Below are positions 1 through 64,000 of a stretch of 64,000 bases of DNA, in pieces. How positions within the stretch are numbered: position 1 is the stretch's first letter; each line of letters starts with the position of its first letter. Made by a program: the position numbers and the translations under genes. The stretch spans positions 29,090 through 93,089 of the forward strand of contig JAAZXA010000068.1 of NCBI GenBank assembly GCA_014240385.1, given 5' to 3'. The DNA comes from Methanobacteriota archaeon. Lineage in GTDB: Archaea > Thermoplasmatota > Poseidoniia > Poseidoniales > Poseidoniaceae. Under the pieces are notes generated by a model. It searched no databases, was not told the DNA's origin, and worked only from the letters and a program-made list of their open reading frames with translations.

Positions 1-152
1 TTTCCAGTTATGGTCGGTAGGTCTACTCGTTCCAACGGAGTCCATTCTGGTTTCCTGCGCTGTAATTCATTGATGAGGTGTTCATCTGAGTATCTTTTCA
101 ATCTCTTCCGGTCACCCTGACTGAGACCTCTAATTTTGTGCTGTTTAGTCAT
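1..152 (-). CDS. hypothetical protein, N-terminal part only (C-terminus lies beyond window start)
   Basis: PM-ATG at 150-152; frame MTKQHKIRGLSQGDRKRLKRY... stays open to position 1. Confidence 0.6.
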   Translation of the reverse strand, partial: MTKQHKIRGLSQGDRKRLKRYSDEHLINELQRRKPEWTPLERVDLPTITG

Positions 153-163
153 GAGCGGTTCAA

Positions 164-379
164 TCATTCAGGGGAGATGGTCTTTGCCCAGCGGATTAGT
201 GCAAGTTCTCTTGCAACTTTGTCGCTGAGTAACATGCACCCAATGTATTGGTCTAGGGCTTGAAATTCCTCTTTTGCTTTTTCACAAAATAATTCATTTT
301 CCTTATTGCCTGCACAGATCGTTCTTATTTTGTGTAGGCTGTAGCGTAAATCAATCACTTCTTCCTCGATTTCCTTCAT
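164..379 (-). CDS. hypothetical protein (71 aa)
   Basis: track ORF 164..625 trimmed to PM-ATG at 379. Confidence 0.7.
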   Translation of the reverse strand: MKEIEEEVIDLRYSLHKIRTICAGNKENELFCEKAKEEFQALDQYIGCMLLSDKVARELALIRWAKTISPE

Positions 380-387
380 GAGCGGTT

Positions 388-1104
388 TCAATTGGGTTTC
401 ATTTGAATCCAATTGTAGAGTCTCAAGAACTCGTACATCACATTTCCAGTTGGGTTTTCTGGATCGTGTGTTGAGGTTCCTTTGATTCCAAAATATTTCT
501 TCACATCCTTCACCCTCCAATTTGAGTTTGGTTGGATATGTGGCCCACCTGGACGGATTTCCTCCGTTTTGGGGTCGTAGCCAGTCCATAGGGACAGGTC
601 TCGGTGACTGATTATGAGGTTCCACATGGCTCCCCCCATTGGGTTGCCATTGACGGAAAGGATGTCTTCGCCGTTTTGACGGGCTATCATTTCCTTTTCG
701 AACTGTTCCATGAAAGGGCTTACGCGCATTTCATGGGTTAGGGGTGTTGCATCATCTTCTTCTCGGGGATCTTTCCCGTTAAAGTGATATTCAATGTGTT
801 CATCCGTTAGTTCGTCGTAGAAATCGTAGGTTCTCCATGTTGCTGTAATTACCAGCCCCATGAACCACCCATCTTTTTCGTCATCATAACATTCATGTTC
901 CCACCAAGTAATGAGATTCTTCCGATACAGACAACTTAGAATTGTGTCCATCTGTTCTTCGGTTTTGTTCATATTGGTAGGCATATCGTGACCGAAGACA
1001 TCGGAGTAATAGGGTTCTCCGATGCCCCAGTTGTACCATCCTGTCTCCTTGAGCCAATCTAGTGTTTCTTTTTCTGCTTCCGTAAGGTGCATTTTGTTTT
1101 TCAT
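388..1104 (-). CDS. hypothetical protein (238 aa)
   Basis: track ORF 388..1329 trimmed to PM-ATG at 1104 (MKNKMHLTEAEKE...). Confidence 0.75.
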   Translation of the reverse strand: MKNKMHLTEAEKETLDWLKETGWYNWGIGEPYYSDVFGHDMPTNMNKTEEQMDTILSCLYRKNLITWWEHECYDDEKDGWFMGLVITATWRTYDFYDELTDEHIEYHFNGKDPREEDDATPLTHEMRVSPFMEQFEKEMIARQNGEDILSVNGNPMGGAMWNLIISHRDLSLWTGYDPKTEEIRPGGPHIQPNSNWRVKDVKKYFGIKGTSTHDPENPTGNVMYEFLRLYNWIQMKPN

Positions 1105-1231
1105 GAGCGGTTTGTTGATAGACCGGCTACCTTTGTTGAAGGTTGCCGGATATAATGTCACCTCCAAGTGAAGGGGGGCAGGGGGATTTCCGGTGAGGCT
1201 TGGGTGGCCTCCCTCTACCCCCTGTCTCCAC

Positions 1232-1429
1232 TTATTCTTCATAGCGTTCTTCATAATCATGAATCTTCCAAGAGCCAACGGTATTTCCGTTGATATCTTT
1301 GATTCTTCCTTCCCCGTGTCCGTTGGCAATCATATCGCAGATGTCTGCGAAAATGCGCCTTGTCTCTGGTAAAGGGGTTTCATTGAACGCTGCGTTGTCT
1401 ATGTTGTATTCGATTTCAATTTTCGACAT
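1232..1429 (-). CDS. hypothetical protein (65 aa)
   Basis: track ORF; PM-ATG at 1429. Confidence 0.7.
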   Translation of the reverse strand: MSKIEIEYNIDNAAFNETPLPETRRIFADICDMIANGHGEGRIKDINGNTVGSWKIHDYEERYEE

Positions 1430-1601
1430 GAGCGGTGGATGGTGTGTAGGTCTGACATGAAGACAAATGTTCCCATACTATCTTCAATATTTTGATTTTC
1501 ATTTCTTTCCTGATGGATCTGTTATTCTGGACATAGTCTCGAATCTCATCCCATCTGCTTTCGTTTTTCCCTAGTTTGTTTCTAGCGTGTTGTTCTAGCA
1601 T
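1416..1601 (-). CDS. hypothetical protein (61 aa)
   Basis: track ORF 1416..1667 trimmed to PM-ATG at 1601 (variant CATGAGCGGA). Confidence 0.65.
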   Translation of the reverse strand: MLEQHARNKLGKNESRWDEIRDYVQNNRSIRKEMKIKILKIVWEHLSSCQTYTPSTAHVEN

Positions 1602-1608
1602 GAGCGGA

Positions 1609-1773
1609 TTAGACATCCCAACAAAGGGGCGTTCGGTTCTCCTTTGCAATTCTCCTGCAAGTTGCACAGGGGATTTTTCCCCCGTCTTTGACTATCTTTC
1701 GTTCCTTCTTGCTAAGATATGAAGTAAACGGTTTCTCTCTGTTGCATATTGAACAGTTGTACCATCGTGGCAT
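1609..1773 (-). CDS. zinc-ribbon protein (54 aa), below track cutoff
   Basis: PM-ATG at 1773; MPRWYNCSICNREKPF...CATCRRIAKENRTPLCWDV; two CxxC pairs; stop abuts next PM. Confidence 0.6.
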   Translation of the reverse strand: MPRWYNCSICNREKPFTSYLSKKERKIVKDGGKIPCATCRRIAKENRTPLCWDV

Positions 1774-2011
1774 GAGCGGTAATGATGGATCGACTTGTCA
1801 TGAAGGAGATCGCAGCGTTTAAGGGTTGCAGACTATCCGATTGTCATAGGCTTCTCGAATAGTCGAGAGCGAATCATCTTCTTGGCCCTCCTTTCCTTGA
1901 CTTAATATCCTGCATCTTACCCAGCTACTAATTACTGAGATTACTCGCTTTGGTGTCGTCCAAGGATTGGACACCTATTGCTTCAATCCGTTCATATTCG
2001 CTGTGAGCGGT
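1774..2011 (-). ncRNA. non-coding island A (candidate structured RNA or operon boundary)
   Basis: no ORF; opens with TGA-ACACCGCTCACAG (2003-2011), conserved hairpin at 1952-1975, closes with PM-ATG at 1773. Confidence 0.4.
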
Positions 2012-2013
2012 GT

Positions 2014-2382
2014 TCAGATGTAGTCATCTGAACCTTCTTCTCTGATGCCCCATCGACCAACTTCAATCTTAATTGAAGGTAGGTAATGTTCATGGCAATT
2101 CTGTATCTCGAATGCAAGCATTCCATCGGGTTCGGAATCATAAGCACCATATTTGCGCCAGACAGACAATAATGCTCGCATTTGTGTCTGTAGGCTCTTT
2201 GCAAGAAGTATTGCATTCTCTGTGTCGATATCATATCCCAAGTTGGTGGTTGCCTCGCTGTAGGTGTCCTTCGCCATGATGGTGAAAGATTCACTCAACA
2301 TTGCTCCTACTGTTTCACAATCCATGCTTGCAGTATACAGTTGCCATGTTTGGGCATCTAGTTTACACTTGTAGTGTTTCAT
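2014..2382 (-). CDS. hypothetical protein (122 aa)
   Basis: track ORF; PM-ATG at 2382. Confidence 0.75.
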   Translation of the reverse strand: MKHYKCKLDAQTWQLYTASMDCETVGAMLSESFTIMAKDTYSEATTNLGYDIDTENAILLAKSLQTQMRALLSVWRKYGAYDSEPDGMLAFEIQNCHEHYLPSIKIEVGRWGIREEGSDDYI

Positions 2383-2393
2383 GAGCGGTGTTG

Positions 2394-2900
2394 TTATGGT
2401 CCTTCCACATCAACTGTGTCGTTCCAAGTGCAACTGGTAATGTGGTCCCATTCAACTCTTTCAGCGTCTTCACCATCAACATTCCAGGTATGCTCCGTTA
2501 GAGCATTTCTGAAATCGTAGGATGCATACGATAGAGCGTTGTAAGCTTCTTCGGTAGCATCGCTGTTGGCTTTCACGCCTTTGGCGTTCGCATCTCCACT
2601 GCAGTACAGGCGACTTAACGCCCTGAATAGTAAGATTTCCAACGGTGATGGTGTCCAACTCATTGCTCGTTGGATCTCTTCTTCTATCTCTAACTCTGCT
2701 TCGTTGCGGCTGTGCGGTGAGCCTGTTTCGTTGTGGGCGACATGCAGTTGCCAGTCGTTGAGCGCCTCTAGCGCATCAGCGGGTCTATCTTTTTCTCCTA
2801 AGATGTCGCTTAATCTGTTCAAGGCCTCAGTCAAACTTGGAATCGTATGATTCGCAAGATGTTGTCCTGCCCTTGTGTTTAACCAATTTCTATTAGTCAT
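2394..2900 (-). CDS. hypothetical protein (168 aa)
   Basis: track ORF 2394..2957 trimmed to PM-ATG at 2900. Confidence 0.75.
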   Translation of the reverse strand: MTNRNWLNTRAGQHLANHTIPSLTEALNRLSDILGEKDRPADALEALNDWQLHVAHNETGSPHSRNEAELEIEEEIQRAMSWTPSPLEILLFRALSRLYCSGDANAKGVKANSDATEEAYNALSYASYDFRNALTEHTWNVDGEDAERVEWDHITSCTWNDTVDVEGP

Positions 2901-2908
2901 GAGCGGTT

Positions 2909-3856
2909 TCATGTGGGTCCATTGGATTCTCCGTATGCGCCACTTGGTAGAGTCCATCCTCCCCTGGAACGAATCAATTGTCTTTCTTCAATCCATGCCT
3001 CGACGAGGTATGTGACGCCTTCGTATGGTGTTCCTTTCTCTACCAATTCTCGGACACTCACGCCTTGCTTGATTGTAAAACCGAATTCTTCTTCGTATTT
3101 CGCAATCTTCTCCACCATTGCTGGATAGAGTTCGGCGGCTGATGCCCATTGATTCGCATTTCCGAATATGCAGGTAATGCATGACAGTCTGCCCCATCCT
3201 AGCCAGTATGCTGGATGAGCCATGATTCTGTGTTTTTCCATGATTTCCCACACTTGTTTTTCTGTCCAATCGTGAATTGGCCTCCAATGATGCACCGTTC
3301 TCAATTTTCCATGACAACGGTGATTCTCGAAGGTGTTGTAGTTGGATCGTGATTTGCTTTCTCCTGCTCTCTCACCAGTCACAACAAGGGTCTTCTTGCC
3401 CTTGAATCGTTCTTGGTTGTTGATTGCTGCGCTCATCACATCGATTTTCAAATAGGCACTGCACCATCTTACCCGCAGATCTGCGGAGACTTGTGGAAAC
3501 TTGCGCCTTGTACCATCAGGGCCTTTACCCCCTGATGAATCGATTGTTCCGTCTGGGTTCTCCCAGAACACCTTGCCTGTCGGGCTGTTATCTCGTAGCA
3601 TCTCTTGCTCGAATCCGCCATCTCTCCAACTGAAGTAGATGGGAACATTGAATTCCTTTGCGAATTCCCGACAGTAATCTTCTGTTATCGGCCAATCCAT
3701 GAATGGATCGCTTCCTGGCGCACCATCAATGAGATGGTGCCACAGTTCTATTTTCTCTTTGTCAACACCGTTGTCTAGCAGGTCAAGGAAACAAGCTGTT
3801 GAGTCCTTTCCTCCGCTAAAGGCAACGATGATGTAATCGTATTCATTTAGGTTCAT
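2909..3856 (-). CDS. PAPS reductase-family PP-loop ATPase
   Basis: PM-ATG; N-terminal PP-loop IIVAFSGGKDSTACFL; C-terminal Cys pair LSCITCIFG typical of the phage PAPS-reductase-like family. Confidence 0.75.
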   Translation of the reverse strand: MNLNEYDYIIVAFSGGKDSTACFLDLLDNGVDKEKIELWHHLIDGAPGSDPFMDWPITEDYCREFAKEFNVPIYFSWRDGGFEQEMLRDNSPTGKVFWENPDGTIDSSGGKGPDGTRRKFPQVSADLRVRWCSAYLKIDVMSAAINNQERFKGKKTLVVTGERAGESKSRSNYNTFENHRCHGKLRTVHHWRPIHDWTEKQVWEIMEKHRIMAHPAYWLGWGRLSCITCIFGNANQWASAAELYPAMVEKIAKYEEEFGFTIKQGVSVRELVEKGTPYEGVTYLVEAWIEERQLIRSRGGWTLPSGAYGESNGPT

Positions 3857-3892
3857 GAGCGGTTCATTCCGACAAGGGAATTTCCTTGTTGG

Positions 3893-4126
3893 TTATTGTA
3901 GTTGTGAAACTGTTGTTACTGCGCGTTCGCCTTTAATCACCTTCTGTAAAGCATGAAGGCTGATTACAAGGGGGATGTAGGTTTGCCCATCCCCTGTTGT
4001 GTATGTTTCACAGTTTCCCATTTCGTTTACATTGATGGAGATCTTGATTGCTCCACCTTGGTTGCTTCTTCGGGCGTAGCCCACTAGCCTAGCGGGTGCC
4101 GTATCATCTTTTTCTTCAATAGACAT
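3893..4126 (-). CDS. hypothetical protein (77 aa)
   Basis: track ORF 3893..4165 trimmed to PM-ATG at 4126. Confidence 0.7.
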   Translation of the reverse strand: MSIEEKDDTAPARLVGYARRSNQGGAIKISINVNEMGNCETYTTGDGQTYIPLVISLHALQKVIKGERAVTTVSQLQ

Positions 4127-4136
4127 GAGCGGTAAA

Positions 4137-4586
4137 TCACATTTCGAATTTAGTGATGCCATCATCTTCCGATAATCTCACTTTACGGCCAATCATTGTA
4201 GCCTGTTTTCGAAGTGCTTTGATTTTAGCGTGTTGTTCTAGCAGTCCTTCTCCATCTAGCATTGCTATGATTTGGAAGGCTTTTTTGTGCGAACGAATAC
4301 TATCCAGAATATCGTCAATCTTCGACAATAGTTCCCACATCTCGGGGCTTATCGTCATCTTGACTGCAGTTCTGTAATCGTCTGCACAGAATCCCTTTCC
4401 ATTAGTTTCTCTTCCTTTGACGAAGTGTCCGTGGCCGATGTGACCGGGGACTGGGAGTTTCGCAAAAATATTCTCTCTAAGGGTTGAGTCGTTTCTGCAT
4501 ATACAGAGGGGATTAGCCCTCATTCTCTCTCTCCCGCCAATACTCCAAGAAGCGGGGGAGAACTGTAGTGTAAATTCAGTTTTCAT
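4137..4586 (-). CDS. hypothetical protein (149 aa)
   Basis: track ORF; PM-ATG at 4586. Confidence 0.75.
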   Translation of the reverse strand: MKTEFTLQFSPASWSIGGRERMRANPLCICRNDSTLRENIFAKLPVPGHIGHGHFVKGRETNGKGFCADDYRTAVKMTISPEMWELLSKIDDILDSIRSHKKAFQIIAMLDGEGLLEQHAKIKALRKQATMIGRKVRLSEDDGITKFEM

Positions 4587-4597
4587 GAGCGGTCCCT

Positions 4598-4849
4598 TTA
4601 GGCTAGGGGATTTAATCCTTCTTTCCTGATTATTTCAGTCACTTGAAATTGGTGCCGGTGTTTGGTACAGGTTTCGTTAAGAAGGGGTTCCCAATGGGGT
4701 GCTAAAAGGGCGTTTTTGTTTCCTGGACATACTCCAGTATGTCCTTTGGTAATATTCTCTAATTCTTCCTCTGTTGCCCAGCCTTCTTCGGGCCAGGTGT
4801 GCTCTGCTTTACAGAACTTGCATCGGAAGATTGCTTTTATCTCTGCCAT
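4598..4849 (-). CDS. Cys-containing small protein (83 aa)
   Basis: track ORF; PM-ATG at 4849; CKFCKAEH...CPGN. Confidence 0.7.
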   Translation of the reverse strand: MAEIKAIFRCKFCKAEHTWPEEGWATEEELENITKGHTGVCPGNKNALLAPHWEPLLNETCTKHRHQFQVTEIIRKEGLNPLA

Positions 4850-4856
4850 GAGCGGT

Positions 4857-5087
4857 TCAATTTGTTACTTGCCAAATTGATTCTTTCCATCGTCGGCCTC
4901 TGTCGTAACATCTCTTTGTTTCGACCTTGACGAACTCTGGGTTCTTTCCCAAGACATTGTTCAATGTTTGGATTGAGGTTCCTTCTTTGGTATTCATATT
5001 GATGTGCTCAAGTATCTCATGTGTTGAGGCATTTCCTTTCTCTTGCACATACTCTATTGCCATTTTCTTGATTCTAATGGAGACCAT
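4857..5087 (-). CDS. putative winged-helix DNA-binding protein (76 aa)
   Basis: track ORF 4857..5156 trimmed to PM-ATG at 5087; wHTH call is pattern-level only. Confidence 0.6.
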   Translation of the reverse strand: MVSIRIKKMAIEYVQEKGNASTHEILEHINMNTKEGTSIQTLNNVLGKNPEFVKVETKRCYDRGRRWKESIWQVTN

Positions 5088-5095
5088 GAGCGGTT

Positions 5096-5251
5096 CTATT
5101 CGGGCTGTAGAATTTTGTATTGTAACAGGCCCACTTTCAGGAAGTGCCTGATACAATCTGATCTAGATAACCCGTGCGTATCTGCGATTTCATCAATTTG
5201 TTTCAATTGACCTTTGCTTATTCTGAGACTCACCATCCCTTTTGTTGTCAT
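5096..5251 (-). CDS. ribbon-helix-helix (CopG/Arc-like) protein (51 aa), below track cutoff
   Basis: PM-ATG at 5251; MTTKGMVSLRISKGQLKQIDEIADTHGLSRSDCIRHFLKVGL fits a strand-helix-helix pattern. Confidence 0.55.
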   Translation of the reverse strand: MTTKGMVSLRISKGQLKQIDEIADTHGLSRSDCIRHFLKVGLLQYKILQPE

Positions 5252-5260
5252 GAGCGGTGT

Positions 5261-5470
5261 TCAGGAAAAGTCTGCTCCGCAATTGTAGCATTGATCTATT
5301 CCTGTGTTTGCATGGTGGTCGCAACATTTCGGGCAGATTTCATTTTCTGCACAAGGGCAACCGTTCAAGATTCTTCGCATCTCTTTAATCCAGCAATTTA
5401 CCAAATAGCGTTGGGTTTCTGTAGTAAAGGTGTCGATGTTGTTTTCCATGTCTTCAAGTATTGTTTCCAT
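5261..5470 (-). CDS. Cys-rich zinc-finger protein (69 aa)
   Basis: track ORF 5261..5494 trimmed to PM-ATG at 5470; CPCAENEICPKCCDHH...CYNCG. Confidence 0.7.
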   Translation of the reverse strand: METILEDMENNIDTFTTETQRYLVNCWIKEMRRILNGCPCAENEICPKCCDHHANTGIDQCYNCGADFS

Positions 5471-5478
5471 GAGCGGTT

Positions 5479-6354
5479 TCAAACTGGAACCCATAGTTTC
5501 CTGCCATTAGATGAACAGGCTCGGACTAGAGAGGCTGCAGCACTTGGAGAATTGAAGGTCACATCTCGAGTAAATCGTAAATGTTTGCCGTCTTCAATTA
5601 TTGCTCCTTTTTCAAGGAGTTCTTTTCTCCATCTTTGCTCGCTTAACCTCCATGAGTCTCGGGGTTGCTTGTTTGCTGTAGATCCACGAAATACCACGAA
5701 CTTCTCGTTGCGGTATTGGCCTGTTGCTTCAACACCATTTGTTAGTGCAAGCTTCAGCATATCGTTGTCCCAGTATTCTTCTGATAGCCAGTTTCCCTTG
5801 TTATCCATGCATAGAACCTGCTTACCGCCGGCTCCTTCCCATGGACTGTTTGAAAATACGACTGATACTGACGGCCATCTTGACGCTCCGCCCTTAACAT
5901 GTGCAGGGCCGGTGAAGTCAAGTCTCCCTTTGAAGAAAACCAAATGCGAAGCATGAGGAAAAATCCAATTATGCCACATCAGGGTTTCACAGTTGGTAGG
6001 TCGGATTAGCAAGACGACGATTTCTGCATCGCCATTCTGCACAGAATCAAATGCCTTCTTTACGAACGGTTTGATTCCGTGGCTTGTTTTGCTGGAGTAT
6101 GGCGGGTTGCACCATACTATTCCTTCCCACTTCTGTTCTAGGGAGTCCATCTCAATATCGTAGTAATTCTCGCATAGGGCGTTTTCTTCGCTTGCAGCCG
6201 CATCCAATGTGAATGGGCCGAATCTGGCATTTAGAGAATCGAATATTGCTGTCGGAGTGCGCATGTCGTTTTCATCGCTATTCTTCTGCTTTCGATTCTT
6301 ATGCCAGGAGCGAACTTCCTCTGGCGTCATTTCAATTGATATCTTTTCAGACAT
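5479..6354 (-). CDS. DNA N6-adenine methyltransferase (phage Dam family) with extra C-terminal domain
   Basis: PM-ATG; FTLDAAASEENALCENYY...VWCNPPYS signature; C-terminal FNSPSAAASLVRACSSNGRKLW resembles a DUF4357-type domain (from memory). Confidence 0.8.
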   Translation of the reverse strand: MSEKISIEMTPEEVRSWHKNRKQKNSDENDMRTPTAIFDSLNARFGPFTLDAAASEENALCENYYDIEMDSLEQKWEGIVWCNPPYSSKTSHGIKPFVKKAFDSVQNGDAEIVVLLIRPTNCETLMWHNWIFPHASHLVFFKGRLDFTGPAHVKGGASRWPSVSVVFSNSPWEGAGGKQVLCMDNKGNWLSEEYWDNDMLKLALTNGVEATGQYRNEKFVVFRGSTANKQPRDSWRLSEQRWRKELLEKGAIIEDGKHLRFTRDVTFNSPSAAASLVRACSSNGRKLWVPV

Positions 6355-6361
6355 GAGCGGT

Positions 6362-6652
6362 TCAAGGAGGGGAAGGCCATGTTGGGCAATGTTCTCTCAA
6401 CATTGCTGCCAATATCTCAGTAGCCTCTGAAGCTACTTCTCGGCTAATCCCTCGTTCAGTCCATTGGTCGTAATTGCCTTCTAGATTTTCGTAGTCCAGA
6501 AGTTTCAAGCATTCGTATGCTGCAATTGCAACGCTTTGATCATATTTGCATGTACCCTGTAATCCACAGCATGGACAACAGACGCACATTCCTTCACCAC
6601 CATTCCATGTGGCTGCTCCGCAAGTGCAGGGGTATGTTTTCTTTTTTGTCAT
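6362..6652 (-). CDS. Cys-rich protein (96 aa)
   Basis: track ORF; PM-ATG at 6652; CTCG...CVCCPCCG. Confidence 0.7.
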   Translation of the reverse strand: MTKKKTYPCTCGAATWNGGEGMCVCCPCCGLQGTCKYDQSVAIAAYECLKLLDYENLEGNYDQWTERGISREVASEATEILAAMLREHCPTWPSPP

Positions 6653-6758
6653 GAGCGGTGTCCTCGATTATGAGGATGATTTCGGTTATTTCTCCGTTGT
6701 TGTCTCTCTTTACATCATGTGGTGTGCAAAGTCCGTATTTGGGGTGCATGTAATGCAT
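6594..6758 (-). CDS. possible small protein (54 aa) reading through the next PM
   Basis: PM-ATG at 6758; frame runs across the PM at 6650 out of frame and overlaps the next gene by 59 nt. Confidence 0.35.
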   Translation of the reverse strand: MHYMHPKYGLCTPHDVKRDNNGEITEIILIIEDTAHDKKENIPLHLRSSHMEWW

Positions 6759-6766
6759 GAGCGGTT

Positions 6767-7237
6767 TCATTCATCGAATGAAAGTTTGTCAAAACCGAAG
6801 TTCATCGTGTAGTAGTAACCATCATAAATCTCACCATATCCCTCGATGACAACTATGTCACCAATGGACATTGATGTGTGTCCGACTTCGTTTTCACTCA
6901 TCCAGTTCTGTCCGAATCTTGGATTATCTGGTTCGAGCGGTATTGCGTTGTCGAACTCGTCATAGCAGTTAATCCTGCCTTTGCCGTCCCAATTACGATA
7001 TTCTTCTGCAAGTGGGTTTGTTGCGTATGAGTTCATTCTTCGGAAGATGGCTTCAAGGGTGATTTTTGGTTCGTTATCCTGTGAAGGAACCAAGCACAAG
7101 CCGTCTTCCTCAAGGTTGAATACGACCCAACTGGGCAACTCAGCCCATTGTTCTTCGATTTCTTGCTTTGTTTGTAGTTTCCTGTCTCGGAACATAAATT
7201 CACAGTTCCTCTTTCCGTACAAGATCTTAATCTTCAT
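6767..7237 (-). CDS. hypothetical protein (156 aa)
   Basis: track ORF; PM-ATG at 7237. Confidence 0.75.
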   Translation of the reverse strand: MKIKILYGKRNCEFMFRDRKLQTKQEIEEQWAELPSWVVFNLEEDGLCLVPSQDNEPKITLEAIFRRMNSYATNPLAEEYRNWDGKGRINCYDEFDNAIPLEPDNPRFGQNWMSENEVGHTSMSIGDIVVIEGYGEIYDGYYYTMNFGFDKLSFDE

Positions 7238-7246
7238 GAGCGGTAT

Positions 7247-8152
7247 TCAGTCTCGGTAATTCGGGAACTTGTAGTACATAAGCCACCATGTTCCTCTAAT
7301 CTCATCGCCACAATTACTGCAGCATTGAGCCTTGCCGATACTTTTCTTCGTTTGTGTTCCGTAACAGTAATCGATTGGTTCTCCTGCTTCGCTACGGAAT
7401 AGTTTCTCGATAACTGACTTTGGAATATCATTTTCAGCCCATTTGAACACAAGTGTTCCATTGGTTTTCAATAATCTCCATAGTTCTCGGAATCCCTTAG
7501 CGAGGTTTTCTTGCCAATCATGTCCTAGATACCCATACTTCATTGTGATGAATCCTGTGCCTTTCTTTTTCACATGGGGTGGATCCCATACGATGTGATT
7601 GAAGGTCTCGTCATCAAATTGAGGTAAGTAGGTGAAGTCCCCCAGAATATCTGGTTTGCATTCCCATCCGGGTTGGGATGGTATAGGCACACCGTCTGGG
7701 TCTTTTCGAGGCATCATTACTCCTTGAGAGCCTTCGCCTTTGACTTCTATCCTTTGATCTAGGAACAATACATTCGGATTGTTTTTGTGGTTTTTGTGCC
7801 AAATCGACCTTGAACCTGCTGTTGCATCGAGGATCAATAATTCATTGGCAGTTGGTATAATGGTTGAGTTGATGGTGATTCTCCACCATCCTCTGTCTAA
7901 ACCATCTTTTTCCACATCTCCTTTTCCTTTCAAGGAACCAAGTGCTGTTCTTACTCGGTGTTTCCATTCGGGTTGATTAGTTCCACATGTGCAGCATTGG
8001 CTGCAGAGATAATCGTCATCGCATAGGTGAGGGAAAGAATCCTTCACATATTCGTAAATGACGGTTATTTTGTGGATTCCCTCTGGAACCACTTTCGTTA
8101 TTCCACCGTCCATTAGTTCCTTTTGCAATTTTCTGTGTTGCAATTGTTGCAT
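7247..8152 (-). CDS. DNA methyltransferase (N6-A/N4-C type) with Cys-rich N-terminal domain
   Basis: track ORF 7247..8209 trimmed to PM-ATG at 8152; motif I ILDATAGSRS and motif IV VWDPPH. Confidence 0.7.
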   Translation of the reverse strand: MQQLQHRKLQKELMDGGITKVVPEGIHKITVIYEYVKDSFPHLCDDDYLCSQCCTCGTNQPEWKHRVRTALGSLKGKGDVEKDGLDRGWWRITINSTIIPTANELLILDATAGSRSIWHKNHKNNPNVLFLDQRIEVKGEGSQGVMMPRKDPDGVPIPSQPGWECKPDILGDFTYLPQFDDETFNHIVWDPPHVKKKGTGFITMKYGYLGHDWQENLAKGFRELWRLLKTNGTLVFKWAENDIPKSVIEKLFRSEAGEPIDYCYGTQTKKSIGKAQCCSNCGDEIRGTWWLMYYKFPNYRD

Positions 8153-8162
8153 GAGCGGTTCC

Positions 8163-9002
8163 TCAGTTCCATCGCATTGCAAACCTGATAAGGTACTTGC
8201 GTTTTGCACATGAGGTCCTTATTGTAACAAACATAGTTCCATATCCGTTAGGATGGCCGTCGTTGACGGTTAGGTCTGTTGGACAATAGATTTCGATTCG
8301 GGCATTGTTCAATACCCAATTCGGCATTTTTGCTAATTGATCTAAGCGGTAAGCTTCTAGCGTCCCCGACATCTTAATTCCCCCTGGGTTATCAATGGGA
8401 ATAATGACGGTGTTGCTTTCCGATTCGCCTGCGGTTCTGCTTAATTTGAATTCGTTCTCATCAATTGCAAATTGTGTTTGCTGGAATGATTGTGCCAATG
8501 ATTTCAATTTCATCTTCAAGTTTTTGTCTTGGATAGTGAAATTCCTATTAGGCCCCCTCATCCTCTCGAGTTTGGGGTTCATCAAGGATTGAGATGAAAA
8601 ATCGTTGCGGGAATTTTTCCATTTGGAGTTGTTTCCCCAACGCATGGTGAATTCACCATCTTCATCTTCTAATTCAACGGTTGATTTGCCTGCAATTGAG
8701 GCTCCACTCATTCCTTTGAATGTTTTCCATTGCGTCTTGGAGAAATTTCTTCCAACTTCTCCATTGGCAATTTCGTGATTAGAATAGTCAATCCGGTTCA
8801 AACTGAGAAGTGGCATTATCTCTTCATTGCCTATACTCCACCATTCATGCTCCTGTGAATTGGGGTCAATTACAGGTGCCGTTGATGAAAGGAGGAGGCC
8901 TTGTTCACAAAATCCGATTCTAATCGAATCCTCGTTTCCAATTAAGCGATTGGCTATGCCAATTATCTGTCTATTTGCTGTAGCATCTAGTGTTGCTTTC
9001 AT
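8163..9002 (-). CDS. hypothetical protein (279 aa)
   Basis: track ORF; PM-ATG at 9002. Confidence 0.75.
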   Translation of the reverse strand: MKATLDATANRQIIGIANRLIGNEDSIRIGFCEQGLLLSSTAPVIDPNSQEHEWWSIGNEEIMPLLSLNRIDYSNHEIANGEVGRNFSKTQWKTFKGMSGASIAGKSTVELEDEDGEFTMRWGNNSKWKNSRNDFSSQSLMNPKLERMRGPNRNFTIQDKNLKMKLKSLAQSFQQTQFAIDENEFKLSRTAGESESNTVIIPIDNPGGIKMSGTLEAYRLDQLAKMPNWVLNNARIEIYCPTDLTVNDGHPNGYGTMFVTIRTSCAKRKYLIRFAMRWN

Positions 9003-9008
9003 GAGCGG

Positions 9009-9107
9009 TCAAATGATTTTTCCACATTTCTGACAAGACTGGGGGTGAACCCCTGAATGTCTAGGACATGGGTTTTCGCAAATACAATCTTCTGATTCAT
9101 CAGTCAT
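9009..9107 (-). CDS. Cys-rich micro-protein (32 aa)
   Basis: PM-ATG at 9107; MTDESEDCICENPCPRHSGVHPQSCQKCGKII; stop TGA directly precedes the next PM. Confidence 0.5.
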   Translation of the reverse strand: MTDESEDCICENPCPRHSGVHPQSCQKCGKII

Positions 9108-9133
9108 GAGCGGTTTAGGATTACGAGTGTATT

Positions 9134-9376
9134 TCAACTCTTGGGGCGAAAATGTGCCTCGACTCCAGCCCAAATCCATACGGTTTCATGATCTCCATAA
9201 GTGACGATTACTATGTCTTGGGGTTTGTACCCGTCTTGCAATAAATGCTCAATGTTTTCGTCTGGTCCGCTTGAGGCGAACATTTTGAATCCAGGGTAGG
9301 GTGGATCTAGTTCATCTCTTGCGTTCCATAAGACGGTTTCACAAAACCAGCCTTCTACTCTATCTATTTCGGTCAT
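9134..9376 (-). CDS. hypothetical protein (80 aa)
   Basis: track ORF; PM-ATG at 9376. Confidence 0.7.
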   Translation of the reverse strand: MTEIDRVEGWFCETVLWNARDELDPPYPGFKMFASSGPDENIEHLLQDGYKPQDIVIVTYGDHETVWIWAGVEAHFRPKS

Positions 9377-9384
9377 GAGCGGTC

Positions 9385-9951
9385 CTATTGTTCAATCCAA
9401 TGCCCATCAGAATCGTATTCCTTTGGGTCAATGGTTGTCTTTTCATAGGCTTTGTGTGGGTTGATGTACCAGAATGATTCTTTGTTGATGTAAATCACGG
9501 CTTGTTCTAGTTGCCTTCCTTTCTCAGAGTTTCCTCGTAAGATTTCTTCCGGCCTCCAGGTATGTCCATGTTCATCAACCATAGAATCATCACCATGTTT
9601 CGAACGGTGGTCTGAAAGTAAATGGTAGCTTAGGTTCACGGCAAATTGCATTTCACTATGCCAACCTGCAGCGTTTGTGCTCCATCCTGCTTCTTTCATT
9701 CTTTCAATCAATTCGATGGTGACGAATTCTGGTAGTTTCTGTCCTTCACCAAAAGTTGGTGATTCCTTATCGTAATCTTTGTTGAAGTTAGGCCAAACAA
9801 TCTTGAGTCTGTTCAAAAACACAAGAGGGTCTCGGCAGTCCCCGCAACCTGTTACTGCACTGACGCTTCCAAGAGTATATCCGCAAGCGAATCCAATTTC
9901 TTCGTCAGTAAAGTTTTCTTTATCCATATAGTATCCTACTAGTAGTGGCAT
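9385..9951 (-). CDS. hypothetical protein (188 aa)
   Basis: track ORF; PM-ATG at 9951. Confidence 0.75.
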   Translation of the reverse strand: MPLLVGYYMDKENFTDEEIGFACGYTLGSVSAVTGCGDCRDPLVFLNRLKIVWPNFNKDYDKESPTFGEGQKLPEFVTIELIERMKEAGWSTNAAGWHSEMQFAVNLSYHLLSDHRSKHGDDSMVDEHGHTWRPEEILRGNSEKGRQLEQAVIYINKESFWYINPHKAYEKTTIDPKEYDSDGHWIEQ

Positions 9952-9958
9952 GAGCGGT

Positions 9959-10222
9959 TTATTCGTGGATCCAGAATACCCTGATTATGTGCGTTTCTGC
10001 ACTTGTTTCATCTGGTTCAAGGTGTATCTTGGTTATTGTCCTCATTCTTTTGGTTCTCTTTGCTCCTGAATATGTTTCAAGTGACTTTTCTTCCATGTGA
10101 ATAATTTTCCAACGGGAATAGATGTCGAGAAGCCCGTGCTTCTTGCTGCTCATCTTTTTCCTTAGAGTGCTTGAAGCTACCTTTCCTCCAATTTTGGGGT
10201 TTTTCAGTGGTTCAATCTTCAT
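9959..10222 (-). CDS. hypothetical basic protein (87 aa)
   Basis: track ORF; PM-ATG at 10222. Confidence 0.7.
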   Translation of the reverse strand: MKIEPLKNPKIGGKVASSTLRKKMSSKKHGLLDIYSRWKIIHMEEKSLETYSGAKRTKRMRTITKIHLEPDETSAETHIIRVFWIHE

Positions 10223-10409
10223 GAGCGGTTTCTCCTAAATCTATTATTCCAAGTTCGACTGCAGCAAGTTCAATTGCCACATCTAGCGGCAGTATGTTGC
10301 CGCCTACGCAGTGTCTGTTGTGTTCCATGTAAATGGAGACAACTCGTGAACTGAATTCTGGGGTGTGATTTTCTTCAACTAATTTTCTTGCTTTTGTTGC
10401 TAAATCCAT
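10212..10409 (-). CDS. hypothetical protein (65 aa)
   Basis: track ORF 10212..10475 trimmed to PM-ATG at 10409. Confidence 0.65.
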   Translation of the reverse strand: MDLATKARKLVEENHTPEFSSRVVSIYMEHNRHCVGGNILPLDVAIELAAVELGIIDLGETAHED

Positions 10410-10422
10410 GAGCGGTTTCTTT

Positions 10423-10593
10423 TCAGTAGTCCCAATACCACCTATCATTGCCTGCCGCCAGATATTCTGCGCCACGCACAGCCGTATCGAACTTTCGTTC
10501 TAATTCGATTATCCGTTCTTCTAGTTTTTGGATTAAGGCGAGTAATTGGGTTTCTCTATCAATATCTTGCTTTTCAGCATGTTTTGATTTCAT
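10423..10593 (-). CDS. hypothetical coiled-coil protein (56 aa)
   Basis: track ORF 10423..10608 trimmed to PM-ATG at 10593. Confidence 0.65.
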   Translation of the reverse strand: MKSKHAEKQDIDRETQLLALIQKLEERIIELERKFDTAVRGAEYLAAGNDRWYWDY

Positions 10594-10600
10594 GAGCGGT

Positions 10601-10807
10601 TTATTCACTTCGGACGAAGGAGTCGCCTCCCATGATGCCGAATACCCATTTGGGTGGACACCACGAACCGTTTTCTTCTGATTCTGGCTTCAATAGCAAA
10701 TACATCTGCATTGCGCCTACAAGGAAATCGGCTTCACTAACAAGTGAGCCGTTCTTGTGCCTTGCAGACAATACTTCGATGATTTTTTCTTGTATTTCTT
10801 GTTCCAT
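10601..10807 (-). CDS. hypothetical protein (68 aa)
   Basis: track ORF 10601..10825 trimmed to PM-ATG at 10807. Confidence 0.65.
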   Translation of the reverse strand: MEQEIQEKIIEVLSARHKNGSLVSEADFLVGAMQMYLLLKPESEENGSWCPPKWVFGIMGGDSFVRSE

Positions 10808-10814
10808 GAGCGGT

Positions 10815-11144
10815 TCATTCCGCATTCCAAAGATGGGGGTTTCCTGAACGAATTATCGTCAGTATTTCCCACCTTTGGAATGTTATGTCGTTAATTGTTA
10901 GTTGTTCGGGTATCTTCTTCATGTCTGGCCTGTATGTAGGAACAGTTCCATTTTCCAACCTTGTCCGAGTCATTAGATCTCCAAAGTGTTCTTCTGCGAA
11001 ATTCTTCCTAATCGCACCGTTCCTTGCGGAACGATAGTATAGGGTTTCGTCTGAATCTCGCATTTTTCCCATTAGAGTTGTCCAATATTCAGGATCGTTC
11101 CAGACTTCAATGTCCATTCCGAGTTCTCTGTTAATTAGAGTCAT
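10815..11144 (-). CDS. hypothetical protein (109 aa)
   Basis: track ORF; PM-ATG at 11144. Confidence 0.75.
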   Translation of the reverse strand: MTLINRELGMDIEVWNDPEYWTTLMGKMRDSDETLYYRSARNGAIRKNFAEEHFGDLMTRTRLENGTVPTYRPDMKKIPEQLTINDITFQRWEILTIIRSGNPHLWNAE

Positions 11145-11389
11145 GAGCGGTTAGGCCATTTACATCTCTTCCTTCTGTCCATGTTTCTCTGAACTCAAAC
11201 TCCTACCATCAGGTCGTCCGAACTGCGGATTTGCTCCTGTCTCGTTCAATGTAGGTTCTCAAGCAAAGGCCATTTTGGACTAGGTAATTATGTTCCATTG
11301 GCCGTCCCCCGGCTACTTGTTGACTTTGCGTTGGTGCCGTCCAAGGATAGGACACCTTTTGCTTATCGTCGTATTGAGCCGTGAGCGGT
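11145..11389 (-). ncRNA. non-coding island B
   Basis: opens with ACCGCTCACGG (11381-11389), conserved hairpin at 11333-11356, closes with PM-ATG at 11144; only shadow ORFs. Confidence 0.4.
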
Positions 11390-11405
11390 TGGCCGAAGTT
11401 GATAT

Positions 11406-11702
11406 TCAAGCCATAGGTGGCGAGACAATCTTGTTGCACTTCGCCGGTATCTTCGTGCAGCGCAAAAAGTCAACATTCTTCTCGGGCATCATAAAGGGGG
11501 CTGTCGTATATGTTGTGCGCTTGTATTCCTTCACGCCATCATGTCCGATGATTAATGCTCCCTCTTCGTTCTTATGCTTCTCAAACCATTCTTTGCATTT
11601 TGCTTCCAATGTCTTGATGTCTTCTTCCATTGCTTTCTTAGCTTCTTTCATTTTTGCCAAATGTACGAATTTATCTCGTATTCTTTTAGGTGCTTTTGCC
11701 AT
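11406..11702 (-). CDS. hypothetical Lys-rich protein (98 aa)
   Basis: track ORF 11406..11789 trimmed to variant PM ACCCCTC-ATG at 11702 (MAKAPKRIRDKF...). Confidence 0.65.
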   Translation of the reverse strand: MAKAPKRIRDKFVHLAKMKEAKKAMEEDIKTLEAKCKEWFEKHKNEEGALIIGHDGVKEYKRTTYTTAPFMMPEKNVDFLRCTKIPAKCNKIVSPPMA

Positions 11703-11780
11703 GAGGGGTGGGAGACAGGTGGATCCTATAGGGATGGGATGCCAACAGGAGGTTGTGAACACCTGTCCCCCGTGAGCGGT
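11703..11780 (-). promoter_or_regulatory. structured leader (long stem-loop between ACCGCTCAC and the start codon)
   Basis: GGGAGACAGGTG (11710-11721) pairs with CACCTGTCCCCC (11760-11771), one mismatch, 38-nt loop; the stem abuts the start codon. Confidence 0.5.
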
Positions 11781-11785
11781 TTCTA

Positions 11786-12142
11786 TCACAACTTCATCAA
11801 CTTTCCCCGAAGGGATTCGAATTTGATGATCCTTTTGATAGCGTTTTGAAATTCCTTGTTCAGTTTTTCATCATCTGATTCAGATAGATGGAATTCAGGG
11901 TTTTTCATATTCAGTAATTTGTATCTCATCACAGAATTGACGAGGAATTTCTGTTCTTCTTCACTCAATTCAGACCTTGGGCGGTTGATTTTGTAATTGT
12001 TAATCAGCCGTTCCAGAACAAACATTTGTTCTCTATGGTCGTATGAGCATGTTTCAAGCCATTGTTTTGCTTCGATTCGTAATTGCTTTCGAAGATCAAT
12101 AACCCTTTCAGTTTTTTTCCTCAAGTGGGTTAGGTTCGTCAT
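11786..12142 (-). CDS. hypothetical protein (118 aa)
   Basis: track ORF; variant PM ACCACTC-ATG at 12142. Confidence 0.7.
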   Translation of the reverse strand: MTNLTHLRKKTERVIDLRKQLRIEAKQWLETCSYDHREQMFVLERLINNYKINRPRSELSEEEQKFLVNSVMRYKLLNMKNPEFHLSESDDEKLNKEFQNAIKRIIKFESLRGKLMKL

Positions 12143-12419
12143 GAGTGGTTAAGTCCCATACGCACACTTGATATCCACCTGATAGGATTCCTCCTCTAAA
12201 GGCGGAACCAACCTTCTTGAAACGCTTGTCTTTGGACAAACAGTTGCCGAGTTGTTGGCTTGTCGTCCCGTGCCTCATGGTTTCATTGATGTAATCTTGA
12301 ATTGCATAAGTTGGCTGGGGGCCGTTATCTTCTAGGTACTGGACTATCTTGATTCGTATTCTTTGTGTCTTCATGGAAATCACCCTACGGGGGTTCCCTT
12401 GATGAAGTCTTTGCTTCAT
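12108..12419 (-). CDS. putative winged-helix protein (103 aa)
   Basis: track ORF 12108..12473 trimmed to PM-ATG at 12419; IVQYLEDNGPQPTYAIQDYINE-type helix pattern. Confidence 0.6.
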   Translation of the reverse strand: MKQRLHQGNPRRVISMKTQRIRIKIVQYLEDNGPQPTYAIQDYINETMRHGTTSQQLGNCLSKDKRFKKVGSAFRGGILSGGYQVCVWDLTTHDEPNPLEEKN

Positions 12420-12429
12420 GAGCGGTAAT

Positions 12430-12684
12430 TTATGCCAGCATTCCTCCCAGCATCTTATCGAGTTCCATATCATCTTTCACAGTAACCCAATGGGCTGATT
12501 CTGTGCAGTATCTCTTGAGTACATTGGTTGGATAGCCGATTATGTCTACAATCTTCCATTTCGGTCCATCAAAATTTACCCAGAATAGAGCTTCTTCCGC
12601 ATCTATTCTGGTTTTGATGGCTTTTCCCGAAGGGAGTGTGTAGATCATTTGGTTTCCATTTGAGATTGCATACTTTGCTTTCAT
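12430..12684 (-). CDS. hypothetical protein (84 aa)
   Basis: track ORF; PM-ATG at 12684. Confidence 0.7.
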   Translation of the reverse strand: MKAKYAISNGNQMIYTLPSGKAIKTRIDAEEALFWVNFDGPKWKIVDIIGYPTNVLKRYCTESAHWVTVKDDMELDKMLGGMLA

Positions 12685-13075
12685 GAGCGGTGTTTTTTAC
12701 CTCATGGTAATAGATGATGTAATGCTCTGCGTAAAGCATCAATTCACCTTTCTTCCAAGACTCGTATTCATCTTTTGTTGGCTCCATCCATCCTCCGTTT
12801 TGGGCTTCGGAATGGTCTGCAACTGTTTTTGTTGTCTGTAAAGTCCAGCGTTCGAATTCGTCGTCTTCCTTTTGTTTATCTTGATGATAGTCTACGAGTT
12901 CATCGGACAAGTTGTGGTGTGCTTTCAGATATGTAAGCATCGTTGGGATGTTGGGGAAATTTCTCCCAATTGCCCAAGTTGCTCCGCATCCCGTGTACTT
13001 TCCTTCTCCTTCTTCCCATGTGTCTTCGTAAATTTCAGACATTATGCTAGTGCAATGAAATAATTTCTTTTCCAT
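12569..13075 (-). CDS. hypothetical protein (168 aa) reading through the next PM
   Basis: track ORF 12569..13111 trimmed to PM-ATG at 13075; no stop before the PM at 12682, overlaps the next gene by 116 nt. Confidence 0.6.
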   Translation of the reverse strand: MEKKLFHCTSIMSEIYEDTWEEGEGKYTGCGATWAIGRNFPNIPTMLTYLKAHHNLSDELVDYHQDKQKEDDEFERWTLQTTKTVADHSEAQNGGWMEPTKDEYESWKKGELMLYAEHYIIYYHEVKNTAHESKVCNLKWKPNDLHTPFGKSHQNQNRCGRSSILGKF

Positions 13076-13082
13076 GAGCGGT

Positions 13083-13268
13083 TTAATCGTATTCAAGTTC
13101 GTAATAGCCATGTTCTTTGATCTTCTCGAAGATGATTTTCAACTTCTTGACTTCTCTGCGAACATCGTGATAATCTTGTTTGGATAGAATACGACCATAG
13201 TACATTCTTGCTACTACTTCGAAGAGTATCTCAAAAGCCTCTTCTTCCGTAGGTATTTCTTCATCCAT
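13083..13268 (-). CDS. hypothetical protein (61 aa)
   Basis: track ORF; PM-ATG at 13268. Confidence 0.7.
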   Translation of the reverse strand: MDEEIPTEEEAFEILFEVVARMYYGRILSKQDYHDVRREVKKLKIIFEKIKEHGYYELEYD

Positions 13269-13280
13269 GAGCGGTTCCCA

Positions 13281-13733
13281 TCAAATGTGGGGGGACTGTG
13301 TATCTCCATCGATTGGCATCGGTTGAATGCTAATCCATTTCTCAGTCCTGTAATGCATGTGGTCGTATAGCCATTCTTTCAATGGCGTAATACCTTTGCC
13401 GTAGACTGAAAGGGAATATTGTTGCAAGATAAATCGCTTGCGTTCCTCTGCAGCCTTGAGGTCTGGCAGTAATTCGTTCCAGTAGCCAGCCTTCGCATCA
13501 CCCCATTCGAGGATGTAACCTCCAAATGGTTTGTCGATACGCCAGGCTACAATTCGAGTCCACATATTCCCAAATTCATGTTCGTTGTTTTCAATAGTAA
13601 ATATCACTGGACCCTCGACATCGTGGCCTCCTTCTCTTAGTGTTCGAAGTTCTGTATCTCGCAGATTGAGGTTTTCGTCTGGTGTTCCTGTGTATTCGTT
13701 TATTTCCATCGGTTTATTTGGTCTTTTAACCAT
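13281..13733 (-). CDS. hypothetical protein (150 aa)
   Basis: track ORF; PM-ATG at 13733. Confidence 0.75.
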   Translation of the reverse strand: MVKRPNKPMEINEYTGTPDENLNLRDTELRTLREGGHDVEGPVIFTIENNEHEFGNMWTRIVAWRIDKPFGGYILEWGDAKAGYWNELLPDLKAAEERKRFILQQYSLSVYGKGITPLKEWLYDHMHYRTEKWISIQPMPIDGDTQSPHI

Positions 13734-13740
13734 GAGCGGT

Positions 13741-13923
13741 TCAATAACATCTACATATAATGCATGTAGTTGAAAAATATTCGACTACTGGGCATTCAGG
13801 TAAGCATCTTTGCTCATCTGCGTTTAGATTGCCCCAGCAGTGTTCTTCTGCATATTCTAGGACTGTTTCGTAGTCATATCCCTCATCTCCATTAATGATG
13901 AGCCAGTCGTCTTTGTTTTGCAT
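13741..13923 (-). CDS. hypothetical Cys-containing protein (60 aa)
   Basis: track ORF 13741..13953 trimmed to PM-ATG at 13923. Confidence 0.65.
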   Translation of the reverse strand: MQNKDDWLIINGDEGYDYETVLEYAEEHCWGNLNADEQRCLPECPVVEYFSTTCIICRCY

Positions 13924-13931
13924 GAGCGGTT

Positions 13932-14006
13932 TCATTCGTAGGCACAATCGCATGTAGGATATCCTTCATCGTCGTACTCTTCTTCGCAGATTAGGCACCA
14001 GACCAT
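13932..14006 (-). CDS. Cys-rich micro-protein (24 aa)
   Basis: PM-ATG at 14006; MVWCLICEEEYDDEGYPTCDCAYE; stop TGA abuts the next PM. Confidence 0.45.
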   Translation of the reverse strand: MVWCLICEEEYDDEGYPTCDCAYE

Positions 14007-14015
14007 GAGCGGTGT

Positions 14016-15149
14016 TCAACTTGTCGAGACCCGATGAAAATTGGTAATCAGTCCTGCTTGAGAACTCCCTGTTCGAGCGTTCCAAGCCTTCTCTAATATC
14101 TTCTTATTCATTGAATGGTGGTAACTTGTCCTGTTCCATTGTTTCATGATGTGCTTGTAAAGCCCATCCGGGTCGTCATTGTAAGTTGAGAGTTCAAGAG
14201 CATCTTGATCCTGTTCCCAGACATTGTGTAATCCCCTGGCACTAGTTCCCCCAGCACCATCGGAACGAAGTAAATCCATCATTTCCTTGAAGGTAAATCC
14301 TGCAGCCTTACTGAATGGGTATGAATCTGTATTCCAGACCTTCTTCATGTGGTTTGCTGCCCAAGGCTTGTGTAGGTTGTTTTTCTTTCCAACTTTGATA
14401 AATCTTCCAGATTCACAATCCATAAGTTGCCGTAGCATGGCATTGAGTCTCCAACTAGTTGCATCTACGCATTTAGCACCAAGCATTGATGCTACCTTGG
14501 TTGCGTTCATTCCACCTGCGCCAAGAAGGAAGAAGTCTTTGTCTGCTTCTCTTAATTCTTGACTGGTGTTTAGAACGACATTCCAAAGTTTCGCCTTTGA
14601 GACGATGGTAGTTTCATTCTTGATGTCGGCATTTCCAATGCGATCCATTACTCTAAAAGTTGATTGAGCCAAATTACTACCGTAGCCAACCATAATGTCG
14701 TTGTCTATGTCGTATTGGTTCAAATGATGGATTGCTTCTTCTGCGTTCCTTCCGTGAATTACGGGTATTGTCTGCGGAATCTCTTCGTGCATCTCGCTAA
14801 ACCAGTCGCAACTTGTCTGTTGCCGTTCCACTACCTCATTTTCGGTGAGGCCTGTGAATCTCGGTATCGGGAAATCTGCTGCAATGATGATGTCATTGTC
14901 TTTGATTCCGATTCTCCTATGGTTTGCGACTAGATCTTCAACTTTGAATGTTGAAGCTAGTTCGGGATTCTGTAGGAAATTGAATCCTCCTGAATCCTTA
15001 GCGACTTGATGCTTTGTTGTGAACTCTTGATGGCTAAAGCCATCTCCGATTCTATCATTTATTGTGATGAGCATACTGTCGGTCAATTCCCTAACATCGT
15101 AGGGTCGTTTACCGATGTATTCTGCGTTTTCACTTGTAAAATTCTGCAT
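14016..15149 (-). CDS. tRNA-guanine transglycosylase-fold protein (DpdA-like, candidate DNA 7-deazaguanine transglycosylase)
   Basis: PM-ATG; FFLLGAGGMNATKVASMLGAKCVDATSWRLNA aligns by eye to the TGT motif LMGVGKPEDL..GIDMFDCV.PTRNA; IPVIHGRNAEEAI matches the TGT I.QG pattern. Confidence 0.55.
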   Translation of the reverse strand: MQNFTSENAEYIGKRPYDVRELTDSMLITINDRIGDGFSHQEFTTKHQVAKDSGGFNFLQNPELASTFKVEDLVANHRRIGIKDNDIIIAADFPIPRFTGLTENEVVERQQTSCDWFSEMHEEIPQTIPVIHGRNAEEAIHHLNQYDIDNDIMVGYGSNLAQSTFRVMDRIGNADIKNETTIVSKAKLWNVVLNTSQELREADKDFFLLGAGGMNATKVASMLGAKCVDATSWRLNAMLRQLMDCESGRFIKVGKKNNLHKPWAANHMKKVWNTDSYPFSKAAGFTFKEMMDLLRSDGAGGTSARGLHNVWEQDQDALELSTYNDDPDGLYKHIMKQWNRTSYHHSMNKKILEKAWNARTGSSQAGLITNFHRVSTS

Positions 15150-15157
15150 GAGCGGTA

Positions 15158-15550
15158 TTATTGTTCATACACGATCCATTCGTTCTGTTCTGTAGACCAA
15201 ACCCAATACTGGCCGTAGCCCTGCATGTGCCATTGCCCTGAACCGGGCGGCATTTCAAAGGGTTCCCCCCAACCTGTCTGTCCAACTGTCGAAGGTTGTT
15301 CGAACTGTTGCGCAGGTGCAGGGGTTAGATCTACTGTTCTTCGGCTTGGTATTGTTACTAGTACTGGTAGCCAGCACCAGACCGTTATCAACAGGTAAAC
15401 TCCGTAGAATACAGGAGAATGAACCCATTGGGGTAGGTCGAATTGTGGTATGTTGTAATTTTGTGTGTTTGCATAGTAGTATGCAATTCCGAGCAACACC
15501 AATATGATGCCCGATATTCTGCGAACTGCCATTCCAATTATGTTCGTCAT
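15158..15550 (-). CDS. membrane protein (130 aa, 2-3 TM)
   Basis: track ORF; PM-ATG at 15550; hydrophobic ILVLLGIAYYYA and VFYGVYLLITVWCWLPVLV segments. Confidence 0.7.
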   Translation of the reverse strand: MTNIIGMAVRRISGIILVLLGIAYYYANTQNYNIPQFDLPQWVHSPVFYGVYLLITVWCWLPVLVTIPSRRTVDLTPAPAQQFEQPSTVGQTGWGEPFEMPPGSGQWHMQGYGQYWVWSTEQNEWIVYEQ

Positions 15551-15576
15551 GAGCGGTGCGGGGTGGTTCGACTACT

Positions 15577-15912
15577 TCAAACCCCTGCGATTGCTTCTTG
15601 TATCAACTCCATTCTTTCAGCGAGGAGTTCTCTTGCGTCTATATCCACAATTGCTGATACATCGACCTTGCCACCTTCAACTATTGTTAATCTGGTTCTC
15701 GGTTTGATGTACAGTTTTTCGTCATCGTTTATTTCAACATGGAAATCACCTGATGTCGTCAATAATGCAATTGCTTGTTTCTTGTTATTCGCTAGGTCTT
15801 CAAACTCAAAGCGGATGTCGGTTCCGCAAGTAGATAGAAGGTATTCTTGCAGTTCCCTTTCGGAACCGTTCCATTCAATGATTTCGTCTCCTTCGATGTA
15901 TTTCAAGTCCAT
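15577..15912 (-). CDS. hypothetical protein (111 aa)
   Basis: track ORF 15577..15963 trimmed to PM-ATG at 15912. Confidence 0.7.
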   Translation of the reverse strand: MDLKYIEGDEIIEWNGSERELQEYLLSTCGTDIRFEFEDLANNKKQAIALLTTSGDFHVEINDDEKLYIKPRTRLTIVEGGKVDVSAIVDIDARELLAERMELIQEAIAGV

Positions 15913-15919
15913 GAGCGGT

Positions 15920-17191
15920 TCATTCCAGTATTTTCTGCATCTCCTTTTCGAGCAAAGCATCATTTCTTCGTGCTATGTGCTCTTTCATGGAGTATCGCAG
16001 ACCGTCATACTTGAGGCTGTTCAGCGTAGCCTTGCCAAGATTGGCAACAGGCTTACGCTCATACCAGTCTTTTCGCTTCATCATCTCGCCTGTAACGGGA
16101 TGAGGAACGATTTCATTTCCTTCTGGGCTTTCAGCGAGTTTCAACCATTGGAAGGGCATCAATTTCCATGCGCCTATCTTCTCAGTATATGGCTTGAATT
16201 CTTTCTTGTAGCCCGAAAGTCCTGATTTCTTATCGGGTTCTGGTGTCATCTTGTAAACATGAGTACAGTTAGGATCTTCGCACCATCCACTAGCCATAGG
16301 AGTCCTATGGTAGCCTCGGTTGCATCTACCTCCCTTGTTGAGAGGCATTCCATCTCTGTGCCATTTCTCATGCTTGTCTTCTGAGTAGAAGCGTTCTTCG
16401 ATTCCTAGAGCTTCTTGCAGCCCTATACCATCAGCGTCAATCAAACGGTCAACTTCCCATTCTTTGCAGAATGGACACCACATGCATGAACTCTTCTGGA
16501 CTGGGGAGCCATCTCCCCTGTAATCCCATCCAAGTATCTGCAACATGGCGAGGCATTCTTTCCTATTCATGTCCAATTCCTGGAGAGGATAGGAGTATTC
16601 ATGCCCTTTGACTTTGTTTTGACCGTGGTTTGCTGTGAATCTGTCAGTTCTTCCACCTTCGTTGGCTTCGATGCCAAGCATCCACCATTTTTCCGATACA
16701 GTATGGTCTCCAAAGGTTTCTTCTGCCCATTTCTGTTGGACATTTCCCTTGAATCTCATGCTGCAGGTATGTTGTTGTCCTCCAATTACTGGAAGCATTC
16801 CTCCATCCATCAACCATTCATAGATCTTGTAGACCTTTTCTCCCTTGGTGTAATCATCCTTCTCTGATTTGGGCAAACTTCTCCATTCTTCATAGCGGAG
16901 TTCTTCGCCTGTATCATTGTGATGATAAACGGGGATTGTGTGTCTAACGGTAACTACTGGCAAGCCTACTTCTGCGCATCGCTTCTCTGCGTATGCAAGG
17001 TTTTCGTAGGTTTCAGGCCATTCGCTACCGGGATCCGAGAATACGGCTGCAACGAATGGAGGAAACTTTTCGTCTAGTTCTTGTCGAGTTATCCCCAACG
17101 CTTCGGCTGAGGTGTCTCTGTCTAAGTGCATGGCTAGAAGGGCTGTTGAATCAACCCCTACGCCAAATGATAACAAGTCTATTCGTTTCAT
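15920..17191 (-). CDS. PAPS reductase-like protein with degenerate PP-loop (423 aa)
   Basis: track ORF trimmed to PM-ATG at 17191; LLSFGVGVDSTALL in place of SGGKDS; SSCMWCPFC Cys cluster as in phage PAPS-reductase/DndC-like proteins. Confidence 0.55.
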   Translation of the reverse strand: MKRIDLLSFGVGVDSTALLAMHLDRDTSAEALGITRQELDEKFPPFVAAVFSDPGSEWPETYENLAYAEKRCAEVGLPVVTVRHTIPVYHHNDTGEELRYEEWRSLPKSEKDDYTKGEKVYKIYEWLMDGGMLPVIGGQQHTCSMRFKGNVQQKWAEETFGDHTVSEKWWMLGIEANEGGRTDRFTANHGQNKVKGHEYSYPLQELDMNRKECLAMLQILGWDYRGDGSPVQKSSCMWCPFCKEWEVDRLIDADGIGLQEALGIEERFYSEDKHEKWHRDGMPLNKGGRCNRGYHRTPMASGWCEDPNCTHVYKMTPEPDKKSGLSGYKKEFKPYTEKIGAWKLMPFQWLKLAESPEGNEIVPHPVTGEMMKRKDWYERKPVANLGKATLNSLKYDGLRYSMKEHIARRNDALLEKEMQKILE

Positions 17192-17198
17192 GAGCGGT

Positions 17199-17954
17199 TT
17201 ATTCCATAGATGCAATCTTTTGCTCTATGGCTGTGTGCTTTCGAAAGATGCTTAGGCATCTAATTCGTGTGTTTGGGCCACAGGTGATTGATACCACACC
17301 ACATCTTGTTGCCCCTTTGGGCTGAATGTAAACCAAATGGTGTAAGGCGAGGAGATATCCTCCTGGCTTTAGCACCCTGATGGCTTCTTTGACCCATGAA
17401 TAGGGCTTGATGTATTCTGTTTTCCATAACTTGTCGGAGTAATCTATCTTGACTCCGTCTGTTGTTTGCATGTCGTAAGGTGGATCTGCAATAACCATGT
17501 CGTATGAATCAGTTTCAATAGGGAACTGTTGTCTGGCATCAGCTACGAATGTAGGATTATTCGCTTCGCTAATGTCCATTGTGTCTTCATTCTCCCTTCC
17601 TTGGATGCTTCCCGAGAATAGGTGTAATACCTTGGTTTCATCGGTGACTTCCATTAGGGCGTCTACTCTACGAAGGAACCCATTTGGGTAGGCTCCCTTG
17701 TATTTCGCCATTGGTCGGCCACAAGCCCACCCTAGACGGAGTGATTTTTCCGTCATGTGGGTCAATGAGGCGTCTTTCTGTTTCAATTTGTTGTAATGCC
17801 TAGCGATTCGATGAATCGTCCCTTTCGAAACTGTTTCACCAATCCTATCGCCTGCCATCTTAGCAGCATCGTCATACGAGTTATTGCTAAGATCGTTGAT
17901 TACTTGCATATGGTCTAGCAATTCAACCTTTCTTCCTTTCAATGTTAAGGACAT
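17199..17954 (-). CDS. DNA methyltransferase (N6-A/N4-C type) with N-terminal HTH
   Basis: PM-ATG; motif I VLHLFSGS, motif IV MVIADPPYD. Confidence 0.75.
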   Translation of the reverse strand: MSLTLKGRKVELLDHMQVINDLSNNSYDDAAKMAGDRIGETVSKGTIHRIARHYNKLKQKDASLTHMTEKSLRLGWACGRPMAKYKGAYPNGFLRRVDALMEVTDETKVLHLFSGSIQGRENEDTMDISEANNPTFVADARQQFPIETDSYDMVIADPPYDMQTTDGVKIDYSDKLWKTEYIKPYSWVKEAIRVLKPGGYLLALHHLVYIQPKGATRCGVVSITCGPNTRIRCLSIFRKHTAIEQKIASME

Positions 17955-17961
17955 GAGCGGT

Positions 17962-18249
17962 TCAGTCTTTCATATCTTCGACTGCTGCTATCATTTGATA
18001 GAAGCGAGCATTCCTTTGATTGGGGCTCCCCATACCATACTCGTGTCCGTAGATTAGAGGGGTACAGGCCTTGTGCGTATCAGTTAGATGTTTTTCAATT
18101 TCATCAAGAGATACCCCTGCTTCCAATAGGAACTCGGTCCAGTTGCTAAATCTTTCATAACCATCGTGCTTTCTCAACATTCTCAATGATTGTTTCCATC
18201 GTTTCAGATCTGCTTCTTTGTCATCTGTCGTCATTTCTATTTCTGCCAT
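17962..18249 (-). CDS. hypothetical protein (95 aa)
   Basis: track ORF; PM-ATG at 18249. Confidence 0.7.
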   Translation of the reverse strand: MAEIEMTTDDKEADLKRWKQSLRMLRKHDGYERFSNWTEFLLEAGVSLDEIEKHLTDTHKACTPLIYGHEYGMGSPNQRNARFYQMIAAVEDMKD

Positions 18250-18256
18250 GAGCGGT

Positions 18257-18532
18257 TCAGTAATATTTTCTGTTTTGTATCAACCATTCCCATACGAGGG
18301 GTATTCTTTCCCTCATTTGTGGGTTTTTGCCGAATTTAGCGAGGTATTCAATGTATTCTTCAAGGTATGGGATTAGGTCGCTTCTTTCAATCCCTGCGTC
18401 TTGTAGAAGTTCCTCTACTCCTTCCAATATTGTGATTAGTGATTTGTAGCATCCCACTTGTTTCAAGTAGGTAATTGCCTTCTTTGTCTCACCAACCGGT
18501 TTAATGGTTGCTGCGGTCATAAATTCTGCCAT
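18257..18532 (-). CDS. hypothetical protein (91 aa)
   Basis: track ORF 18257..18679 trimmed to PM-ATG at 18532. Confidence 0.7.
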   Translation of the reverse strand: MAEFMTAATIKPVGETKKAITYLKQVGCYKSLITILEGVEELLQDAGIERSDLIPYLEEYIEYLAKFGKNPQMRERIPLVWEWLIQNRKYY

Positions 18533-18543
18533 GAGCGGTGGGG

Positions 18544-19476
18544 TTATTCTGTTCCACATTGGTTCGGGCATACCCCGCAAGTTGTTACGCATCCGATAGC
18601 CCATGAGTCCTTCTCTCGATAGGGATCCCCATGGAAATACAATGCTCCTGCGGTTTCTTTCCGACTTTTCTTGCTCCAATCCGCATAACTGTGGGCCTTA
18701 TCGTAGGCAGTTTTGTCTACATACGGCCATCTTGGGTCATTAGGTTCCATCTTCCATGGTGTTTCAATAATTCTCCAATTGTTCTTCTTTGCGGTGTCTG
18801 CAAAATATTCCTGTGCTTCCCAGAGTAGCCTTCCTTCTTCTTGATTTGCATCGAATAAGAAGGTACACAATCTAATGAAAGTGTTTTCGTGTTTTGTCAT
18901 TCGATTGAACTTCTGCAGTGTCTGGATAATTCGCCTTGATCTCGATGAGACTTCGGGGTGTTCATCATATCCAGGAATGACCGACCAGTGTATTTTTACA
19001 CCTGCGATAGCCATTCGTGTCAATGTTTCTTCCGAGGGTATTTTCCAAAATTTTGTGATTACAACGGGAGTTAACCCAGTCTCGGCAATTATTTCTGCCG
19101 TTGCTGCGGTCAAGTCCCAATCAAATGATGGATCACCCATTACCCCGATTCTAACCCATCGGATTTTCGGTTCGTTCCAAATTAACTGCATACAATCCCA
19201 TCGAAGTAAGGCGGGATTCAGGATTTGCGATACTGGTATGTCGAAATCAATTCTCCCGAACATTACTCCTTGAGAATTCTTTGCGTAACAACCAGAACAT
19301 CTTCCTGCGCATCCCTTAACCGTATCACAGATGTTGGCATCTGTCTTTGTGTTGCCCCCAAGTCTGATTTCCTTTGCTTCATAGGGCCGTAGTGGCGCTC
19401 CTGTTGAAGTGTGGGTTTTTCTTGGACTGAGGGCAATTTTCGGTCCAAATCTTCGTTTGGTTTTCTGTATAGCCAT
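18544..19476 (-). CDS. CxxxCxxC (radical-SAM-like) enzyme (310 aa)
   Basis: PM-ATG; VKGCAGRCSGCYAKN carries C-x3-C-x2-C; family assignment not verifiable here. Confidence 0.45.
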   Translation of the reverse strand: MAIQKTKRRFGPKIALSPRKTHTSTGAPLRPYEAKEIRLGGNTKTDANICDTVKGCAGRCSGCYAKNSQGVMFGRIDFDIPVSQILNPALLRWDCMQLIWNEPKIRWVRIGVMGDPSFDWDLTAATAEIIAETGLTPVVITKFWKIPSEETLTRMAIAGVKIHWSVIPGYDEHPEVSSRSRRIIQTLQKFNRMTKHENTFIRLCTFLFDANQEEGRLLWEAQEYFADTAKKNNWRIIETPWKMEPNDPRWPYVDKTAYDKAHSYADWSKKSRKETAGALYFHGDPYREKDSWAIGCVTTCGVCPNQCGTE

Positions 19477-19491
19477 GAGCGGTTTGTTGGT

Positions 19492-19716
19492 TCAGCAATG
19501 GACATAGCCCTTGCGAACCTTTTCCTCTACTTTCTTCTCGATGAAGCTGAGAGCTTCTTCTGCAGTTCCGAAGTTTCGGGGTTTGGCCTTTTGGCCTTTG
19601 CTGCCGATTCTCCCCCATGATACCCACACAATATCTTCGAGTGTGGTTTCATTGTCTGCTTGCCAGAACTTGTGGGAGTTCTCTTCTTCATCATGGTATT
19701 CCATGTATACTCGCAT
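19492..19716 (-). CDS. WGR-domain protein (74 aa)
   Basis: PM-ATG; HKFWQADNE...VWVSWGRIGSKGQKAKPRNFGTAEEALSFIEKKVEEKVRKGY matches the WGR pattern (FW...WGRIG..GQ...A...F....K..KGY). Confidence 0.6.
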   Translation of the reverse strand: MRVYMEYHDEEENSHKFWQADNETTLEDIVWVSWGRIGSKGQKAKPRNFGTAEEALSFIEKKVEEKVRKGYVHC

Positions 19717-19768
19717 GAGCGGTGTCGATTCTCATTATTACTGAGTTGCAATAGTGCCATGAGCGGGC

Positions 19769-20035
19769 TTAATCATCGTAGCCTCTATCTGAATTGTAAA
19801 TGCTAGCGAACTCGCTGAATATTCTTTCGGTATCTCCTAGATCTCCAAAGTGCATCAGCAAGTTCCATGCATTCCATACTTCACCTGAAGGAGAATTGTT
19901 GATTGCTCCCCCAATTTGTTTTACTTCGATTTCGCCATTCTCGGCTGCTTTGATGCCAGCCGCTAGAAAGTCCTCGACCAAATCAACGGCTTTCTCTAGC
20001 GAATCCTCTTCCAATTTTCCAATGTTCAATGACAT
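19769..20035 (-). CDS. hypothetical protein (88 aa)
   Basis: track ORF; PM-ATG at 20035. Confidence 0.7.
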   Translation of the reverse strand: MSLNIGKLEEDSLEKAVDLVEDFLAAGIKAAENGEIEVKQIGGAINNSPSGEVWNAWNLLMHFGDLGDTERIFSEFASIYNSDRGYDD

Positions 20036-20045
20036 GAGCGGTGAT

Positions 20046-20486
20046 TCATTTGCGAATCAGCCAGTTGAAGAATAACTTCTCGTCGTCTGCCAAGTGATAT
20101 TGGCATACGGTGAGGAATCTGTCGTGTCCTTCAAACCATCTTCGATATTGTTCTTGAATCCAAGTGTCAGAAGCGCAAGCGATAATTTCGCTTCGGTTCT
20201 GCTTTGCGTATTTCCAAAGATTCTTGGGTTTCATGTCCACGAAGTTATCGTCTGTTATCATAATCACGATTTCAGCGAATGGAAAGAGTGTTAGGGATTT
20301 AATGCTTACCATTTCCTCGAGTGTTCGTTCATCAAATCGGCAGGCTGGGTGAGTTGCATAGAACTCAGCAAAACCAGCCGAACCATTATTCATGTGCCAT
20401 TTCTCAATGAGCATTTCTAACGACTTGTAGATTACTCTGTCGAGCAGTTTTCCTGCTTCTTGTATTTGTTCAACGAATGTTGTCAT
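20046..20486 (-). CDS. hypothetical protein (146 aa)
   Basis: track ORF 20046..20516 trimmed to PM-ATG at 20486. Confidence 0.75.
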   Translation of the reverse strand: MTTFVEQIQEAGKLLDRVIYKSLEMLIEKWHMNNGSAGFAEFYATHPACRFDERTLEEMVSIKSLTLFPFAEIVIMITDDNFVDMKPKNLWKYAKQNRSEIIACASDTWIQEQYRRWFEGHDRFLTVCQYHLADDEKLFFNWLIRK

Positions 20487-20512
20487 GAGCGGTTGTTTTT
20501 GCCGAGGGTATT

Positions 20513-21271
20513 TCAAGCCTTCTTCTCAACCCAGTTAGCGAGTTCACGCATCATTTCGTTCCTAACGCTGTTCAGGGCGGCATTTACCACCCTGATTCCG
20601 GTTTTCAAACTCTTCCGGTGCGCCTCGCTGTTAAATGTGTTATCTGCAGCCTGTAGTTGAGTTTCAAGAACTCTTGATATTTGGGACTCCAAAGCCCCAT
20701 TGAGTGTTGAGTACCCTTGGGCTTCGTAAGTTGAGCCAAAGGGGTTTACTTCTTCTCGGTTTTCCCTAACACGAAATGTGGCTTCCTTACGATTTCTACT
20801 GATTTCTTGTTTGATCCAGTCTATATCGTTGTACCAAACATCTCGGTTTTGCCTGCCATTAATGAACAGGCGAGGGTACCAACGGTGGCCGTATTGTGAT
20901 ATTATTTCAACTTCACAATATTCTCGGTGGTTTTCGTTGTTTTTATCATAGCCCCACCTTTTCCATTCTTTTCGGAAATTGGGTAGGTGTCTGCTGACAC
21001 CCCCTCCAAAACCTGAGTCTTTGGTTGAATAGGATAGGCTGCTCAAATATCGTTCTTGATCCGTTCTAGCCACGCTAATTCTGGCGTAGTTAGAGCGGCC
21101 AAATGATTTTGGGTATTTGATTTCGTAAACATCCGGGTTCAGGTAAACACCATGCTTGTTGTAGGTATGGTATTTCGTATTCGTACAACCTTCCTCTTTC
21201 AAATTCTTTTCGAAAGGGCAGGTGTATGGGATTACTCCCTCAACCGGTAATTTCCATTGCATTTCTGCCAT
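20513..21271 (-). CDS. hypothetical protein (252 aa)
   Basis: track ORF; PM-ATG at 21271. Confidence 0.75.
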   Translation of the reverse strand: MAEMQWKLPVEGVIPYTCPFEKNLKEEGCTNTKYHTYNKHGVYLNPDVYEIKYPKSFGRSNYARISVARTDQERYLSSLSYSTKDSGFGGGVSRHLPNFRKEWKRWGYDKNNENHREYCEVEIISQYGHRWYPRLFINGRQNRDVWYNDIDWIKQEISRNRKEATFRVRENREEVNPFGSTYEAQGYSTLNGALESQISRVLETQLQAADNTFNSEAHRKSLKTGIRVVNAALNSVRNEMMRELANWVEKKA

Positions 21272-21280
21272 GAGCGGTGT

Positions 21281-21832
21281 TTATTCCTCTTTTGAGAGGA
21301 TTGTTGTTGTTGAGTTCACCCAGTCTTGCCAGTTGTCGTCAAAAACGACTGTTCTCTCGACTGCGTTAACACAAACATATCCGTGAACGCTTGATTCTGT
21401 AGCGAATCCTCCGTATTCAGCGTAGATTTGTTGTGCAAACAAGTTTCTAACCTCCGTGGGTTCTTCCATTTCTTCTGGTGGAATTTTTCTGTAAGAGCCA
21501 TTCTCACCGTTGAAATCGTATGTGCGAACTGCTCCGTTGTCTTCATCATAGTCATCAGTTCCAATTAGAATCACCAAGTCTTGCTTGAGTGTTGGCATTC
21601 CATCTTTCTGTTCCCATTTCTTAGTCTCGGGGTTTAGATATGTTCCTTCTCCAACGACCAAGCCCTCTTTGAAGGTCTTGTGACCTTTGCCGATTATAGC
21701 TTGGATGTCGTCACAATATCCTTCATCGTGACCTCCGTTGAAATTAACGGTTATCTGTTCGTAGCCTAATTCTGTCATTCTGTCCATTAGGGCATTCCAA
21801 TCTTCTTCTGGTATCACACTTTTTGTGTTCAT
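21281..21832 (-). CDS. hypothetical protein (183 aa)
   Basis: track ORF 21281..21856 trimmed to PM-ATG at 21832. Confidence 0.75.
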   Translation of the reverse strand: MNTKSVIPEEDWNALMDRMTELGYEQITVNFNGGHDEGYCDDIQAIIGKGHKTFKEGLVVGEGTYLNPETKKWEQKDGMPTLKQDLVILIGTDDYDEDNGAVRTYDFNGENGSYRKIPPEEMEEPTEVRNLFAQQIYAEYGGFATESSVHGYVCVNAVERTVVFDDNWQDWVNSTTTILSKEE

Positions 21833-21842
21833 GAGCGGTGTC

Positions 21843-22385
21843 TCATCCAAAGACAACTTTTCCCATTGTTATGCATTGAAGCATTACATCGGAAGTAATT
21901 GCATCGCCAGATTCGCTGACGAAATCTTCGAAGTGCCTTTGGTAACTTTCAGACATTGTTTGAAGTCCAGATTCAATGGTCTGTTGATTGACAACTCCGA
22001 GAACCTCTGCGTATATCCAGTCATCCTTCTCTTCACTCCATTCTCTCGATTCTAAGTCGTAAATGGTGATCTCGCCTCCCAAGAATGGGATTTGGTGATG
22101 GTAGATGTATCGCTTATTTTCTCTAAGCCAGTCGAAATCTTCTTCACACTTCTTTCCGTAAGGTAAGAAATTAGTTTCTTGGTGGTGTGAATTTTTATGC
22201 TCAACTAATCGTCTTGCGTTCTCCTCTTTGATTAGAGGGTCTCCATGATTGATTCGTGCGCATCCTGCGTGGTTTGTTACGCTTGATCTAGCCCAGTAAC
22301 CTGAGCCTCCTTCAAACGCACCACTAAGGCACGACCATGTATCTCTGTCTTCAACTTCTTTTTCGATAGTAACATTGTACTTCAT
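21843..22385 (-). CDS. hypothetical protein (180 aa)
   Basis: track ORF; PM-ATG at 22385. Confidence 0.75.
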   Translation of the reverse strand: MKYNVTIEKEVEDRDTWSCLSGAFEGGSGYWARSSVTNHAGCARINHGDPLIKEENARRLVEHKNSHHQETNFLPYGKKCEEDFDWLRENKRYIYHHQIPFLGGEITIYDLESREWSEEKDDWIYAEVLGVVNQQTIESGLQTMSESYQRHFEDFVSESGDAITSDVMLQCITMGKVVFG

Positions 22386-22400
22386 GAGCGGTATATGGTT

Positions 22401-22904
22401 TCATTCTGTGTTTGGTTCCCAATCGTCGAAGGTAACCTTTGTCGGTTGGCTTTCGCTCCATGATTCACCATGAACCTCAATCTTGATATCTTCAATCTTG
22501 ATATGTTCTAGGTTTGATTGGACGCACCAAACACCGTGGACTCCCATGTTCTCCGTGATACTGACTCTCCACAATTTATTGTGTAGTTTCACAATGTATT
22601 CGTAGGATTCGTGTATTGAATCTTCAACTGGGGGGAATCTGTCTGTGCTTGTGAAGCTTAGACTGCTTTCGCAGTTCCATGCGTTGTGTAGCACAAGGAA
22701 CTCTTCTTCACCGATATTATCGGATGATGAGAAGGTCCAAGGTATGAGTTCATCATATTCTTCTCCTGCCCACTCCCATTCTGGGTCATTTTTTTCATAT
22801 GGGTTGGGGCATCCCTCATACCATATCTTTCCTTCATGTCGGTAGTGGGTTCTTCCCGGGTAGTATTCGTTCAGAAGTTCTTCTTCTGCTGGTGTATATT
22901 CCAT
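22401..22904 (-). CDS. hypothetical acidic protein (167 aa)
   Basis: track ORF; PM-ATG at 22904. Confidence 0.75.
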   Translation of the reverse strand: MEYTPAEEELLNEYYPGRTHYRHEGKIWYEGCPNPYEKNDPEWEWAGEEYDELIPWTFSSSDNIGEEEFLVLHNAWNCESSLSFTSTDRFPPVEDSIHESYEYIVKLHNKLWRVSITENMGVHGVWCVQSNLEHIKIEDIKIEVHGESWSESQPTKVTFDDWEPNTE

Positions 22905-22948
22905 GAGCGGTGTTATTTGGATCAGTTATTCTAGATCTTCGGTGGTTC
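22902..22948 (-). repeat. 47-nt gene-junction repeat, copy 1
   Basis: CATGAGCGGTGTTATTTGGATCAGTTATTCTAGATCTTCGGTGGTTC; near-identical to 27797-27843. Confidence 0.85.
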
Positions 22949-23137
22949 CAGCCCGTACACTACATGAGTAATCCTGATTTGGATTTCTCCTTCACAGTTG
23001 TTGCAGAAGTAGTAGTAGGTGTCGTGTTCGACGCTCTCCGTGTCTAGATCGCCGTCATCTTTGCACCAGGGGCATTCTCCGAATCCTTGCGGATCCAGTT
23101 CTTCTCCCACTTTGATGCTAATCTCTTTTGATGTCAT
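22931..23137 (-). CDS. zinc-ribbon protein (68 aa)
   Basis: track ORF; PM-ATG at 23137; CPWC...CNNC. Confidence 0.7.
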   Translation of the reverse strand: MTSKEISIKVGEELDPQGFGECPWCKDDGDLDTESVEHDTYYYFCNNCEGEIQIRITHVVYGLEPPKI

Positions 23138-23160
23138 GAGCGGTGTTTTGAGTCTAAACT

Positions 23161-23349
23161 CTAAACAATGTAGGTGCCTAGGGCTACTGCTGCAGTAAGT
23201 ACAACGAAATTTATCGCTACCATGAGGGCGAGAAACGATCCACTTCGGGCTGTCTTCTTTTCCTCAATGTACTCATTCAATGCTGTTGTGTTTCCCTTCA
23301 CGATTAGGTTGAAGGTTTCTGTTGGCATACAAACTGTTTTGTCAGTCAT
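23161..23349 (-). CDS. small membrane protein (62 aa, C-terminal TM)
   Basis: track ORF 23161..23370 trimmed to PM-ATG at 23349; FLALMVAINFVVLTAAVALGTYIV. Confidence 0.65.
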   Translation of the reverse strand: MTDKTVCMPTETFNLIVKGNTTALNEYIEEKKTARSGSFLALMVAINFVVLTAAVALGTYIV

Positions 23350-23366
23350 GAGCGGTAGTCGTCCCG

Positions 23367-24494
23367 TCACTTGAGTTCGGTTACAGCGTGAAGGCTGACC
23401 GTGTTCAAATTTGTAGTTTCATGGTACAATATTAGTTGCTTCGATTTGAAGCCTAACCATAATTGTCCCTTTCTGTCTGTAGGGGCGATTAAATCATTCA
23501 GCGTGTCTGTACACACGGACAACGATGAAACCTTCTTTCTGATGGCAACTTCGTCGGTGTCGAATTTCAATCTGAATACTTCGCCATCCTTCTTGCTGCC
23601 ATTGTAGGCTACCATTGTAAGTTCTCCGTTTTGTGTTCCCTCGAAGTAAACCCTCGAGGTCAAGGACGCTGCTGTTTTCACATGTCCAGCAAATTCTTTC
23701 AAATCAAGGATTTCAACATTGTAATCCTCTTCGTCAAATGTTGGAATTTCAACCCTATAGCCCTTATTGGCGTAGGTTGTCGAGTAAGGTTCATATTTGA
23801 CCTTCTCTGATTCCATCGAAAAAGTGTATTCGATTCTGTCGCCGGTTTCCTCTTTGAGGTGGAATGTCAATTCCTTTGAGTTCCTGGCAGCTTCAGCAAT
23901 TTTCTTGTTGCTTGATTCTGCGCCGGTACTTAACCGGAATGGCATGTTTTCAATAACAACGGGTGTGCTATCCTCTGCCGCACATGTTAATCTCCACTCA
24001 AGTGCTGATGTGGATCTGTAGTGCGATGTCTTGGATTGCTTCCCAATGCCATTGAAGTCCATTATTGAATCTGCGGCGTATTCTCCTGCGGATAATTTCT
24101 TATCAATGATTGTGAATCGTTTAACCGATTCGGAATCGAGTGTTATTGCGAATGATTTGGTTGAATTAGGGGTCATCCCGGCACTATCCCTACGGGCGGC
24201 GGCGGGGTGTTTTGGTCTATATTCAACCGGTTCTTCGTCATCCTCTTCATCCTCTTCATCATCTTCTTCATAGATGTCTGAGTCATTGATTTGTTCCCAT
24301 TCTTCATCCGTGATTAATATTGAGTCATCTTCTTCATGTTCATCATCTTCTTCGGATAAGGAGTCATTAACTCCTGTGAATGATTCTGGATCTGTGTCCT
24401 GTTCTGTCTCTGATTCACTTGCGCCCAGTTTCTCTTCCGATACTCCTAGTGATTCGGCAAGTAATCTTCGGGTTGTTTCCCAATCTAGAGTCAT
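23367..24494 (-). CDS. hypothetical protein with poly-acidic N-terminal region (375 aa)
   Basis: track ORF 23367..24587 trimmed to PM-ATG at 24494; EEDDEEDEEDDEE run. Confidence 0.75.
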   Translation of the reverse strand: MTLDWETTRRLLAESLGVSEEKLGASESETEQDTDPESFTGVNDSLSEEDDEHEEDDSILITDEEWEQINDSDIYEEDDEEDEEDDEEPVEYRPKHPAAARRDSAGMTPNSTKSFAITLDSESVKRFTIIDKKLSAGEYAADSIMDFNGIGKQSKTSHYRSTSALEWRLTCAAEDSTPVVIENMPFRLSTGAESSNKKIAEAARNSKELTFHLKEETGDRIEYTFSMESEKVKYEPYSTTYANKGYRVEIPTFDEEDYNVEILDLKEFAGHVKTAASLTSRVYFEGTQNGELTMVAYNGSKKDGEVFRLKFDTDEVAIRKKVSSLSVCTDTLNDLIAPTDRKGQLWLGFKSKQLILYHETTNLNTVSLHAVTELK

Positions 24495-24705
24495 GAGCGG
24501 TACAGTATCTTTCCCCCGGTTGCGCAGGACATATTTCCAATTCAACCGTGTCGGTATCAAATCTGTGTTCTCTGCCACAATGTCCACATTCCAAACGCCA
24601 GTCTACATCGTAGATTTCAGCTCCCAGTATTCTTGGGTGTTTGATTTTGGATAATGGCACCCATATTGTAGGAAGTCTTGCTTGCAGGATATCTAATTTG
24701 TCCAT
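24415..24705 (-). CDS. zinc-ribbon protein (96 aa) reading through the next PM
   Basis: track ORF; PM-ATG at 24705; CGHCGREH; overlaps the next gene by 80 nt. Confidence 0.6.
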   Translation of the reverse strand: MDKLDILQARLPTIWVPLSKIKHPRILGAEIYDVDWRLECGHCGREHRFDTDTVELEICPAQPGERYCTAHDSRLGNNPKITCRITRSIGRETGRK

Positions 24706-24717
24706 GAGCGGTGCGTG

Positions 24718-25596
24718 TTAAACGCGTCTTTTGATAGCCTCATTAACTGACTTCAACCTTTCAAGGAAAGTGTCGAGGTTTTCGATTGTGTCGTCAAATT
24801 CGTTCACAATCTCGATAATTTTCCTCTCCATCTTTTTCTCCTTTACGAAGATGCTTACCATTTCAGGGGGGTCTTCACTTTGCTGGACTTGTGCTGGCAC
24901 AGGTCCTGTGGATTTCTTTCCCTTTTCTTTGCGGTGTTCAGTAAACGGTTCTATTCCGTCTTCATCTACCCAAATGGTTTCCTTCTCGGTATGCAGGATA
25001 TCCGTTTCAATGAGTCCTTCGTACATCGGCTTTTCATCGTCGTATTCTTCGATTAACTCATTTTGTAGTTCGGATTCTAATACATCCACGAAGTTTGAAT
25101 CTAATTCACGAACTTCTGTGGTTTCTTCGGTTTCCTCTGCATCTGGAACGGGTTCGGAGCAATCGAAATTACTTGAGATGTAGTCTAGCATTGCTTGTTT
25201 GGGGTCTTTCCCCTCAGCAATTGCTTTTCCTGCTACATCGAAAATATTCTCTGAATTCTCTAGTACCTGTTCGTTGTCCTTGACCCATTCCAATGCCAAT
25301 ACTTCTTGCATTAATTCTACAATGTCGGCTGGAGGGTCTTCGGGCTCTTCGGTAGTAGGTTCCTCTTCGGTTTCAGTCTCAACCTTGACTTTTGGTTCTG
25401 AAAACTTGGCTGTAAGGTAGGACGCCATTTCAAATCTCCTCTTCTGGGATGAATCGATGTCGTTAAACTGTCCTCCATCGATTGCATTGTTGAGGTAATC
25501 TTCGGCGGCTACCATGTGCCGGTCTCTCCACCCTTCGTCTGTTAGGTCGGTTAATTTGTTTATCACATAGTTCATATCATCTATGATCTCTTGCAT
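24718..25596 (-). CDS. hypothetical highly acidic protein (292 aa)
   Basis: track ORF; PM-ATG at 25596. Confidence 0.75.
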   Translation of the reverse strand: MQEIIDDMNYVINKLTDLTDEGWRDRHMVAAEDYLNNAIDGGQFNDIDSSQKRRFEMASYLTAKFSEPKVKVETETEEEPTTEEPEDPPADIVELMQEVLALEWVKDNEQVLENSENIFDVAGKAIAEGKDPKQAMLDYISSNFDCSEPVPDAEETEETTEVRELDSNFVDVLESELQNELIEEYDDEKPMYEGLIETDILHTEKETIWVDEDGIEPFTEHRKEKGKKSTGPVPAQVQQSEDPPEMVSIFVKEKKMERKIIEIVNEFDDTIENLDTFLERLKSVNEAIKRRV

Positions 25597-25606
25597 GAGC
25601 GGTTCA

Positions 25607-25813
25607 TTATTCCATTATCCTCACGAAACTTCCGAATGGTTTGCGGCATTTAGCGTGAATCCAAAGGTTCTTGGTGATGCTCAATTGGCTTCCGGGCTTA
25701 TTCTTCATTGAAATTGCCCTTTCTCCTTTTGTCATCAATTCTCCACACCATACGCAAATTTGTTGTTCTGTTTGTGAGGTTCTCCATACAATTCTGTCGT
25801 GTATTTGGGTCAT
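25607..25813 (-). CDS. zinc-finger protein (68 aa)
   Basis: track ORF 25607..25879 trimmed to PM-ATG at 25813; CVWCGE...HAKC. Confidence 0.65.
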   Translation of the reverse strand: MTQIHDRIVWRTSQTEQQICVWCGELMTKGERAISMKNKPGSQLSITKNLWIHAKCRKPFGSFVRIME

Positions 25814-25823
25814 GAGCGGTTGT

Positions 25824-26096
25824 CTATGGCAATGGTGCAACCATTTGAGCCATAGGTGGGCTTGGCGGAACAATCTCAATTAATCCTTCAATGCCTGTTG
25901 CAAGGGCTAAGAGGACCTTTCGGTGGATGGTTAAGCGGTGGATTAATTCGTCCAATACATCTGCGCCTTCCAACTCTGCTATGTTTTCCGCCAGACCATT
26001 AGTTGGATTCCACCTGTCTTGGTGCTTTTCCATTAGGTCTGCTTCGTATTTCACTAGGTCAATTCCTAGTAATTCGTGTTGATATTCTTCTAACAT
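25824..26096 (-). CDS. hypothetical protein (90 aa)
   Basis: track ORF; PM-ATG at 26096. Confidence 0.7.
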   Translation of the reverse strand: MLEEYQHELLGIDLVKYEADLMEKHQDRWNPTNGLAENIAELEGADVLDELIHRLTIHRKVLLALATGIEGLIEIVPPSPPMAQMVAPLP

Positions 26097-26340
26097 GAGC
26101 GGTTCTTTTCATTCCAGCGGGGGATGTTTCGTCACCTTGAACTTGAGCCGACCCCCATCACTTGATTCTTGCCTACAAGCAGTGGGGAGGTATCTTTCAG
26201 TGGTGGGCGAGTATCGAGCCCCTTGTTTCAAAGAACCCGGTTATATCATTGGTTGTCTCCTTTCGAGTTTCTTCGGTGTCGTCCAAGGATTGGACACCTA
26301 CTTTCTCTACTTTGGACTGCAATAAGTCCCCGTGAGCGGT
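26097..26340 (-). ncRNA. non-coding island C
   Basis: opens with TGA-ATACCGCTCACGG (26332-26340), conserved hairpin at 26275-26298, closes with PM-ATG at 26096. Confidence 0.4.
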
Positions 26341-26342
26341 AT

Positions 26343-26711
26343 TCACAAATCTCTGTCCAGCAGTAAGGACCTTAATTCACTCCAACAGTCTTGGATTGCT
26401 CCAGGGTCGGTATGTCCTTCAATTGGCCTTACTTCTGCTAAGATTGTGCTGATTAGGTCTCTTACTCGTTCATAATCTACAGTTTTGATTTCATTGTATG
26501 CATCGGCAATCTCATTTTGAATCGACTCATCGATAAACGATGATGTTGCGTCCATAGCGAGCGTTTGCAATATTATCTCTGCTGCTGATTCGGGTAAAAT
26601 CCAAATCGTTTTGGCGTGTCTTTTGCCGAGGTCGATGTAATCGACTCCTTCCTCTAGTTCATCTAGTCTTTTGGCAAATTCTTTTCCATCTACAAGATCT
26701 TCTCTTGGCAT
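26343..26711 (-). CDS. hypothetical protein (122 aa)
   Basis: track ORF 26343..26750 trimmed to PM-ATG at 26711 (CATGAGCGGA). Confidence 0.7.
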   Translation of the reverse strand: MPREDLVDGKEFAKRLDELEEGVDYIDLGKRHAKTIWILPESAAEIILQTLAMDATSSFIDESIQNEIADAYNEIKTVDYERVRDLISTILAEVRPIEGHTDPGAIQDCWSELRSLLLDRDL

Positions 26712-26753
26712 GAGCGGATTACACAAGTTAGGTGTTTCAAACTGGGGCATCGT

Positions 26754-27338
26754 TCATCCTCCACGGATGCACTCCAGTTCGCACCTTTCCCATGCTTTCT
26801 CTGAGATTCCGAGTTCCATAGCCTTCTTTCGGCTCTTTTCCTCATCCATCTCCCATTCATCTTCGTTGTGCCATACGATGTAATCTGACATGTTTCCGTC
26901 TTCTACTTCTTCTCCGTTTACCCACCAACCCCAGAAATCCATGCCGGCTTCCATAAAGGAAGCATCGACTTCGAATCCGTTGTTGTATAGGTGTTCATAG
27001 ATTGGGAAGGTAGGACTCCATGCTGAATCAAATCTGATTTCCAGTATGTTTTCGTCTGGGTCTAAATGGCAATGAGTCCGTCCGTAGTTGTTTTCGTCAA
27101 CTTCTGCGGGTATGGCCCATTTGGTTCCCCAATTGTTCACATTCCAATTTCTCCACCAAGTCGGGTCGCTATGAAGCTCCTGCTGTGATGTTTCATATTC
27201 ATCACGGTAAGCAGGTGTGTCCGGCGGTGGGATTAGGAATTGGAACAATCCAGTTTCCTTTGTTGCTTTTTCTATTTCAATTAATTTCTGTCTATCATCG
27301 TGTTTGATGATGACATGGTTGTTTGTCCAATTAGGCAT
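26754..27338 (-). CDS. DUF1281/Api92-like protein (194 aa)
   Basis: PM-ATG; MPNWTNNHVII...NWGTKWA pattern recalled from the MPNW...WGTKW plasmid/phage family (from memory). Confidence 0.55.
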   Translation of the reverse strand: MPNWTNNHVIIKHDDRQKLIEIEKATKETGLFQFLIPPPDTPAYRDEYETSQQELHSDPTWWRNWNVNNWGTKWAIPAEVDENNYGRTHCHLDPDENILEIRFDSAWSPTFPIYEHLYNNGFEVDASFMEAGMDFWGWWVNGEEVEDGNMSDYIVWHNEDEWEMDEEKSRKKAMELGISEKAWERCELECIRGG

Positions 27339-27346
27339 GAGCGGTT

Positions 27347-27799
27347 CTAAATGATGAGTTCTGCAATTTTGATAATTTCATGTTGTAAATCAACTTGATT
27401 GTTGATTTCCAAGACTTCTTCCTCGTGAATTATTCGGTCAGTCTTTGCTTTGAGGGCTTGAAGGGATTGGTCTGCTAAAACCAAACCAATCTTCAAAGCC
27501 TCAACTTCTGGGAATCCATATTCCTTCAAGTAGCCTGTAATCCAAACGACACTTCGGTTGAGGTCGTGATTTAGAGAATTGCAATAAACCATATCTGAGT
27601 ATTGTTCTAGGGATAGGTTCAAAGCTTCTCTTTTTGACAGACAGACATCTTTCATGATGAGTTCACCATCAATTATGTCATCTTCCTCTGTGTGCATGAT
27701 TTTCTCATTCCAGTAATCTTGGTAGTTTTCTTCGCCTTTTTCGTGTAAGCCGATCCAAGCGCCATACCATTCATCGATTTCTCCGGTTTCGTTTTCCAT
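27347..27799 (-). CDS. hypothetical protein (150 aa)
   Basis: track ORF; PM-ATG at 27799. Confidence 0.75.
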   Translation of the reverse strand: MENETGEIDEWYGAWIGLHEKGEENYQDYWNEKIMHTEEDDIIDGELIMKDVCLSKREALNLSLEQYSDMVYCNSLNHDLNRSVVWITGYLKEYGFPEVEALKIGLVLADQSLQALKAKTDRIIHEEEVLEINNQVDLQHEIIKIAELII

Positions 27800-27843
27800 G
27801 AGCGGTGTATTTGGATCAGTTATTCTAGATCTTCGGTTGGTTC
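27797..27843 (-). repeat. 47-nt gene-junction repeat, copy 2
   Basis: CATGAGCGGTGTATTTGGATCAGTTATTCTAGATCTTCGGTTGGTTC; covers the stop region in a different reading frame from copy 1. Confidence 0.85.
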
Positions 27844-28146
27844 GATTTCTACGATGTAGATTTCGATGCCTTTGGCCTCCAACCAGTCTAATGTGTCGTC
27901 AAAACTCCGATGGTCTTGTTTGAACTCTTCTGTCAAATCAACCATCATGCCTTGCATACATTCATGTGCAATTGCATCAGAGTTGAACGACCAATCCATA
28001 TCTCTCCAACCCATTCCGAATCCAGAACCACCATCGGTCATGTATTCGTCATATTTGTTGGCTATCTCATCCATTCGTTTGCTACGGTTGCTGAAAGTCT
28101 CGATGTTTCCATCGTCCTTCCATCTGAGCATTACTCTGTATTCCAT
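27820..28146 (-). CDS. hypothetical protein (108 aa)
   Basis: track ORF; PM-ATG at 28146. Confidence 0.75.
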   Translation of the reverse strand: MEYRVMLRWKDDGNIETFSNRSKRMDEIANKYDEYMTDGGSGFGMGWRDMDWSFNSDAIAHECMQGMMVDLTEEFKQDHRSFDDTLDWLEAKGIEIYIVEIEPTEDLE

Positions 28147-28155
28147 GAGCGGTTT

Positions 28156-28443
28156 TTAGAACTCGTTTGTAGTTCCTGTTTTGAGTAATGTGATGATTAT
28201 CCGATTAACGGCAATCATCCTATTTGTAATCGCCTTATCGTCAAAATTCTCAAAGTAAGCCATGAGCATTTCATAGTGAGGCATGTTCCATTGATGTGTC
28301 GGTAAAATAAGTTTTTCAACTGCTTCTACATCTGTTGGTTTCAAATTGTCTGATTGTCTGAGGATAGTTGAAGGGAGTTGTCCTGTTTGGTCGTTGAAAC
28401 CCCATGTTGCTTCTAACATCTTTCTAATCCATTTATCTTCCAT
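28156..28443 (-). CDS. hypothetical protein (95 aa)
   Basis: track ORF; PM-ATG at 28443. Confidence 0.7.
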   Translation of the reverse strand: MEDKWIRKMLEATWGFNDQTGQLPSTILRQSDNLKPTDVEAVEKLILPTHQWNMPHYEMLMAYFENFDDKAITNRMIAVNRIIITLLKTGTTNEF

Positions 28444-28449
28444 GAGCGG

Positions 28450-28515
28450 TTAATCCTCTTCGTATTCTTCGAAGATGTATTCTTCTGTTTCAATGCGTAA
28501 TATCAATGTCGGCAT
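28450..28515 (-). CDS. acidic micro-protein (21 aa)
   Basis: PM-ATG at 28515 (CATGAGCGGC); MPTLILRIETEEYIFEEYEED; stop TAA abuts the next PM. Confidence 0.4.
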   Translation of the reverse strand: MPTLILRIETEEYIFEEYEED

Positions 28516-28530
28516 GAGCGGCTCAAACCA

Positions 28531-28797
28531 TCAAGATGGTTTGTAGCAGTTTGATTCGTTTGTTGTTATTCTGATTGTTGAATCTGATATTGACTCGAGC
28601 AATACATCTCCATCATCCTTGACCTTAATTACTATGCAGAAATCTCCGGGCTCGATTATCTCGTCCTCGCTATTTGTTTCTGCAGCATAAAGGCTCACGA
28701 AGTCTCCGACTTCGAAGTTGTTTTGTGAAGTTGTGTAGTTCTGTTCGTATGCGTCTTCAATCAGTTTCTTTAACCGGGTTGCTACTCTTCTTCCCAT
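28531..28797 (-). CDS. hypothetical protein (88 aa)
   Basis: track ORF; PM-ATG at 28797. Confidence 0.7.
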   Translation of the reverse strand: MGRRVATRLKKLIEDAYEQNYTTSQNNFEVGDFVSLYAAETNSEDEIIEPGDFCIVIKVKDDGDVLLESISDSTIRITTNESNCYKPS

Positions 28798-28806
28798 GAG
28801 CGGTGT

Positions 28807-29073
28807 TCATTCTTCTTCAAGATCATCCCAGTGGATAAAATCTCTTTTCATTGTCCTTCTTTTGAATTTAGGGGTGTTTTCTACAAATGGGTCGGGTATT
28901 GTATTTGTCTCTTCTGGTTTGCCAAAAATATAGGCGAACCAGAAATACATCAATATCCCCATAAGAATTATCGTATAGGGGTCTTGCAGCCATTCGTAGA
29001 TGAGTGCGCATAGCAATCCTGTGCAAATTGCTGCTAGTGCGTTTCTTACATTCAATTCAATGTATTGTTCCAT
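28807..29073 (-). CDS. membrane protein (88 aa, 2 TM)
   Basis: track ORF; PM-ATG at 29073; AAICTGLLCALIY and IILMGILMYFWFAYIF. Confidence 0.7.
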   Translation of the reverse strand: MEQYIELNVRNALAAICTGLLCALIYEWLQDPYTIILMGILMYFWFAYIFGKPEETNTIPDPFVENTPKFKRRTMKRDFIHWDDLEEE

Positions 29074-29378
29074 GAGCGGTTTGTACCGGCATACTCTTGC
29101 TTAGACTGTTCGCTGGACAGTTGGCCTGTGAATCTAACTGCAACACTCCGTCTTCCCGTTTCTGTCTCCGTAGATACAATTGAGGGAAGCTGCGGGTTTG
29201 TCAATTGACTCGATGGCATCGTGGCCGAAGCCGCAGGATGCCCTAAGCAGTATCTTACCGTAGGTACTTACCCGACTCGCCAATTAGGGGTCACACCATC
29301 CATGACTGTTGGTGCCGTCCAAGGATTGGACACCGTAAGCGTATTGGTTCTGCCCCGGTTAGGTCTGTCGTGAGCGGT
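29074..29378 (-). ncRNA. non-coding island D
   Basis: opens with TAA-ACCGCTCACGA (29370-29378), conserved hairpin at 29311-29334, closes with PM-ATG at 29073. Confidence 0.4.
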
Positions 29379-29585
29379 TTAATCATTTCTAACAAGGTTG
29401 TAGACATATTCGAATAAATCTCTTCCTTGTTCTGTGAAGCCAGATGGATCATCGTCGTTTTCAACGATGTTTCCTTCTGCATCTAGGTTGTATAGTAACT
29501 TGCGTTCAATAAGTCCTTCATCAATTAAATATTCGATTACTGAATCTCCTGCATCGCAAGCTTCTCCTATGTTGTTTTCTTCCAT
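29379..29585 (-). CDS. hypothetical acidic protein (68 aa)
   Basis: track ORF; PM-ATG at 29585. Confidence 0.7.
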   Translation of the reverse strand: MEENNIGEACDAGDSVIEYLIDEGLIERKLLYNLDAEGNIVENDDDPSGFTEQGRDLFEYVYNLVRND

Positions 29586-29592
29586 GAGCGGT

Positions 29593-30459
29593 TTATGTCC
29601 AAAGACTCCTCGTCATCCTCCATATCCCTGCTTTTGCGAAGTCAGGGTGTTTTTCTATCCCTACTGCGTGTCGCCCTGTGAGCATCGCAGCCAATCCTAG
29701 GCTGTATGATCCTGCAAACGGGTCGAGCACTACATCTCCAGGATAAGTGGAGAAGCGAATAAGTTCAATCAAGAGTTCAACAGGCTTTTCTGTCTGGTGA
29801 ACCTTCTTCCTACCCATCATTCTAGAGTGGGTTTGAACATCTGCTATGCTGTTATTGATTCTTCTGCGCTTCCCTTTCGAGAAGAACAGAATTAGTTCGT
29901 GTCGTGGCCGACCATTGTAGCCAAGTGATATGACTTTCTTATCCCATACCCATTGGCTATTGAATGTGAAACCTGCGGCTTCTGCAATCTTGATTTGATT
30001 GTAGATGTAGTCGTAGGTGTCGTGCTTTGCTGCAGGCATGAAGCAAAAGAAGTGTCCATTGGGCTTCAAGACCCTAAGCATCTCCGAATACAAATCCGAA
30101 TCGATGTCTTTGGTCTCAAAATCCCATCCCTTCTTGAGATTCCTTGCTCGGGTAGTTCCCGTCTGCATTTGAGCATTCAAGATTGAATACGGAGGATCTG
30201 TGATGATAGCATCGAAGCTGTTATCTTCTAACTTTGCTAATTCATCCCAACTGTCTCCTTCAATCAAAGCGCATTGTGTGTCGCCAACTGTGGCGATGTA
30301 TATGCCTCTTGATACTCTGCGAAAGCACTTGTCTATGTTTTCATTGAGTCTTCCACGAATTGTTGTTTCCTTTTCATCAGGCAATGCTTCGTATATCTCC
30401 TTGAGATTCGATTCATTGTCTGCTAGAAATTCAACCAATCTTTCTTTCAATGTTTTCAT
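29593..30459 (-). CDS. DNA methyltransferase (beta-class N4-C/N6-A, DPPY) with N-terminal wHTH
   Basis: track ORF 29593..30480 trimmed to PM-ATG at 30459; IITDPPYS then C-terminal VVLDPFAGSYS. Confidence 0.8.
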   Translation of the reverse strand: MKTLKERLVEFLADNESNLKEIYEALPDEKETTIRGRLNENIDKCFRRVSRGIYIATVGDTQCALIEGDSWDELAKLEDNSFDAIITDPPYSILNAQMQTGTTRARNLKKGWDFETKDIDSDLYSEMLRVLKPNGHFFCFMPAAKHDTYDYIYNQIKIAEAAGFTFNSQWVWDKKVISLGYNGRPRHELILFFSKGKRRRINNSIADVQTHSRMMGRKKVHQTEKPVELLIELIRFSTYPGDVVLDPFAGSYSLGLAAMLTGRHAVGIEKHPDFAKAGIWRMTRSLWT

Positions 30460-30480
30460 GAGCGGTTCAGTTTGGGTCAA

Positions 30481-30774
30481 CTAATCTTCAGTTTGATGAG
30501 ACCAGTTTTCGGGTTGTTTGAGCCAAAGTCCAAAAAGCACCTGGGCTCCGTAGTAGGTTCCGAAAGTTTCCAAATCCGATTCCTCGTAGCCGTCTTTTGA
30601 TTCGTGAATGACATAGAACAATTGTTCCATGGTTAGATCTTCTGGTATTTTCCATTCATCTCCGTAATCGTCATTACATTCCAACAAATCGTCGTTTGCG
30701 ATTTTATCTGAGGGTGCTTCCTTAACGATTCCCGATATTGGGTTCCAGAAAGTTCCTGATATTGTTTTAGTCAT
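30481..30774 (-). CDS. hypothetical protein (97 aa)
   Basis: track ORF; PM-ATG at 30774. Confidence 0.7.
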   Translation of the reverse strand: MTKTISGTFWNPISGIVKEAPSDKIANDDLLECNDDYGDEWKIPEDLTMEQLFYVIHESKDGYEESDLETFGTYYGAQVLFGLWLKQPENWSHQTED

Positions 30775-30783
30775 GAGCGGTGT

Positions 30784-30858
30784 TCAAATTTCGTGACAAC
30801 AAGCCATGCACTTGTTTCTGCACATGGCGTATAGTCTGCATACTCTGCATTGTTCCAT
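30784..30858 (-). CDS. Cys-rich micro-protein (24 aa)
   Basis: PM-ATG at 30858; MEQCRVCRLYAMCRNKCMACCHEI; stop TGA followed by the next PM. Confidence 0.45.
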   Translation of the reverse strand: MEQCRVCRLYAMCRNKCMACCHEI

Positions 30859-30865
30859 GAGCGGT

Positions 30866-31207
30866 TTATTCACCATGATGCCATTTGAGAGCCTTTTCAT
30901 CCCAAGGCCCCCAATGCAGGTGATTTAGTACATTCTCAATTACTTCTTCATAGGTGTATTCAATAATCTCATCGGGATTGATTTTTCCTCGTCTGAAGTA
31001 AATCTCCCATGCCATCTTCACCATTCCATTTGGCCCCGATGGGTCAAAAACCCATTCGGTTAGCCATTCATCTGTGAATCTGACAAAGGCGTGGCCGTAT
31101 CGAATTCCTTCGATTTCTCCCTCGCCTGTTACTTCGGCGTGGACTAATCGGTATTCTGGATTCTCTTGAGCCAATTGAGCTGCTAATCGATAGCATTCTC
31201 CTTTCAT
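30866..31207 (-). CDS. hypothetical protein (113 aa)
   Basis: track ORF; PM-ATG at 31207. Confidence 0.75.
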   Translation of the reverse strand: MKGECYRLAAQLAQENPEYRLVHAEVTGEGEIEGIRYGHAFVRFTDEWLTEWVFDPSGPNGMVKMAWEIYFRRGKINPDEIIEYTYEEVIENVLNHLHWGPWDEKALKWHHGE

Positions 31208-31214
31208 GAGCGGT

Positions 31215-31502
31215 TCAGAATGGAAGATCTAATGCAATCTGCTTTGCGTGTTCTGGTGCATGTTTCGCTATTACTTCCCAAAATGGGCTTTCTGTAATTG
31301 CGTCTTTGCCTCCCGTATCACTCCAAGTTGGAGGAAGGGTTGTTTGGTTTCCATTCTTGTCGAGAAGCCATGCTTGAATGAAATAACTTGTTTCGCCTGT
31401 TATTCCCCCACGGTCAAATCCGTAGGCGAGGTTCCAGTTTTGCTGTTCTTCTATGTTTTTCAATACATTCAGGTTCTCTGCATATCCTAGATATCTAGTC
31501 AT
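31215..31502 (-). CDS. hypothetical protein (95 aa)
   Basis: track ORF 31215..31571 trimmed to PM-ATG at 31502. Confidence 0.7.
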   Translation of the reverse strand: MTRYLGYAENLNVLKNIEEQQNWNLAYGFDRGGITGETSYFIQAWLLDKNGNQTTLPPTWSDTGGKDAITESPFWEVIAKHAPEHAKQIALDLPF

Positions 31503-31509
31503 GAGCGGT

Positions 31510-31581
31510 TCATTGGTTCGGGCATTTGCCGCATCCATTGTCTGGACAATCGTTGCATGTCCTTGCTTCATCTTCTTCCAT
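31510..31581 (-). CDS. Cys-rich micro-protein (23 aa)
   Basis: PM-ATG at 31581; MEEDEARTCNDCPDNGCGKCPNQ; stop TGA abuts the next PM. Confidence 0.45.
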   Translation of the reverse strand: MEEDEARTCNDCPDNGCGKCPNQ

Positions 31582-31589
31582 GAGCGGTT

Positions 31590-32003
31590 TTACCAGTCAT
31601 ACACCTCAATGATGTTCTTGACTGCGTGTGATTTCATCGTTGTGAAACTGTTTGGGTCAAGATTCTCTTCAAGTGTTTCGACCAATAATCCAAGTAGTTT
31701 GTTGGTGTCCTCTCTCAACTTGTTACTGCGTCTTTTGAGAGCAATATTGATTTCGTCAATCTCATGTTGAGGGCGTGGCCTCCATGCTTGTGCCTTTCTG
31801 AGTTGTTCCTTGAGCGACTCGACTTCAACTTGTAGTTCGTAAATCGGGTTGCCTTCGTCCAACGGTTCACCGTAGTTTTGAGTTGTTAGTTTCTCTTCGA
31901 GCCTTTGCTCAGCGTCTTCAACCCAACTTGGATCTTCTTCCTTTTGGCCTAATGCATTTGCATCAGGGTTTAGTCCTTCAATCTGTTCTTTCAATGATTG
32001 CAT
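31590..32003 (-). CDS. hypothetical coiled-coil protein (137 aa)
   Basis: track ORF; PM-ATG at 32003. Confidence 0.75.
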   Translation of the reverse strand: MQSLKEQIEGLNPDANALGQKEEDPSWVEDAEQRLEEKLTTQNYGEPLDEGNPIYELQVEVESLKEQLRKAQAWRPRPQHEIDEINIALKRRSNKLREDTNKLLGLLVETLEENLDPNSFTTMKSHAVKNIIEVYDW

Positions 32004-32011
32004 GAGCGGTT

Positions 32012-32368
32012 CTAAGGCGTCAACTCTATTTTCTTTGAGAGTTTTTCTGCACCATTAGTCATCCAAGGTTCAGGTTTGACTGATTGTAGCCACTTATCGG
32101 GAGTTGGAATGAATCCAAAGTCTTCCATAAGGTGCTGTTCAACAATCAACCTCGTCAATACCTGCTTGCCGTTGCTGTTTTCGATTGTTAATCCGAATAT
32201 AGCTTCAGCGTCTCCTATCGCTAAGGTGCTGTGCCTAAATATTCTAGACACGAAATGCCATCTGTGTTCTTTGGGAGCATCTATCCATTTGTGGATATCG
32301 ATGTAATCTTCCATTTTTCCTCCGTATTTTCTTGCTGATGATTCAGCATGATGTACATAAGTTGCCAT
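32012..32368 (-). CDS. hypothetical protein (118 aa)
   Basis: track ORF 32012..32509 trimmed to PM-ATG at 32368. Confidence 0.7.
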   Translation of the reverse strand: MATYVHHAESSARKYGGKMEDYIDIHKWIDAPKEHRWHFVSRIFRHSTLAIGDAEAIFGLTIENSNGKQVLTRLIVEQHLMEDFGFIPTPDKWLQSVKPEPWMTNGAEKLSKKIELTP

Positions 32369-32726
32369 GAGCGGTAAATAGGCATTACACCATTGCGCCA
32401 GCACAAGGCCTGCACTTATCCTAGACTTTCTGAGATGTTGAGGCCAAACCGACCAGTTCATCATCGAGGGCTTTCGGGGGGGCGTGTCGACTTCCTTGCT
32501 TGGAGCCACTTTACCCTAGCCCACCGATTTGGGAACGGTATGTCCTGTTCATGCCTTTAGCCGTCCAAATGGAACTAACTGCCGATCCGTAGATGGGTCT
32601 GGGCTTTGGCAATCCTTTGGATTCCGTCATTCCACTCAGCGTGGGTCTAGTGAGAGGTAAGTTGGGGGAAACCAAAAAGAAAACCCAACCGCCGTTGCAG
32701 TTGGGTTTGTTTGATTTGTGAGCGGC
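32369..32726 (-). ncRNA. non-coding island E (terminator plus about 300 nt of unassigned sequence)
   Basis: opens with GCCGCTCACAA (32718-32726), then a terminator-like hairpin; lacks the conserved 24-nt hairpin; closes with PM-ATG at 32368. Confidence 0.35.
32669..32716. terminator. hairpin with T-rich tails on both strands
   Basis: AACCCAAC (32682-32689) pairs with GTTGGGTT (32700-32707); minus-sense tail TTTTCTTTTTGG; shares a CCCAACCGC core with the 37463 hairpin. Confidence 0.55.
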
Positions 32727-32735
32727 TCTTATGCC

Positions 32736-33203
32736 TTATGCCATTATCTCGCTTGGGTCGTCTTCCCATCGGTTACTCATCGCAATGATTCCTTCAAGAG
32801 GAACGCCATGGACATTTGACTCGAATAAGAATTGGTCTGTAATGTCGTGGCCTTGTTTCTTCCTGTATTGGTTCGTGTTGACGATTTTCACTCGATAGTC
32901 AAAGATCTTAGCGAGTTTAGCGTGATTTTCATATTCCCATCTTTGAGTGTTGGTGTTGTCTACAACGATGTATTCGTCGCCAGAGGCTAGAGCATCGATG
33001 AAGGAGCCCCAACATGATTGATGGGCCATAGGGATTTGCCAGGGGACAAAGTTGTAATTGCCGTCCTTGTCCTCGAAATAGAAATCTGCAGAATGCCAAC
33101 TGGTAGTTGCATTTGCTAGGTCTGTTTTCAAGCGCAAGTAGTGTTTAGCGTAGTAACTTTTGCCGGTTCCGGGTTTTCCCCTAAGAATTAATACTTCTTT
33201 CAT
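32736..33203 (-). CDS. P-loop kinase (AAA_33 / polynucleotide-kinase-like)
   Basis: PM-ATG; Walker A LRGKPGTGKSYYA; IVVDNTNTQRWEY motif typical of PNK-type kinases. Confidence 0.6.
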   Translation of the reverse strand: MKEVLILRGKPGTGKSYYAKHYLRLKTDLANATTSWHSADFYFEDKDGNYNFVPWQIPMAHQSCWGSFIDALASGDEYIVVDNTNTQRWEYENHAKLAKIFDYRVKIVNTNQYRKKQGHDITDQFLFESNVHGVPLEGIIAMSNRWEDDPSEIMA

Positions 33204-33228
33204 GAGCGGTTCTTATCGGGTGTTTGCA

Positions 33229-33525
33229 CTATTCGAATTGTGCAATCAAGTTGGTAAACCCATCATTCTGATCCCCATCAACAGTCCTTACGGCGTTGAT
33301 GAATCGTAGTCCACAAGATTGAGCATACCAATCCTTCAATTGTAGGAGGGCTGATTCAACACCAATAGATTCGATGCGAATCAAGGGATCATAACCGTAT
33401 GATTCCATCTGTTGATGTTGTCCTTCGTCCTGTAAGACATAGATCTTGTGACATGTATCGAATGCTATCGATACAGCGTCTTCCAATGTCTTTTCAATTG
33501 CTTTCCAAGTTTTCTTGTTTGGCAT
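33229..33525 (-). CDS. hypothetical protein (98 aa)
   Basis: track ORF 33229..33573 trimmed to PM-ATG at 33525. Confidence 0.7.
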   Translation of the reverse strand: MPNKKTWKAIEKTLEDAVSIAFDTCHKIYVLQDEGQHQQMESYGYDPLIRIESIGVESALLQLKDWYAQSCGLRFINAVRTVDGDQNDGFTNLIAQFE

Positions 33526-33535
33526 GAGCGGTAAA

Positions 33536-33910
33536 TTATATCCACGACATGTGGTTATTCTCAACCCATTCAAACAAAACCGAGTTATGCGGACCTTCTA
33601 ATCCGTCTAAGTCGGTGGCCTTTACGCCGTGTCTGATGTCGTTGATTCCAATCCAAGCCGGGGTTTTGTCATCTCGGGTCAGCATAACTGACCTGAGAAC
33701 TAGCCTGACTTGGCTATGATAGCCTCCGATGTCGATTCTGTCGGCTACGACTCGTTGCCCTATTGAAAGGGCCGCATCCAGGGGATGTGCTTCGTATACG
33801 ACTTTCTTTTGTTCCGAATCCCATCTCTTTGAGCCGGTGTAGCGGAGAGTAAATCTCCCTTCATGGCGTCCAATCTGGTGTCCGAATGCTTCTACAATGT
33901 TTGTAGTCAT
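33536..33910 (-). CDS. hypothetical protein (124 aa)
   Basis: track ORF; PM-ATG at 33910. Confidence 0.75.
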   Translation of the reverse strand: MTTNIVEAFGHQIGRHEGRFTLRYTGSKRWDSEQKKVVYEAHPLDAALSIGQRVVADRIDIGGYHSQVRLVLRSVMLTRDDKTPAWIGINDIRHGVKATDLDGLEGPHNSVLFEWVENNHMSWI

Positions 33911-33919
33911 GAGCGGTTC

Positions 33920-34651
33920 TCAGAAGTTCAACTTCGAGATTCGTCCGTGTTCATCGCATTGCTGCTTGATACGGAGCAATTCGCAGGCACCACGCCTTAT
34001 CCAAGCGTAGGCCTTCTTGCCCATACTCTCGCCATGAGGGATGTCAAGTTCACTCCACTCAGGCCAGTCCCAAGCGTCAAGTCCTTCGACTTGCGGCTTT
34101 AGGAAATCTGGTATGGTGGTTTTTCCTTGTTCATCCATAGCTGAAAGTTGGTGAGCATTCATGTGCTCCGCTACAATCCAAAGGATTGCATCGTACCCTG
34201 AAGAATCATCTCCGAGGTGTTCTAATGCTTCCTCAAGCATCTTTGCAGATGCCTTGTCGTGTCCAAATGCAGTGCTTTGTGGCGTTCCATCCGGCCATGT
34301 CTTCTTCGGGCTGTCCTTTAATGTGGACAACTTTCCAAGATCCGACCAGAAAATAGCCATCTCAAGAATGTGGTATTTACTCCACTCATTATCCATAAGG
34401 ATAACAGGCGTATCTTCCAGATGTTGAAGCATCCCGATGATGTGGTTGTAAAGCCAACCTTCCTCGTGGTGCTCGTTGTTCTGGAAACAGTAGAGCGTCT
34501 CGGTGTCAAACACCAATCCGTCAATACTTGCCTTTCCGTTCTCGAGTAAGACGATCTCAGTAGTGTGTAGGTGCTTGTTGATAGCACCAATCACTTCTTC
34601 GATTTCTGTTCTTTCAATTCTGCCCGTAGGCAGACAATTTTTTTCTAACAT
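33920..34651 (-). CDS. possible HD-type phosphohydrolase-like protein (243 aa)
   Basis: PM-ATG; TAFGHDKASAKMLEEALEHL...ILWIVAEHMNAH resembles the GHD...H helical region of HD/CCA-enzyme C-terminal domains; weak. Confidence 0.4.
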   Translation of the reverse strand: MLEKNCLPTGRIERTEIEEVIGAINKHLHTTEIVLLENGKASIDGLVFDTETLYCFQNNEHHEEGWLYNHIIGMLQHLEDTPVILMDNEWSKYHILEMAIFWSDLGKLSTLKDSPKKTWPDGTPQSTAFGHDKASAKMLEEALEHLGDDSSGYDAILWIVAEHMNAHQLSAMDEQGKTTIPDFLKPQVEGLDAWDWPEWSELDIPHGESMGKKAYAWIRRGACELLRIKQQCDEHGRISKLNF

Positions 34652-34681
34652 GAGCGGTCTTTTTGCGTAGTCCTATTTGAA

Positions 34682-34882
34682 CTATGCAAGATATCCTCGT
34701 CCCATGAAATGCTTTCTACAGCCTCGAAAGCCGCACTTGTGGCATTCGCCAGGGTCGTGGGTATCTGGCTCTTGAGTTCCTTTTGGGACGAGTGGATCAT
34801 CATCATTGTGAATTGTAATGTTCTGCGTCCCGCAATGGGGGCAGTGCATTCTTGGTGGTTCGATGAATATTATCTGATTCAT
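34682..34882 (-). CDS. zinc-ribbon protein (66 aa)
   Basis: track ORF 34682..34894 trimmed to PM-ATG at 34882; CPHCG...CHKCG. Confidence 0.7.
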   Translation of the reverse strand: MNQIIFIEPPRMHCPHCGTQNITIHNDDDPLVPKGTQEPDTHDPGECHKCGFRGCRKHFMGRGYLA

Positions 34883-34890
34883 GAGCGGTT

Positions 34891-35118
34891 TCAATTCTTG
34901 ATAGGCATCAGCTTAAATCTGCAGCCTAGCATCAATTCATACATTACACCCCAATAAGGATGGGGTCTCCGTAGAGTCCACCATATATCGCAAAAGCGTT
35001 CAACCCCGACTGATTCAAGCCACTTTATTGCGGCTTTGCTGTTCTTGAATTTCGGGGATTTGAATCGGATTCTCTTTCGATCCTTGTAAAGGTGGATTGT
35101 GTATCTCTTTTCGGGCAT
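34891..35118 (-). CDS. hypothetical basic protein (75 aa)
   Basis: track ORF; PM-ATG at 35118. Confidence 0.7.
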   Translation of the reverse strand: MPEKRYTIHLYKDRKRIRFKSPKFKNSKAAIKWLESVGVERFCDIWWTLRRPHPYWGVMYELMLGCRFKLMPIKN

Positions 35119-35126
35119 GAGCGGAT

Positions 35127-35408
35127 TTAATCCAGTGGATGTTCAGCCTTCGTGTTAAGGATCCATTCCAGCGTCTTGACTACGCCCCGAAGGGCATTGT
35201 AGTTTCGGACTGCTTCGCTGAATTTCTTCTCACGGGGGCTTACTCTCATCTCTTTCAGTTTATGGAGGTGGTTCAACCACCAATCCCTTCGTTCCTTCGC
35301 TTCGTGATACATTTCAATAATGTCATCCCAATTGCGATTAAAATCGAAGGGTGAACTTACTTGGGTCAGTCTGGGAGTTGTCATCATGGGTGGCGCATCA
35401 ATTCTCAT
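35127..35408 (-). CDS. hypothetical protein (93 aa)
   Basis: track ORF 35127..35441 trimmed to the first ATG (35408), 7 nt downstream of ACCGCTCAC (35416-35424). Confidence 0.6.
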   Translation of the reverse strand: MRIDAPPMMTTPRLTQVSSPFDFNRNWDDIIEMYHEAKERRDWWLNHLHKLKEMRVSPREKKFSEAVRNYNALRGVVKTLEWILNTKAEHPLD

Positions 35409-35428
35409 ATTTGATGTGAGCGGTGTGT

Positions 35429-35842
35429 TCACGACCAGCAATTAAACTGGTCGATGCGAACACGCTTTTGGTCCTTATCGGCTCCACGCCCGATAGAATC
35501 GGGTGTGGGGACAGTCGAAACAACAGGGTAGCCATAGGCTTCTGCTGCGACTGCTGAACCAACTACAAGTACTCCTTCGGGGACAGTTGCTAGGAAAGCA
35601 AGTCCATCCTCTCGGGGTAGCTTCGTTGGTGTTACGAAATCGACATCCACTTCAACCTCAAGGTCGAGCGGGTTCCCTCCAAAATCTGCATTCAGCATAA
35701 CTCCAGAAGGCTCTACTTCGGTTTCATCCTCAAAGATGAACGAATGCCATGTTGTGCTAAGCACTTTGACTCCGTTACTCAAGGTGTAAACCATGCTGTC
35801 GTCGTATTCGTTTGTTTTCTCCATATTATTGTCTGTTGACAT
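35429..35842 (-). CDS. hypothetical protein (137 aa)
   Basis: track ORF 35429..35896 trimmed to PM-ATG at 35842. Confidence 0.75.
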   Translation of the reverse strand: MSTDNNMEKTNEYDDSMVYTLSNGVKVLSTTWHSFIFEDETEVEPSGVMLNADFGGNPLDLEVEVDVDFVTPTKLPREDGLAFLATVPEGVLVVGSAVAAEAYGYPVVSTVPTPDSIGRGADKDQKRVRIDQFNCWS

Positions 35843-35865
35843 GAGCGGTATATTCCTTTCGGAAT

Positions 35866-36765
35866 TCAACTGAACACAGTCAAGAGTTCCTTCCACTCCT
35901 TTGGAGCACCCATTCTTAGCCGAATTGCCCTGTCGAGGGTTCGGAATGTAACGGCATCGCCATTGGCGTGAGTCTCTTTCAAATGTTTCAATACGCCCCT
36001 TTTGATGTTAATATCAACGCCAGGGTACATATTGGGTAGAATTGTGTTCATTCGTTCAAAAACCTCTGTAGTTGTAAGAACAACAGGGACCAACCAAGAC
36101 CTGTCGACCAGGGGTTGAGGCATTTCATGTTCCATCTTGTTTGTGATGAAGATTACCTGTCCCTTGAAATCGAACTTTCTCGGTAGTCCGTTGTTATCAG
36201 CCCATGAACTGTTCCATGAGATGACTCTTTGTCCATATGAGTCAAGTGCAGCCTTGCACAGTTCCATCATAGTCTCCCCAGACCAGATATCCACATCGTC
36301 TAGCACTAGCACTCCACCTTCTTGGCGGTCGTGCATAGCGGTGTAGACTCCGGTAGGAGCAATGTGTCCGGCAACCCAAGTGAATCCTTGCTTGCCTTTC
36401 TTGTCCTCTACGAGGTTCATTCGCTTGAGTGCTTCCTTTACCATGTGAGATTTTCCTAGTCCGCCTGTTCCACAGACGATTACTGAGGGACTAAATCTTC
36501 GAATTACCATCAACACAATTGATTCCATCATTTCGAATCTTTTGTTGACTGAGTGTTTGCTCATTTTATCGGTAATCGATTGGTTTCGCGCTTTCATTTC
36601 TCGGATTTTGGTATTTTCCTCGATTGATTGCGTTTCTGCTGTTGTTGCTGTACTTGCAATTGGTGTTACAACTTCGTTAGTCACACTTGAGGGGTTCGTA
36701 AAATTGATGTTCTCAAGTGTGCCGTTTTTGATATTTGTTTCTCCTTGCAAGTTATTCGTTTGCAT
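35866..36765 (-). CDS. P-loop NTPase (AAA/SF3-helicase-like)
   Basis: PM-ATG; Walker A VIVCGTGGLGKSH, Walker B GGVLVLDDVD. Confidence 0.6.
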   Translation of the reverse strand: MQTNNLQGETNIKNGTLENINFTNPSSVTNEVVTPIASTATTAETQSIEENTKIREMKARNQSITDKMSKHSVNKRFEMMESIVLMVIRRFSPSVIVCGTGGLGKSHMVKEALKRMNLVEDKKGKQGFTWVAGHIAPTGVYTAMHDRQEGGVLVLDDVDIWSGETMMELCKAALDSYGQRVISWNSSWADNNGLPRKFDFKGQVIFITNKMEHEMPQPLVDRSWLVPVVLTTTEVFERMNTILPNMYPGVDINIKRGVLKHLKETHANGDAVTFRTLDRAIRLRMGAPKEWKELLTVFS

Positions 36766-36776
36766 GAGCGGTGTGT

Positions 36777-37151
36777 TTAGAACACGGGGCAGTCATTCCA
36801 TTCTGCCCAAAAGGCAGACGATTCATCCTTTGCCAGCACAGGGCCGACTAGGACTTTGAATATCTCAAAGCGCATTCCCTCCAATTTTAATGGCAGGGTA
36901 ACATACCTGAGTATTGGAATTGCCTCACGGCCTTCATTCAGGGTATACCTTCTTTGAATAGCCATTAGTGATGATATCAACACTCGGCCTACAACCTTAG
37001 ATGCCGATTCATCGCTGGTGCTGCTTTGATGGGCAGTCCACGCTTTCCAAATCGGGATCCATAGGTAGTCATCCGTGTGTTCATCTGGTTGTATTGACCT
37101 CAACTTAGAGAAGAGGCTGTCTGCAACCGGGTCATTTGTTTGTTCTTGCAT
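36777..37151 (-). CDS. hypothetical protein (124 aa)
   Basis: track ORF 36777..37169 trimmed to PM-ATG at 37151. Confidence 0.7.
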   Translation of the reverse strand: MQEQTNDPVADSLFSKLRSIQPDEHTDDYLWIPIWKAWTAHQSSTSDESASKVVGRVLISSLMAIQRRYTLNEGREAIPILRYVTLPLKLEGMRFEIFKVLVGPVLAKDESSAFWAEWNDCPVF

Positions 37152-37162
37152 GAGCGGTTGGA

Positions 37163-37429
37163 TTAGCAAATTTCAAGCCATGCTTGTGTAGCCATTTCGG
37201 CTTCCTTTTTGCTAATCGCTATCCGGTTTCCACCCTTTGTGGTGGATGTGAGGACTGTTCCTCCTTTAGCCCATTCTTGGGCCTGTCTTTGTGCGTTTTT
37301 CTTGGCCTTTCGACCTCGTTTTCCATTTTCATGGATTTGTGTTGCTGTATCTTCGTAATATTGAGTCGTTCTGTTGAAATCTATTGAGCCTGTTTTGCGG
37401 CTGATTTTCCACGGAAAGATCCTAGACAT
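37163..37429 (-). CDS. hypothetical basic protein (88 aa)
   Basis: track ORF; variant PM ACCCCTC-ATG at 37429, first gene after a terminator. Confidence 0.65.
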   Translation of the reverse strand: MSRIFPWKISRKTGSIDFNRTTQYYEDTATQIHENGKRGRKAKKNAQRQAQEWAKGGTVLTSTTKGGNRIAISKKEAEMATQAWLEIC

Positions 37430-37447
37430 GAGGGGTGCAAAATGGGT

Positions 37448-37497
37448 AATTCAAAACAAAACGCCCAACCGCATTGTCGCGGTTGGGCTTTTTGAAT
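37448..37497. terminator. 10-bp GC-rich hairpin with T-rich tails on both strands
   Basis: GCCCAACCGC (37463-37472) pairs with GCGGTTGGGC (37479-37488); plus-sense tail TTTTTG, minus-sense tail GTTTTGTTTTG. Confidence 0.65.
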
Positions 37498-37695
37498 ATG
37501 ACTTTGCGTGGGGGGTGCTCGAGATTTTTACTAGCCGCCTGCCTGCTGTATGGCTCTCGAGGGTCCGTGAGGACACGGCTCCTAACACAACTGATTTCCT
37601 TCTTCAAGATCCAGTTGGCCTCATCCCTGAATTAGGGATTACATTCCTCATTACCTATTGAAGCCGTTTCCGGCCTCTGCTGTAATTTTTTCGTA

Positions 37696-37782
37696 CATGT
37701 GGGGTTATCGTTATGTCCATCTCGATTCATGGCTCCATTGCCGACCTCTAATAGGCGGAGCGGGATTTTTTTCGGTGTGTTG
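37696..37782 (-). repeat. 87-nt promoter/leader-like repeat, copy A
   Basis: near-identical to 40303-40390 (2 substitutions plus a 1-nt indel); ends in ACCCCACATG; contains an A7 run and CCTATTAGAGG. Confidence 0.85.
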
Positions 37783-37788
37783 AAAGGT

Positions 37789-38067
37789 TCAACGCTTTGC
37801 CTTGAGCATTTCTAGTTGCTGCAAGTGCTGGTTGTCTCTGAGTTGTTGCGCTGCATCCTTCATAACGAGTATTGTTGTCTGGGCATTTCCAATCACTCTA
37901 TCGATTGCTGCCTTTGACGCCTCGTCAATGAGAAGTTGCTCAACGCAATTACTTGCTTCCCTTGCTATCATCTTAATCTCTGATTTTTCACAGTTTTTGA
38001 TGTTTCGGGGGCGACGGTTTCGCTGGTTTCCTTTTCCTTTTCTTGGTTTTATACATTTATCGTGCAT
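37789..38067 (-). CDS. hypothetical basic protein (92 aa)
   Basis: track ORF; PM-ATG at 38067. Confidence 0.7.
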   Translation of the reverse strand: MHDKCIKPRKGKGNQRNRRPRNIKNCEKSEIKMIAREASNCVEQLLIDEASKAAIDRVIGNAQTTILVMKDAAQQLRDNQHLQQLEMLKAKR

Positions 38068-38082
38068 GAGCGGTTTGCTTTG

Positions 38083-38128
38083 GAACGGGAGCCCCGCTCA
38101 ATATCCGCAGATATTGGGCGGGGCGTTC
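38083..38128. promoter_or_regulatory. 14-bp-arm inverted repeat inside an operon
   Basis: CCCCGCTCAATATC (38092-38105) / GATATTGGGCGGGG (38110-38123), one mismatch, flanked by GAACG/CGTTC. Confidence 0.6.
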
Positions 38129-38144
38129 TAGATTTTGAACTCGT

Positions 38145-39071
38145 TCATACTCCGACGGATTTTGCTTTCTTGCTGTTTGTGATTGTTACAGCCAAGTTTG
38201 GTAATCCATCTTCATCTGTGCGTAGGTCAATGAAGTAGCCACGGATGCTTTCGTTGCAATCTAATGCTAAACGCCAGACACTTTGTTTTCCTGTTGGAGG
38301 TGCGGCAATTGGTATGCCTGCTCCCTCAACTAGGGTGTGAACAGAGTAATCAGCCTCATTCATTGGGTTTGAAGCTGCTCGTCCGGACAAGATGTAACCA
38401 GGGGTGATTCCCTGTCCATCATGGCGGGTTAGGCTCATCAAGTTGGCTGGACCGTTTAGGTCGCCAAGAAAGTTGATGAGCCCGATTCCGATTTGTCCTC
38501 GAGTAACTTTCCCATTTGATTGTGGGGTTGAGTCCTGTCCTTCCATGAAAAATGGAATAGATCTGATGCGTAGAGCACTATTGATTAGTGCAACGAATCC
38601 TTGAACCATGTTCAGACTGTTGGAGTTGTAAAGCTGCCATCTGCTGAGGCCATCCACTGATGGGGTAGGCCAGTAGTCCAATTTTTCGTGATACTCACAT
38701 TCTGCCATTCGCACGAATACCGTGTTCAGCCCGATGATTGTTGGGCTTGGTGCGGTTACGATGTCTGAGATGATTCCTGCATCTTTGAGGATGCTGAGTT
38801 CATCAACGAGGGCTTGCTTATCAAGTCCGAAGGCCAGCATGTCGCATCTGACTTCGTAGACTGGTCCGTCTCCGTCAGTATTTGGGACATAGATGAAGCG
38901 AGTTCCACCGTTTACAATGTATCGGGTGAAGTTCTTCTTTCCTTTTTGCTTGGTCTTCCTTGTGACTTCTACTCCTTCCAAGTGTTGTTCTGCTGCTTGG
39001 AGGGTATTGATTAAGTCCTCTGGGTCTATCTTTTCGTTCGTTTTGGTTTCTGTTTGCATGTTTGTTTGCAT
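38145..39071 (-). CDS. hypothetical protein (308 aa)
   Basis: track ORF; PM-ATG at 39071. Confidence 0.75.
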   Translation of the reverse strand: MQTNMQTETKTNEKIDPEDLINTLQAAEQHLEGVEVTRKTKQKGKKNFTRYIVNGGTRFIYVPNTDGDGPVYEVRCDMLAFGLDKQALVDELSILKDAGIISDIVTAPSPTIIGLNTVFVRMAECEYHEKLDYWPTPSVDGLSRWQLYNSNSLNMVQGFVALINSALRIRSIPFFMEGQDSTPQSNGKVTRGQIGIGLINFLGDLNGPANLMSLTRHDGQGITPGYILSGRAASNPMNEADYSVHTLVEGAGIPIAAPPTGKQSVWRLALDCNESIRGYFIDLRTDEDGLPNLAVTITNSKKAKSVGV

Positions 39072-39095
39072 GAGCGGTTGATAGTTGAGTTAAAC

Positions 39096-39422
39096 TCAAC
39101 GGTATGCACCATACTTCAAACCGGGGATTGGGTGGTTTCCGGCTCCACGACGCCTCATTGTGGCAATCATGGAATGAAGGACTTGGTTCGCACGGAACGC
39201 AAGTTCATTTGGTCCCTTTGAAGGATCCAAATTTCCTTTGAAGTCGAATGCACCTGCTTCTTGAATGTCTGTCTCGCATAGGAGGCAGAGCCATTCAGGA
39301 GCTTTTCCAATTGTTAGCACCTTGCGGTGTCCAACAGAGGAGAACTCCTCGCTGTTCAGGTTGCAGTTGCATATAGCGCATGTTCTTGTTATCAATTTCT
39401 GCTTCGTTTGTGTTTGTAGCAT
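39096..39422 (-). CDS. zinc-finger protein (108 aa)
   Basis: track ORF; CAICNCN...CLLCE; start context CACACCACACATG (no exact PM). Confidence 0.65.
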   Translation of the reverse strand: MLQTQTKQKLITRTCAICNCNLNSEEFSSVGHRKVLTIGKAPEWLCLLCETDIQEAGAFDFKGNLDPSKGPNELAFRANQVLHSMIATMRRRGAGNHPIPGLKYGAYR

Positions 39423-39821
39423 GTGTGGTGTGTGCGGTTTGGGTTCTGGCAGAGCATTACCTTCACCTACTACGGTCTCGATTCTCCCTTGTTTCTCAAA
39501 TCCTAACCGGAAAGTCCGGTAGTCGGGTAGGTTAAATCCACCTATGATGGTGAATTAGTCCTCTTAATTGAGAATCGGCCTGCGTGGAACTCTGCTTCCT
39601 CTACGGCCATGGGGGAGTCGGCTCTAAGCAACATCAAGTCAAAGTAAGCATCCCCGATGGATTGCTCCATCTTCGTCTGCTTAGATCATGCTATGATATC
39701 GTTCGTAGCGACGCTTTGACTTGAATCGGCTTCGAGCTATCGATTCAGTAGTTGGTGGCCTCTACCACTGCTCGCTATCCGTTAAGGATGAGCATGTGGT
39801 TTTGGCCGTTATACGAGCGGT
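39423..39821 (-). ncRNA. non-coding region F (about 400 nt, structured, unassigned)
   Basis: follows the stop of 39841..40305; opens with AACCGCTCGTA (39815-39821 core); several local hairpins, e.g. ACCGGAAAGTCCGGT; no credible ORF. Confidence 0.3.
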
Positions 39822-39840
39822 TGCGTAAACATTGGCAATC

Positions 39841-40305
39841 TCATTGAGCGACCTGCCGCTTTCGTCTTGCTAAAGGAACTGGTGTTCTTTTGGGCTTGAC
39901 GGTTTTAGCGGCAGGTTGTACTCGGCTTCTGGACGCCTGATTAAACAGGTTAGTCGCAGATGATGTTCTTGCCTTATTCTTCTGCCCCTTGAACTGGGAT
40001 TTCTTGGCATGTGGCTTTGACGCCTTTGCCTTGACAGTTTTCATGTGCTTTCTCCAAGCCTTGATGTGATTATCATAGATTGGATCTGCGAAAACTGCTT
40101 CTGGCACATACCGAGAGACCATACTTCCGATTCGATTCCAGCCACCAAAACTCAATGAATCATTCATTGCGTTTTTGATTTTGGAAACATAGGATGCTGG
40201 AGCATTCTTATTCAGTTTGCTCCAGTGTTCGGAACCCATCTTGGTAACCCAAGTTGGGATGTAGAGTTCTTGCGGGGTTTCGATGTTCTTATTTTGCATA
40301 TTCAT
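39841..40305 (-). CDS. hypothetical protein with Lys/Arg-rich C-terminal tail (154 aa)
   Basis: track ORF; start follows the 88-nt repeat copy B. Confidence 0.7.
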   Translation of the reverse strand: MNMQNKNIETPQELYIPTWVTKMGSEHWSKLNKNAPASYVSKIKNAMNDSLSFGGWNRIGSMVSRYVPEAVFADPIYDNHIKAWRKHMKTVKAKASKPHAKKSQFKGQKNKARTSSATNLFNQASRSRVQPAAKTVKPKRTPVPLARRKRQVAQ

Positions 40306-40390
40306 GGGGGGTTATCGTTATGTCCATCTCGAATCATGGCTCCATTGCCGACCTCTAATAGGCGGAGCGGGATTTTTTTCGGTAGTGTTG
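40303..40390 (-). repeat. 87/88-nt promoter/leader-like repeat, copy B
   Basis: near-identical to 37696-37782; ends at the start codon of 39841..40305. Confidence 0.85.
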
Positions 40391-40400
40391 ATGGGAGAAT

Positions 40401-40778
40401 TTAGTCCTCAGCGATTGTGGGATCTTGAAGCGAATCATTTGCTTCTGCTGTTCCCTTTGCTGGGGACAGAACTTTGGACTCATTGAAGGTCCAACCTAAT
40501 TCCATCATCATGGATAGAATCCATTCAGGTGCTTGACTCCAGTTGCCATGGAACTTGATGTTGCACATGTTGGCGAATTCAATTATCTCGCTTTCTAATG
40601 TGCTTTGTGTTTTGCCATGGGTTGCTGCTGTCGCTGCAATTGCCTGATTAATGGATGCTCCAGATGCTTCTACTTCGAGCAATACTGTGTCCCAAAGGGT
40701 CATCATTGCTGAGTATAGGCTCAGGTATATTCGTTCTGCCATCGTGCTTGTTTGCTTGCTAACTTGTGTGTGTTGCAT
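40401..40778 (-). CDS. hypothetical protein (125 aa)
   Basis: track ORF; start context ACCCCACATG preceded by hairpin GGAAGAC-AAA-GTCTTCC and repeat module copy 1. Confidence 0.7.
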   Translation of the reverse strand: MQHTQVSKQTSTMAERIYLSLYSAMMTLWDTVLLEVEASGASINQAIAATAATHGKTQSTLESEIIEFANMCNIKFHGNWSQAPEWILSMMMELGWTFNESKVLSPAKGTAEANDSLQDPTIAED

Positions 40779-40800
40779 GTGGGGTATGGGAAGACTTTGT

Positions 40801-40841
40801 CTTCCTCATTAGCATAGGTCATAGGGGCCGTAGGCCCTGAC
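40801..40841 (-). repeat. 41-nt promoter-like module, copy 1
   Basis: CTTCCTCATTAGCATAGGTCATAGGGGCCGTAGGCCCTGAC; contains the GGGCC-GTA-GGCCC hairpin and, in minus sense, CCCTATGACC. Confidence 0.8.
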
Positions 40842-41034
40842 CGTTTTAGTCATGTTTTGGTGCTAAGTTTTATTCTACCTCTCGATAGAAACGGCGCAAA
40901 GCAACCTTTGGACTCCTCCCGTAAAGGGTGGTGTGTGTGGTGTTACGGGTGTCCATGGGTCTCTCTCGCCAATAAAGCGAGTTGTAGGCGTACTCCAACG
41001 CCTCGTTGTTCGTCAATGATTTGACTACACCTCA

Positions 41035-41168
41035 TGGTGGACCGTGCTGGATTCGAACCAGCGGCCTCCTAAGACAGACAACTTCGACTCCTTCCGTCCT
41101 GCCCGGGACAGTTCGGTTTTTGTCTTATTCTGTTTCTTAGGCGCTCTTCCTGACTGAGCTAACGGCCC
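41035..41168 (-). tRNA. tRNA-like gene with a 57-nt insertion in the anticodon loop and encoded CCA; identity unresolved
   Basis: reverse complement folds as GGGCCGT/TA/GCTC-AGTCAGGAA-GAGC/G/CCTAA-[64 nt]-TTAGG/AGGCC/GCTGG-TTCGAAT-CCAGC/ACGGTCC/A/CCA. Confidence 0.75.
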
Positions 41169-41193
41169 GTAACGGTGTTTTGAGGAAGTATTT

Positions 41194-41234
41194 CTTCCTC
41201 ATTGGTATAGGTCATAGGGGCCGTAGGCCCTGAC
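41194..41234 (-). repeat. 41-nt promoter-like module, copy 2 (upstream of the tRNA)
   Basis: CTTCCTCATTGGTATAGGTCATAGGGGCCGTAGGCCCTGAC; 3 mismatches to copy 1; followed in minus sense by hairpin GAGGAAG-AAATA-CTTCCTC. Confidence 0.8.
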
Positions 41235-41376
41235 CCATTTGTGTGTGGTTTTTGTGTGTTTGTGAGCGGTTTAGCCTGATTTCCAATCCATACTGACGAA
41301 CTTCCTCGTAAACCAATTCTGGCCTTTCGGCACTCTCGGTTTGCGTAAGAGAGCGAGATCGTTCCCCGTGAGGGGC

Positions 41377-41646
41377 TTAGATCTTCGTAGCTCGCCTTCT
41401 GTTCACCTGGAACCATTGCTGGTACAGGTGCTCTCCAATAACTACTGCTGCAGGGTCGAGCATCGGGTTTCCGCTTGCTAGTGGACGGTCAAAAGACCAA
41501 TCCATGTGCTTACGGTGTTGCCGATATTGCTGTCGCCTGTAACTCAAATAGGGGTGTCCTTCACCGTCAAAGCGGTGTCGGTAACGATATTTTCTTATTT
41601 TTCCCCTCTTCCCAGCATTGGAAATCGTTTGTTGGCTAATTTGCAT
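41377..41646 (-). CDS. possible very basic protein (89 aa)
   Basis: track ORF only; Arg/Tyr/Gln-rich; no PM or SD seen. Confidence 0.4.
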   Translation of the reverse strand: MQISQQTISNAGKRGKIRKYRYRHRFDGEGHPYLSYRRQQYRQHRKHMDWSFDRPLASGNPMLDPAAVVIGEHLYQQWFQVNRRRATKI

Positions 41647-42044
41647 TTATCATACAAGCCCTGAACTACCTCATGTCCGTGGGGCTAATCCACATTGTCC
41701 TTTCGGAGCGTAGAATCACCTAAGCAGCAACCAGCCGCTTTTGCTTCGTAACATATCGGACCAACTGACTAATGCCAGTAGTGATTAAGTCACCAACGAG
41801 GTCTTTTCGTCAATGTTACGGTTTTCGGTGGACTACATGGGAAAGGAGCGATGATAGTCGCTACTTTCTCTCAATGTATATCCGTTAGCCGAGAAGAGGC
41901 ACCAAAAGGTGCGGGTATCTCTATTTCTCGACCCGGTGTCTCGGTGAAGTCCTCTTTCGAGGGATCCTCCGCCTTATCCCCTATCTCTAGGGTTTAGCAG
42001 ATACTTCGTGTAGGCCCTTGAGCCAACCGAGAGAGGGCATTCCT

Positions 42045-42084
42045 GTCCTCATTAGATGAGGTCATAGGAGCCCTAGGCCTTGCC
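42045..42084 (-). repeat. 41-nt promoter-like module, degenerate copy 3
   Basis: GTCCTCATTAGATGAGGTCATAGGAGCCCTAGGCCTTGCC; faces the ORF-free 41650-42040 stretch. Confidence 0.6.
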
Positions 42085-42097
42085 GTAGCAAGGTGGT

Positions 42098-42563
42098 GTG
42101 TGGTATAATTTCTTCGTGGTTTTAGGCCACAGGAGGTATATGAATAGGCCCTTTTACTCTCTTTCCTTTGGATCTAGAGGCCTCAAGCTGCTACTCTTGG
42201 CCTCTTTCTCTAGAAAGAGTGTATTTTGGGTATTTCTTCATGTTCTCCACTGTATTGTGCCACAGGGGGTATATGAATAGGCCACTTGCAGTCAATTTCA
42301 AGATCGCTGAAAGGGCATGATTAGCTTCTCATGCCTTCGCTTTCAATTATTGCTTCAATATGGGTATTTCTTCATGTTCTCCACTGTATTGTGCCACAGG
42401 GGGTATATGAATAGGCCATATTTCGGTAACATCTCCAGATCTCTCCTTCGAAAGCTACTCCTGGCATGGCCGTAGGCCAAACAGGGTGAAATATGGGTAT
42501 TTCTTCATGTTCTCCACTGTATTGTGCCACAGGTGTTATTTGGCAAGGCCGTTTCCGTTAACC
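42098..42563 (+). promoter_or_regulatory. four tandem promoter-like repeats at about 133-bp phasing; the last drives the TFB-like gene
   Basis: TGGGTATTTCTTCATGTTCTCCACTGTATTGTGCCACAGGGGGTATATGAATAGGCC at 42227 and 42360; degenerate copy at 42098; copy at 42493 ends GGTGTTATTTGGCAAGGCC, 28 nt before ATG 42564. Confidence 0.75.
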
Positions 42564-43694
42564 ATGGCGAGTAATGACGATACGGCCAATCAGATGGGGG
42601 CGACTGCTGATTTTTCGTCAATATCGTCTGTCCTTTGTCCTGCATTCGAACAGCCGCCTGGGTGTGCCGTCTCCCTTGCCAAGCAACAAAACTTTGATTC
42701 TTTGTCAGTCGACTCTATGACTGGGAGGGCGTATTGCGGATCATGCGGCGTGGAATTCGTTGTTGACCGTTATCAGGTTAGTCATGAGCAGAAAAAGAGT
42801 GATGATGGGATAGAAACCTACGGATCTGTTCTCTCCAAGTCTGGGAAGCAACGGAATAGGGAACAATCCTTTGACCGCCTGGGCTATCTTTGTATTAGCA
42901 AGTTGGACTTATCTCAAAGTGTGTTGGCACAAGCTACCCGCTACCTGTACGATATGATGGAAGGTGGAGCCGCTAAAGGAGGTCGGGGTTTTCCCCAACT
43001 CGAAGTGGTTGCGGCTTATGTGGCAGGTAGAATGCATAATCAATCCCTTACTCTCGAACATGTTGTTAATATCCATCGAGATTGGATTACAGAAGAAGGG
43101 GAGTTCAAATCGATAAAGGCGGCATCTATGAAATCAGTTAATCGATTGCTGCAGAATATGACTAGGGAAAACATTCTGCCTTACCCCCGCCCTTCTGCAG
43201 ATGATATCATTGGTTCTAATTCGTGGTGCTTGGCTAATCTAGATGAAGTCATTATTCAGAATGCTAAGGAGTTGTCTAATTGCGGAGTCCAAGGTTCCCC
43301 CGATTCTATTGCTGCAGCATCGGTGATGGTGGCTGCGAAGAATAAGCGTGTTGTGAAACCCGGAGATGACTTATCGCGGCCACGAACACAAATGGCCGGA
43401 GAGGAAGATGGGCAGCGTTTAACGCTCGAAGTGATTGCCAAATTGTTTCCTGGCACTACTGCTAGAACTGTAAGGCGAAGAATGAAAGAGATTAGGGATG
43501 TTTTGGAACTTAGGCTACCTCTAACACGAGAGCAAGTAGAGGTTCTTGAAAATCCTGATCCCCGCAAGGTGCGTGTCCGTAATACTGTTGAGGAAGTATT
43601 CAGTCAATTGGATTCGGAATTGGAAGGAAAGATACCATTGACTTCTAAGGATGTAGCAATTCTACGAAAATTGAAAGATTCAAACAAGAGGTAA
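42564..43694 (+). CDS. TFB/TFIIB-like transcription factor (376 aa)
   Basis: track ORF 42486..43694 trimmed to MASNDD. N-terminal Cys pairs (CPAF..GC, CGSCG). Two cyclin-like repeats: RGFPQLEVVAAYVAGRMHNQSLTLEHV and GSPDSIAAASVMVAA...LTLEVIAKLFPGTTARTVRRRMKEI. Confidence 0.7.
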   Translation: MASNDDTANQMGATADFSSISSVLCPAFEQPPGCAVSLAKQQNFDSLSVDSMTGRAYCGSCGVEFVVDRYQVSHEQKKSDDGIETYGSVLSKSGKQRNREQSFDRLGYLCISKLDLSQSVLAQATRYLYDMMEGGAAKGGRGFPQLEVVAAYVAGRMHNQSLTLEHVVNIHRDWITEEGEFKSIKAASMKSVNRLLQNMTRENILPYPRPSADDIIGSNSWCLANLDEVIIQNAKELSNCGVQGSPDSIAAASVMVAAKNKRVVKPGDDLSRPRTQMAGEEDGQRLTLEVIAKLFPGTTARTVRRRMKEIRDVLELRLPLTREQVEVLENPDPRKVRVRNTVEEVFSQLDSELEGKIPLTSKDVAILRKLKDSNKR

Positions 43695-44135
43695 TGTGAT
43701 TTCCCTTTTGGTTTTCTTGGAATCTTTTCTGTATTGCAACAGAACATAATGGATGTCTCTGCGATTGTAGCTTCCGTTTTCATCTGGTTCTGCGGACCAA
43801 CAGGCATACCTTAGTGAGCGGTTTTCTTCCTGCATTAGTTCCAACATGGTTTCAGGGCCAACGCTGTACACTTCCTTGACTTCTCTGAGAGATAATTGCT
43901 CATCTGGAACTAATCGCCAAAGTGTTCGTCTGTATTCTCCTGTTCCATCCTTTGTTCTTTCAACACCTGCTGGATCAAACCTTTCTGGGTATGATGAAAG
44001 GATCCCAGCAATTACTGATTTCCGTTCTTTACCCATTTTGTCTAGTATTCGGTCAAAAGGGAGAATTTCATCTTTGGACTCATGGAAGATTTTCTCAATC
44101 TTTGGGACAAGGCGGTTTTTTGCCTTCCTTGCCAT
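43680..44135 (-). CDS. putative winged-helix protein (151 aa)
   Basis: track ORF; GAGG-type SD upstream of ATG 44135; contains an internal sense-strand AAACCGCTCAC at 43814-43822. Confidence 0.6.
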   Translation of the reverse strand: MARKAKNRLVPKIEKIFHESKDEILPFDRILDKMGKERKSVIAGILSSYPERFDPAGVERTKDGTGEYRRTLWRLVPDEQLSLREVKEVYSVGPETMLELMQEENRSLRYACWSAEPDENGSYNRRDIHYVLLQYRKDSKKTKREITLPLV

Positions 44136-44428
44136 CAGGCCTCATCCCCCTCGTCCTTCCTAAGTTGTGTGAGTTCTTGCACCAGCCGCCAGACTATGTC
44201 GTCCATTGTCTCGCCCCTGTTGCCGAGGCTATTCAAGATTTCATGCGTTCTTTGCTTAACATTGATGTGTTTCAACTTTGAGCCGTCTGCCGCAATGTTC
44301 CCCATGAGACCAACTGTGTGTATCTGTCGTATAAGCGACTCGGAGGGATTGGGATGGGATGTGAAAGGCTGTGATACTTGGGCAAGAGGGGAGAGAGTTT
44401 ATGCACCGTGCGCTGAAAGGCGCCCATA

Positions 44429-44635
44429 ATGAAAGCAGAAGATCCTCTAGTGCAAACCTTACTCAAGACCCTGATGGAGTTAGAAAAGGTGGATGAAAAA
44501 GACTTGAGACACATGATTGAAGTTGCTGGACAACTATGTACCCAACTCGAGCGGCCGGAGAGTATTGCGGCCTTGATGTTTCAGGTGATGGATGTTTCCA
44601 AAGCGGTTGATTCCTCGATTACTGGTTATGCCTGA
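44429..44635 (+). CDS. hypothetical protein (68 aa)
   Basis: track ORF; TTTATGCACC box begins 31 nt upstream of the ATG (leaderless-type spacing). Confidence 0.6.
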   Translation: MKAEDPLVQTLLKTLMELEKVDEKDLRHMIEVAGQLCTQLERPESIAALMFQVMDVSKAVDSSITGYA

Positions 44636-44639
44636 ATCC

Positions 44640-44654
44640 TTCATACGACTGAAC
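44640..44654 (+). promoter_or_regulatory. promoter-like box P1 TTCATACGACTGAAC
   Basis: ATACGACTGAAC begins exactly 27 nt before ATG 44670. Confidence 0.6.
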
Positions 44655-44669
44655 ACCTTCGGCTCTCAC

Positions 44670-47111
44670 ATGAGAGTAGGTTTTCTCCTGTTAGGCAACG
44701 CCCCGTTTTACTTGACTGGGTATGGTACGCAATTGAAAATTCTAGGCGACAAATTAATTGAAGAGGGTTACCCTGTAGGTCATGTTGTTGACTTTGGATA
44801 TGCTGGACAACATATGGAATGGGAAGGGCGAACTGTTTACCCCCATGATAAGTTGCCAGGAACTCTGACTGCTGATACAATGAAATCGCACATCCTGTCT
44901 TTTCAACATAAACACGGTTTAGATCAAGTCGTTGTTTGGTCTTTGGGTGATACATGGAAATTGAGTAAGTTGAATCAAGCCATCAAGCACCCGTATTGGA
45001 TTTGCATGACTCCTGTTGATTCGGATAGGATGGATGGCGGTTCAATTACCGCTCACAATAATTCATGGTTGCAAGCCGCAATATCGAAACATGGTGTTGA
45101 AATTATGAGGGCTGCTGGATTAACTGGCATCAATTACCTCCCCCACATGGTCGGAGATTCCTTTGTGCCAATAAATCAAGAGTATGCTAGAGCCGCATGT
45201 GGTTTGCCTCAAGATCCCTTTGTCGTTGGTTTCTTTGGAGACATGAGTATGCGTAAATGCCCTCATGAGAATCTAGAGGCTTTTGCAATTTTCAAGCAGT
45301 CCGTACCGAACTCCCTCCTCTTCATCAAGACTAGTAACCATGTCCAACAGGTTCAATTCCATGAATTAATTCATAGGCTGGGTTTGCAGAATTCGGTTAT
45401 CACAATTCCCCCCTATGATTCCCTTCTAGGGCTAACGGATTATGAGATGGCACGAGCCCTCTCCAGTTTGGATGTGCTTCTTCATGTGAGTTCCCAAGAG
45501 GGTTTTGGAATCATACAAGTTGAAGCCCAAATGTGCGGAGTACCTGTTATCAACATGGATTTTGGTTCCCAAAGAGAGCTTCAAGGAAATCCCGAACTGT
45601 TGGTTCCTGTGGAACAGATGAATCGTGTTGATGGTGGAATGAAGGTTCCATTTGCGGCACCTGAGAAGATAGCGGAGAAGTTGATGTCTGTTTACAACCA
45701 TCTCAATAAAGTCAGCAGTCTTTCCGATGGTTTTATCGTCAAAAGGGCAATCGAACATGCAGAAACATACAGGGTTGATAAGGTGTGGGACGAGTATTAC
45801 AAGCCATTCCTCAAAGGGATGATTGGATCTATTGATGCGGTTTCTAGAGTTGTTATTCCCCCCCGTTCATTGAAGAAGGTGGGCATTGTTTCTACATTCG
45901 ATACTGAATGTGGAATTGCTACTTACACCCACATGCTTGCTACAAAATTGGTAGAGCAGGGAATGGAAGTTGTTGTCTTTTCGGAAACAGACGGTGAGTT
46001 TGAAGAAGTTCTTGAACATGAAGGTATTCGGCACCATCGATGTTGGAATCGAATGAATCCAAACACCAAATTATTCCGTGAACTTGTTGAGAGGGAGGGT
46101 TGCGATATTATCCACTTCCAGCACGAATGGCAGTTGTTCAAGAGTACGGGGTTGATTGAGGAACTTCGAGATGTACAAGTTAAGAAAGCCATCACATATC
46201 ATACCCCTCAGCCCGACCAAATGCGTAAATTGCTAAGGATTACTGATTCAACCGTTGATGCCCACATAACGCACTGGCCGGAGACTACCCAGTTGTTGCC
46301 AATGGTTTGTGAACATGGGATGTTGAATGGTGTCCAAACCATCAAACATGGTGTCCTTGAGCATTCACTTGTCCAGGACAAGTCTGTTCTGGGCATTCCT
46401 GAAAAGGTTCCAGTATTCTTCACCTTTGGTTTTGCTTCTTCAAGCAAGGGGTTGGATTATTTCATTGATGCGGCCATCCAAGCTTCTAAGAATCCAAATT
46501 GCCGGTACTTCGAAGTTGTAATTGCAATGTCCTATCATCCCGATTGGGATATGAGCGACTTGGCGAAGGAGATTAGAGCGAAGGCTGGTTCTGTTGATTT
46601 CATTACGCTTATTGAAGGATGGATGGATGATGATTCACTTGATGTTCATGCGGCTGCTAGTGACTACCTTGTTTTCCCCTACCGTTGGTACCAACAGATC
46701 CATAGTGCGTCTGGCGCAGTTAGACGCGTTTTGGGTCATGGTAAGCCCGTCTTGGTTACAGATGAGGGAAGGCTTCGAGATTTGACTGGAGGCGTACACG
46801 GTTGGAAGTTCGGCCAATACGATGTAGATGGCTTCGCTGCTGCTATTGTTGATGCGTCTTCATTACTTGGCAGTCCTCGGTATCAAAAGATGGCCCAAGC
46901 GGTCAAGGATTACTCTTCTTTGACCTCGTGGGATAATATTGCTGCGCAACACATTCAACTTTACGATAAGGTCTGTGGCTTGTGGTCGGTGGTTCCAGAG
47001 GGTATGTCACGAGCCCAAAGAGTTGAGATTGATTTACCATTCCCAGAATTACTTGATTCGGATGTTCAAGTGGATCGTTGGCATTTGCATAGGGGTGACG
47101 AAGAAGAATGA
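44670..47111 (+). CDS. large two-domain glycosyltransferase (GT-B, GT4-like; 813 aa)
   Basis: track ORF 44592..47111 trimmed to MRVGFLLLG; VSSQEGFGIIQVEAQMCGVPVI E-x7-E region; second Rossmann-like half begins KVGIVSTFDTECGIATY. Confidence 0.8.
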   Translation: MRVGFLLLGNAPFYLTGYGTQLKILGDKLIEEGYPVGHVVDFGYAGQHMEWEGRTVYPHDKLPGTLTADTMKSHILSFQHKHGLDQVVVWSLGDTWKLSKLNQAIKHPYWICMTPVDSDRMDGGSITAHNNSWLQAAISKHGVEIMRAAGLTGINYLPHMVGDSFVPINQEYARAACGLPQDPFVVGFFGDMSMRKCPHENLEAFAIFKQSVPNSLLFIKTSNHVQQVQFHELIHRLGLQNSVITIPPYDSLLGLTDYEMARALSSLDVLLHVSSQEGFGIIQVEAQMCGVPVINMDFGSQRELQGNPELLVPVEQMNRVDGGMKVPFAAPEKIAEKLMSVYNHLNKVSSLSDGFIVKRAIEHAETYRVDKVWDEYYKPFLKGMIGSIDAVSRVVIPPRSLKKVGIVSTFDTECGIATYTHMLATKLVEQGMEVVVFSETDGEFEEVLEHEGIRHHRCWNRMNPNTKLFRELVEREGCDIIHFQHEWQLFKSTGLIEELRDVQVKKAITYHTPQPDQMRKLLRITDSTVDAHITHWPETTQLLPMVCEHGMLNGVQTIKHGVLEHSLVQDKSVLGIPEKVPVFFTFGFASSSKGLDYFIDAAIQASKNPNCRYFEVVIAMSYHPDWDMSDLAKEIRAKAGSVDFITLIEGWMDDDSLDVHAAASDYLVFPYRWYQQIHSASGAVRRVLGHGKPVLVTDEGRLRDLTGGVHGWKFGQYDVDGFAAAIVDASSLLGSPRYQKMAQAVKDYSSLTSWDNIAAQHIQLYDKVCGLWSVVPEGMSRAQRVEIDLPFPELLDSDVQVDRWHLHRGDEEE

Positions 47112-47335
47112 CTGAATGGAAGAAGGAAGATGTTGGCAAGGAAACTCCCGTTTTTATCGAGGGAGTGAAGGTGATTGATATGATTGTTGAAGTAATGTTG
47201 CCAGATGGGCAGGTTATTATTGGGCCTCAATTGGCGTGTGCTCATATTTTTGCTCGTTATTCAATGGTTCCTGCAATGGAGATGGTTAGCGAAGCTACAC
47301 AGAAAACAATTGAAAGCATGGAGGGGGATGCATGA
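47108..47335 (+). CDS. hypothetical protein (75 aa)
   Basis: track ORF; ATGA overlap with the glycosyltransferase stop. Confidence 0.65.
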   Translation: MTEWKKEDVGKETPVFIEGVKVIDMIVEVMLPDGQVIIGPQLACAHIFARYSMVPAMEMVSEATQKTIESMEGDA

Positions 47336-47418
47336 CGCCAGGAGTGGTATACAAGTGTGTGAAATGTGGTGTTTGGAGTATGGGTACTCACAAATGCGTT
47401 CAAGAGGAGGAAGAGTAG
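47332..47418 (+). CDS. zinc-ribbon micro-protein (28 aa)
   Basis: MTPGVVYKCVKCGVWSMGTHKCVQEEEE; GGAGGGGGA SD; ATGA overlap upstream, stop abuts ATG 47419. Confidence 0.45.
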   Translation: MTPGVVYKCVKCGVWSMGTHKCVQEEEE

Positions 47419-48177
47419 ATGTTATCCGTAATCTGTTGTACTGCCCGTCAAGAGGCAGGTATCAAAGAGATGTTGAAGAGTTTGGAAAAGCAGACGCATA
47501 CTGATTTCGAGTTTGTTTTGGTTGATAAGGCATGGGAATCTCGCAACGGGGCTTTCATCCTGATGCTGGATAATTCGTCGGTTAATTGCAAATACATCAA
47601 AGACGAATCCAAACATGGATTTGTTTCGATTGCCTCTGCTCGGAACCTAGCAGTTGAGTCCTCCGATGGAGATTGGATCGTTTCAGTTGATGATAGGACG
47701 CTGTTCTACCCCGATACCTTGGAACTACATGCGCAAGCATTTGAGGAAGGTTGGGATGGTATGGCGGGTTTTTCTGATTTCCACCACGAAGGCGTTTTTG
47801 CTGAGAAAGAACCAGACAAAGAGGATGAGAGGGGAGATAACCCCCAGTCAGGACATGGGAAATATGCATCAAGTAATTTCTTTGGCTATCACATGGGGTT
47901 CTCGAAGAAGGCTTGGGCTAAGGTCCGGGGTTTCGATGAGAACTATGATGGTGTTTACGGGTGGGAAGATTGTGATTTTGGTTTGAGGCTCGGTAATGCG
48001 GGAGCGGTTGTGAAATTGGGAACCCAATGTCGTGTGCTGCAGATTCGAGACGCTGCACATGGCGAGGTTTTCCAGAAGGATGATGCGCCACATGCAATTA
48101 CTGGAGGTCACATCAGATGGCGTAATGACCGAATGTATAGGCTCACATTAATGAACAGGGGCAGGTGCAGGTGGTAA
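47419..48177 (+). CDS. family-2-like glycosyltransferase (252 aa)
   Basis: track ORF; LSVICCTARQEAGIKEMLKSLEKQTHTDFEFVLVD N-terminal GT-A pattern, VSVDD acidic motif; GAGGAGGAAG SD. Confidence 0.7.
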   Translation: MLSVICCTARQEAGIKEMLKSLEKQTHTDFEFVLVDKAWESRNGAFILMLDNSSVNCKYIKDESKHGFVSIASARNLAVESSDGDWIVSVDDRTLFYPDTLELHAQAFEEGWDGMAGFSDFHHEGVFAEKEPDKEDERGDNPQSGHGKYASSNFFGYHMGFSKKAWAKVRGFDENYDGVYGWEDCDFGLRLGNAGAVVKLGTQCRVLQIRDAAHGEVFQKDDAPHAITGGHIRWRNDRMYRLTLMNRGRCRW

Positions 48178-48178
48178 T

Positions 48179-48313
48179 ATGAAAACAAATGGACGCAGAT
48201 ATCGCAGATTAATGGCGGCTTGGAAGAAGAATAGAAGAGGGCGTTCGAAGCCTGTAGCTTCTAAGCGTCAAGGCCGTCCGGTAAGCAAGAAGAGAACCCC
48301 TCGGAGGAGATGA
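48179..48313 (+). CDS. highly basic micro-protein (44 aa)
   Basis: MKTNGRRYRRLMAAWKKNRRGRSKPVASKRQGRPVSKKRTPRRR fills the gap between neighbouring genes exactly. Confidence 0.45.
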   Translation: MKTNGRRYRRLMAAWKKNRRGRSKPVASKRQGRPVSKKRTPRRR

Positions 48314-48314
48314 A

Positions 48315-48950
48315 ATGGTTGATGGTCTTCTGCAGCATGATGAATATTCTGATGTTTGTCCAATCTGCAAGGAAATTGTCACCGAAGAAGAATGGCCTGT
48401 GCCGATTTCGAGAATGGAAGAACGGACAGGGCAGAAGTTTCCCCCTTGCGTAGTATGTGGTTCTGATGAAGACATCCATTACAATTACCTGACTATGCCT
48501 CAGAAGGATGGAAGAGGATTCAATCACAATCTTTTGCTGTGGTGCGAATCCTGCGGAAGTGGTACGCAACATGATGGGTTTGATGTATTGACAGGTAAGC
48601 CCAAGATCGCCCTGCGATTACCGAATGAGTTTTCCAATGATTCGATGGAGAAGGCGAAGGAACGGCTTGAAGCGGCTTTGGCCGCAGGTGAACAGGATGA
48701 AGAACTCGCCCAGGAGATCCAAGCAATGTTAGTCATGCGTGGTTTTTTCCGAGTCCACCATTACCCTTGCTTAGATGATGGTTGGGATGCGATGGGGCAT
48801 GGAGTCCGACCACTAGAAAGAAACGAGATTATGAAGAGGTTCTATGAATGGTCTAATGATGAGGCCATAGGTGTGGCCGAACTGTCTGACAATCCTTTGA
48901 CGAAGAATAAATCTCCTAGGACTCGAAAGCGTGGGAAGCGTTGGTGGTAA
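48315..48950 (+). CDS. multi-zinc-finger protein (211 aa)
   Basis: track ORF; GGAGGAG SD; CPICKE, CVVCGS, CESCGS. Confidence 0.7.
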   Translation: MVDGLLQHDEYSDVCPICKEIVTEEEWPVPISRMEERTGQKFPPCVVCGSDEDIHYNYLTMPQKDGRGFNHNLLLWCESCGSGTQHDGFDVLTGKPKIALRLPNEFSNDSMEKAKERLEAALAAGEQDEELAQEIQAMLVMRGFFRVHHYPCLDDGWDAMGHGVRPLERNEIMKRFYEWSNDEAIGVAELSDNPLTKNKSPRTRKRGKRWW

Positions 48951-48958
48951 CGAACTGA

Positions 48959-48973
48959 TTATATGACTGAACC
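48959..48973 (+). promoter_or_regulatory. promoter-like box P2 TTATATGACTGAACC
   Basis: ATATGACTGAAC begins exactly 27 nt before ATG 48988. Confidence 0.6.
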
Positions 48974-48987
48974 ACTTGAACCAAATC

Positions 48988-49146
48988 ATGCGAGACCCAA
49001 CCTACAAAATCGCCCTAGTCTTTGAAGATGCAGAAGGAAACAATGTTACTCTGGCAACAGATGTACCTGAGAACCAAGTCGGATTGGCACATGCTTCAAT
49101 GTTGAAGCTTGCTGCTGGACTCAAAGGCAAGAGCGACGACGAGTGA
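48988..49146 (+). CDS. hypothetical protein (52 aa), below track cutoff
   Basis: MRDPTYKIALVFEDAEGNNVTLATDVPENQVGLAHASMLKLAAGLKGKSDDE; start positioned by box P2. Confidence 0.5.
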   Translation: MRDPTYKIALVFEDAEGNNVTLATDVPENQVGLAHASMLKLAAGLKGKSDDE

Positions 49147-49189
49147 TTAAAAGCGTAAATGCTAAGGGGCAGAGCCTCTTCGCCTGTTC

Positions 49190-49729
49190 ATGCTCAGCCA
49201 ACCGCATTCTGCTGTAAATCACATGAATTACAGTATTCTTGGTTCACATACTGTTCAAGATGCGGCCAATAATGCGAAGAATAATTTCTCTCCTTCGCAG
49301 AGATCTAGACATGCTCGAACCGCATATCAGAATAATCATCAGAATCTAATGCAACCGGCTATTGCTAACAATCCTCATCTTGCAGATGTTTTGAGAGGTT
49401 CTCAAGATCCAATGGGCGCCTCTTGGAATACTGGCGCTTTTCTCATCGCCGCAGGCGTGGGTGGGTTATTGTCGGTGGTGTCGTCGTCGAAGGACTTGAA
49501 GAGTTTTGGGAAATCGAAGAAGACACAAAGGAGAAACATTACCATTGGTACTATGATTGCTGCTTGTGGGCTGCTTGCAGTTGGATATTCGAAGAATTCT
49601 GAATTAATTCCCGCAGGTATCGGACTTCTTTCTGGCAATGTGGTTGGCAACAACTTGTGGTCTATCGGCTCCCGCGATTCTGGATTCGACTTTACGCCTT
49701 CGAAGTCCCTATTTGAGTTGGACTACTAG
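49190..49729 (+). CDS. membrane protein (179 aa; start uncertain, alternative ATG 49223)
   Basis: track ORF; TM segments GAFLIAAGVGGLLSVV and IGTMIAACGLLAVG. Confidence 0.65.
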   Translation: MLSQPHSAVNHMNYSILGSHTVQDAANNAKNNFSPSQRSRHARTAYQNNHQNLMQPAIANNPHLADVLRGSQDPMGASWNTGAFLIAAGVGGLLSVVSSSKDLKSFGKSKKTQRRNITIGTMIAACGLLAVGYSKNSELIPAGIGLLSGNVVGNNLWSIGSRDSGFDFTPSKSLFELDY

Positions 49730-49739
49730 ATGGGAATGG

Positions 49740-49754
49740 TTCAAACGGCTGAAC
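49740..49754 (+). promoter_or_regulatory. promoter-like box P3 TTCAAACGGCTGAAC
   Basis: AAACGGCTGAAC begins exactly 27 nt before ATG 49770. Confidence 0.6.
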
Positions 49755-49769
49755 CGGCTGGCATTGTCT

Positions 49770-50195
49770 ATGTCGGCAGAAGATGACTCGCACACATTAC
49801 GCATCTTTGGGTTACTTTTCGTAAACTCATTTCTGATTGGTGCGGCAGTTGGGATCCACCAGCAGGGGCTTTGGTTCCCTGAAGAAAGTAATTGGGCTAA
49901 GATTGCAGGCCTCTATATGATGAGTGCTACATTTATTCAAATGGTTGCATTTATGATTTACAAATTGTTCTTCCAGGAGCGACTTGAAGATCAATCGTAT
50001 ATTCAAGGGCTTCATTCCTCTATGCGTCGTAGTATGAAGAAAATTAATGCGGAGACTCAACAATTCCAAGTGGGTCTCGAATTGGAAGCTAAGAGAGCCC
50101 AACAGCAGAAGCAGATGCAATTGCTACGAAATAAGGTCATGGAAGATGATGATGAGTCTGGCCTTAGCGAGAAGATGATGATTGAACTTCGGTGA
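49770..50195 (+). CDS. membrane protein with C-terminal coiled coil (141 aa)
   Basis: track ORF 49638..50195 trimmed to the ATG set by box P3; TM segments LLFVNSFLIGAAVGI and LYMMSATFIQMVAFMIY. Confidence 0.65.
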   Translation: MSAEDDSHTLRIFGLLFVNSFLIGAAVGIHQQGLWFPEESNWAKIAGLYMMSATFIQMVAFMIYKLFFQERLEDQSYIQGLHSSMRRSMKKINAETQQFQVGLELEAKRAQQQKQMQLLRNKVMEDDDESGLSEKMMIELR

Positions 50196-50204
50196 GGCTA
50201 CCTT

Positions 50205-50414
50205 ATGCGAGGGCTTCTTTTTCCAAGTGAATCTGCTCATCAAGCAGAGATAATGGCTGAGGCTTTTGCCAATAAATCGATATGGGACATGCGATGGTAC
50301 AAATTCAAACTTTGGTTCTACACTAGCGTAACTGCTTTCATCTTCATGTTCTTTACATCCCTTATTGAATGGTTCTTTGATTTCAGTCTTTTCAAGTGGA
50401 TGTTCGGGCTGTAG
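50205..50414 (+). CDS. small membrane protein (69 aa)
   Basis: track ORF; GGTGAGG SD; TM segment FYTSVTAFIFMFFTSLIEWFF. Confidence 0.65.
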   Translation: MRGLLFPSESAHQAEIMAEAFANKSIWDMRWYKFKLWFYTSVTAFIFMFFTSLIEWFFDFSLFKWMFGL

Positions 50415-50416
50415 GT

Positions 50417-50431
50417 TTCATACGGCTGAAC
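50417..50431 (+). promoter_or_regulatory. promoter-like box P4 TTCATACGGCTGAAC
   Basis: ATACGGCTGAAC begins exactly 27 nt before ATG 50447. Confidence 0.6.
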
Positions 50432-50446
50432 CGTCTCACATTGTCC

Positions 50447-51211
50447 ATGACGCTAAGCGGATTCATTGCAATGCCTCGAAAACCGGGGAAAACAAAGATT
50501 GGGCAGATCCTCAAGAATATTGGATTCAAGGATAAGGGAGCAGCAGGAAATATGTGGGTCTTTGGTAAGACTCGGTTCCGTGTAGATGTGGTTGATTTTA
50601 GGGATGATTTGAGAGATCATGACGCTGAATGGGTTGAAGAAGTTGGATGGGATGATAATTGGGCCGTCCGTATTGCTGTCAATCATTCTAACAGAACAGA
50701 TGAAAATTACATCTTGTGGCATTCGATTCTAGTCATAGCCGCTGAGTGCTTAGGCGTTAGAGAAATTTGGTTAGATGGCGGCACAGGCATTCCACAGCAA
50801 CCGTACACACTTCGAGAGTTGTTTCCTGAATTGAAATCTGATGAAGGAGAAGACTTGATTGAAGAATCCGAAGCCGCCCCTGTTCTAGTCGACAAGGCAG
50901 AAGTCTTGGAGCTTCCAGATATTGAAACACCTGCTGAGCCTGTTTTGGTTCCATCTGAGCCTGAGCCTGAGCCTGAGCCTGAACCTGTGCCTGAGCCTCA
51001 AACAGAATCGTCCGAAGAGGATTACGATTCCTGGGGATGGGATGAGGATGAGGATGAGGATGAGGATGAGGATGAGGATGAGGACGATTCATGGAATGAG
51101 GATGAGGATGAGGATGAGGATGAGGATGAGGACGAGGATGAATCCGAAGAAGAGAATGAATCCGAAGAGAATGAATCCGAAGAAGGTGTTGATGTAATCA
51201 CTGAATGGTGA
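50447..51211 (+). CDS. protein with (EP)n and (DE)n low-complexity C-terminal half (254 aa)
   Basis: track ORF 50396..51211 trimmed to the ATG set by box P4. Confidence 0.7.
   Translation: MTLSGFIAMPRKPGKTKIGQILKNIGFKDKGAAGNMWVFGKTRFRVDVVDFRDDLRDHDAEWVEEVGWDDNWAVRIAVNHSNRTDENYILWHSILVIAAECLGVREIWLDGGTGIPQQPYTLRELFPELKSDEGEDLIEESEAAPVLVDKAEVLELPDIETPAEPVLVPSEPEPEPEPEPVPEPQTESSEEDYDSWGWDEDEDEDEDEDEDEDDSWNEDEDEDEDEDEDEDESEEENESEENESEEGVDVITEW
50957..50998 (+). repeat. hexanucleotide tandem repeat (GAGCCT)x7, imperfect
   Basis: read directly; encodes EPEPEPEPEPVPEP. Confidence 0.9.
51041..51142 (+). repeat. two runs of (GATGAG)n hexanucleotide repeat
   Basis: 51041-51085 and 51096-51142; encode DEDEDE... 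tracts. Confidence 0.9.
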
Positions 51212-51948
51212 GTTCTTTGGTTGAAGGGGGTGCAATGGCGTGGGGAGGCCTCCTTTACCTCAAGCACCTTTGGGATTCTTGGAAAAGTCACCGAATAGGA
51301 ATATATGGCCTGTGGGCGTGTGGTAAGACCACCCTGAATCGTTATTTGAATACCTCTGGGGATCTCGAAGAAGATACTGCCCGTATGACTAGCACCGCTC
51401 ACCCCTATGATAAGAAGAAGAAGCAGTATGTTCCACCAAATGCAACCCGCAAGAGAATTCATGTTTTGTCCGAAGCAAATCAGTCATTCCGTAGAACCAT
51501 TCTCTCGTCTGATATTGGAGGCCAGTCCGAATATTTCAATCTCTGGGTTCGAGATTTGGTGTTGCGTGATGTTGAAGTAATCATCTATCTGGTTGATTCA
51601 AGGGATGATCCAGATGGGCTTCAAGAGGCAACATTTCGAGACTTTACGAGAATTATTGCCGAGAGAGATTTCCGTTTTACTGAACGAAAATTGAGGAAAA
51701 AGGCCAGAAATTATCAGCCGAAGGTGGTAGCCCTTGTTGCCAATAAATCGGACCTTTGGCTCAATCCAGACGAACGGGCGTATTACGAGGGGTCTGGCAT
51801 TGGCAGGCATCCAATTTTTGATGCTTACAGGCCGCACTTGGTACGGCTACAGAGAGCCGGTATTCCTACTTTGAAGCGAAGTATTTCAGCCCTCCATGGG
51901 TATGATGTGGAGCGATTAATATGGGATTGCTTGAAGGCGAAGTCGTGA
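51205..51948 (+). CDS. Arf/Arl/Sar-like small GTPase (247 aa; alternative start ATG 51235)
   Basis: G1 GLWACGKTT, G3 DIGGQSEYFNLW...IIYLVDSRD, G4 ANKSD, G5 SAL; hydrophobic N-terminal helix MAWGGLLYLKHLWDSW, as in Arf. Confidence 0.75.
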   Translation: MVSSLVEGGAMAWGGLLYLKHLWDSWKSHRIGIYGLWACGKTTLNRYLNTSGDLEEDTARMTSTAHPYDKKKKQYVPPNATRKRIHVLSEANQSFRRTILSSDIGGQSEYFNLWVRDLVLRDVEVIIYLVDSRDDPDGLQEATFRDFTRIIAERDFRFTERKLRKKARNYQPKVVALVANKSDLWLNPDERAYYEGSGIGRHPIFDAYRPHLVRLQRAGIPTLKRSISALHGYDVERLIWDCLKAKS

Positions 51949-51959
51949 TATGACTAAAC
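51945..51959 (+). promoter_or_regulatory. promoter-like box P5 GTGATATGACTAAAC
   Basis: ATATGACTAAAC begins exactly 27 nt before ATG 51975. Confidence 0.55.
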
Positions 51960-51974
51960 CACTTGGCAACTACC

Positions 51975-52748
51975 ATGTCGATGTTTGGCGATGAGGCTTC
52001 GAGTGGTCTGGAGGATTCTCATTTTATGTCGAATGTGAGGTTCACCTTCGATGACAATCCGGATCCATACAAACGAAGAAAGATAAATATGAAAAACGCG
52101 TATGGCGTTTTGAAACCAAAGCGTAGATGGAGGATTGGTTCCCCCGTCCATAACAATGCAGGACAATGTTGTGTTACTGGTATTGATTTGAGGGCTTTGG
52201 GTGCTGAAGCTTACAACAGGGCTTTACTTGACCCGCATACCCTGCAGCCTGTGGATGATGGTCGAACATTGATGACTGAGTTCTTTCTAGATCATTTGAC
52301 GGGCAAACCAGTTCAGTTTGCGGCTCAATCTGGAGTTACTACTGGTTTGCCGCTTCGTTCGTCTTATTGTCCAGGATTATTGCAGATTTATTGGTTGTAT
52401 ACTCAATGGAAATATGAAACCGATATGGAAGAACAGGGTAGGAATAGTTCATTCCTTAGAAGTAGAGGTATTGAATTAAAGCCTTTGAGAAGAAAGGATG
52501 TCAAAAAGCGCAATAGACCCTTGTTAGTCGATGAAATTGAGCCTTTTTTTGCTAAGGTCAAAATGCATGAAGGGCAGGGCATAACCATTGTTGAGTATTC
52601 TAATCCTGATGAAAATTCTAACTTCTTCGGAGAGATTGATTTAGTACACATAACATTGGATTTGCGGAAGATGCGAAGCGAGGAATTAAATAGGGAAAAG
52701 ACAAAGGGGGGCAACCCCTCCGATAATCAAAGCGAGGTTATACCATGA
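51975..52748 (+). CDS. hypothetical protein (257 aa)
   Basis: track ORF 51963..52748 (TTG) trimmed to the ATG set by box P5. Confidence 0.7.
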   Translation: MSMFGDEASSGLEDSHFMSNVRFTFDDNPDPYKRRKINMKNAYGVLKPKRRWRIGSPVHNNAGQCCVTGIDLRALGAEAYNRALLDPHTLQPVDDGRTLMTEFFLDHLTGKPVQFAAQSGVTTGLPLRSSYCPGLLQIYWLYTQWKYETDMEEQGRNSSFLRSRGIELKPLRRKDVKKRNRPLLVDEIEPFFAKVKMHEGQGITIVEYSNPDENSNFFGEIDLVHITLDLRKMRSEELNREKTKGGNPSDNQSEVIP

Positions 52749-53449
52749 GCTTCTACAATCCAAACCCCACACCACAAAATACGAACGCTAATGTCGGTAA
52801 TCCGTTCTCTAAGGCACCTCCAGTGCCAACTGGAGCACCAATGGGTATGCAGGGTATGCAGCCAATGGGACAACAAAACCCCTATGGTATGTATCAACCA
52901 ACGCCACAGGCTTTGTGGGCTCAACTTGGTTATCAAACCGAGCCCTCTTTGGTTGAACTCATTCGAGATTTAGTTGTACAGAATTCTTTGGATTCTGCGC
53001 GATTCGCCGTTGAGGGGGGTTTCTTCGCTGATATTGCAATTATGGAGCAACTGATTGATTATCGCTTGAAGGAGTTCTTCACCAATTTCCGATTAGAAAT
53101 ACACCAAGACGCTACGCAAGAAGGTGCTATGTTCATCAAACCTGCTCCAGAGCAGCCTACGGATGAAGGAAAGAGATTGGCAACCCTCACCCAAAGTGAT
53201 TTGACTGCGAAGGTTGAGGAAATCAAGGGTGCAATTCGAGATAATCTATTGCAGACTGCGGATCAGAAAATTGAGTTGCATATCCAGGCGTCTGCTTTGG
53301 CTACGCAACAAGGATTCATGGGCTCTCTTCTAGCAGAGGACGCTAATGGGCAAAGAGGCGGCATTCTTTCTGCTACTGCAGGAGTTGCAGGAGGCATTCT
53401 AAGATCTGCTGCAGGTCTTCCACCTGCGCCAAAACCACCGGGGGCTTGA
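52745..53449 (+). CDS. hypothetical protein with Q/P/M/N-rich N-terminus (234 aa)
   Basis: track ORF; GAGGT SD; ATGA overlap with the upstream stop. Confidence 0.7.
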   Translation: MSFYNPNPTPQNTNANVGNPFSKAPPVPTGAPMGMQGMQPMGQQNPYGMYQPTPQALWAQLGYQTEPSLVELIRDLVVQNSLDSARFAVEGGFFADIAIMEQLIDYRLKEFFTNFRLEIHQDATQEGAMFIKPAPEQPTDEGKRLATLTQSDLTAKVEEIKGAIRDNLLQTADQKIELHIQASALATQQGFMGSLLAEDANGQRGGILSATAGVAGGILRSAAGLPPAPKPPGA

Positions 53450-53453
53450 TTAA

Positions 53454-53753
53454 ATGAGTGTTGAAAGAGTTGATGAATTGCTAACAGAGATGGCGTCCGG
53501 TTCGAAGTCAAGAAAGAAAGAAATAGATGTTTATTCGATTATGGATGATTGGTTTCAACCTAAATCAGAATTGATGAAGCATGTGATTATTATTCAAATG
53601 ATTGCTTGTATTATCGTATCGATGTTCCTTTTGATTACTGTCGGAGATTCTCTGAGTAGTGAGGGCTTGCTCTTTGCAGTCATGGCTTTCATGTTGTTTG
53701 TTGGCGGATCCTTCCAATTTTACAATCGAATGACGGGTGGAGGGAGATACTGA
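53454..53753 (+). CDS. membrane protein (99 aa, 2 TM)
   Basis: track ORF; VIIIQMIACIIVSMFLLITV and LLFAVMAFMLFVGG. Confidence 0.65.
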   Translation: MSVERVDELLTEMASGSKSRKKEIDVYSIMDDWFQPKSELMKHVIIIQMIACIIVSMFLLITVGDSLSSEGLLFAVMAFMLFVGGSFQFYNRMTGGGRY

Positions 53754-53914
53754 TGCCTTCGGCTAACCATCCTGCATTGTTGATTCCCAAGGTTGCACCA
53801 GTAGCACCTATGAGCCTTTCACTATACTACCTCTACAAACGACCATCAGATTGGAAGGTTGCAGTATCTACGCTGATATTTTCATCGGCCTTGTTGGTTG
53901 CAGGTCTAAGGTGA
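53753..53914 (+). CDS. small membrane protein (53 aa), below track cutoff
   Basis: GGAGGGAGA SD; TGATG overlap; MPSANHPALLIPKVAPVAPMSLSLYYLY...STLIFSSALLVAGLR. Confidence 0.5.
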   Translation: MPSANHPALLIPKVAPVAPMSLSLYYLYKRPSDWKVAVSTLIFSSALLVAGLR

Positions 53915-53918
53915 GGTT

Positions 53919-54029
53919 TTGATACATTGTACCCAAGTTTGCCCTGAATGTGGCAAAGTTGCATGTGTTGGGCATATGCGATGTCATTCATGCGGGTATT
54001 TTCTTCGCGTTGAAGATCTAGTTCGGTAG
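53919..54029 (+). CDS. possible zinc-ribbon micro-protein (36 aa, TTG start)
   Basis: GGTGAGG precedes the TTG; CPECG...CHSCG; overlaps a convergent gene end; weak. Confidence 0.3.
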   Translation: MIHCTQVCPECGKVACVGHMRCHSCGYFLRVEDLVR

Positions 54030-54995
54030 TCCATATTCCAGAACTTCATCTAGAAGCTTCTCGTAATCAGCATCATACTCTTCTGCGTCTGGCCTTCCCT
54101 TTCTGCCGCTATTGACGAAATACACACCGTAAGGAACACGGCCTTGAGATACCATGTATTCTGCGACTCTGTGATTAGAGAGCAGCAAAGCAAATGAATG
54201 TGTTAAACCCGCATTGCGTCCCATCGTTTTATTGAAGCGAGGGCCTTTTGGCCGTCCCCTTGTATTTTTCTCCAACTTACGAACCCAATTTTGGTATGAA
54301 GTGTAACGAACATAGGGAATCCCTCGTTCTTTGATCTGCTCAATCACTTCCCAACAAGAGCCAAAACCATGATTTGAGACTCGGGTATCATCATAACCGT
54401 AAGTAACTGAAAAATCATTCCGCCCAGGGGCTATCTCAATGTTAGAATTCAAAACTTGACCGCCATGAGTTCTGGATTCAACTTTGACCCATTCTCCCTT
54501 AATTTGCTTTGGACGGCCATGAGCAGTCCAACACCACAACGAAAAAGGAGTCCTATGCATTTCATTGATACTTGGATCTCTTTTGTAATCCTTCCAATCC
54601 TTGAATCTGCAAAGAACGGTGATGTCGCCCCCATTGACCGCTCTATCAAACGAGTTTGCTTGAATAGAGATTAACGCCCGAGTAAATCCGAGTTCTTCTT
54701 CATATCGAGGCGTAGTTCTTGGTTCTCGATTATTGAATGGCCCCCGATTAAGTCGAACTGGGTGCTCATCAGGAAGATGGCCGATGAAATTTGATGCTTC
54801 CACATCAGGTTTGAGCAACATGGATATTGTACCCACGCGCTTGTTGATTTCCAATCTCACTTTTTCTTCGCCATCCCATGTAGGGTTGCGCTTAGGACAA
54901 CAGTAGCAAGCAACAGTGGCTCTACTCAGCCCGTCCAAACACCATTCAAATTCCCAATCGTCATTTCCTTCTAATTCACGCACTATTACTCGCAT
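54018..54995 (-). CDS. hypothetical protein (325 aa)
   Basis: track ORF; minus-sense TTTATGAGCC box (55019-55026) begins 31 nt upstream of the ATG. Confidence 0.7.
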   Translation of the reverse strand: MRVIVRELEGNDDWEFEWCLDGLSRATVACYCCPKRNPTWDGEEKVRLEINKRVGTISMLLKPDVEASNFIGHLPDEHPVRLNRGPFNNREPRTTPRYEEELGFTRALISIQANSFDRAVNGGDITVLCRFKDWKDYKRDPSINEMHRTPFSLWCWTAHGRPKQIKGEWVKVESRTHGGQVLNSNIEIAPGRNDFSVTYGYDDTRVSNHGFGSCWEVIEQIKERGIPYVRYTSYQNWVRKLEKNTRGRPKGPRFNKTMGRNAGLTHSFALLLSNHRVAEYMVSQGRVPYGVYFVNSGRKGRPDAEEYDADYEKLLDEVLEYGLPN

Positions 54996-55190
54996 AAGGA
55001 AAATAAGGGTGGTCTCGGCTCATAAACCCCACGATGGGGGAAGACTAAACCGAATGATCCCCGTAGGGCCAAGTGGACGGCAGGAGGGGCATCGGAGAGG
55101 TCGACACACGCAAATGTGCAGACTCCGATACTCCTGTCGTCCACCTGAGCATTAGAAATAAATGGCGGCGGTATATGTGATCTTCGCTGA

Positions 55191-55200
55191 CCCCCCCCCC
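55191..55200. repeat. C10 homopolymer tract in an intergenic region
   Basis: read directly (gctga cccccccccc atgaaag). Confidence 0.9.
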
Positions 55201-55297
55201 ATGAAAGTGAAAGTGTTGAATATGAATTGAGCCCCGGCGATACTGAGGGTATATGAACTATGCATAGTGGAAGAATTTCCTTGCGGCAGTAATGAAG

Positions 55298-55371
55298 CGG
55301 CCCCACGGGGATTTGAACCCCGGTTACTGGTTCCGCAAACCAGTGTGATATCCAAGCTACACTATGGGGCC
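55298..55371 (-). tRNA. tRNA-Arg (anticodon GCG), no encoded CCA
   Basis: GGCCCCA/TA/GTGT..TCAC/A/CTGGT-TTGCGGA-ACCAG/TAAC/CGGGG-TTCAAAT-CCCCG/TGGGGCC/G. Confidence 0.85.
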
Positions 55372-55839
55372 TTAATCTTCCCATTCATCTTCTCTGTAGT
55401 GGCATTCTACGGAATAGTTGTCCATTTCTATGTCGTCGATCTCCGCCTTCTCGCGTTCCTCTACCAATTTTTGCGTTAGGGCTACGGCCAATACGCCATC
55501 ATCCATAGAGAATCTCCAGAACATTGTTACAAGGCTTACCTTTCCCGGCCCTCCAACCATAGGTACAAGTTCTAGATTGTGTCCTTCGTATTGTTCTTCC
55601 CACCCTGGCACTAATTTCTGAATTTCACCCATTACAGATTCAGCATTGCCGAGGCCGTCAACTTCGAAGGTCACTTCAACCATCCAACATCTTAGGTTGG
55701 AAAGTTCCTCTTGTACAATTTCTGCTAATTCATTAGACAGTTTTTCATTATCTATCTTAATCTCGGTTGAGTCGCAGTTCGGACATTCCTTTTGTCCATC
55801 GACCCATGGTTTTCCACATATTGCACATTTCTTTTTCAT
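55372..55839 (-). CDS. protein with N-terminal zinc ribbon (155 aa)
   Basis: track ORF; CAICGK...CPNC; its stop codon (55372-55374) directly abuts the tRNA-Arg 5' end. Confidence 0.7.
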   Translation of the reverse strand: MKKKCAICGKPWVDGQKECPNCDSTEIKIDNEKLSNELAEIVQEELSNLRCWMVEVTFEVDGLGNAESVMGEIQKLVPGWEEQYEGHNLELVPMVGGPGKVSLVTMFWRFSMDDGVLAVALTQKLVEEREKAEIDDIEMDNYSVECHYREDEWED

Positions 55840-55840
55840 C

Positions 55841-55966
55841 TTAATCCGCCTCGTATTGGTGGTGTCCGCATTGGAGGCAGATTACAATTACCCCCGCCCC
55901 ACAGAACTGGTTGCTCGGAACCTCATTCATAATTACATCCATTGATTCGCACTCCCTACACCGCAT
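55841..55966 (-). CDS. zinc-ribbon micro-protein (41 aa)
   Basis: MRCRECESMDVIMNEVPSNQFCGAGVIVICLQCGHHQYEAD fills the gap between neighbouring genes exactly. Confidence 0.5.
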   Translation of the reverse strand: MRCRECESMDVIMNEVPSNQFCGAGVIVICLQCGHHQYEAD

Positions 55967-55971
55967 TGGGA

Positions 55972-56559
55972 TCACGACTTCATCAATTTCTTGATTTCTC
56001 GTACCCCATCTTCCATGTTATGAGGTTCCCAATCGCCATATTTCCATGTGAAGTCTTTCACTATGGCCCCTTGACGATTTCTCTTGTCCACCTTGACCCA
56101 GAGGATCTTAGCGAAGCAGAAGGGGTATTTTCCGTATTCTTCGAAATATTTACTGATGTACCAGAAAGCAGTCTCTGGGTCTTTGGTGATAGCTTCGATG
56201 CCGAAGTTCACGCCTTCTCTCCTGGTAGGACATTTTTTCAAATGACAATATACAGGTAGATTGTGATTGTAGACAATGAATAAATTGTCGGTTTTTCGTC
56301 TGAATATCGCTTTCCAAAACGGCATCTTTGGGGCTTCTTCCTTCATGCCATCGAGCGCATTCTGTAGTTCTCTTTTGTGAAAATCTTTGAGTTTTCGGAT
56401 TTCCCGCTCATGGCTATTTTTCATTTCTTGGTCTCTTTTTTGCAGGGCCATTTCTCTTTCGAGAGATGTTCCGTCATTCACCAATGGAAGGTTTGCCTTC
56501 GCTTTTTCGTTCATATCTCTATGTTTTTGTTTTCTGCCTTCGGAACGCTTTTCGCCCAT
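55972..56559 (-). CDS. hypothetical protein (195 aa)
   Basis: track ORF; GAGGTGA SD 5 nt upstream. Confidence 0.7.
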   Translation of the reverse strand: MGEKRSEGRKQKHRDMNEKAKANLPLVNDGTSLEREMALQKRDQEMKNSHEREIRKLKDFHKRELQNALDGMKEEAPKMPFWKAIFRRKTDNLFIVYNHNLPVYCHLKKCPTRREGVNFGIEAITKDPETAFWYISKYFEEYGKYPFCFAKILWVKVDKRNRQGAIVKDFTWKYGDWEPHNMEDGVREIKKLMKS

Positions 56560-56568
56560 TTCTTCACC

Positions 56569-56739
56569 TCATTTTCTTTGTGTTAGCAAGTCGGTTACAG
56601 TAAGAGCAACAAGGCCGAATCCGAATACCACTAGGGATCTTTGCATGATTCCTGTTTCCAACATCATGCCCAATCCTGCGCAGAGCATTCCAATTAGTGC
56701 TGCCCTTCTCTTGAATGCGTTTTCTATTGTTTCAATCAT
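56569..56739 (-). CDS. small membrane protein (56 aa, 2 TM), below track cutoff
   Basis: AGGTGGGACA-ATG SD; MIETIENAFKRRAALIGMLCAGLGMMLETGIMQRSLVVFGFGLVALTVTDLL. Confidence 0.55.
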   Translation of the reverse strand: MIETIENAFKRRAALIGMLCAGLGMMLETGIMQRSLVVFGFGLVALTVTDLLTQRK

Positions 56740-56747
56740 TGTCCCAC

Positions 56748-57239
56748 CTATTGGAATTTCTTGTCCCAGTCTCGAATCTCTACAGTCTTAACGAACTTGG
56801 TTCCTTTGCCCTTGCATACATGGCATGAGCCCTTGTAATGTTGGTGGCCTTTGCATTCAGGATAGGTTGAGCATACGAATACCTTCTTTACAGTCCACAC
56901 TGGTTCTTGGTATTCTTTGAAAGCCATGGGCAATAATAGAAATGCCCATTGGTTGCCAAAGAAATCTTTGTGTTCATCGTTAAGATCTGATGGCGGCATT
57001 GTTCGGGCGTGTGTTGAGCGTTCAAAGGGGCCGAATGCTGCCTCTTTCCGTTCTAAATGGCCCAATGTAGAGATGCCGTATGGGGTTTTCTTGCTTATTT
57101 CATCAACTATTTCTTTCATCATCTTCTCTACATTCTCTACTGTTCTTTCGTCTGAATCTTCGATGGATTTGTTCAGGTTGATGGCCCAATGCATCTTCAA
57201 CTCAGGTTTTTCCTTTTGTTGGTTTTTTCTTACAGTCAA
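56748..57239 (-). CDS. protein with C-terminal DnaJ-type CxxCxGxG zinc finger (163 aa, TTG start)
   Basis: track ORF; GAGGAGGA SD 6 nt before the TTG; CHVCKGKG. Confidence 0.65.
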   Translation of the reverse strand: MTVRKNQQKEKPELKMHWAINLNKSIEDSDERTVENVEKMMKEIVDEISKKTPYGISTLGHLERKEAAFGPFERSTHARTMPPSDLNDEHKDFFGNQWAFLLLPMAFKEYQEPVWTVKKVFVCSTYPECKGHQHYKGSCHVCKGKGTKFVKTVEIRDWDKKFQ

Positions 57240-57547
57240 GCTTCATCCTCCTCTTGGTTTAGAACTTCTGTGTCGTTAAGTGTGATTTTCCCATCTCCAT
57301 CGTTGTCTTCAAGAGATAGTATGCCTGTTGGAGACCCCATCGTTAGACGCCATATTTTCTCATTTACAATAATATCCCCAGCAATGGTTGGCCCTTCGAA
57401 TATTGTGATAACCCACCAGCCTACGGTTCCTCCGATAATTATCAGTCCTAGGTAATTTATGGGCGTTGATGGGTCAAATATGATGAAACATAGCATCGTA
57501 GCAATAATTGAAGCGAATATTGGCCTACCTAGATCTCGGTTATTCAT
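57236..57547 (-). CDS. membrane protein with EF-hand-like Ca-binding loop (103 aa)
   Basis: track ORF; 2 TM segments; DNDGDGKITLND fits DxDxDGxIxxxD/E. Confidence 0.65.
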   Translation of the reverse strand: MNNRDLGRPIFASIIATMLCFIIFDPSTPINYLGLIIIGGTVGWWVITIFEGPTIAGDIIVNEKIWRLTMGSPTGILSLEDNDGDGKITLNDTEVLNQEEDEA

Positions 57548-57563
57548 GTGCTCACCGAACCTT

Positions 57564-58385
57564 CTACTCTTCCTCAGTCGCTTGATTGTTTTGGAAAGGA
57601 ATGGTTATTTCAGGTTCGGCCACAAGGGTTGGATGTATGCCTTCTACTACCTCTCCATCAACATCCATCATGCCATAGATGTACAAATTCTTTTTCTCGA
57701 GAATGTTCTTGATTGTCTGTCTGTGCCAGACCACCTTTCCCTTCCTTGTTTTGATGGCTTTTGTTGCTAGTTCATTGATTATGTCGGATATTGTGTAGCC
57801 TTGAGTTTCCATATTGAAGATTATGTTTACTACGCTTGCTTCTTCTTCGTTTGGTACAAGCAAACCTTTCTTGGATCTCTTTCCTGTATCATCGATTTCA
57901 ATATTCATGTCATACCCATAGGGGGGTGTTCCAAGCCAAATTCCTTTCAACTTTGCACCTGCCATGCCCATTTTGACTCTTTCTTTGATTTCATTTCGCC
58001 TTAGTTCAGCCAATGCTGCGAATACTATGTAGAAGAAGCGGCCTTGAACCGTTGTAGTGTCCATTTGTTCAGAGATACATGCAATATGGCAGTTGTTTGT
58101 ATCAATTGTGTTTACAAATTCAATTGCGTTCATGGTGTTGCGATGAAACCGGTCTAGTTTGTAACCAACTACTGCGTCCCATTCTTCGCCCATGGTTTCC
58201 ATCATCGCACCATATCCAGGCCTGTTGTCTGTGAATCCACCTGATCCTGTATCTGAGTAGCTTCGAATGTAAGTCCAACCTTGCATTTCGATGTAGTTCT
58301 GGCAAAGCCTCAACTGTTCCTCTAGGCTGTGGCCTTTTGCTTCTTGCTTCTCGGTTGAAACTCTTGTGTAGATTATTGCTCGCAT
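57564..58385 (-). CDS. serine recombinase (resolvase/invertase catalytic domain plus C-terminal extension)
   Basis: MRAIIYTRVSTEKQ...GHSLEEQ...YSDTGSGG...RPGY; canonical N-terminal Ser-recombinase motifs. Confidence 0.85.
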   Translation of the reverse strand: MRAIIYTRVSTEKQEAKGHSLEEQLRLCQNYIEMQGWTYIRSYSDTGSGGFTDNRPGYGAMMETMGEEWDAVVGYKLDRFHRNTMNAIEFVNTIDTNNCHIACISEQMDTTTVQGRFFYIVFAALAELRRNEIKERVKMGMAGAKLKGIWLGTPPYGYDMNIEIDDTGKRSKKGLLVPNEEEASVVNIIFNMETQGYTISDIINELATKAIKTRKGKVVWHRQTIKNILEKKNLYIYGMMDVDGEVVEGIHPTLVAEPEITIPFQNNQATEEE

Positions 58386-58703
58386 TTACTCTTCCTCTCC
58401 CCTGTCCCAATTTTGGAAGTCAACTGGAGCACCGTTTGATTCAATAAGGGGGGTGTCGGACTCGCTCTTGAAAACTGCTTGAAGGCGTAAATGTTGCCGC
58501 CATACCCTCATTTGGTCGTTTTCGATGGGTATAGGCTCATCACATTCACATTCAGGGGCAGGCACATCCAAATAGTCTGCTGTTGCCATCACGCAATCAG
58601 CGATTAGGTCAATTTTCCCGTTGATCTGGTCGATTGATGATTTGATTATCCAGAAAAAGATTGATGCAAAAATAATTGCAACTGTCAAGTGAATTTCGTG
58701 CAT
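58386..58703 (-). CDS. hypothetical protein with N-terminal TM (105 aa)
   Basis: track ORF; its stop TAA abuts the recombinase ATG. Confidence 0.65.
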   Translation of the reverse strand: MHEIHLTVAIIFASIFFWIIKSSIDQINGKIDLIADCVMATADYLDVPAPECECDEPIPIENDQMRVWRQHLRLQAVFKSESDTPLIESNGAPVDFQNWDRGEEE

Positions 58704-59082
58704 GGTTCGTTCACCATAACCTTGGTTAATTGTCGCTATGAAGGGTCAGTCGTATTACACCTTCGCCCTGTGAACCGAATTATCACCCGTTTAACACGCT
58801 ATTCCCCCCCACATAGGGGGTATGTTGACGATGAAGGAGTTCCTTTGCGCTCAACCCCCCCACCTTCATAGTCAAAAACGGGTATTTTTCACCTCATAAC
58901 TTCTCATTGAATCGCAAGTCCTCACATCACATCTCAATTGTAAGGTTGGGGTGGAATGAACCTCATGTGGTTCTGCGCTTCTAACCTTCGTTCACAGGCA
59001 ATTCCAATTCCTATCTACACATTAGGGGTGAATTACCTACTTCGTGCAACAAGGGATCTAGATGAAACAATAGGAAACAAGG

Positions 59083-59156
59083 CGGGTCATGCAGGGTTCG
59101 AACCTGCGGCCTACTGGTTAAGAGCCAGTCGCTCTACCTGACTAAGCTAATGACCC
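59083..59156 (-). tRNA. tRNA-Lys (anticodon CUU)
   Basis: GGGTCAT/TA/GCTT-AGTCAGGTA-GAGC/G/ACTGG-CTCTTAA-CCAGT/AGGCC/GCAGG-TTCGAAC-CCTGC/ATGACCC/G. Confidence 0.9.
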
Positions 59157-59263
59157 AGTTGTTAGTGTGGTGTCCGACTTCGCAGAAGTCATAGGGTTAG
59201 TATGGTGTGAGGACCGTTGTTCGCTCCATCGGACGGACCAAGCGAAGTGTTTTAGTCGGATAA

Positions 59264-59572
59264 TCATTTCCAAGGATTTAGGCTATTTATGTTGTAATCA
59301 ACCAACAGATCAGTCTTCTTCGAAGAGGATTTGTCGTTGATGTACCAACCGAGGGCGGTGCAAGCAAAGTCTCCAAGGATGTTTAGGGCTGTGTCTTTGG
59401 AGTTATCGGGGAATACGCTGCTGAGTTTTTCCTTGAGGTAGTAATTTTCAAGCAGTTCGAAGGCAGTATGGAGAACCAATGTGGTTCCAAGAGTTAGGCC
59501 TACCCCTCTGGCGATTACGCCCATGGCAGCGTGTCCGATTGAGTATGGATCAATGAAGCCCTGGTTGCTCAT
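59264..59572 (-). CDS. hypothetical membrane-associated protein (102 aa)
   Basis: track ORF 59264..59680 trimmed to the ATG with AAGGAGGGAGATTA SD (TAATG overlap with the upstream stop). Confidence 0.65.
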   Translation of the reverse strand: MSNQGFIDPYSIGHAAMGVIARGVGLTLGTTLVLHTAFELLENYYLKEKLSSVFPDNSKDTALNILGDFACTALGWYINDKSSSKKTDLLVDYNINSLNPWK

Positions 59573-60015
59573 TAATCTCCCTCCTTGAATTTCAATAATG
59601 GTGTACCGTAGGAGCTTTCCCGGAATACATCCAGGTCTTTGTGCCTCAGTAGTGCTCCACTGCCCATCTTGGAGTACCACATTCCCTCAATCTTTCTAGA
59701 TCCATGCTTTACCGTGATGTCGCCTATGGCGTTAATTTCTCCGTATATGCAAACTGTGGCTTTATCGTCCTCAAAGGTAGGGGTATAACCGTGTTTTTTG
59801 TAAAACCTGATGAACTCTAGATAAGATGATGTTCCATCTTTGTTAAGATCTATTTCATTCCATACCCATCTGTCCTTTACACCGATGGTGAATGCTATGC
59901 AATTGTAGGCTTTGGTGTATCTATCGATTACCTCGTATTTGAGGTGTGGGAATTGGTTTCTGTAAGTTGTGAGCAACCGGGGTCGATGTGGATGAGGCCC
60001 TCTCAGTTCATGCAC
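59572..60015 (-). CDS. hypothetical protein (147 aa)
   Basis: track ORF. Confidence 0.65.
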   Translation of the reverse strand: MHELRGPHPHRPRLLTTYRNQFPHLKYEVIDRYTKAYNCIAFTIGVKDRWVWNEIDLNKDGTSSYLEFIRFYKKHGYTPTFEDDKATVCIYGEINAIGDITVKHGSRKIEGMWYSKMGSGALLRHKDLDVFRESSYGTPLLKFKEGD

Positions 60016-60026
60016 TTAGAGGCCCC

Positions 60027-60656
60027 CTAGAATCCATACGGTTGCCCTAGTAGCCCTCTCGCATTACTGTGTCCGTCTAGGTTAGTGTATCTTCGTCTCG
60101 ATATCTCAACGAATTTCAAGAATATTGTTCCTGTTGTCTGGAGGTTTTGAACCTTCAAACGGATTCTATGCCTGTATGGCCTAAGACCTCGGAACATTGC
60201 TACTTTGAGTGTGGCTGTATCTTTCTTCAAGAACCAATTTCCATACTGCTCAGGCATTCCTAAATCAGATACATCTTCAAGGATGATTCCTTGGTATGAT
60301 GATGATGATGTCGTGTCGTAATGGCTTTCCAATCCGCCTTGAGCGAATCCGTCTAATTGTAAGAAGACTGCGAGTTTCTCAGGGTTTGCAGGGGTGCTTC
60401 CGTCTGGAAGGTCGCCTGCATCTGCTGTAGCTTGAATAATCACATAGTTCAATTCCCCGGATTCTCTGTCATCGAGAATTGTTAGGGTTTCGCCAGCCGC
60501 TATTTCGATTTTGTTTCTGCGGATGGTGATGTCTCGAAGATCTTGTTGGTCTGCTCTGCCGCCATCCATACCTGCCATCGGATCTATGATTAGAGGTATT
60601 TCCATTGGCGGTGCTGAGTCAATTATATCGCTAATTCCATCTGGTTCGTGTTCCAT
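60027..60656 (-). CDS. hypothetical (probably virion-associated) protein (209 aa)
   Basis: track ORF; TGATG overlap with the upstream fibre-like gene. Confidence 0.65.
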   Translation of the reverse strand: MEHEPDGISDIIDSAPPMEIPLIIDPMAGMDGGRADQQDLRDITIRRNKIEIAAGETLTILDDRESGELNYVIIQATADAGDLPDGSTPANPEKLAVFLQLDGFAQGGLESHYDTTSSSSYQGIILEDVSDLGMPEQYGNWFLKKDTATLKVAMFRGLRPYRHRIRLKVQNLQTTGTIFLKFVEISRRRYTNLDGHSNARGLLGQPYGF

Positions 60657-63511
60657 CAGTAATCCCTCCGATGTGTTGAGCGTGGGTCTCTGCGTTGTTT
60701 ATGCCTTCTCCTGGATGTGCCGTTAAGGATTACTTCTGTCTGAGGTGTTATTTGGTTCGTGGCATTGTCGAACTCTTGTTTGTTCATTGGAGTTCCTTTG
60801 TGGTTCCTTACATGCTCATGCCAACCCTCAGCAGGTCCAGCAGGCCCAGCAGTTCCTCTACCGAGTCCTTGTTTCTTGTATGCATCTAGAGCGTGTGGGA
60901 TTACTTCGTATTTGAATCCGCCAGATCTCTTAGTCATTCGTCTGACTTCTGGGTCTGGGACTGGTCGAAGTTTGTATTTGTAGCCAACAATGGTGAGCAC
61001 AGGATCTAAGATGTCTTCATCATTACCTGCAATCTGGAATTCGGGTAGGTTCTCTTCACCAACTCCGACCCAGAGCATGTAGGTTGGGTTCGGAGCAATT
61101 GCTGGAGATTCATTGGCTGTTATCCATCCTGTTTTGTTAATCATCAGGGCATCATTGTTATCCATTCCTACATCGTCTCTGAATGCTACTCCTTGAGCCG
61201 CGAACTTTGGTACTCCTTTTGGTTGGTATACTCGAAGTCTTGCGCTTGTGTAGCCAACGAATGTTTTCTGCATTTTCCCTCGAGTTGTTGTTGGTGCAGT
61301 CCAGTCGCATTGGTAGGCTGTTCCGTTGTCTGGTAGTTTACCAAGTTGGTCTCTCATGACACCTCCGAAATGCGTTGATTTAGGACCTGTTTCGGTAGTC
61401 CCAGCATTGAGGACAGTTAATTGTTCATCAGTATCAAAAAGGTATGTTGTTGGGGAGAAGGGTACATCGCTTCGGGTAGCCTTGGCGAAACCACCTGCTG
61501 CAGTAATGAATTTGGGTGTGTGATTCAAACCAACGCCTACATGATATACGACTGACTTGTCTTTTTTGGATAAGGTGTCCAATATTGTGGCTTGGAATTT
61601 GTTTAGCATTGTTTGCGTTCCTGCGGCTTCTGAACCAGCATGTCCAGGAATGAATTGGATTCGAACAGGATCTCCTGCTACGAATCCTTGGTGAGTAAGG
61701 GCTGCTGTGGTGAAAGTACCTTGTTTGTTGCTCAATGTAACTGCCCCTGTAATTTTTGCTACCTCACGGACGGCTCCGTTTTGCCCTCCAAATATGATGT
61801 CGGTTCCTACAGGTATTACGAGGCTGTCCCATGAGCTTCCAGCAATGGCCTCATTTTCTGTTACATTGATTACAAATGATGTCATCCCTACATTCAATGA
61901 AACCAATTCTGCCTCGAGACCCACTGGGAGTGCAACCGTCAATGAATCAACGCCGGTTACCCTGTGTAACCCTGCGCCCGTCATTACCAATTGTCCTGGC
62001 ATCAACTTCTGCGGGACTCTTCCTCCTTGAGCGAGGGCGGCTCCTGCTGGTTTTGTGTTGGGTGCGGTCTTCCTCGTTACTTTGATGGTTTGGAGACCTC
62101 CTCGAGTCACTACTGCATTCTTGTTGTAGTTGTTCAATGTTGAAGTGGCTGTTGCCTTGGTTGATGAGCCACCTCCAGTGAATGTGATTGGGGGCGGGGT
62201 TCCATAACCTGCTCCGGGATTGGTAATATCAACTGATTCAACAGTTGTTGAGGTTAATGTGGCGGTCATGGTTTCTGCGGCGCCACAGTTGGCTTGACCT
62301 GCTAGGAGCGCAGTAGATGAGGCAATTGCGTATGCTCCCGTTCCGCCTGAATCTGCTGCTATGGGAAGGACTGCTGCCCCGAACTGGTCGCAGAATGGAT
62401 CTGCTGGTAATACAGTTAATGTCGGGGGTGCGGTGTAACCTGCTCCTGGCGTTGATACTGTAACTGAAGCTATTGTGGTTGGAATGAGGCTGGCGACTGC
62501 AGTGGCACCGCTTCCTGCAAACCCCGTAAGGCCTGATAAGTCGATGGTGGGTGCTGATGTGTAACTTCCACCTGCTGATGTTATGGTTACTACTGTGATT
62601 GTATTGCCTGCGACATCTACTGTTGCAGTACCAGATCCACTTACTGTAATGCTTAGGCCGGTCCCATTGGTTAGGCCTGTTCCTGCATTGGTGATTGTAA
62701 TTCTTCCTAGAGTGGTTGCGGTTAATACTGGAACACATACTGCTGCAGTTGTTGGTGTGTCGTCATTTGACGGGGTGACTACGAGTGTTGGAACCTTCGT
62801 ATACTTCGCTGTAAGGGCGCTGCCCTCAGAACGGGCTACTGCTGAACCTGCTACGGCGACTGATGCTACGCTAGTGCCTGTTAATTTGGCAACTGCGGTA
62901 GCACCGCCCCCAGTATCAATCCAAGCCTCTGCTTCTGCTGAATAGGTTGGGTCACTTTGAGCACTACTGGAACCTGTTGAATCTGTAAGGGCGACCGTAG
63001 GCGGTGTTGTATACCCACTTCCTCGAGAATTGGCATCGGTTGTATCGCCTTGAGGGAATATGATTTGTTGGATTGTACCATTGCGAATGTAAGCAAATGC
63101 TAGGGCTCCAGAACCTGCGCCTCCGGAGAAGGCGATTTTAGGCCCGATTTCATACCTGCTAGTGGTATCGGGGTTTGTACCCCATGTAGACACCGTAGCA
63201 GACTTTGTAGCGCCCGTGTAATCCGTTATTTCACGGACTTGCCCTGCGCCCGTCCCAGATTCGATGTAAATGTATGCGCCATTGTAGTAATCGTCAGCGG
63301 CATTTGCTGTTCCTGCTAGAACTATTGTAGTTCCGCTTCCGCCTGTTGCCATTCCGTTTGTGTGATTGTCATAGATGAAGCGTCCTGCACCGCTTGAACC
63401 GTCATTGAGGATGTTCAATTTGGTTATGAAGCCCGAAACAACGGCAACTGTCGGAACAGTTTCATAACTGACTCCTGCGCCCGTTATTTCGATTGATTTT
63501 ATACCTGCCAT
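60656..63511 (-). CDS. large fibre/decoration-like structural protein with repeated GxGYTxxPxV modules (951 aa)
   Basis: track ORF. At least four G(S/A)GYT(T/A/S)(P/A)PT(V/L/I) repeats. ADDYYNGAYIYIESGTGAGQVREITDYTGATKSATVS motif common in phage fibre proteins. Gly/Thr/Ala-rich. Confidence 0.6.
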   Translation of the reverse strand: MAGIKSIEITGAGVSYETVPTVAVVSGFITKLNILNDGSSGAGRFIYDNHTNGMATGGSGTTIVLAGTANAADDYYNGAYIYIESGTGAGQVREITDYTGATKSATVSTWGTNPDTTSRYEIGPKIAFSGGAGSGALAFAYIRNGTIQQIIFPQGDTTDANSRGSGYTTPPTVALTDSTGSSSAQSDPTYSAEAEAWIDTGGGATAVAKLTGTSVASVAVAGSAVARSEGSALTAKYTKVPTLVVTPSNDDTPTTAAVCVPVLTATTLGRITITNAGTGLTNGTGLSITVSGSGTATVDVAGNTITVVTITSAGGSYTSAPTIDLSGLTGFAGSGATAVASLIPTTIASVTVSTPGAGYTAPPTLTVLPADPFCDQFGAAVLPIAADSGGTGAYAIASSTALLAGQANCGAAETMTATLTSTTVESVDITNPGAGYGTPPPITFTGGGSSTKATATSTLNNYNKNAVVTRGGLQTIKVTRKTAPNTKPAGAALAQGGRVPQKLMPGQLVMTGAGLHRVTGVDSLTVALPVGLEAELVSLNVGMTSFVINVTENEAIAGSSWDSLVIPVGTDIIFGGQNGAVREVAKITGAVTLSNKQGTFTTAALTHQGFVAGDPVRIQFIPGHAGSEAAGTQTMLNKFQATILDTLSKKDKSVVYHVGVGLNHTPKFITAAGGFAKATRSDVPFSPTTYLFDTDEQLTVLNAGTTETGPKSTHFGGVMRDQLGKLPDNGTAYQCDWTAPTTTRGKMQKTFVGYTSARLRVYQPKGVPKFAAQGVAFRDDVGMDNNDALMINKTGWITANESPAIAPNPTYMLWVGVGEENLPEFQIAGNDEDILDPVLTIVGYKYKLRPVPDPEVRRMTKRSGGFKYEVIPHALDAYKKQGLGRGTAGPAGPAEGWHEHVRNHKGTPMNKQEFDNATNQITPQTEVILNGTSRRRHKQRRDPRSTHRRDY

Positions 63512-63530
63512 CTAGATCACCTTCGTGATC

Positions 63531-64000
63531 TCAGACTGCGAAATCATCTTGCATTGTTCCTGCATGAGGCAGGCCGTAGTCCGTGATGATTTTGTAGTGT
63601 AGCTTCCCGTTGTTCGATGCCCTCATTTCTTCTACCTTTGCTCTGCTTAGAGGCGTTACGCGAATTTTGTAGCCTTCGAGATAGATGACTGGGTCGTAGC
63701 AAACTTCACCCGATACATTCAAAAATCTGAAATTTGGCAAATTGCTCTCGCCTTCGGAAATCCAAATACCAAACGCAGGGTTAGGGTCGTCCTGTGGACT
63801 GTTGTTTACATCAATCCATCCTGTCTTGTCGTCTCCGGGACTCTCATCAGCGGACCATCTTGGGATTCCAGAGGGATGCTGTAGGAAGCAACGGCCTGAG
63901 ATATCTCCGACCTTCATTCTCTGTGCTGCACCTACTGTCTTCAATGCTGCAGAAAGTGTGATTTCAGTTGTGTCGTTAGGGAATCCTACTCCGTTGTAAG
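63531..64000 (-). CDS. structural protein paralog, C-terminal part only (N-terminus beyond window end)
   Basis: frame open to 64000 upstream of the track TTG start; the last ~110 aa align with the C-terminal region of the 951-aa protein. Confidence 0.6.
   Translation of the reverse strand, partial: YNGVGFPNDTTEITLSAALKTVGAAQRMKVGDISGRCFLQHPSGIPRWSADESPGDDKTGWIDVNNSPQDDPNPAFGIWISEGESNLPNFRFLNVSGEVCYDPVIYLEGYKIRVTPLSRAKVEEMRASNNGKLHYKIITDYGLPHAGTMQDDFAV

Follow-up and report, generated by a model that had tools for sequence, protein, structure and literature searches.

The coding-poor hub of the window (the whole 64,000-nt stretch of DNA analysed here) is a cluster of RNA genes, consisting of an RNA of ~800 nt (hub RNA-1) and an intron-containing tRNA together with two small proteins, and a second structured RNA of ~385 nt (hub RNA-2) is probably part of it. 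We believe, with a probability of about 0.6 for this explanation as a whole, that the window comes from a ~128-kb marine archaeal-type virus and that the hub is the non-coding head of a leftward (minus-strand) gene array. The archaeal-type virus is supported by the TFB fold of the neighbouring protein, by intron-containing tRNAs in the window and in its relatives, by one relative found in IMG/VR, and by weak matches to virion proteins.

The initial annotation had described the hub as a coding-poor region, and the hub proved to be real and largely non-coding. Two of its three credible ORFs remained credible; the third, at 41377-41646, has no start codon and is broken in 8 of 8 relatives. The modules are not absent from related genomes, and the whole arrangement of modules, intron-containing tRNA and 133-nt direct repeats recurs across related marine contigs. 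A T7 run is present on the plus strand of the 89-nt repeat, and no leftward T-run terminator was found in the hub. The features are collected in Table 1.

Table 1. Features of the hub and its surroundings (window coordinates)
Feature	Position	Strand	Basis or remark
Hub RNA-2 (probable), ~385 nt	39432..39814	-	Fold z, indels, compensatory pairs
AACCGCTC punctuation motif heading RNA-2	39815..39822	-	Followed by GTA, not ATG
154-aa protein gene	39841..40305	-	Placed elsewhere in relatives
89-nt repeat	40303..40391	.	96.6% identical to 37696-37783; leader of 154-aa gene
125-aa protein gene	40401..40778	-	Conserved; no known family
Module copy 1	40800..40847	-	Upstream of 125-aa gene
Spacer after tRNA	40848..41037	-	First ~90 nt (41037-40950) conserved, travels with tRNA in relatives
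Intron-containing tRNA	41038..41168	-	Rfam RF00005, ARAGORN; encoded CCA, runs to 41035
Module copy 2	41193..41240	-	Upstream of tRNA; 92% identical
AACCGCTC punctuation motif directly after RNA-1	41264..41271	-	Followed by ACA
Hub RNA-1, ~800-825 nt	41273..42097	-	Alignment, covariation, fold z, conservation; predicted ends
"89-aa ORF"	41377..41646	-	Spurious; internal to RNA-1
Module copy 3, degenerate	42043..42090	-	67% identical; probably in 5' part of RNA-1
Direct-repeat array	42110..42555	.	Four units ~133 nt apart
TFB/TFIIB-like gene	42564..43694	+	Divergently oriented; Pfam, AlphaFold, Foldseek
Isolated CCCTATGAC	59188..59196	-	31 nt upstream of tRNA-Lys

Structured RNAs and the tRNA of the hub

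Nine RNA-1 sequences from four lineages were aligned, and the structure was predicted with RNAalifold. A total of 176 pairs was predicted, with 97.4% of cells paired, and compensatory changes were found in 54 of these pairs, compared with 4-9 in slid controls. The observed value was reached by none of 500 shuffles, and the fold z was -5.39. The changes show that the predicted secondary structure of RNA-1 is elaborate and evolutionarily maintained, and the compensatory pairs, set against the controls, support the earlier description of unassigned structured stretches in the hub, which are under selection for RNA structure. Many helices are invariant in this alignment, which holds only ~4 independent lineages. 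The well-supported core helices lie at 42031-41278; in the helix that brings the 5' and 3' ends together (42072-42068 with 41277-41273), only one of the two sides varies. In 14 or more pairs, G-U is more frequent than any other combination; because such pairs would be A-C mismatches on the other strand, RNA-1 is assigned to the minus strand.

We infer the ends of RNA-1 from the flanking ACCACAC (42104-42098) and AACCGCTC (41271-41264) motifs, and likewise from the sequence the ends of RNA-2 and the abundance and independence of both as separate RNAs. The stretch 41650-42040, which had been regarded as a separate ORF-free element, is only the 5' half of RNA-1, which also includes the 89-aa ORF and is likely to include module copy 3. 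Where relatives share 45% identity in the adjacent TFB-like protein, RNA-1 still shows ~71%; across relatives, its nucleotide identity was 71-83% against 45-76% for the neighbouring protein, above the expectation from the protein. Judged by identity, RNA-1 is kept more strongly than the neighbouring proteins. Its invariant blocks are mostly in the 3' domain, and a variable or deleted segment is in the 5' half.

No match to RNA-1 that reached the gathering threshold, and no consistent match below it, was found in Rfam 15 (4227 models, including GOLLD, ROOL, OLE, RNase P, group I/II introns and SRP). The Rfam scan proposed in the initial annotation gave the tRNA as the sole match in the hub and no family for 41650-42040, and raising E up to 10 gave scattered chance matches in the window and in the relative L015. 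RNA-1 is a previously undescribed, highly folded large RNA. A group II intron would have a 5' GUGYG, a domain V of 34 nt that contains the AGC triad, a domain VI with a bulged A, and exons on either side. None of these features, neither the boundaries nor a domain-V-like hairpin, was seen by eye in RNA-1, and there was no Rfam match.

The region on the left of the hub, whose reported opening sequence AACCGCTC was found at 39822-39815, is probably the second structured RNA. The fold z of RNA-2 was -7.39 and its MFE structure was the same as the centroid; three other motif-headed units without ATG, used as controls, were not unusually structured (z = -0.5 to -1.7). Compensatory changes were found in 7 of 97 predicted pairs, compared with 0-2 in slid controls, which is weaker than in RNA-1. 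RNA-2 is conserved with indels (36, 19, 17 and 7 nt) that are not confined to multiples of three and that include whole inserted hairpins, and it keeps no common reading frame. The RNA-2 core was also found in L014 and L015.

The tRNA that had been placed in the hub was confirmed by RF00005 with 48.9 bits and a 64-nt insert, where a cloverleaf is accepted from 29 bits upward. It was missed by ARAGORN with default settings and found in intron mode (-i), with an intron of 57 nt at position 32/33 and the candidate identity Gln(CUG), which a G3:U70 pair and an odd anticodon loop make tentative. In the predicted fold, the intron boundaries show helices of 7 bp and 4 bp separated by an AA bulge and followed by an asymmetric loop, which is a relaxed rather than a canonical bulge-helix-bulge. 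In relatives, the intron-containing tRNA lies ~7 kb away with the same conserved ~90-nt element downstream.

Repeated modules and the direct-repeat array

The three-copy module of the initial annotation was recovered as a direct-repeat family with three copies of ~45 nt, and the 25-mer GGTCATAGGGGCCGTAGGCCCTGAC occurred twice, compared with 0.00 expected. Both hairpins are visible in the sequence (GGGCC-TAC-GGCCC, and GGAAGAC-AAA-GTCTTCC or GAGGAAG-AAATA-CTTCCTC). The fourth GGCCGTAGGCC is also present, at 42468-42478 instead of 42463-42475. The modules read, in order, as a small GC hairpin or palindrome, box A (CCYCTRTGRC) and, 7 nt later, box B (AATGAGGR). As had been claimed, they are conserved and sit 5' of separate units, and their cargo varies by genome: the tRNA in the window, a small ORF in L001, and in L011 and L014 a ~100-nt closed hairpin domain followed by RNA-2-like sequence.

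The tandem array at the hub was likewise found, with three units at 134/133-nt spacing and a partial first unit; it escaped Tandem Repeats Finder because conservation within each 133-nt unit is limited to ~60 nt. In its units, the module core (minus sense CCCCTGTGGC) lies beside AT-rich boxes of the TATATGAA type, and arrays of the same kind are present in L001, L011, L014 and L015. In five genomes, modules and repeats have one core in one orientation, which is almost confined to the hub. From this common core, CCYCTRTGRC, modules and repeats can be recognised as one family.

The helix 1 upstream of copy 3 (42092-42079) covaries, and the GAGG of its box B pairs with CCUC at 42036-42033; therefore, at least copy 3 appears to be transcribed, and it seems to lie within RNA-1. 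In most module copies, a CCUC further downstream is the pairing partner of the box B GAGG; because this GAGG is the 5' strand of the first hairpin downstream, we believe that each module would be transcribed as a 5' leader. One sequence-specific factor may recognise box A both in the repeats at the promoter of the TFB-like gene and in these leaders, as RNA or as DNA. With such a shared factor, the RNA genes and the TFB-like gene would be expressed in a coupled manner.

The TFB-like protein matched Pfam TFIIB with 21.7 bits, below the cut-off of 23.6, and its AlphaFold model was of moderate quality (pLDDT 66.8). The best Foldseek matches of the model were TFIIB, P. woesei TFB (1ais_B) and Brf (E = 1.7e-7 to 1e-5), and CxxC motifs are present in the N-terminal part. 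The modelled fold is consistent with membership of the TFB/TFIIB family, that is, two cyclin-fold repeats after an N-terminal zinc ribbon. There was no detectable match to the protein in the phage collection. In an archaeal promoter, an AT-rich TATA box of ~8 nt is expected with its centre ~26 nt before the start, immediately preceded by a BRE. The last repeat unit, whose TTATTT box precedes the TFB-like ATG by 25-30 nt, fits this.

It is possible, although we consider it doubtful, that the modules act as promoters at the DNA level, perhaps recognised by the viral TFB-like factor in concert with the TBP and RNA polymerase of the host, so that three separate leftward transcripts (gene, tRNA and non-coding stretch) would be fired. 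In every genome the modules precede separate units that are interchangeable, the neighbouring gene encodes a protein with a TFB fold, and in the repeats before the TFB-like gene box A is at a BRE-like place beside TATA-like boxes. The exact copy of CCCTATGAC that had been reported near tRNA-Lys is indeed at 59188-59196, and its occurrence by chance is unlikely, since there are ~120 such positions against 4^9 possible 9-mers. However, the canonical promoter role drawn from it was not supported: in the archaeal BRE/TATA test of the modules, no clear AT-rich, TATA-like box followed box A at the usual distance. The covarying upstream helix and the base-paired box B of copy 3 also speak for transcription of the module itself, copy 2 comes directly after RNA-1 with no leftward T-run between them, and the repeats, judged by how their core is oriented towards the TATA-like box, point rightward, whereas the module cargo lies in the other direction. 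No upstream promoter signal was found at the 87 genes led by the punctuation motif (see below), and promoters are therefore deduced here rather than found.

We think it unlikely that the repeats and modules are origin iterons bound by an initiator and that the structured stretches are incidental. Within 1.8 kb, one core is repeated seven times without a change of orientation, with four of the copies regularly spaced, and these make up repeated candidate initiator-binding sites. They are at the divergence point of two gene blocks, near the cumulative GC-skew minimum at 37 kb, and their core may resemble the cores of archaeal origin recognition boxes, of the CCACAGG type. However, no AT-rich unwinding element was found in the hub, where the minimum GC was 0.36 in 80-nt windows (the lowest value of the whole window, 0.275, was at 53.5 kb), and no initiator gene was found nearby. 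Since the genes switch strand at both skew turning points (37 kb and 54 kb), these points are not independent evidence. The compensatory changes show selection for RNA pairing, which an origin does not explain. An origin and RNA genes are not mutually exclusive, and an origin, although unsupported, may also lie in the hub.

The punctuation motif and other readings of the RNAs

In the window, the ACCRCWC motif directly abuts 87 ATG codons. The form AACCGCTC occurred 55 times compared with 1.2 expected, all on one strand, and the base after the motif was a purine in 54 of the 55 cases; the 87 sites of CCGCTCATG contained no information upstream of position -12. The motif also lies 4 nt before tRNAs in L001 and L014, it flanks both RNA-1 and RNA-2, and the hub units are all bounded by it. 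We believe that the hub units would be read leftward, each starting just after an ACCRCWC motif that is followed by a purine. No conserved antisense match to the ACCGCUC motif was found in RNA-1 or RNA-2, and a direct guide role is therefore unsupported.

The motif might belong to a private viral gene-expression system in which ACCRCWC-purine punctuates ~90 genes, tRNAs and RNA genes and the ~800-nt RNA is the catalytic or scaffolding core, but we hold this to be quite improbable. If it were true, leaderless mRNAs would arise by cleavage or minimal-promoter initiation, and RNA-1, for example as a re-wired RNase-P-like ribozyme, would be expressed from the array head together with the viral TFB.

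We give little credence to RNA-1 being a highly divergent, possibly circularly permuted known ribozyme, for which RNase P RNA is the best candidate and which would process viral tRNA and mRNA precursors. The invariant segments CGAGGAAGUUCGUC (columns 866-880) and ACAGAAGGCGAGCU (columns 766-779) pair over 8 bp, these two segments resemble CR-I (GAGGAAAGUCCGG) and CR-V (ACAGAACCCGGCUU ) of E. coli M1 RNA, by which helix P4 is formed, several GAAA tetraloops are present, and the virus encodes tRNAs with leaders. However, no Rfam model of RNase P or of another RNA matched even at E <= 10, the two segments are in reverse order compared with RNase P, the M1 CR regions scored unrelated places of RNA-1 equally well in unbiased local alignment, and RNA-1 is ~2 times the size of archaeal RNase P RNAs. 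The colinear CR-I to CR-V, the P4 pseudoknot and the covariance-model match that define RNase P RNA were not found in RNA-1.

It is highly improbable that RNA-1 and RNA-2 act in cis on the downstream genes, as riboswitch-like or attenuator-like leaders. Both RNAs are upstream of same-strand genes in a hub without a leftward T-run terminator, but what follows RNA-1 varies between genomes (a module and the tRNA in the window, a protein gene in L014) while the RNA itself is unchanged. The end of RNA-1 is also formed by a closing-helix arrangement, with the punctuation motif after it, and ~800 nt is far above the size of known leaders.

The interpretation of the conserved stretches as protein-coding or decayed coding sequence, suggested by the 89-aa ORF and by an 85-aa ORF (41159-41416) that the gene caller called in identical contigs, is already contradicted: stops and frameshifts destroy the frame of the 89-aa ORF in 8 of 8 relatives though the nucleotide sequence is conserved, 1- and 2-nt indels are present, substitutions in helices are compensatory, and there was no gene call at this position in L001.

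Comparison with known systems

In mitochondria, tRNA punctuation and the nonanucleotide promoters of single-subunit RNA polymerases offer analogues of the viral motif. In these systems, as in the virus, a short signal marks each gene boundary within a long array read in one direction; the viral signal differs in being an 8-nt sequence instead of a tRNA and in belonging to an archaeal-type virus, and is known from sequence alone. By this analogy, the ACCRCWC-purine signals could be processing sites or minimal promoters giving leaderless mRNAs. With RNase P, RNA-1 shares several GNRA loops, tRNA genes in the same genome, and the invariant GAGGAAGUUCGUC/ACAGAAGGCGAGCU pairing, which is reminiscent of P4, a similarity that is statistically weak.

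Archaeal BRE/TATA promoters and the TFB of marine archaeal tailed viruses (magroviruses; PMC10768690) offer a further comparison. The window virus is similar in its virus-encoded TFB-fold protein and in the TTATTT box before the TFB-like ATG, whereas the hub modules themselves have no TATA-like box. The window virus has 45% GC and ~128 kb, compared with 31.5% GC and 92 kb in the described Aoguangviridae member (PMC10768690).

GOLLD is a large ornate RNA of >800 nt from phages and prophages, often located beside tRNA genes; it shows good conservation in the 3' region and less in the 5' region, and its role is not established (PMC12286853). ROOL is a large complex viral RNA near tRNA islands, also without an established role (PMC12286853). 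By analogy, these two phage RNAs appear to be the closest analogues of RNA-1. Similar to GOLLD, RNA-1 has ~800 nt, is virus-encoded, adjoins a tRNA gene, and has its invariant blocks in the 3' domain. In contrast, it gives no covariance-model match to GOLLD and comes from an archaeal-type virus. There is no covariance-model match to ROOL either, which is ~580 nt in length and bacterial. The behaviour common to GOLLD and ROOL (>500 nt, virus-encoded, beside a tRNA) is found in RNA-1, with the tRNA adjacency only in the window lineage. Homo-oligomeric cages and induction during lysis are further marks of such RNAs. Our guess by analogy is that RNA-1 would accumulate as a stable trans-acting particle during infection, functionally comparable to GOLLD and ROOL, and that its target may be the unusual gene-expression system of the virus itself.

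A large structured RNA of the hub and a probable second one

The initial annotation had described long unassigned structured stretches in the hub, the coding-poor part of the window that adjoins the TFB-like gene. We believe with high confidence that these stretches are one new large structured RNA (RNA-1, about 800 nt), to which a probable second one (RNA-2, about 385 nt) is added, and both covariation and fold z-scores bear the description out. Homologues of the TFB-like and 125-aa proteins were found on marine metagenome contigs, including Tara Oceans, and further loci were gathered by a search with the protein alignment. The relatives comprised a close group (L001, L006 and L008-L013), with a TFB-like protein about 75% identical, and a distant group (L014, L015 and L016, the last a 127.6-kb IMG/VR viral contig), with one about 45% identical.

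The RNA-1 stretch runs from copy 3 of the repeated module to AACCGCTC at 41271, and about 900 nt can be aligned in the relatives. Over this alignment the nucleotide identities with the close and distant groups were 83% and about 71%, respectively; the latter is far better than would be expected of a gene whose protein is 45% identical. The marine viruses concerned, of about 128 kb, form a divergent clade, and throughout it RNA-1 is conserved more strongly than the neighbouring proteins. The alignment contains indels of 1 and 2 nt. An 89-aa ORF inside RNA-1 was rejected as a gene, because its start codon is absent in every relative and in-frame stops and frameshifts occur in 8 of 8.

RNAalifold predicted 176 base pairs in RNA-1, 54 of which were kept through two-sided changes, and an independent count put the paired cells at 97.4%. 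When the 3' partners were slid by 1-3 columns, the compensatory pairs were 4-9 and the pairing was 32-48%; the observed covariation was reached by 0 of 500 column shuffles. Long-range helices are supported, among them GAUUUCCAAU / AUUGGAAAUC, which has four covarying positions and closes a 3' domain of about 370 nt, and several hairpins with covarying stems are capped by GAAA tetraloops. In at least 14 of the pairs G-U is the most frequent combination, and this settles that the RNA is read from the minus strand. The z-score of the single-sequence fold was -5.39. With no more than about four independent lineages in the comparison, many helices do not vary and stand outside the test by covariation.

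No Rfam family matched RNA-1 even at E <= 10 (the window and one distant relative were scanned). RNA-1 was not found in the phage collection or, in two scans, in GTDB genomes, and neither a host copy nor a provirus was identified. In the exact-pattern scans of IMG/VR, the module and a first RNA block gave zero matches, and two other RNA blocks led to a single viral contig.

RNA-2 starts directly after AACCGCTC, followed by GTA and not ATG, and ends at AAACCGCAC, ahead of the 108-aa gene. It is kept in the close group with whole-hairpin insertions or deletions of 36, 19, 17 and 7 nt, and its core is also present in L014 and L015. Its fold z-score was -7.39, with an MFE structure equal to the centroid, and 7 of its 97 predicted pairs were compensatory versus 0-2 in slid controls. 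The support is weaker than that of RNA-1, since the available sequences are closer to one another, and we regard RNA-2 as a probable second structured RNA. As controls, three motif-headed units without ATG from other parts of the array were not unusually structured (z = -0.5 to -1.7). The ACG triplets after AACCGCTC at 29379, 11781 and 11390 on the minus strand were rejected as starts, their frames closing after 26, 15 and 57 codons, respectively; two of these three units share a 27-nt hairpin element, GGUGUCC(A/U)AUCCUUGGACGGCACCAAC, and neither is unusually structured overall. Neither RNA-1 nor RNA-2 has a conserved antisense site to ACCGCUCAUG; the search gave only a 6-nt CAUGAG in an invariant hairpin loop, which is not convincing.

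Gene starts, modules and the tandem array

Nearly every gene of the array of about 39 kb, at whose head RNA-1 stands, starts directly after one motif of 8 nt. AACCGCTC occurs in 55 copies in the window (1.2 expected), all on the minus strand, and the base after it is a purine in 54 of 55; the shorter ACCGCTCA has 92 copies, and CCGCTCATG stands immediately before a start codon in 87 copies. In the form (A)ACCGCTC the motif touches the ATG of 87 consecutive genes and comes right after the preceding stop codon without further spacer. The motif is kept in distant relatives whose proteins are about 45% identical. It flanks both RNA-1 and RNA-2, it lies 4 nt ahead of the intron-containing tRNAs in L001 and L014, and its degenerate forms ACCACAC, ACCGCAC and ACCCCAC precede RNA-1, tRNA-Lys and hub protein genes. 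As it also heads tRNA and RNA genes, it is not solely a translation signal.

A promoter before every motif-led gene is not supported, since the sequence upstream of position -12 carries zero information and thus no per-gene TATA or BRE. We take the motif to mark a processing site or else to act as a minimal initiator; leaderless mRNAs would result in both cases. Genes of the rightward block and of the block at 54-64 kb have ordinary GGAGG-type leaders 5-10 nt before the start codon, so that the genome has two gene-start classes. Counts of leftward T-runs, whose avoidance would be a sign of one giant transcript, matched expectation. The scan for sigma-70 promoters and intrinsic terminators did no better than chance, which is what one would expect of an archaeal system, and literature searches for the motif strings gave only chance matches in unrelated papers. 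GGATGAGG was rejected as a second pre-ATG motif, since it is coding sequence for an Asp/Glu repeat. An Asp/Glu-rich tract is encoded by a long (GATGAG)n repeat.

The hub was read on both strands. The three-copy module of the initial annotation was recovered by the repeat finder, and its 25-mer core occurred twice versus 0 in 100 shuffles. The annotation's hairpin GGCCNNNGGCC occurs only three times in 64 kb, twice in modules and once elsewhere, a few bases from the place first given for it; for CCCTATGAC, said to precede tRNA-Lys, one further exact copy does lie 31 nt upstream of it. Modules are also present in the related genomes, so that the annotation's proposal survives its own test of their absence there. 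Each consists of a short GC hairpin or palindrome (GGGCC-TAC-GGCCC in the window; GCC-N3/4-GGC, CCTAGG or CCATGG in other copies and genomes), box A (CCYCTRTGRC) and, 7 nt beyond it, box B (AATGAGGR). The 133-nt direct repeats of the tandem array are real, as had been claimed, but conserved only in part, for which reason Tandem Repeats Finder reports no array. Every array unit has box A as its core (CCCCTGTGGC). In a pattern search of the window, L001, L011, L014 and L015, the box A core was confined almost wholly to the hub and always in minus orientation. Box A is thus common to both and near-exclusive to the hub, and this makes the modules and the tandem array one family.

Downstream of the modules stand the tRNA, the 125-aa gene and RNA-1 in the window, a 41-codon ORF and the long leader of the 125-aa gene in L001, and a closed hairpin domain (about 100 nt) with the homologue of RNA-2 after it in L011 and L014. 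The promoter role that had been proposed for the modules is a separate question. Read rightward, the repeat units resemble archaeal promoters, with a purine-rich core followed by TATATGAA, TACATAAA or TATAAAAA, and the last unit has TTATTT 25-30 nt ahead of the ATG of the TFB-like gene; read leftward, the modules lack an AT-rich box of that kind. In box B the GAGG forms the 5' side of a hairpin, and the sequence that it pairs with varies by copy (GTCTTCC, CTTCCTC, CCTC or CCCTCCC); in addition, the helix immediately upstream of copy 3 covaries. From the missing leftward box, the GAGG pairing and this helix, we infer that transcription includes the modules as 5' leaders and that a sequence-specific factor recognises them as well. 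Action at the DNA level, as promoter or operator, is a serious rival to the reading as leaders. Very GC-rich hairpins (e.g. GCCCCTCCGAAGGTTTCGGCCTTCGGGGGGGC) lie just upstream of modules in L001 and L014, where they may serve the unit before the module as 3'-end or terminator-like elements.

The regular spacing of the repeats is compatible with origin iterons, and the initial annotation had suggested an origin in the hub. Against this, the hub has no AT-rich stretch, and the cumulative GC skew turns at 37 kb and 54 kb, both of which are coding-strand switches. Over 80 nt, the window reaches its highest AT content at 53.5 kb, in a stretch of GC 0.275-0.30 at which the rightward block gives way to the next leftward one and the cumulative GC skew has its peak; this stretch is a candidate alternative origin or terminus.

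Mosaic order of the hub and its probable viral source

Coordinates of features in the window and in related loci (L numbers)
Feature	Location	Strand	Remark
RNA-1	about 42097-41273	minus	
RNA-2	39432-39814	minus	
89-aa ORF	41377-41646	minus	rejected
125-aa gene	40401-40778	minus	
154-aa gene	39841-40305	minus	
154-aa gene, L001	6183-6576		
154-aa gene, L006	4391-4835		
Module family	40800-40847		
Module family	41193-41240		92% identical
Module family (copy 3)	42043-42090		67% identical
Third GGCCNNNGGCC	42468-42478		
Hub tRNA	41038-41168	minus	Rfam; 64-nt insertion in anticodon arm
Post-tRNA element	40950-41037		about 90 nt
Post-tRNA element, L001	1105-1200		
Post-tRNA element, L014	2170-2266		
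89-nt repeat	40303-40391; 37696-37783		96.6% identical
GC-rich hairpins, L001	8219-8300		
GC-rich hairpins, L014	7119-7170; 8040-8100		
Motif-led genes	1-39100	minus	motif e.g. 39079-39072, 38075-38068, 3864-3857
GGAGG-led genes	42564-53449	plus	
GGAGG-led genes	54018-63511	minus	
TFB-like gene	42564-43694	plus	
(GATGAG)n repeat	51040-51135		within gene 50396-51211
Arf-family GTPase domain	51205-51948	plus	Pfam E = 1.6e-5
AT-rich stretch	53510-53640		
tRNA-Arg	55297-55371	minus	upstream stop codon at 55372
Serine recombinase	57564-58385	minus	Resolvase and Recombinase domains
tRNA-Lys(CTT) and tRNA-Arg(GCG), L014	11088-11162; 12132-12206		
tRNA-Lys(CTT) and tRNA-Arg(GCG), L015	11072-11146; 12081-12157		

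The hub is a conserved, mosaic RNA-gene cluster in which the modules and the repeats at the TFB-like promoter belong to one family, and its order is rearranged between genomes. Apart from one ORF and slight shifts in coordinates, the earlier description of it was right; the finding is real and of more interest than described. The tRNA placed in the hub was confirmed by Rfam; default ARAGORN missed it, and the intron mode gave a 57-nt intron. An element of about 90 nt, with the hairpin AGGCGT-N6-ACGCCT and the end ...GAGAGACYCATGG, follows the intron-containing tRNA in every genome. In relatives both lie about 7 kb away and the tRNA body differs, with ARAGORN identities of Gln, Ala or Ile depending on the genome. 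The 154-aa gene follows the 108-aa gene in relatives and lies between RNA-2 and the 125-aa gene in the window, where it is preceded by one copy of an 89-nt repeat; the two copies are just upstream of two minus-strand genes, and the repeat bears a plus-strand T7 run. In L014 and L015 the genes for tRNA-Lys(CTT) and tRNA-Arg(GCG) come shortly after the TFB-like gene; in the window they are 12-16 kb away from it. Judging from the 154-aa gene, units seem to travel as cassettes with the ACCGCTC motif at their borders. The window's tRNA-Arg begins straight after the stop codon of the upstream gene with zero spacer, and tRNA-Lys is followed, about 700 nt further along its strand, by the gene for a large serine recombinase.

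The TFB-like protein is just under the Pfam TFIIB threshold. The best structural matches of its AlphaFold model were TFIIB, archaeal TFB and Brf (E = 1.7e-7); a PDB sequence search with its profile found nothing, and the phage collection gave no match to it. Exact copies of the TFB-like and 125-aa proteins are on a 128,049-bp NCBI contig. Other genes of the window encode glycosyltransferases, DNA methyltransferases, PAPS reductase-like proteins, an Arf-like GTPase and the serine recombinase, and one protein has weak matches to virion proteins. The Arf-family domain is unusual for a virus of prokaryotes. Nucleotide and protein searches of the phage collection gave zero matches, and an exact-protein look-up gave no record for the 839-aa glycosyltransferase. 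Three features, namely the TFB fold, tRNAs with introns and an encoded CCA, and leaders of Shine-Dalgarno type on some genes, lead us to read the source as probably a large marine virus of an archaeon. Marine archaeal tailed viruses are known to carry TFB genes (PMC10768690).

Comparison with known large RNAs

To our knowledge, once rRNA, introns and RNase P are set aside, very few classes of non-coding RNA both exceed 500 nt and have an elaborate conserved structure. OLE, GOLLD and ROOL each proved structurally remarkable. A search of Rfam 15, the literature and the phage collection found no large structured RNA described from an archaeal-type virus. RNA-1 is a well-defined candidate for structure determination and a handle on how this virus group expresses some 90 genes that are closely packed and have neither Shine-Dalgarno sequences nor visible promoters. 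For annotation, two false ORFs are removed, and the "promoter module" and the tandem array are shown to be one element family.

Two invariant, mutually pairing segments of RNA-1 resemble CR-I and CR-V of RNase P RNA, which form helix P4, but their order is reversed relative to E. coli rnpB and no model matches. Local alignment of E. coli rnpB with RNA-1 gave equally good chance matches elsewhere in RNA-1, and we consider this kinship a low-probability lead only.

GOLLD and ROOL, both large and ornate, are encoded by phages and prophages, in many cases close to tRNA genes, and in GOLLD the 3' region is conserved and the 5' region variable (PMC12286853). RNA-1 resembles both in its size, its viral origin and its tRNA adjacency in the window genome, and it shares the conservation pattern of GOLLD. 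It fits neither model and is therefore not a member of either class; by behaviour, GOLLD and ROOL are the closest known things to RNA-1.

Follow-up and report, generated by a model that had tools for sequence, protein, structure and literature searches.

A tRNA-shaped gene of large marine viruses with a rod in place of its anticodon loop, and the conserved RNA block that follows it

A tRNA-shaped gene on the minus strand at 41038-41168 of a 64-kb stretch of DNA (the window, meaning the whole stretch that was analysed) carries 64 nt where a 7-nt anticodon loop would be expected, and poses a simple question: is its transcript spliced into a tRNA that decodes, or is the insert kept and the RNA used for something else? 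The original prediction, made from the letters alone, had described a tRNA-like gene with perfect stems, a 7-bp acceptor containing one G:U pair, a following CCA and a marked likeness to the tRNA-Lys(CUU) of the same window, with an insert whose splice geometry was not that of a textbook bulge-helix-bulge (BHB). This description is borne out by the Rfam scan and by direct reading of the strand. A scan of the whole window with Rfam gave a tRNA (RF00005) match at 41038-41168(-) of 48.9 bits (E=2e-07), which is above the gathering score of 29 and places the gene in that family. All 71 of the 71 model positions are matched, with the 64 nt inserted between CCUAA and UUAGG.

The Rfam alignment and the intron mode of ARAGORN (-i) agree on the two halves of the body. 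The 5' half (41137-41168(-)) comprises the acceptor strand GGGCCGU, the D-arm GCUC-AGUCAGGAA-GAGC, G26 and the anticodon-stem strand CCUAA. The 3' half (41038-41072(-)) comprises UUAGG, the variable loop AGGCC, the T-arm GCUGG-UUCGAAU-CCAGC, the acceptor strand ACGGUCC and the discriminator A73, followed by CCA at 41035-41037. The acceptor stem is of 7 bp, G3:U70 among them. The body is 75% identical to that of the window's tRNA-Lys(CUU), and the D-loop AGUCAGG and variable loop AGGCC are common to both. Default ARAGORN reports only tRNA-Arg(GCG) and tRNA-Lys(CUU) in the window and misses the rod-bearing gene; intron mode returns it as tRNA-Gln(CUG) with a 57-nt intron after G32, the loop GUCUGUC and a score of 111.

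Related genes were found in other marine viral contigs, in four to five distinct versions beyond that of the window. The window gene has a Lys-like body (acceptor GGGCCGU/ACGGUCC, anticodon stem CCUAA/UUAGG) and a 64-nt insert that starts GAAACAGA and ends CUGUC. The version in L005, a Tara contig collinear with the window at 39-44 kb, lies at about 1201-1331(-), with acceptor GCUUGGA/UCCGAGC, anticodon stem AUCUA/UAGGU and a 64-nt insert that also starts GAAACAGA but ends CUGGC. It stands at a different site from the window gene, the syntenic place in L005 holding no tRNA. L131 and L132 carry near-identical copies of it, placed likewise and with 64-nt inserts. The version in L256 (9773-9901(+)) and its copy L261 has ACGCAGA/UCUGCGU and AGAAA/UUUGU around a 62-nt insert, and that of L262 and L264 (a 127.6-kb UViG; 9705-9835 in L264) has GCGCAAA/UUUGCGU and UCAAA/UUUGA around 64 nt. 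Five distinct homologues keep the architecture through compensatory changes, and it is far beyond chance. Amongst five distinct sequences, changes on both sides of a pair occur in 5/7 acceptor, 3/4 D-stem and 2/5 T-stem pairs, and the anticodon stems of the rod-bearing genes have four different sequences, all paired save for single mismatches in some members (A.A in L131, G.G in L256); L262 is without G19. The tRNA body of the window gene is real and under structural selection.

The L005-type relative is not detected by RF00005 even at E<=1, and exon-anchored DNA patterns gave no match in IMG/VR or the JGI metagenomes. A pattern built on the D-arm and T-loop matched L001 and L002, which are merely unrelated intron tRNAs and were set aside. 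A loose pattern, GAAACAGA...GGTTCGANTCC, was swamped in IMG/VR and GTDB genomes by chance, tRNA and tmRNA matches; once a cloverleaf filter was applied, family members alone remained among the matches listed, and no copy in a cellular genome was seen among them. Two further candidates were discarded: L133 probably represents the end (3') of a tmRNA from a bacterium, and L010 shares only one hairpin segment (hairpin 2) with the RNA block described below.

Whether the insert could be an intron depends on the geometry of its splice sites. In the canonical motif (hBHBh'), a 4-bp helix stands between two 3-nt bulges that hold the splice sites, and the first two anticodon bases sit inside the central helix [PMC4090602]. 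The alpha4 and alpha2 endonucleases are strict, whilst alpha2-beta2 enzymes also take the hBH and HBh' forms; in archaeal pre-tRNAs the intron often prolongs the anticodon stem as a rod, and motifs and positions that depart from the canonical ones are tolerated by lenient EndAs [PMC4090602]. From this definition of the motif, each bulge must lie 3' of the central-helix strand on its own strand. The window gene presents a 7-bp stem, a 2-nt 5' bulge (AA) and a 4-bp helix, with no bulge in the 3' strand; the AA bulge stands 5' of the 4-bp helix and is of the wrong hand for a BHB. The minimum free energy (MFE) fold gives the cloverleaf, then CCUAAGA/UCUUAGG, the AA bulge, CAGA/UCUG and further helices (z=-2.8), which is equivalent to the flank pairing with a 2-nt bulge that had been drawn before. 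The duplicated TAAGA that had been pointed out is also there, with its alternative pairing UAAGAC/GUCUUA. Exhaustive scans of the window gene found no strict BHB on the anticodon stem, and no relaxed hBH or HBh' of the right hand that would join the exons with a 7-nt loop; neither of the two natural intron tRNAs used as controls (L001, L002) is a clean canonical case, so the sensitivity of these scans is unvalidated. The incidental matches of the relaxed scan cut into the anticodon stem or the T-arm, or take out interior pieces, and none is common to the members. A BHB formed in trans with the downstream block was also considered and dropped, no complementarity to it being conserved.

The loops that excision could leave are no more favourable to decoding. 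Excision at the 37/38 position leaves GAAACAC, which has A33, just as the original prediction had it; ARAGORN with the intron forced to this position reads both the window gene and L005 as 'Cys(ACA)', again with A33. There are eight junctions that leave a 7-nt loop, and U33 arises only in the window's GUCUGUC, the product already singled out and also returned by ARAGORN intron mode; none of the junctions in L005, L256 or L262 gives it. Moreover, the GUCUGUC loop has U37 and a Watson-Crick G32:C38 pair. A 7-nt loop with U33 and a purine at 37 is obtained neither directly nor by excision, the window loop having U37. Left free, ARAGORN assigns the members to Gln, 'Ala', 'Asn' and 'Ile', with differing intron positions and mismatched stems, and the family is without a consistent anticodon. 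The Gln(CUG) reading is probably a coincidence, since a U33 loop is possible in the window copy and not in its relatives; the chance of a U at the single position 33 in the window is roughly 1 in 4. The acceptor end varies too: G1-C72 with G3:U70, G1-C72 with U3-A70, A1-U72 and G1.U72 are all found. This lack of conservation argues against a shared aminoacylation identity. G3:U70, a mark of alanine identity that recalls tmRNA, occurs in the window copy only and was rejected as a feature of the family.

The insert itself behaves more like a domain than like an intron. At 41073-41136(-) in the window it takes the place of the anticodon loop and folds as a rod, with homologous rods of 62-64 nt in L005, L256 and L262 (64, 64, 62 and 64 nt for the four types, the window's first). 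The window rod runs from a closing G-C pair and the AA bulge through (A)CAGA/UCUG(U), GAC/GUC and CCG/CGG, an AA/GA internal loop and CUGUC/GGCAG to an apex with the palindrome CCCGGG (41102-41107). Unconstrained folding turns the insert arm of every member into one long rod. The closing G-C pair is invariant in the rod-bearing genes, whereas the lineage's ordinary tRNA-Met has C.A there. All rods have the ACAG/CUG(U) helix, and a distal helix and a 2x2 internal loop are also shared. The apical helix covaries (CUAU/AUAG, CUG/CAG, CCG/CGG, with CUGUC/GGCAG as the window form), and the apical loop ACUGCAG(G) is kept in three types and replaced by CCCGGG in the window, both being 6-nt palindromes. 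The window arm folds at -23.2 kcal/mol, with z=-3.3 against shuffled inserts; across the types the z values are -3.3, -2.1, -1.5 and +0.4, the last belonging to L005, whose rod is thus no more stable than shuffled sequence. The comparison draws on only five distinct sequences, three of them related by descent, and points to the rod as a conserved, selected domain. Because the MAFFT alignment fell out of register in the rod and in the closing helix of the distant version L295, the covariation tool was confined to the downstream block without L295, and helices were tabulated by script.

Known kinds of RNA do not account for the insert. Searched against Rfam at E<=10, the region 40850-41300 matched only tRNA, so there is no group I intron, small ribozyme or box C/D RNA here. 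Direct reading agrees: a box C/D sRNA intron of the haloarchaeal tRNA-Trp/Met type should show UGAUGA and CUGA, and neither occurs in the 64 nt, for which Rfam gave no match; a group I intron in the anticodon loop would need a catalytic core (P1-P9) of about 200 nt or more, and Intron_gpI gave none either. Readings as H/ACA RNA or a K-turn were ruled out in the same way. In L005 the rod apex could kiss the loop of hairpin 2 in the downstream block through 5 bp, but this interaction is not kept in the others and was dropped.

What follows the tRNA-shaped body is more conserved than the body. The 3' block of the window (40953-41037(-)) is an 85-nt four-way junction, delimited by unconstrained MFE topology, a per-helix table and nhmmer. 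Its closing helix, CCAUG.GG/CC.CAUGG, starts with the 'genomic CCA' at 41035-41037 and encloses the hairpins GUCAA-AUCA-UUGAC, GGCGU-UGGAGU-ACGCC and CUCGCU-UUAUU-GGCGAG. Across copies the block measures 73-85 nt, with invariant linkers GAACAACGA, UACAA and AGAGA and the family closing helix CCAUGAG/CUCAUGG. Hairpin 1 is GUC-GAAA-GAC or GUCAA-AUCA-UUGAC, hairpin 2 is GGCGU-loop-ACGCC, and hairpin 3 takes six different paired forms. Unconstrained MFE folding returns the same four-way junction in six sequences, and in six close sequences 99.1% of the cells are paired, against 28-56% for slid partners, with changes on both sides in two pairs. An nhmmer profile finds exactly one block at each related locus, always directly after a tRNA or tRNA-like gene. 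When translation is started at the ATG of CCATGAG, these conserved nucleotides are read in a different frame in each of the window, L005 and L256, so the conservation is not protein-coding, and that explanation of the block was rejected. Since all copies fold into a four-way junction closed by CCAUGAG/CUCAUGG, the CCA is the first half of the closing helix of the block. The encoded CCA of the original prediction is therefore present, but it doubles as the 5' strand of a conserved downstream helix.

The history of the unit can be read in part from L260, which is collinear with the window, amino-acid identity in neighbouring genes reaching 92%. Its syntenic position holds an intron-less tRNA-Met(CAU) with A1-U72, the loop CUCAUAA and an ARAGORN score of 122, and then the same block as the window. 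Its tRNA body is of the type seen in L005, L256 and L262 (62-72% identity), whereas that of the window is Lys-like; the rod type of insert and the block are thus attached to two body lineages, Lys-like and Met-like. Since L260 has an ordinary tRNA-Met and the block at the syntenic locus, with a different body lineage, 'tRNA plus block' is the ancestral unit, with an exchangeable tRNA slot and the rod in two unrelated bodies. The cassette occupies either the place that it has in the window and L260 or a site directly upstream of an AAA_33 kinase gene (L005, L131, L132, L256, L261, L264), and comparison of L256 with L260 finds it inserted between duplicated copies of a gene-start motif.

A more distant version lies in L295, a 459-kb jumbo-phage UViG, where an element of two domains follows the AAA_33 gene at a distance of about 700 nt. 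The first domain is a 137-nt tRNA-shaped RNA; a long branched arm occupies its anticodon position, and it has a helix like an acceptor stem and a hairpin like a T-arm. The block begins 2 nt past this domain, with linkers and hairpin-2 stem unchanged; the closing helix is rewritten as CAUACAC/GUGUAUG, 5/7 of its pairs being changed on both sides, and hairpin 1 has become GGC/GCC. No other observation argues as strongly for the block as an RNA structure under selection. It also suggests that the cassette normally carries a tRNA-shaped domain that has a long arm and does not decode, and the CCA is not intrinsic to the block.

The original prediction had taken an intron-bearing tRNA as a pointer to an archaeal host, and this part finds no support. 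About 130 small ORFs are packed tightly into the window, mostly ORFans; its recognisable products are DNA methyltransferases, PAPS-reductase-like proteins, glycosyltransferases, a serine recombinase and some proteins with virion-protein matches. Short contigs of sample SAMN14422881 encode identical proteins, and relatives come from Tara Oceans and other marine assemblies, so the replicon is a large marine virus, about 128 kb in size. The source environments are those of SAMN14422881/ERZ23487621, Tara SAMEA2619888 and SRR20403671. The related-locus search found no relatives of the window's neighbouring proteins in IMG/VR, and the window had no nucleotide match in the phage database. Neither EndA nor RtcB nor a CCA-adding enzyme is encoded within the 64-kb window. 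An archaeal host is not supported: the TFIIB match lies under the Pfam cut-off, the GenBank-virus relatives of one conserved protein are all from T4-like phages, with identity of about 29%, and the ordinary tRNAs of the window resemble those of bacteriophages and haloviruses alike, so the inference of such a host has no independent support; a distant homologue of the cassette, moreover, lies in the jumbo-phage UViG L295.

Directly upstream of tRNA position 1 stands CCGUUAC (41169-41175(-)), a degenerate copy of the lineage gene-start motif CCGCUCA, and a full copy lies at 41263-41269; in the relatives, CCGCTCA or CGCTCA precedes the tRNA or tRNA-like gene by 3-20 nt. Further upstream, at 41207-41235(-), is a repeated hairpin element that reads GGTCAGGGCCTACGGCCCCTATGACCTAT, then ..AATGAGGAAGA, and the GGTCAGGGCCTACGGCCCCTATGACCTAT element recurs unchanged downstream at 40814-40842, which places the cassette between direct repeats. 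The gene is near a strand switch and a turn in GC skew, the strand-switch region (40.3-42.6 kb) being rich in repeats (hairpin repeats, 133-nt tandem repeats and an 81-nt repeat), and the serine recombinase is encoded beside the window tRNA-Lys.

The other recurrent neighbour is the AAA_33 kinase, a P-loop enzyme, which lies within about 700 nt of the cassette in L005 (where its gene is at 653-1114), L131, L132, L256, L261, L264 and L295; in the window its gene is at 32736-33203, about 8 kb away, and L260, L255 and L257 also lack the adjacency. Several loci were fetched through a search for this kinase, so the association is partly an effect of ascertainment. Against PDB and NCBIfam it gives weak PNK, PSTK and zeta-like hints, under the curated cut-offs, the first two pointing to enzymes like polynucleotide kinase or seryl-tRNA(Sec) kinase.

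The comparative data favour, with moderate confidence, a tRNA-derived, non-decoding structured RNA that keeps its rod and forms one unit with the conserved four-way-junction RNA. Of the readings first offered, that of a tRNA-derived non-decoder is the one that these data favour, whilst the Gln(CUG) product is not supported, no U33 junction being available in L005, L256 or L262. The window RNA is probably not a spliced, decoding tRNA. To be one, it would require a lenient EndA (for example an alpha2-beta2 or epsilon2 enzyme of an archaeal host) to remove 57 nt at 32/33 and a ligase to join the ends, giving a product of about 77 nt with the junction ...CCUAAG|UCUGUCUUAGG... that reads CAG, as a Gln-like tRNA or, through G3:U70, as an Ala tRNA. 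The exons are those of a canonical tRNA, one excision in the window copy does give U33-CUG, with the ARAGORN score of 111 to its credit, rod-extending introns and lenient EndAs are known in archaea [PMC4090602], and the positional orthologue in L260 is an intron-less tRNA that looks functional. This would nonetheless be an unlikely outcome. No BHB, hBH or HBh' lies at the 32/33 junction, the loop would have U37 and G32:C38, and no U33 loop can be formed by the relatives with the same type of insert; the insert keeps its length and its apical loop, as ordinary introns do not; the window encodes no EndA or RtcB and an archaeal host is not established. CAG is also the minor Gln codon (29%).

It is distinctly improbable that the gene is a dead or decaying tRNA, its anticodon loop broken by a palindromic MITE-like or recombination-derived insertion and the remainder kept as a processing handle for the block, or merely neutral. 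The insert is indeed an imperfect palindrome around a perfect 6-bp palindrome, the cassette is found at at least two genomic sites, bracketed by repeats or by duplicated gene-start motifs, and decay would fit a block more conserved than the tRNA part, the anticodon-stem mismatches in L131 and L256 and the loss of G19 in L262. However, rod length (62-64 nt), closing pair and apical loop are kept across lineages through compensatory helix changes, the G.U pairs of the stems indicate RNA-level selection on this strand, two unrelated tRNA bodies carry the insertion at precisely the same place, and the distant homologue in L295 has a long arm there too. Very little weight can be given to a purely DNA-level signal, in which insert and flanking repeats would be a replication origin or recombinase site within 40.3-42.6 kb and the tRNA likeness an att-like remnant. 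The strand switch and GC-skew turn, the surrounding hairpin, 133-nt tandem and 81-nt repeats and the recombinase beside tRNA-Lys would suit it, but the gene is a complete cloverleaf rather than a 3' att fragment, the cassette in L005, L256 and L264 sits elsewhere, by the kinase and away from such repeats, and its helices keep complementarity while changing and make use of G.U, as a protein-binding DNA palindrome would not.

In the preferred reading, that of a non-decoding unit, the cassette would be a virus-borne RNA of two domains, a tRNA-shaped module and a four-way junction starting at C74. The first domain would have the Lys-like body in the window, with the anticodon loop replaced by a selected rod of 62-64 nt that is most likely retained; the second would be closed by a helix that pairs 'CCA' with the downstream CAUGG. 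The virus's own gene-start signal may direct transcription or processing of the unit. The tRNA-shaped module could then provide a stable L-shape and recruit host enzymes of tRNA end processing; RNase P would act on the 5' end, and tRNase Z or CCA-related enzymes where the module joins the second domain. The working surfaces would be the four-way junction and the rod, whose apical loop is conserved or palindromic, and the kinase so often adjacent, with its likeness to PNK and PSTK, is a candidate protein partner for them. Alternatively, the RNA may be an uncleavable tRNA mimic directed against host nucleases that target tRNA. A bolder version, in which a two-domain viral RNA whose junction sequesters the 3' CCA acts with the kinase as a counter-defence or RNA-repair device, is speculative and rather doubtful; such a device could, for example, be an uncleavable mimic that traps or titrates anticodon nucleases, or an RNA that guides the kinase. 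If it were true, the device would be conserved from marine viruses of about 128 kb to a 459-kb jumbo phage.

Several known systems share features with the cassette. The window gene is like an archaeal BHB pre-tRNA in its canonical tRNA exons, in an anticodon-arm insert that extends the stem and in having an intron-less orthologue in a relative. It is unlike one in lacking the 3-4-3 BHB, and hBH or HBh' at the junctions that leave a 7-nt loop, and in having its bulge on the wrong side; in the cassette family as a whole, the entire loop is replaced, no anticodon is kept, and insert length and apical loop are conserved. With tmRNA, the window copy alone shares G3:U70, A73, a CCA end and a large insertion between tRNA halves, but its D-arm and anticodon stem are intact and there are no pseudoknots and no tag ORF; the ARAGORN tmRNA search was negative, and with the full D-arm and anticodon stem present, and G3:U70 found in that copy only, tmRNA was rejected.

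Viruses of microbes carry many tRNA genes, and some carry odder RNAs beside them. Species 1 and 2 of T4 (rnaC, rnaD), for which we know of no function in fifty years, resemble the cassette in being virus-encoded RNAs of about 120-140 nt that adjoin tRNA genes. Beside tRNA-Arg, species 1 (rnaC, 139 nt) combines a canonical T-arm with a terminal helix like that of an acceptor, and long hairpins stand between the two [NC_000866]. It has no sequence similarity to the window gene and is without a D-arm, a full cloverleaf, a 62-64-nt rod or a downstream four-way-junction block. Species 1 and 2 form a class without formal definition and have no similarity to the cassette at the level of sequence or model, and their arm layout differs; at most, the cassette may work as they do. 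The 150-nt tRNA-shaped RNAs with big inserts in two other large phage UViGs (L294, L300) look like the same general phenomenon, and these and rnaC are conceptual precedents, not homologues.

Two systems from further afield show what a tRNA shape can be used for. In the TMERs of murine gammaherpesvirus 68, a tRNA-like module is fused to downstream hairpin RNAs, and the tRNA shape serves as promoter and as a processing handle for tRNase Z. Here too a viral tRNA-shaped module is directly followed by structured RNA and is not a decoder, but the context is that of eukaryotic Pol III and miRNA, two pre-miRNA hairpins take the place of a four-way junction, and there is no anticodon-arm rod. In the 'tRNA scaffold' of Ponchon and Dardel, a foreign structured RNA replaces the anticodon loop of an intact tRNA and reportedly gains stability and correct end processing. 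The topology is the same as that of the window gene; the scaffold is artificial, whereas the cassette is natural, conserved and tied to a second RNA domain.

The cassettes thus make up what is apparently an undescribed small family of two-part RNAs in large marine viruses. Intron-aware tRNA finders will report these genes as intron-containing tRNAs for Gln, Ala, Asn or Ile, and such 'intron-bearing tRNA' calls may be wrongly taken as a sign of an archaeal host. With a swappable tRNA body, a selected rod, a conserved second RNA domain and a recurrent protein neighbour, the cassette provides a comparative handle by which the question of what viral tRNA-like RNAs are for is made testable.

Every rod, the hairpin insert that takes the place of the anticodon loop in the tRNA-shaped module, carries a 6-nt palindrome inside its apical loop, which reads CCCGGG in the window (41102-41107) and CUGCAG in the related marine viral contigs L005, L256 and L262. 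Such a palindromic apex could permit loop-loop dimerisation of the RNA; alternatively, the palindrome may reflect a site used at the level of the DNA. At the other end of the rod, the L256 and L262 inserts start GC-CCCAUAC, and their positions 3-9 (CCCAUAC) match the loop of the tRNA-Met found at the syntenic locus of the collinear relative L260 (CUCAUAA) at 5 of 7 positions, with a shift of 2 nt. The inserts may thus have kept a remnant of the loop that was there originally, or the resemblance may be due to chance.

L295, a 458.8-kb jumbo-phage contig (IMGVR_UViG_3300023179_000009), carries the complete cassette in a distantly related form at 11116-11329, where a tRNA-shaped domain bearing a long, branching arm is joined to a four-way junction whose closing helix has been rewritten. 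Two other large phage UViGs, of 191 kb and 197 kb, encode minus-strand tRNA-shaped RNAs of 150-153 nt (L294, 16837-16986; L300, 4300-4452), which keep the tRNA acceptor stem and T-arm, contain large structured inserts and are not followed by the 3' block. These two RNAs resemble the species 1 RNA of T4.

The L295 cassette adjoins an AAA_33 P-loop kinase, and a gene of this family is often the immediate neighbour of the cassette in the lineage. The small window kinase (32736-33203, minus strand), which is followed by a DUF6915 protein, is conserved throughout the lineage; its top similarities, all weak, are to the polynucleotide kinase and seryl-tRNA(Sec) kinase families. The window's tRNA-Lys(CUU) (59083-59156) and tRNA-Arg(GCG) (55298-55371) lack both an encoded CCA and the 3' block, and the same two tRNAs are present in the related loci L008, L255 and L264. 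Near them, about 700 nt from tRNA-Lys, is a serine recombinase with Resolvase and Recombinase domains (57564-58385).

The cassette is flanked on both sides by a minus-strand hairpin repeat, GGTCAGGGCCTACGGCCCCTATGACCTAT then ..AATGAGGAAGA (40814-40842 and 41207-41235), with a degenerate minus-strand copy at 42043-42090 and further copies in L005 and L260. An 81-nt direct repeat is present in two copies, 98% identical (37696-37776 and 40303-40383), each immediately upstream, in the minus-strand sense, of a different gene and ending, as read on the plus strand, in a G+C hairpin and T-run.

An almost invariant aaCCGCTC-ATG opens some 95 minus-strand ORFs across the window (158-39077; for example 39077, 33209 and 17197), mostly immediately after the preceding stop codon and without Shine-Dalgarno spacing. 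C[CT]GCTCA occurs 107 times in the window (about 12 expected; maximum of 22 in 100 shuffles), the motif is common to all relatives (30 copies within 20 kb of L264), and variants lie upstream of tRNA and tRNA-like genes. The motif may act as a signal for processing or re-initiation, or as a promoter-proximal one. Finally, a 133-nt unit is repeated three to four times in tandem within a divergent intergenic region (42110-42555), and the array extends into the start of a 402-aa TFIIB-like ORF (42486-43694); with a strand switch and a turn in GC skew close by, this stretch has the appearance of a control region or an origin.
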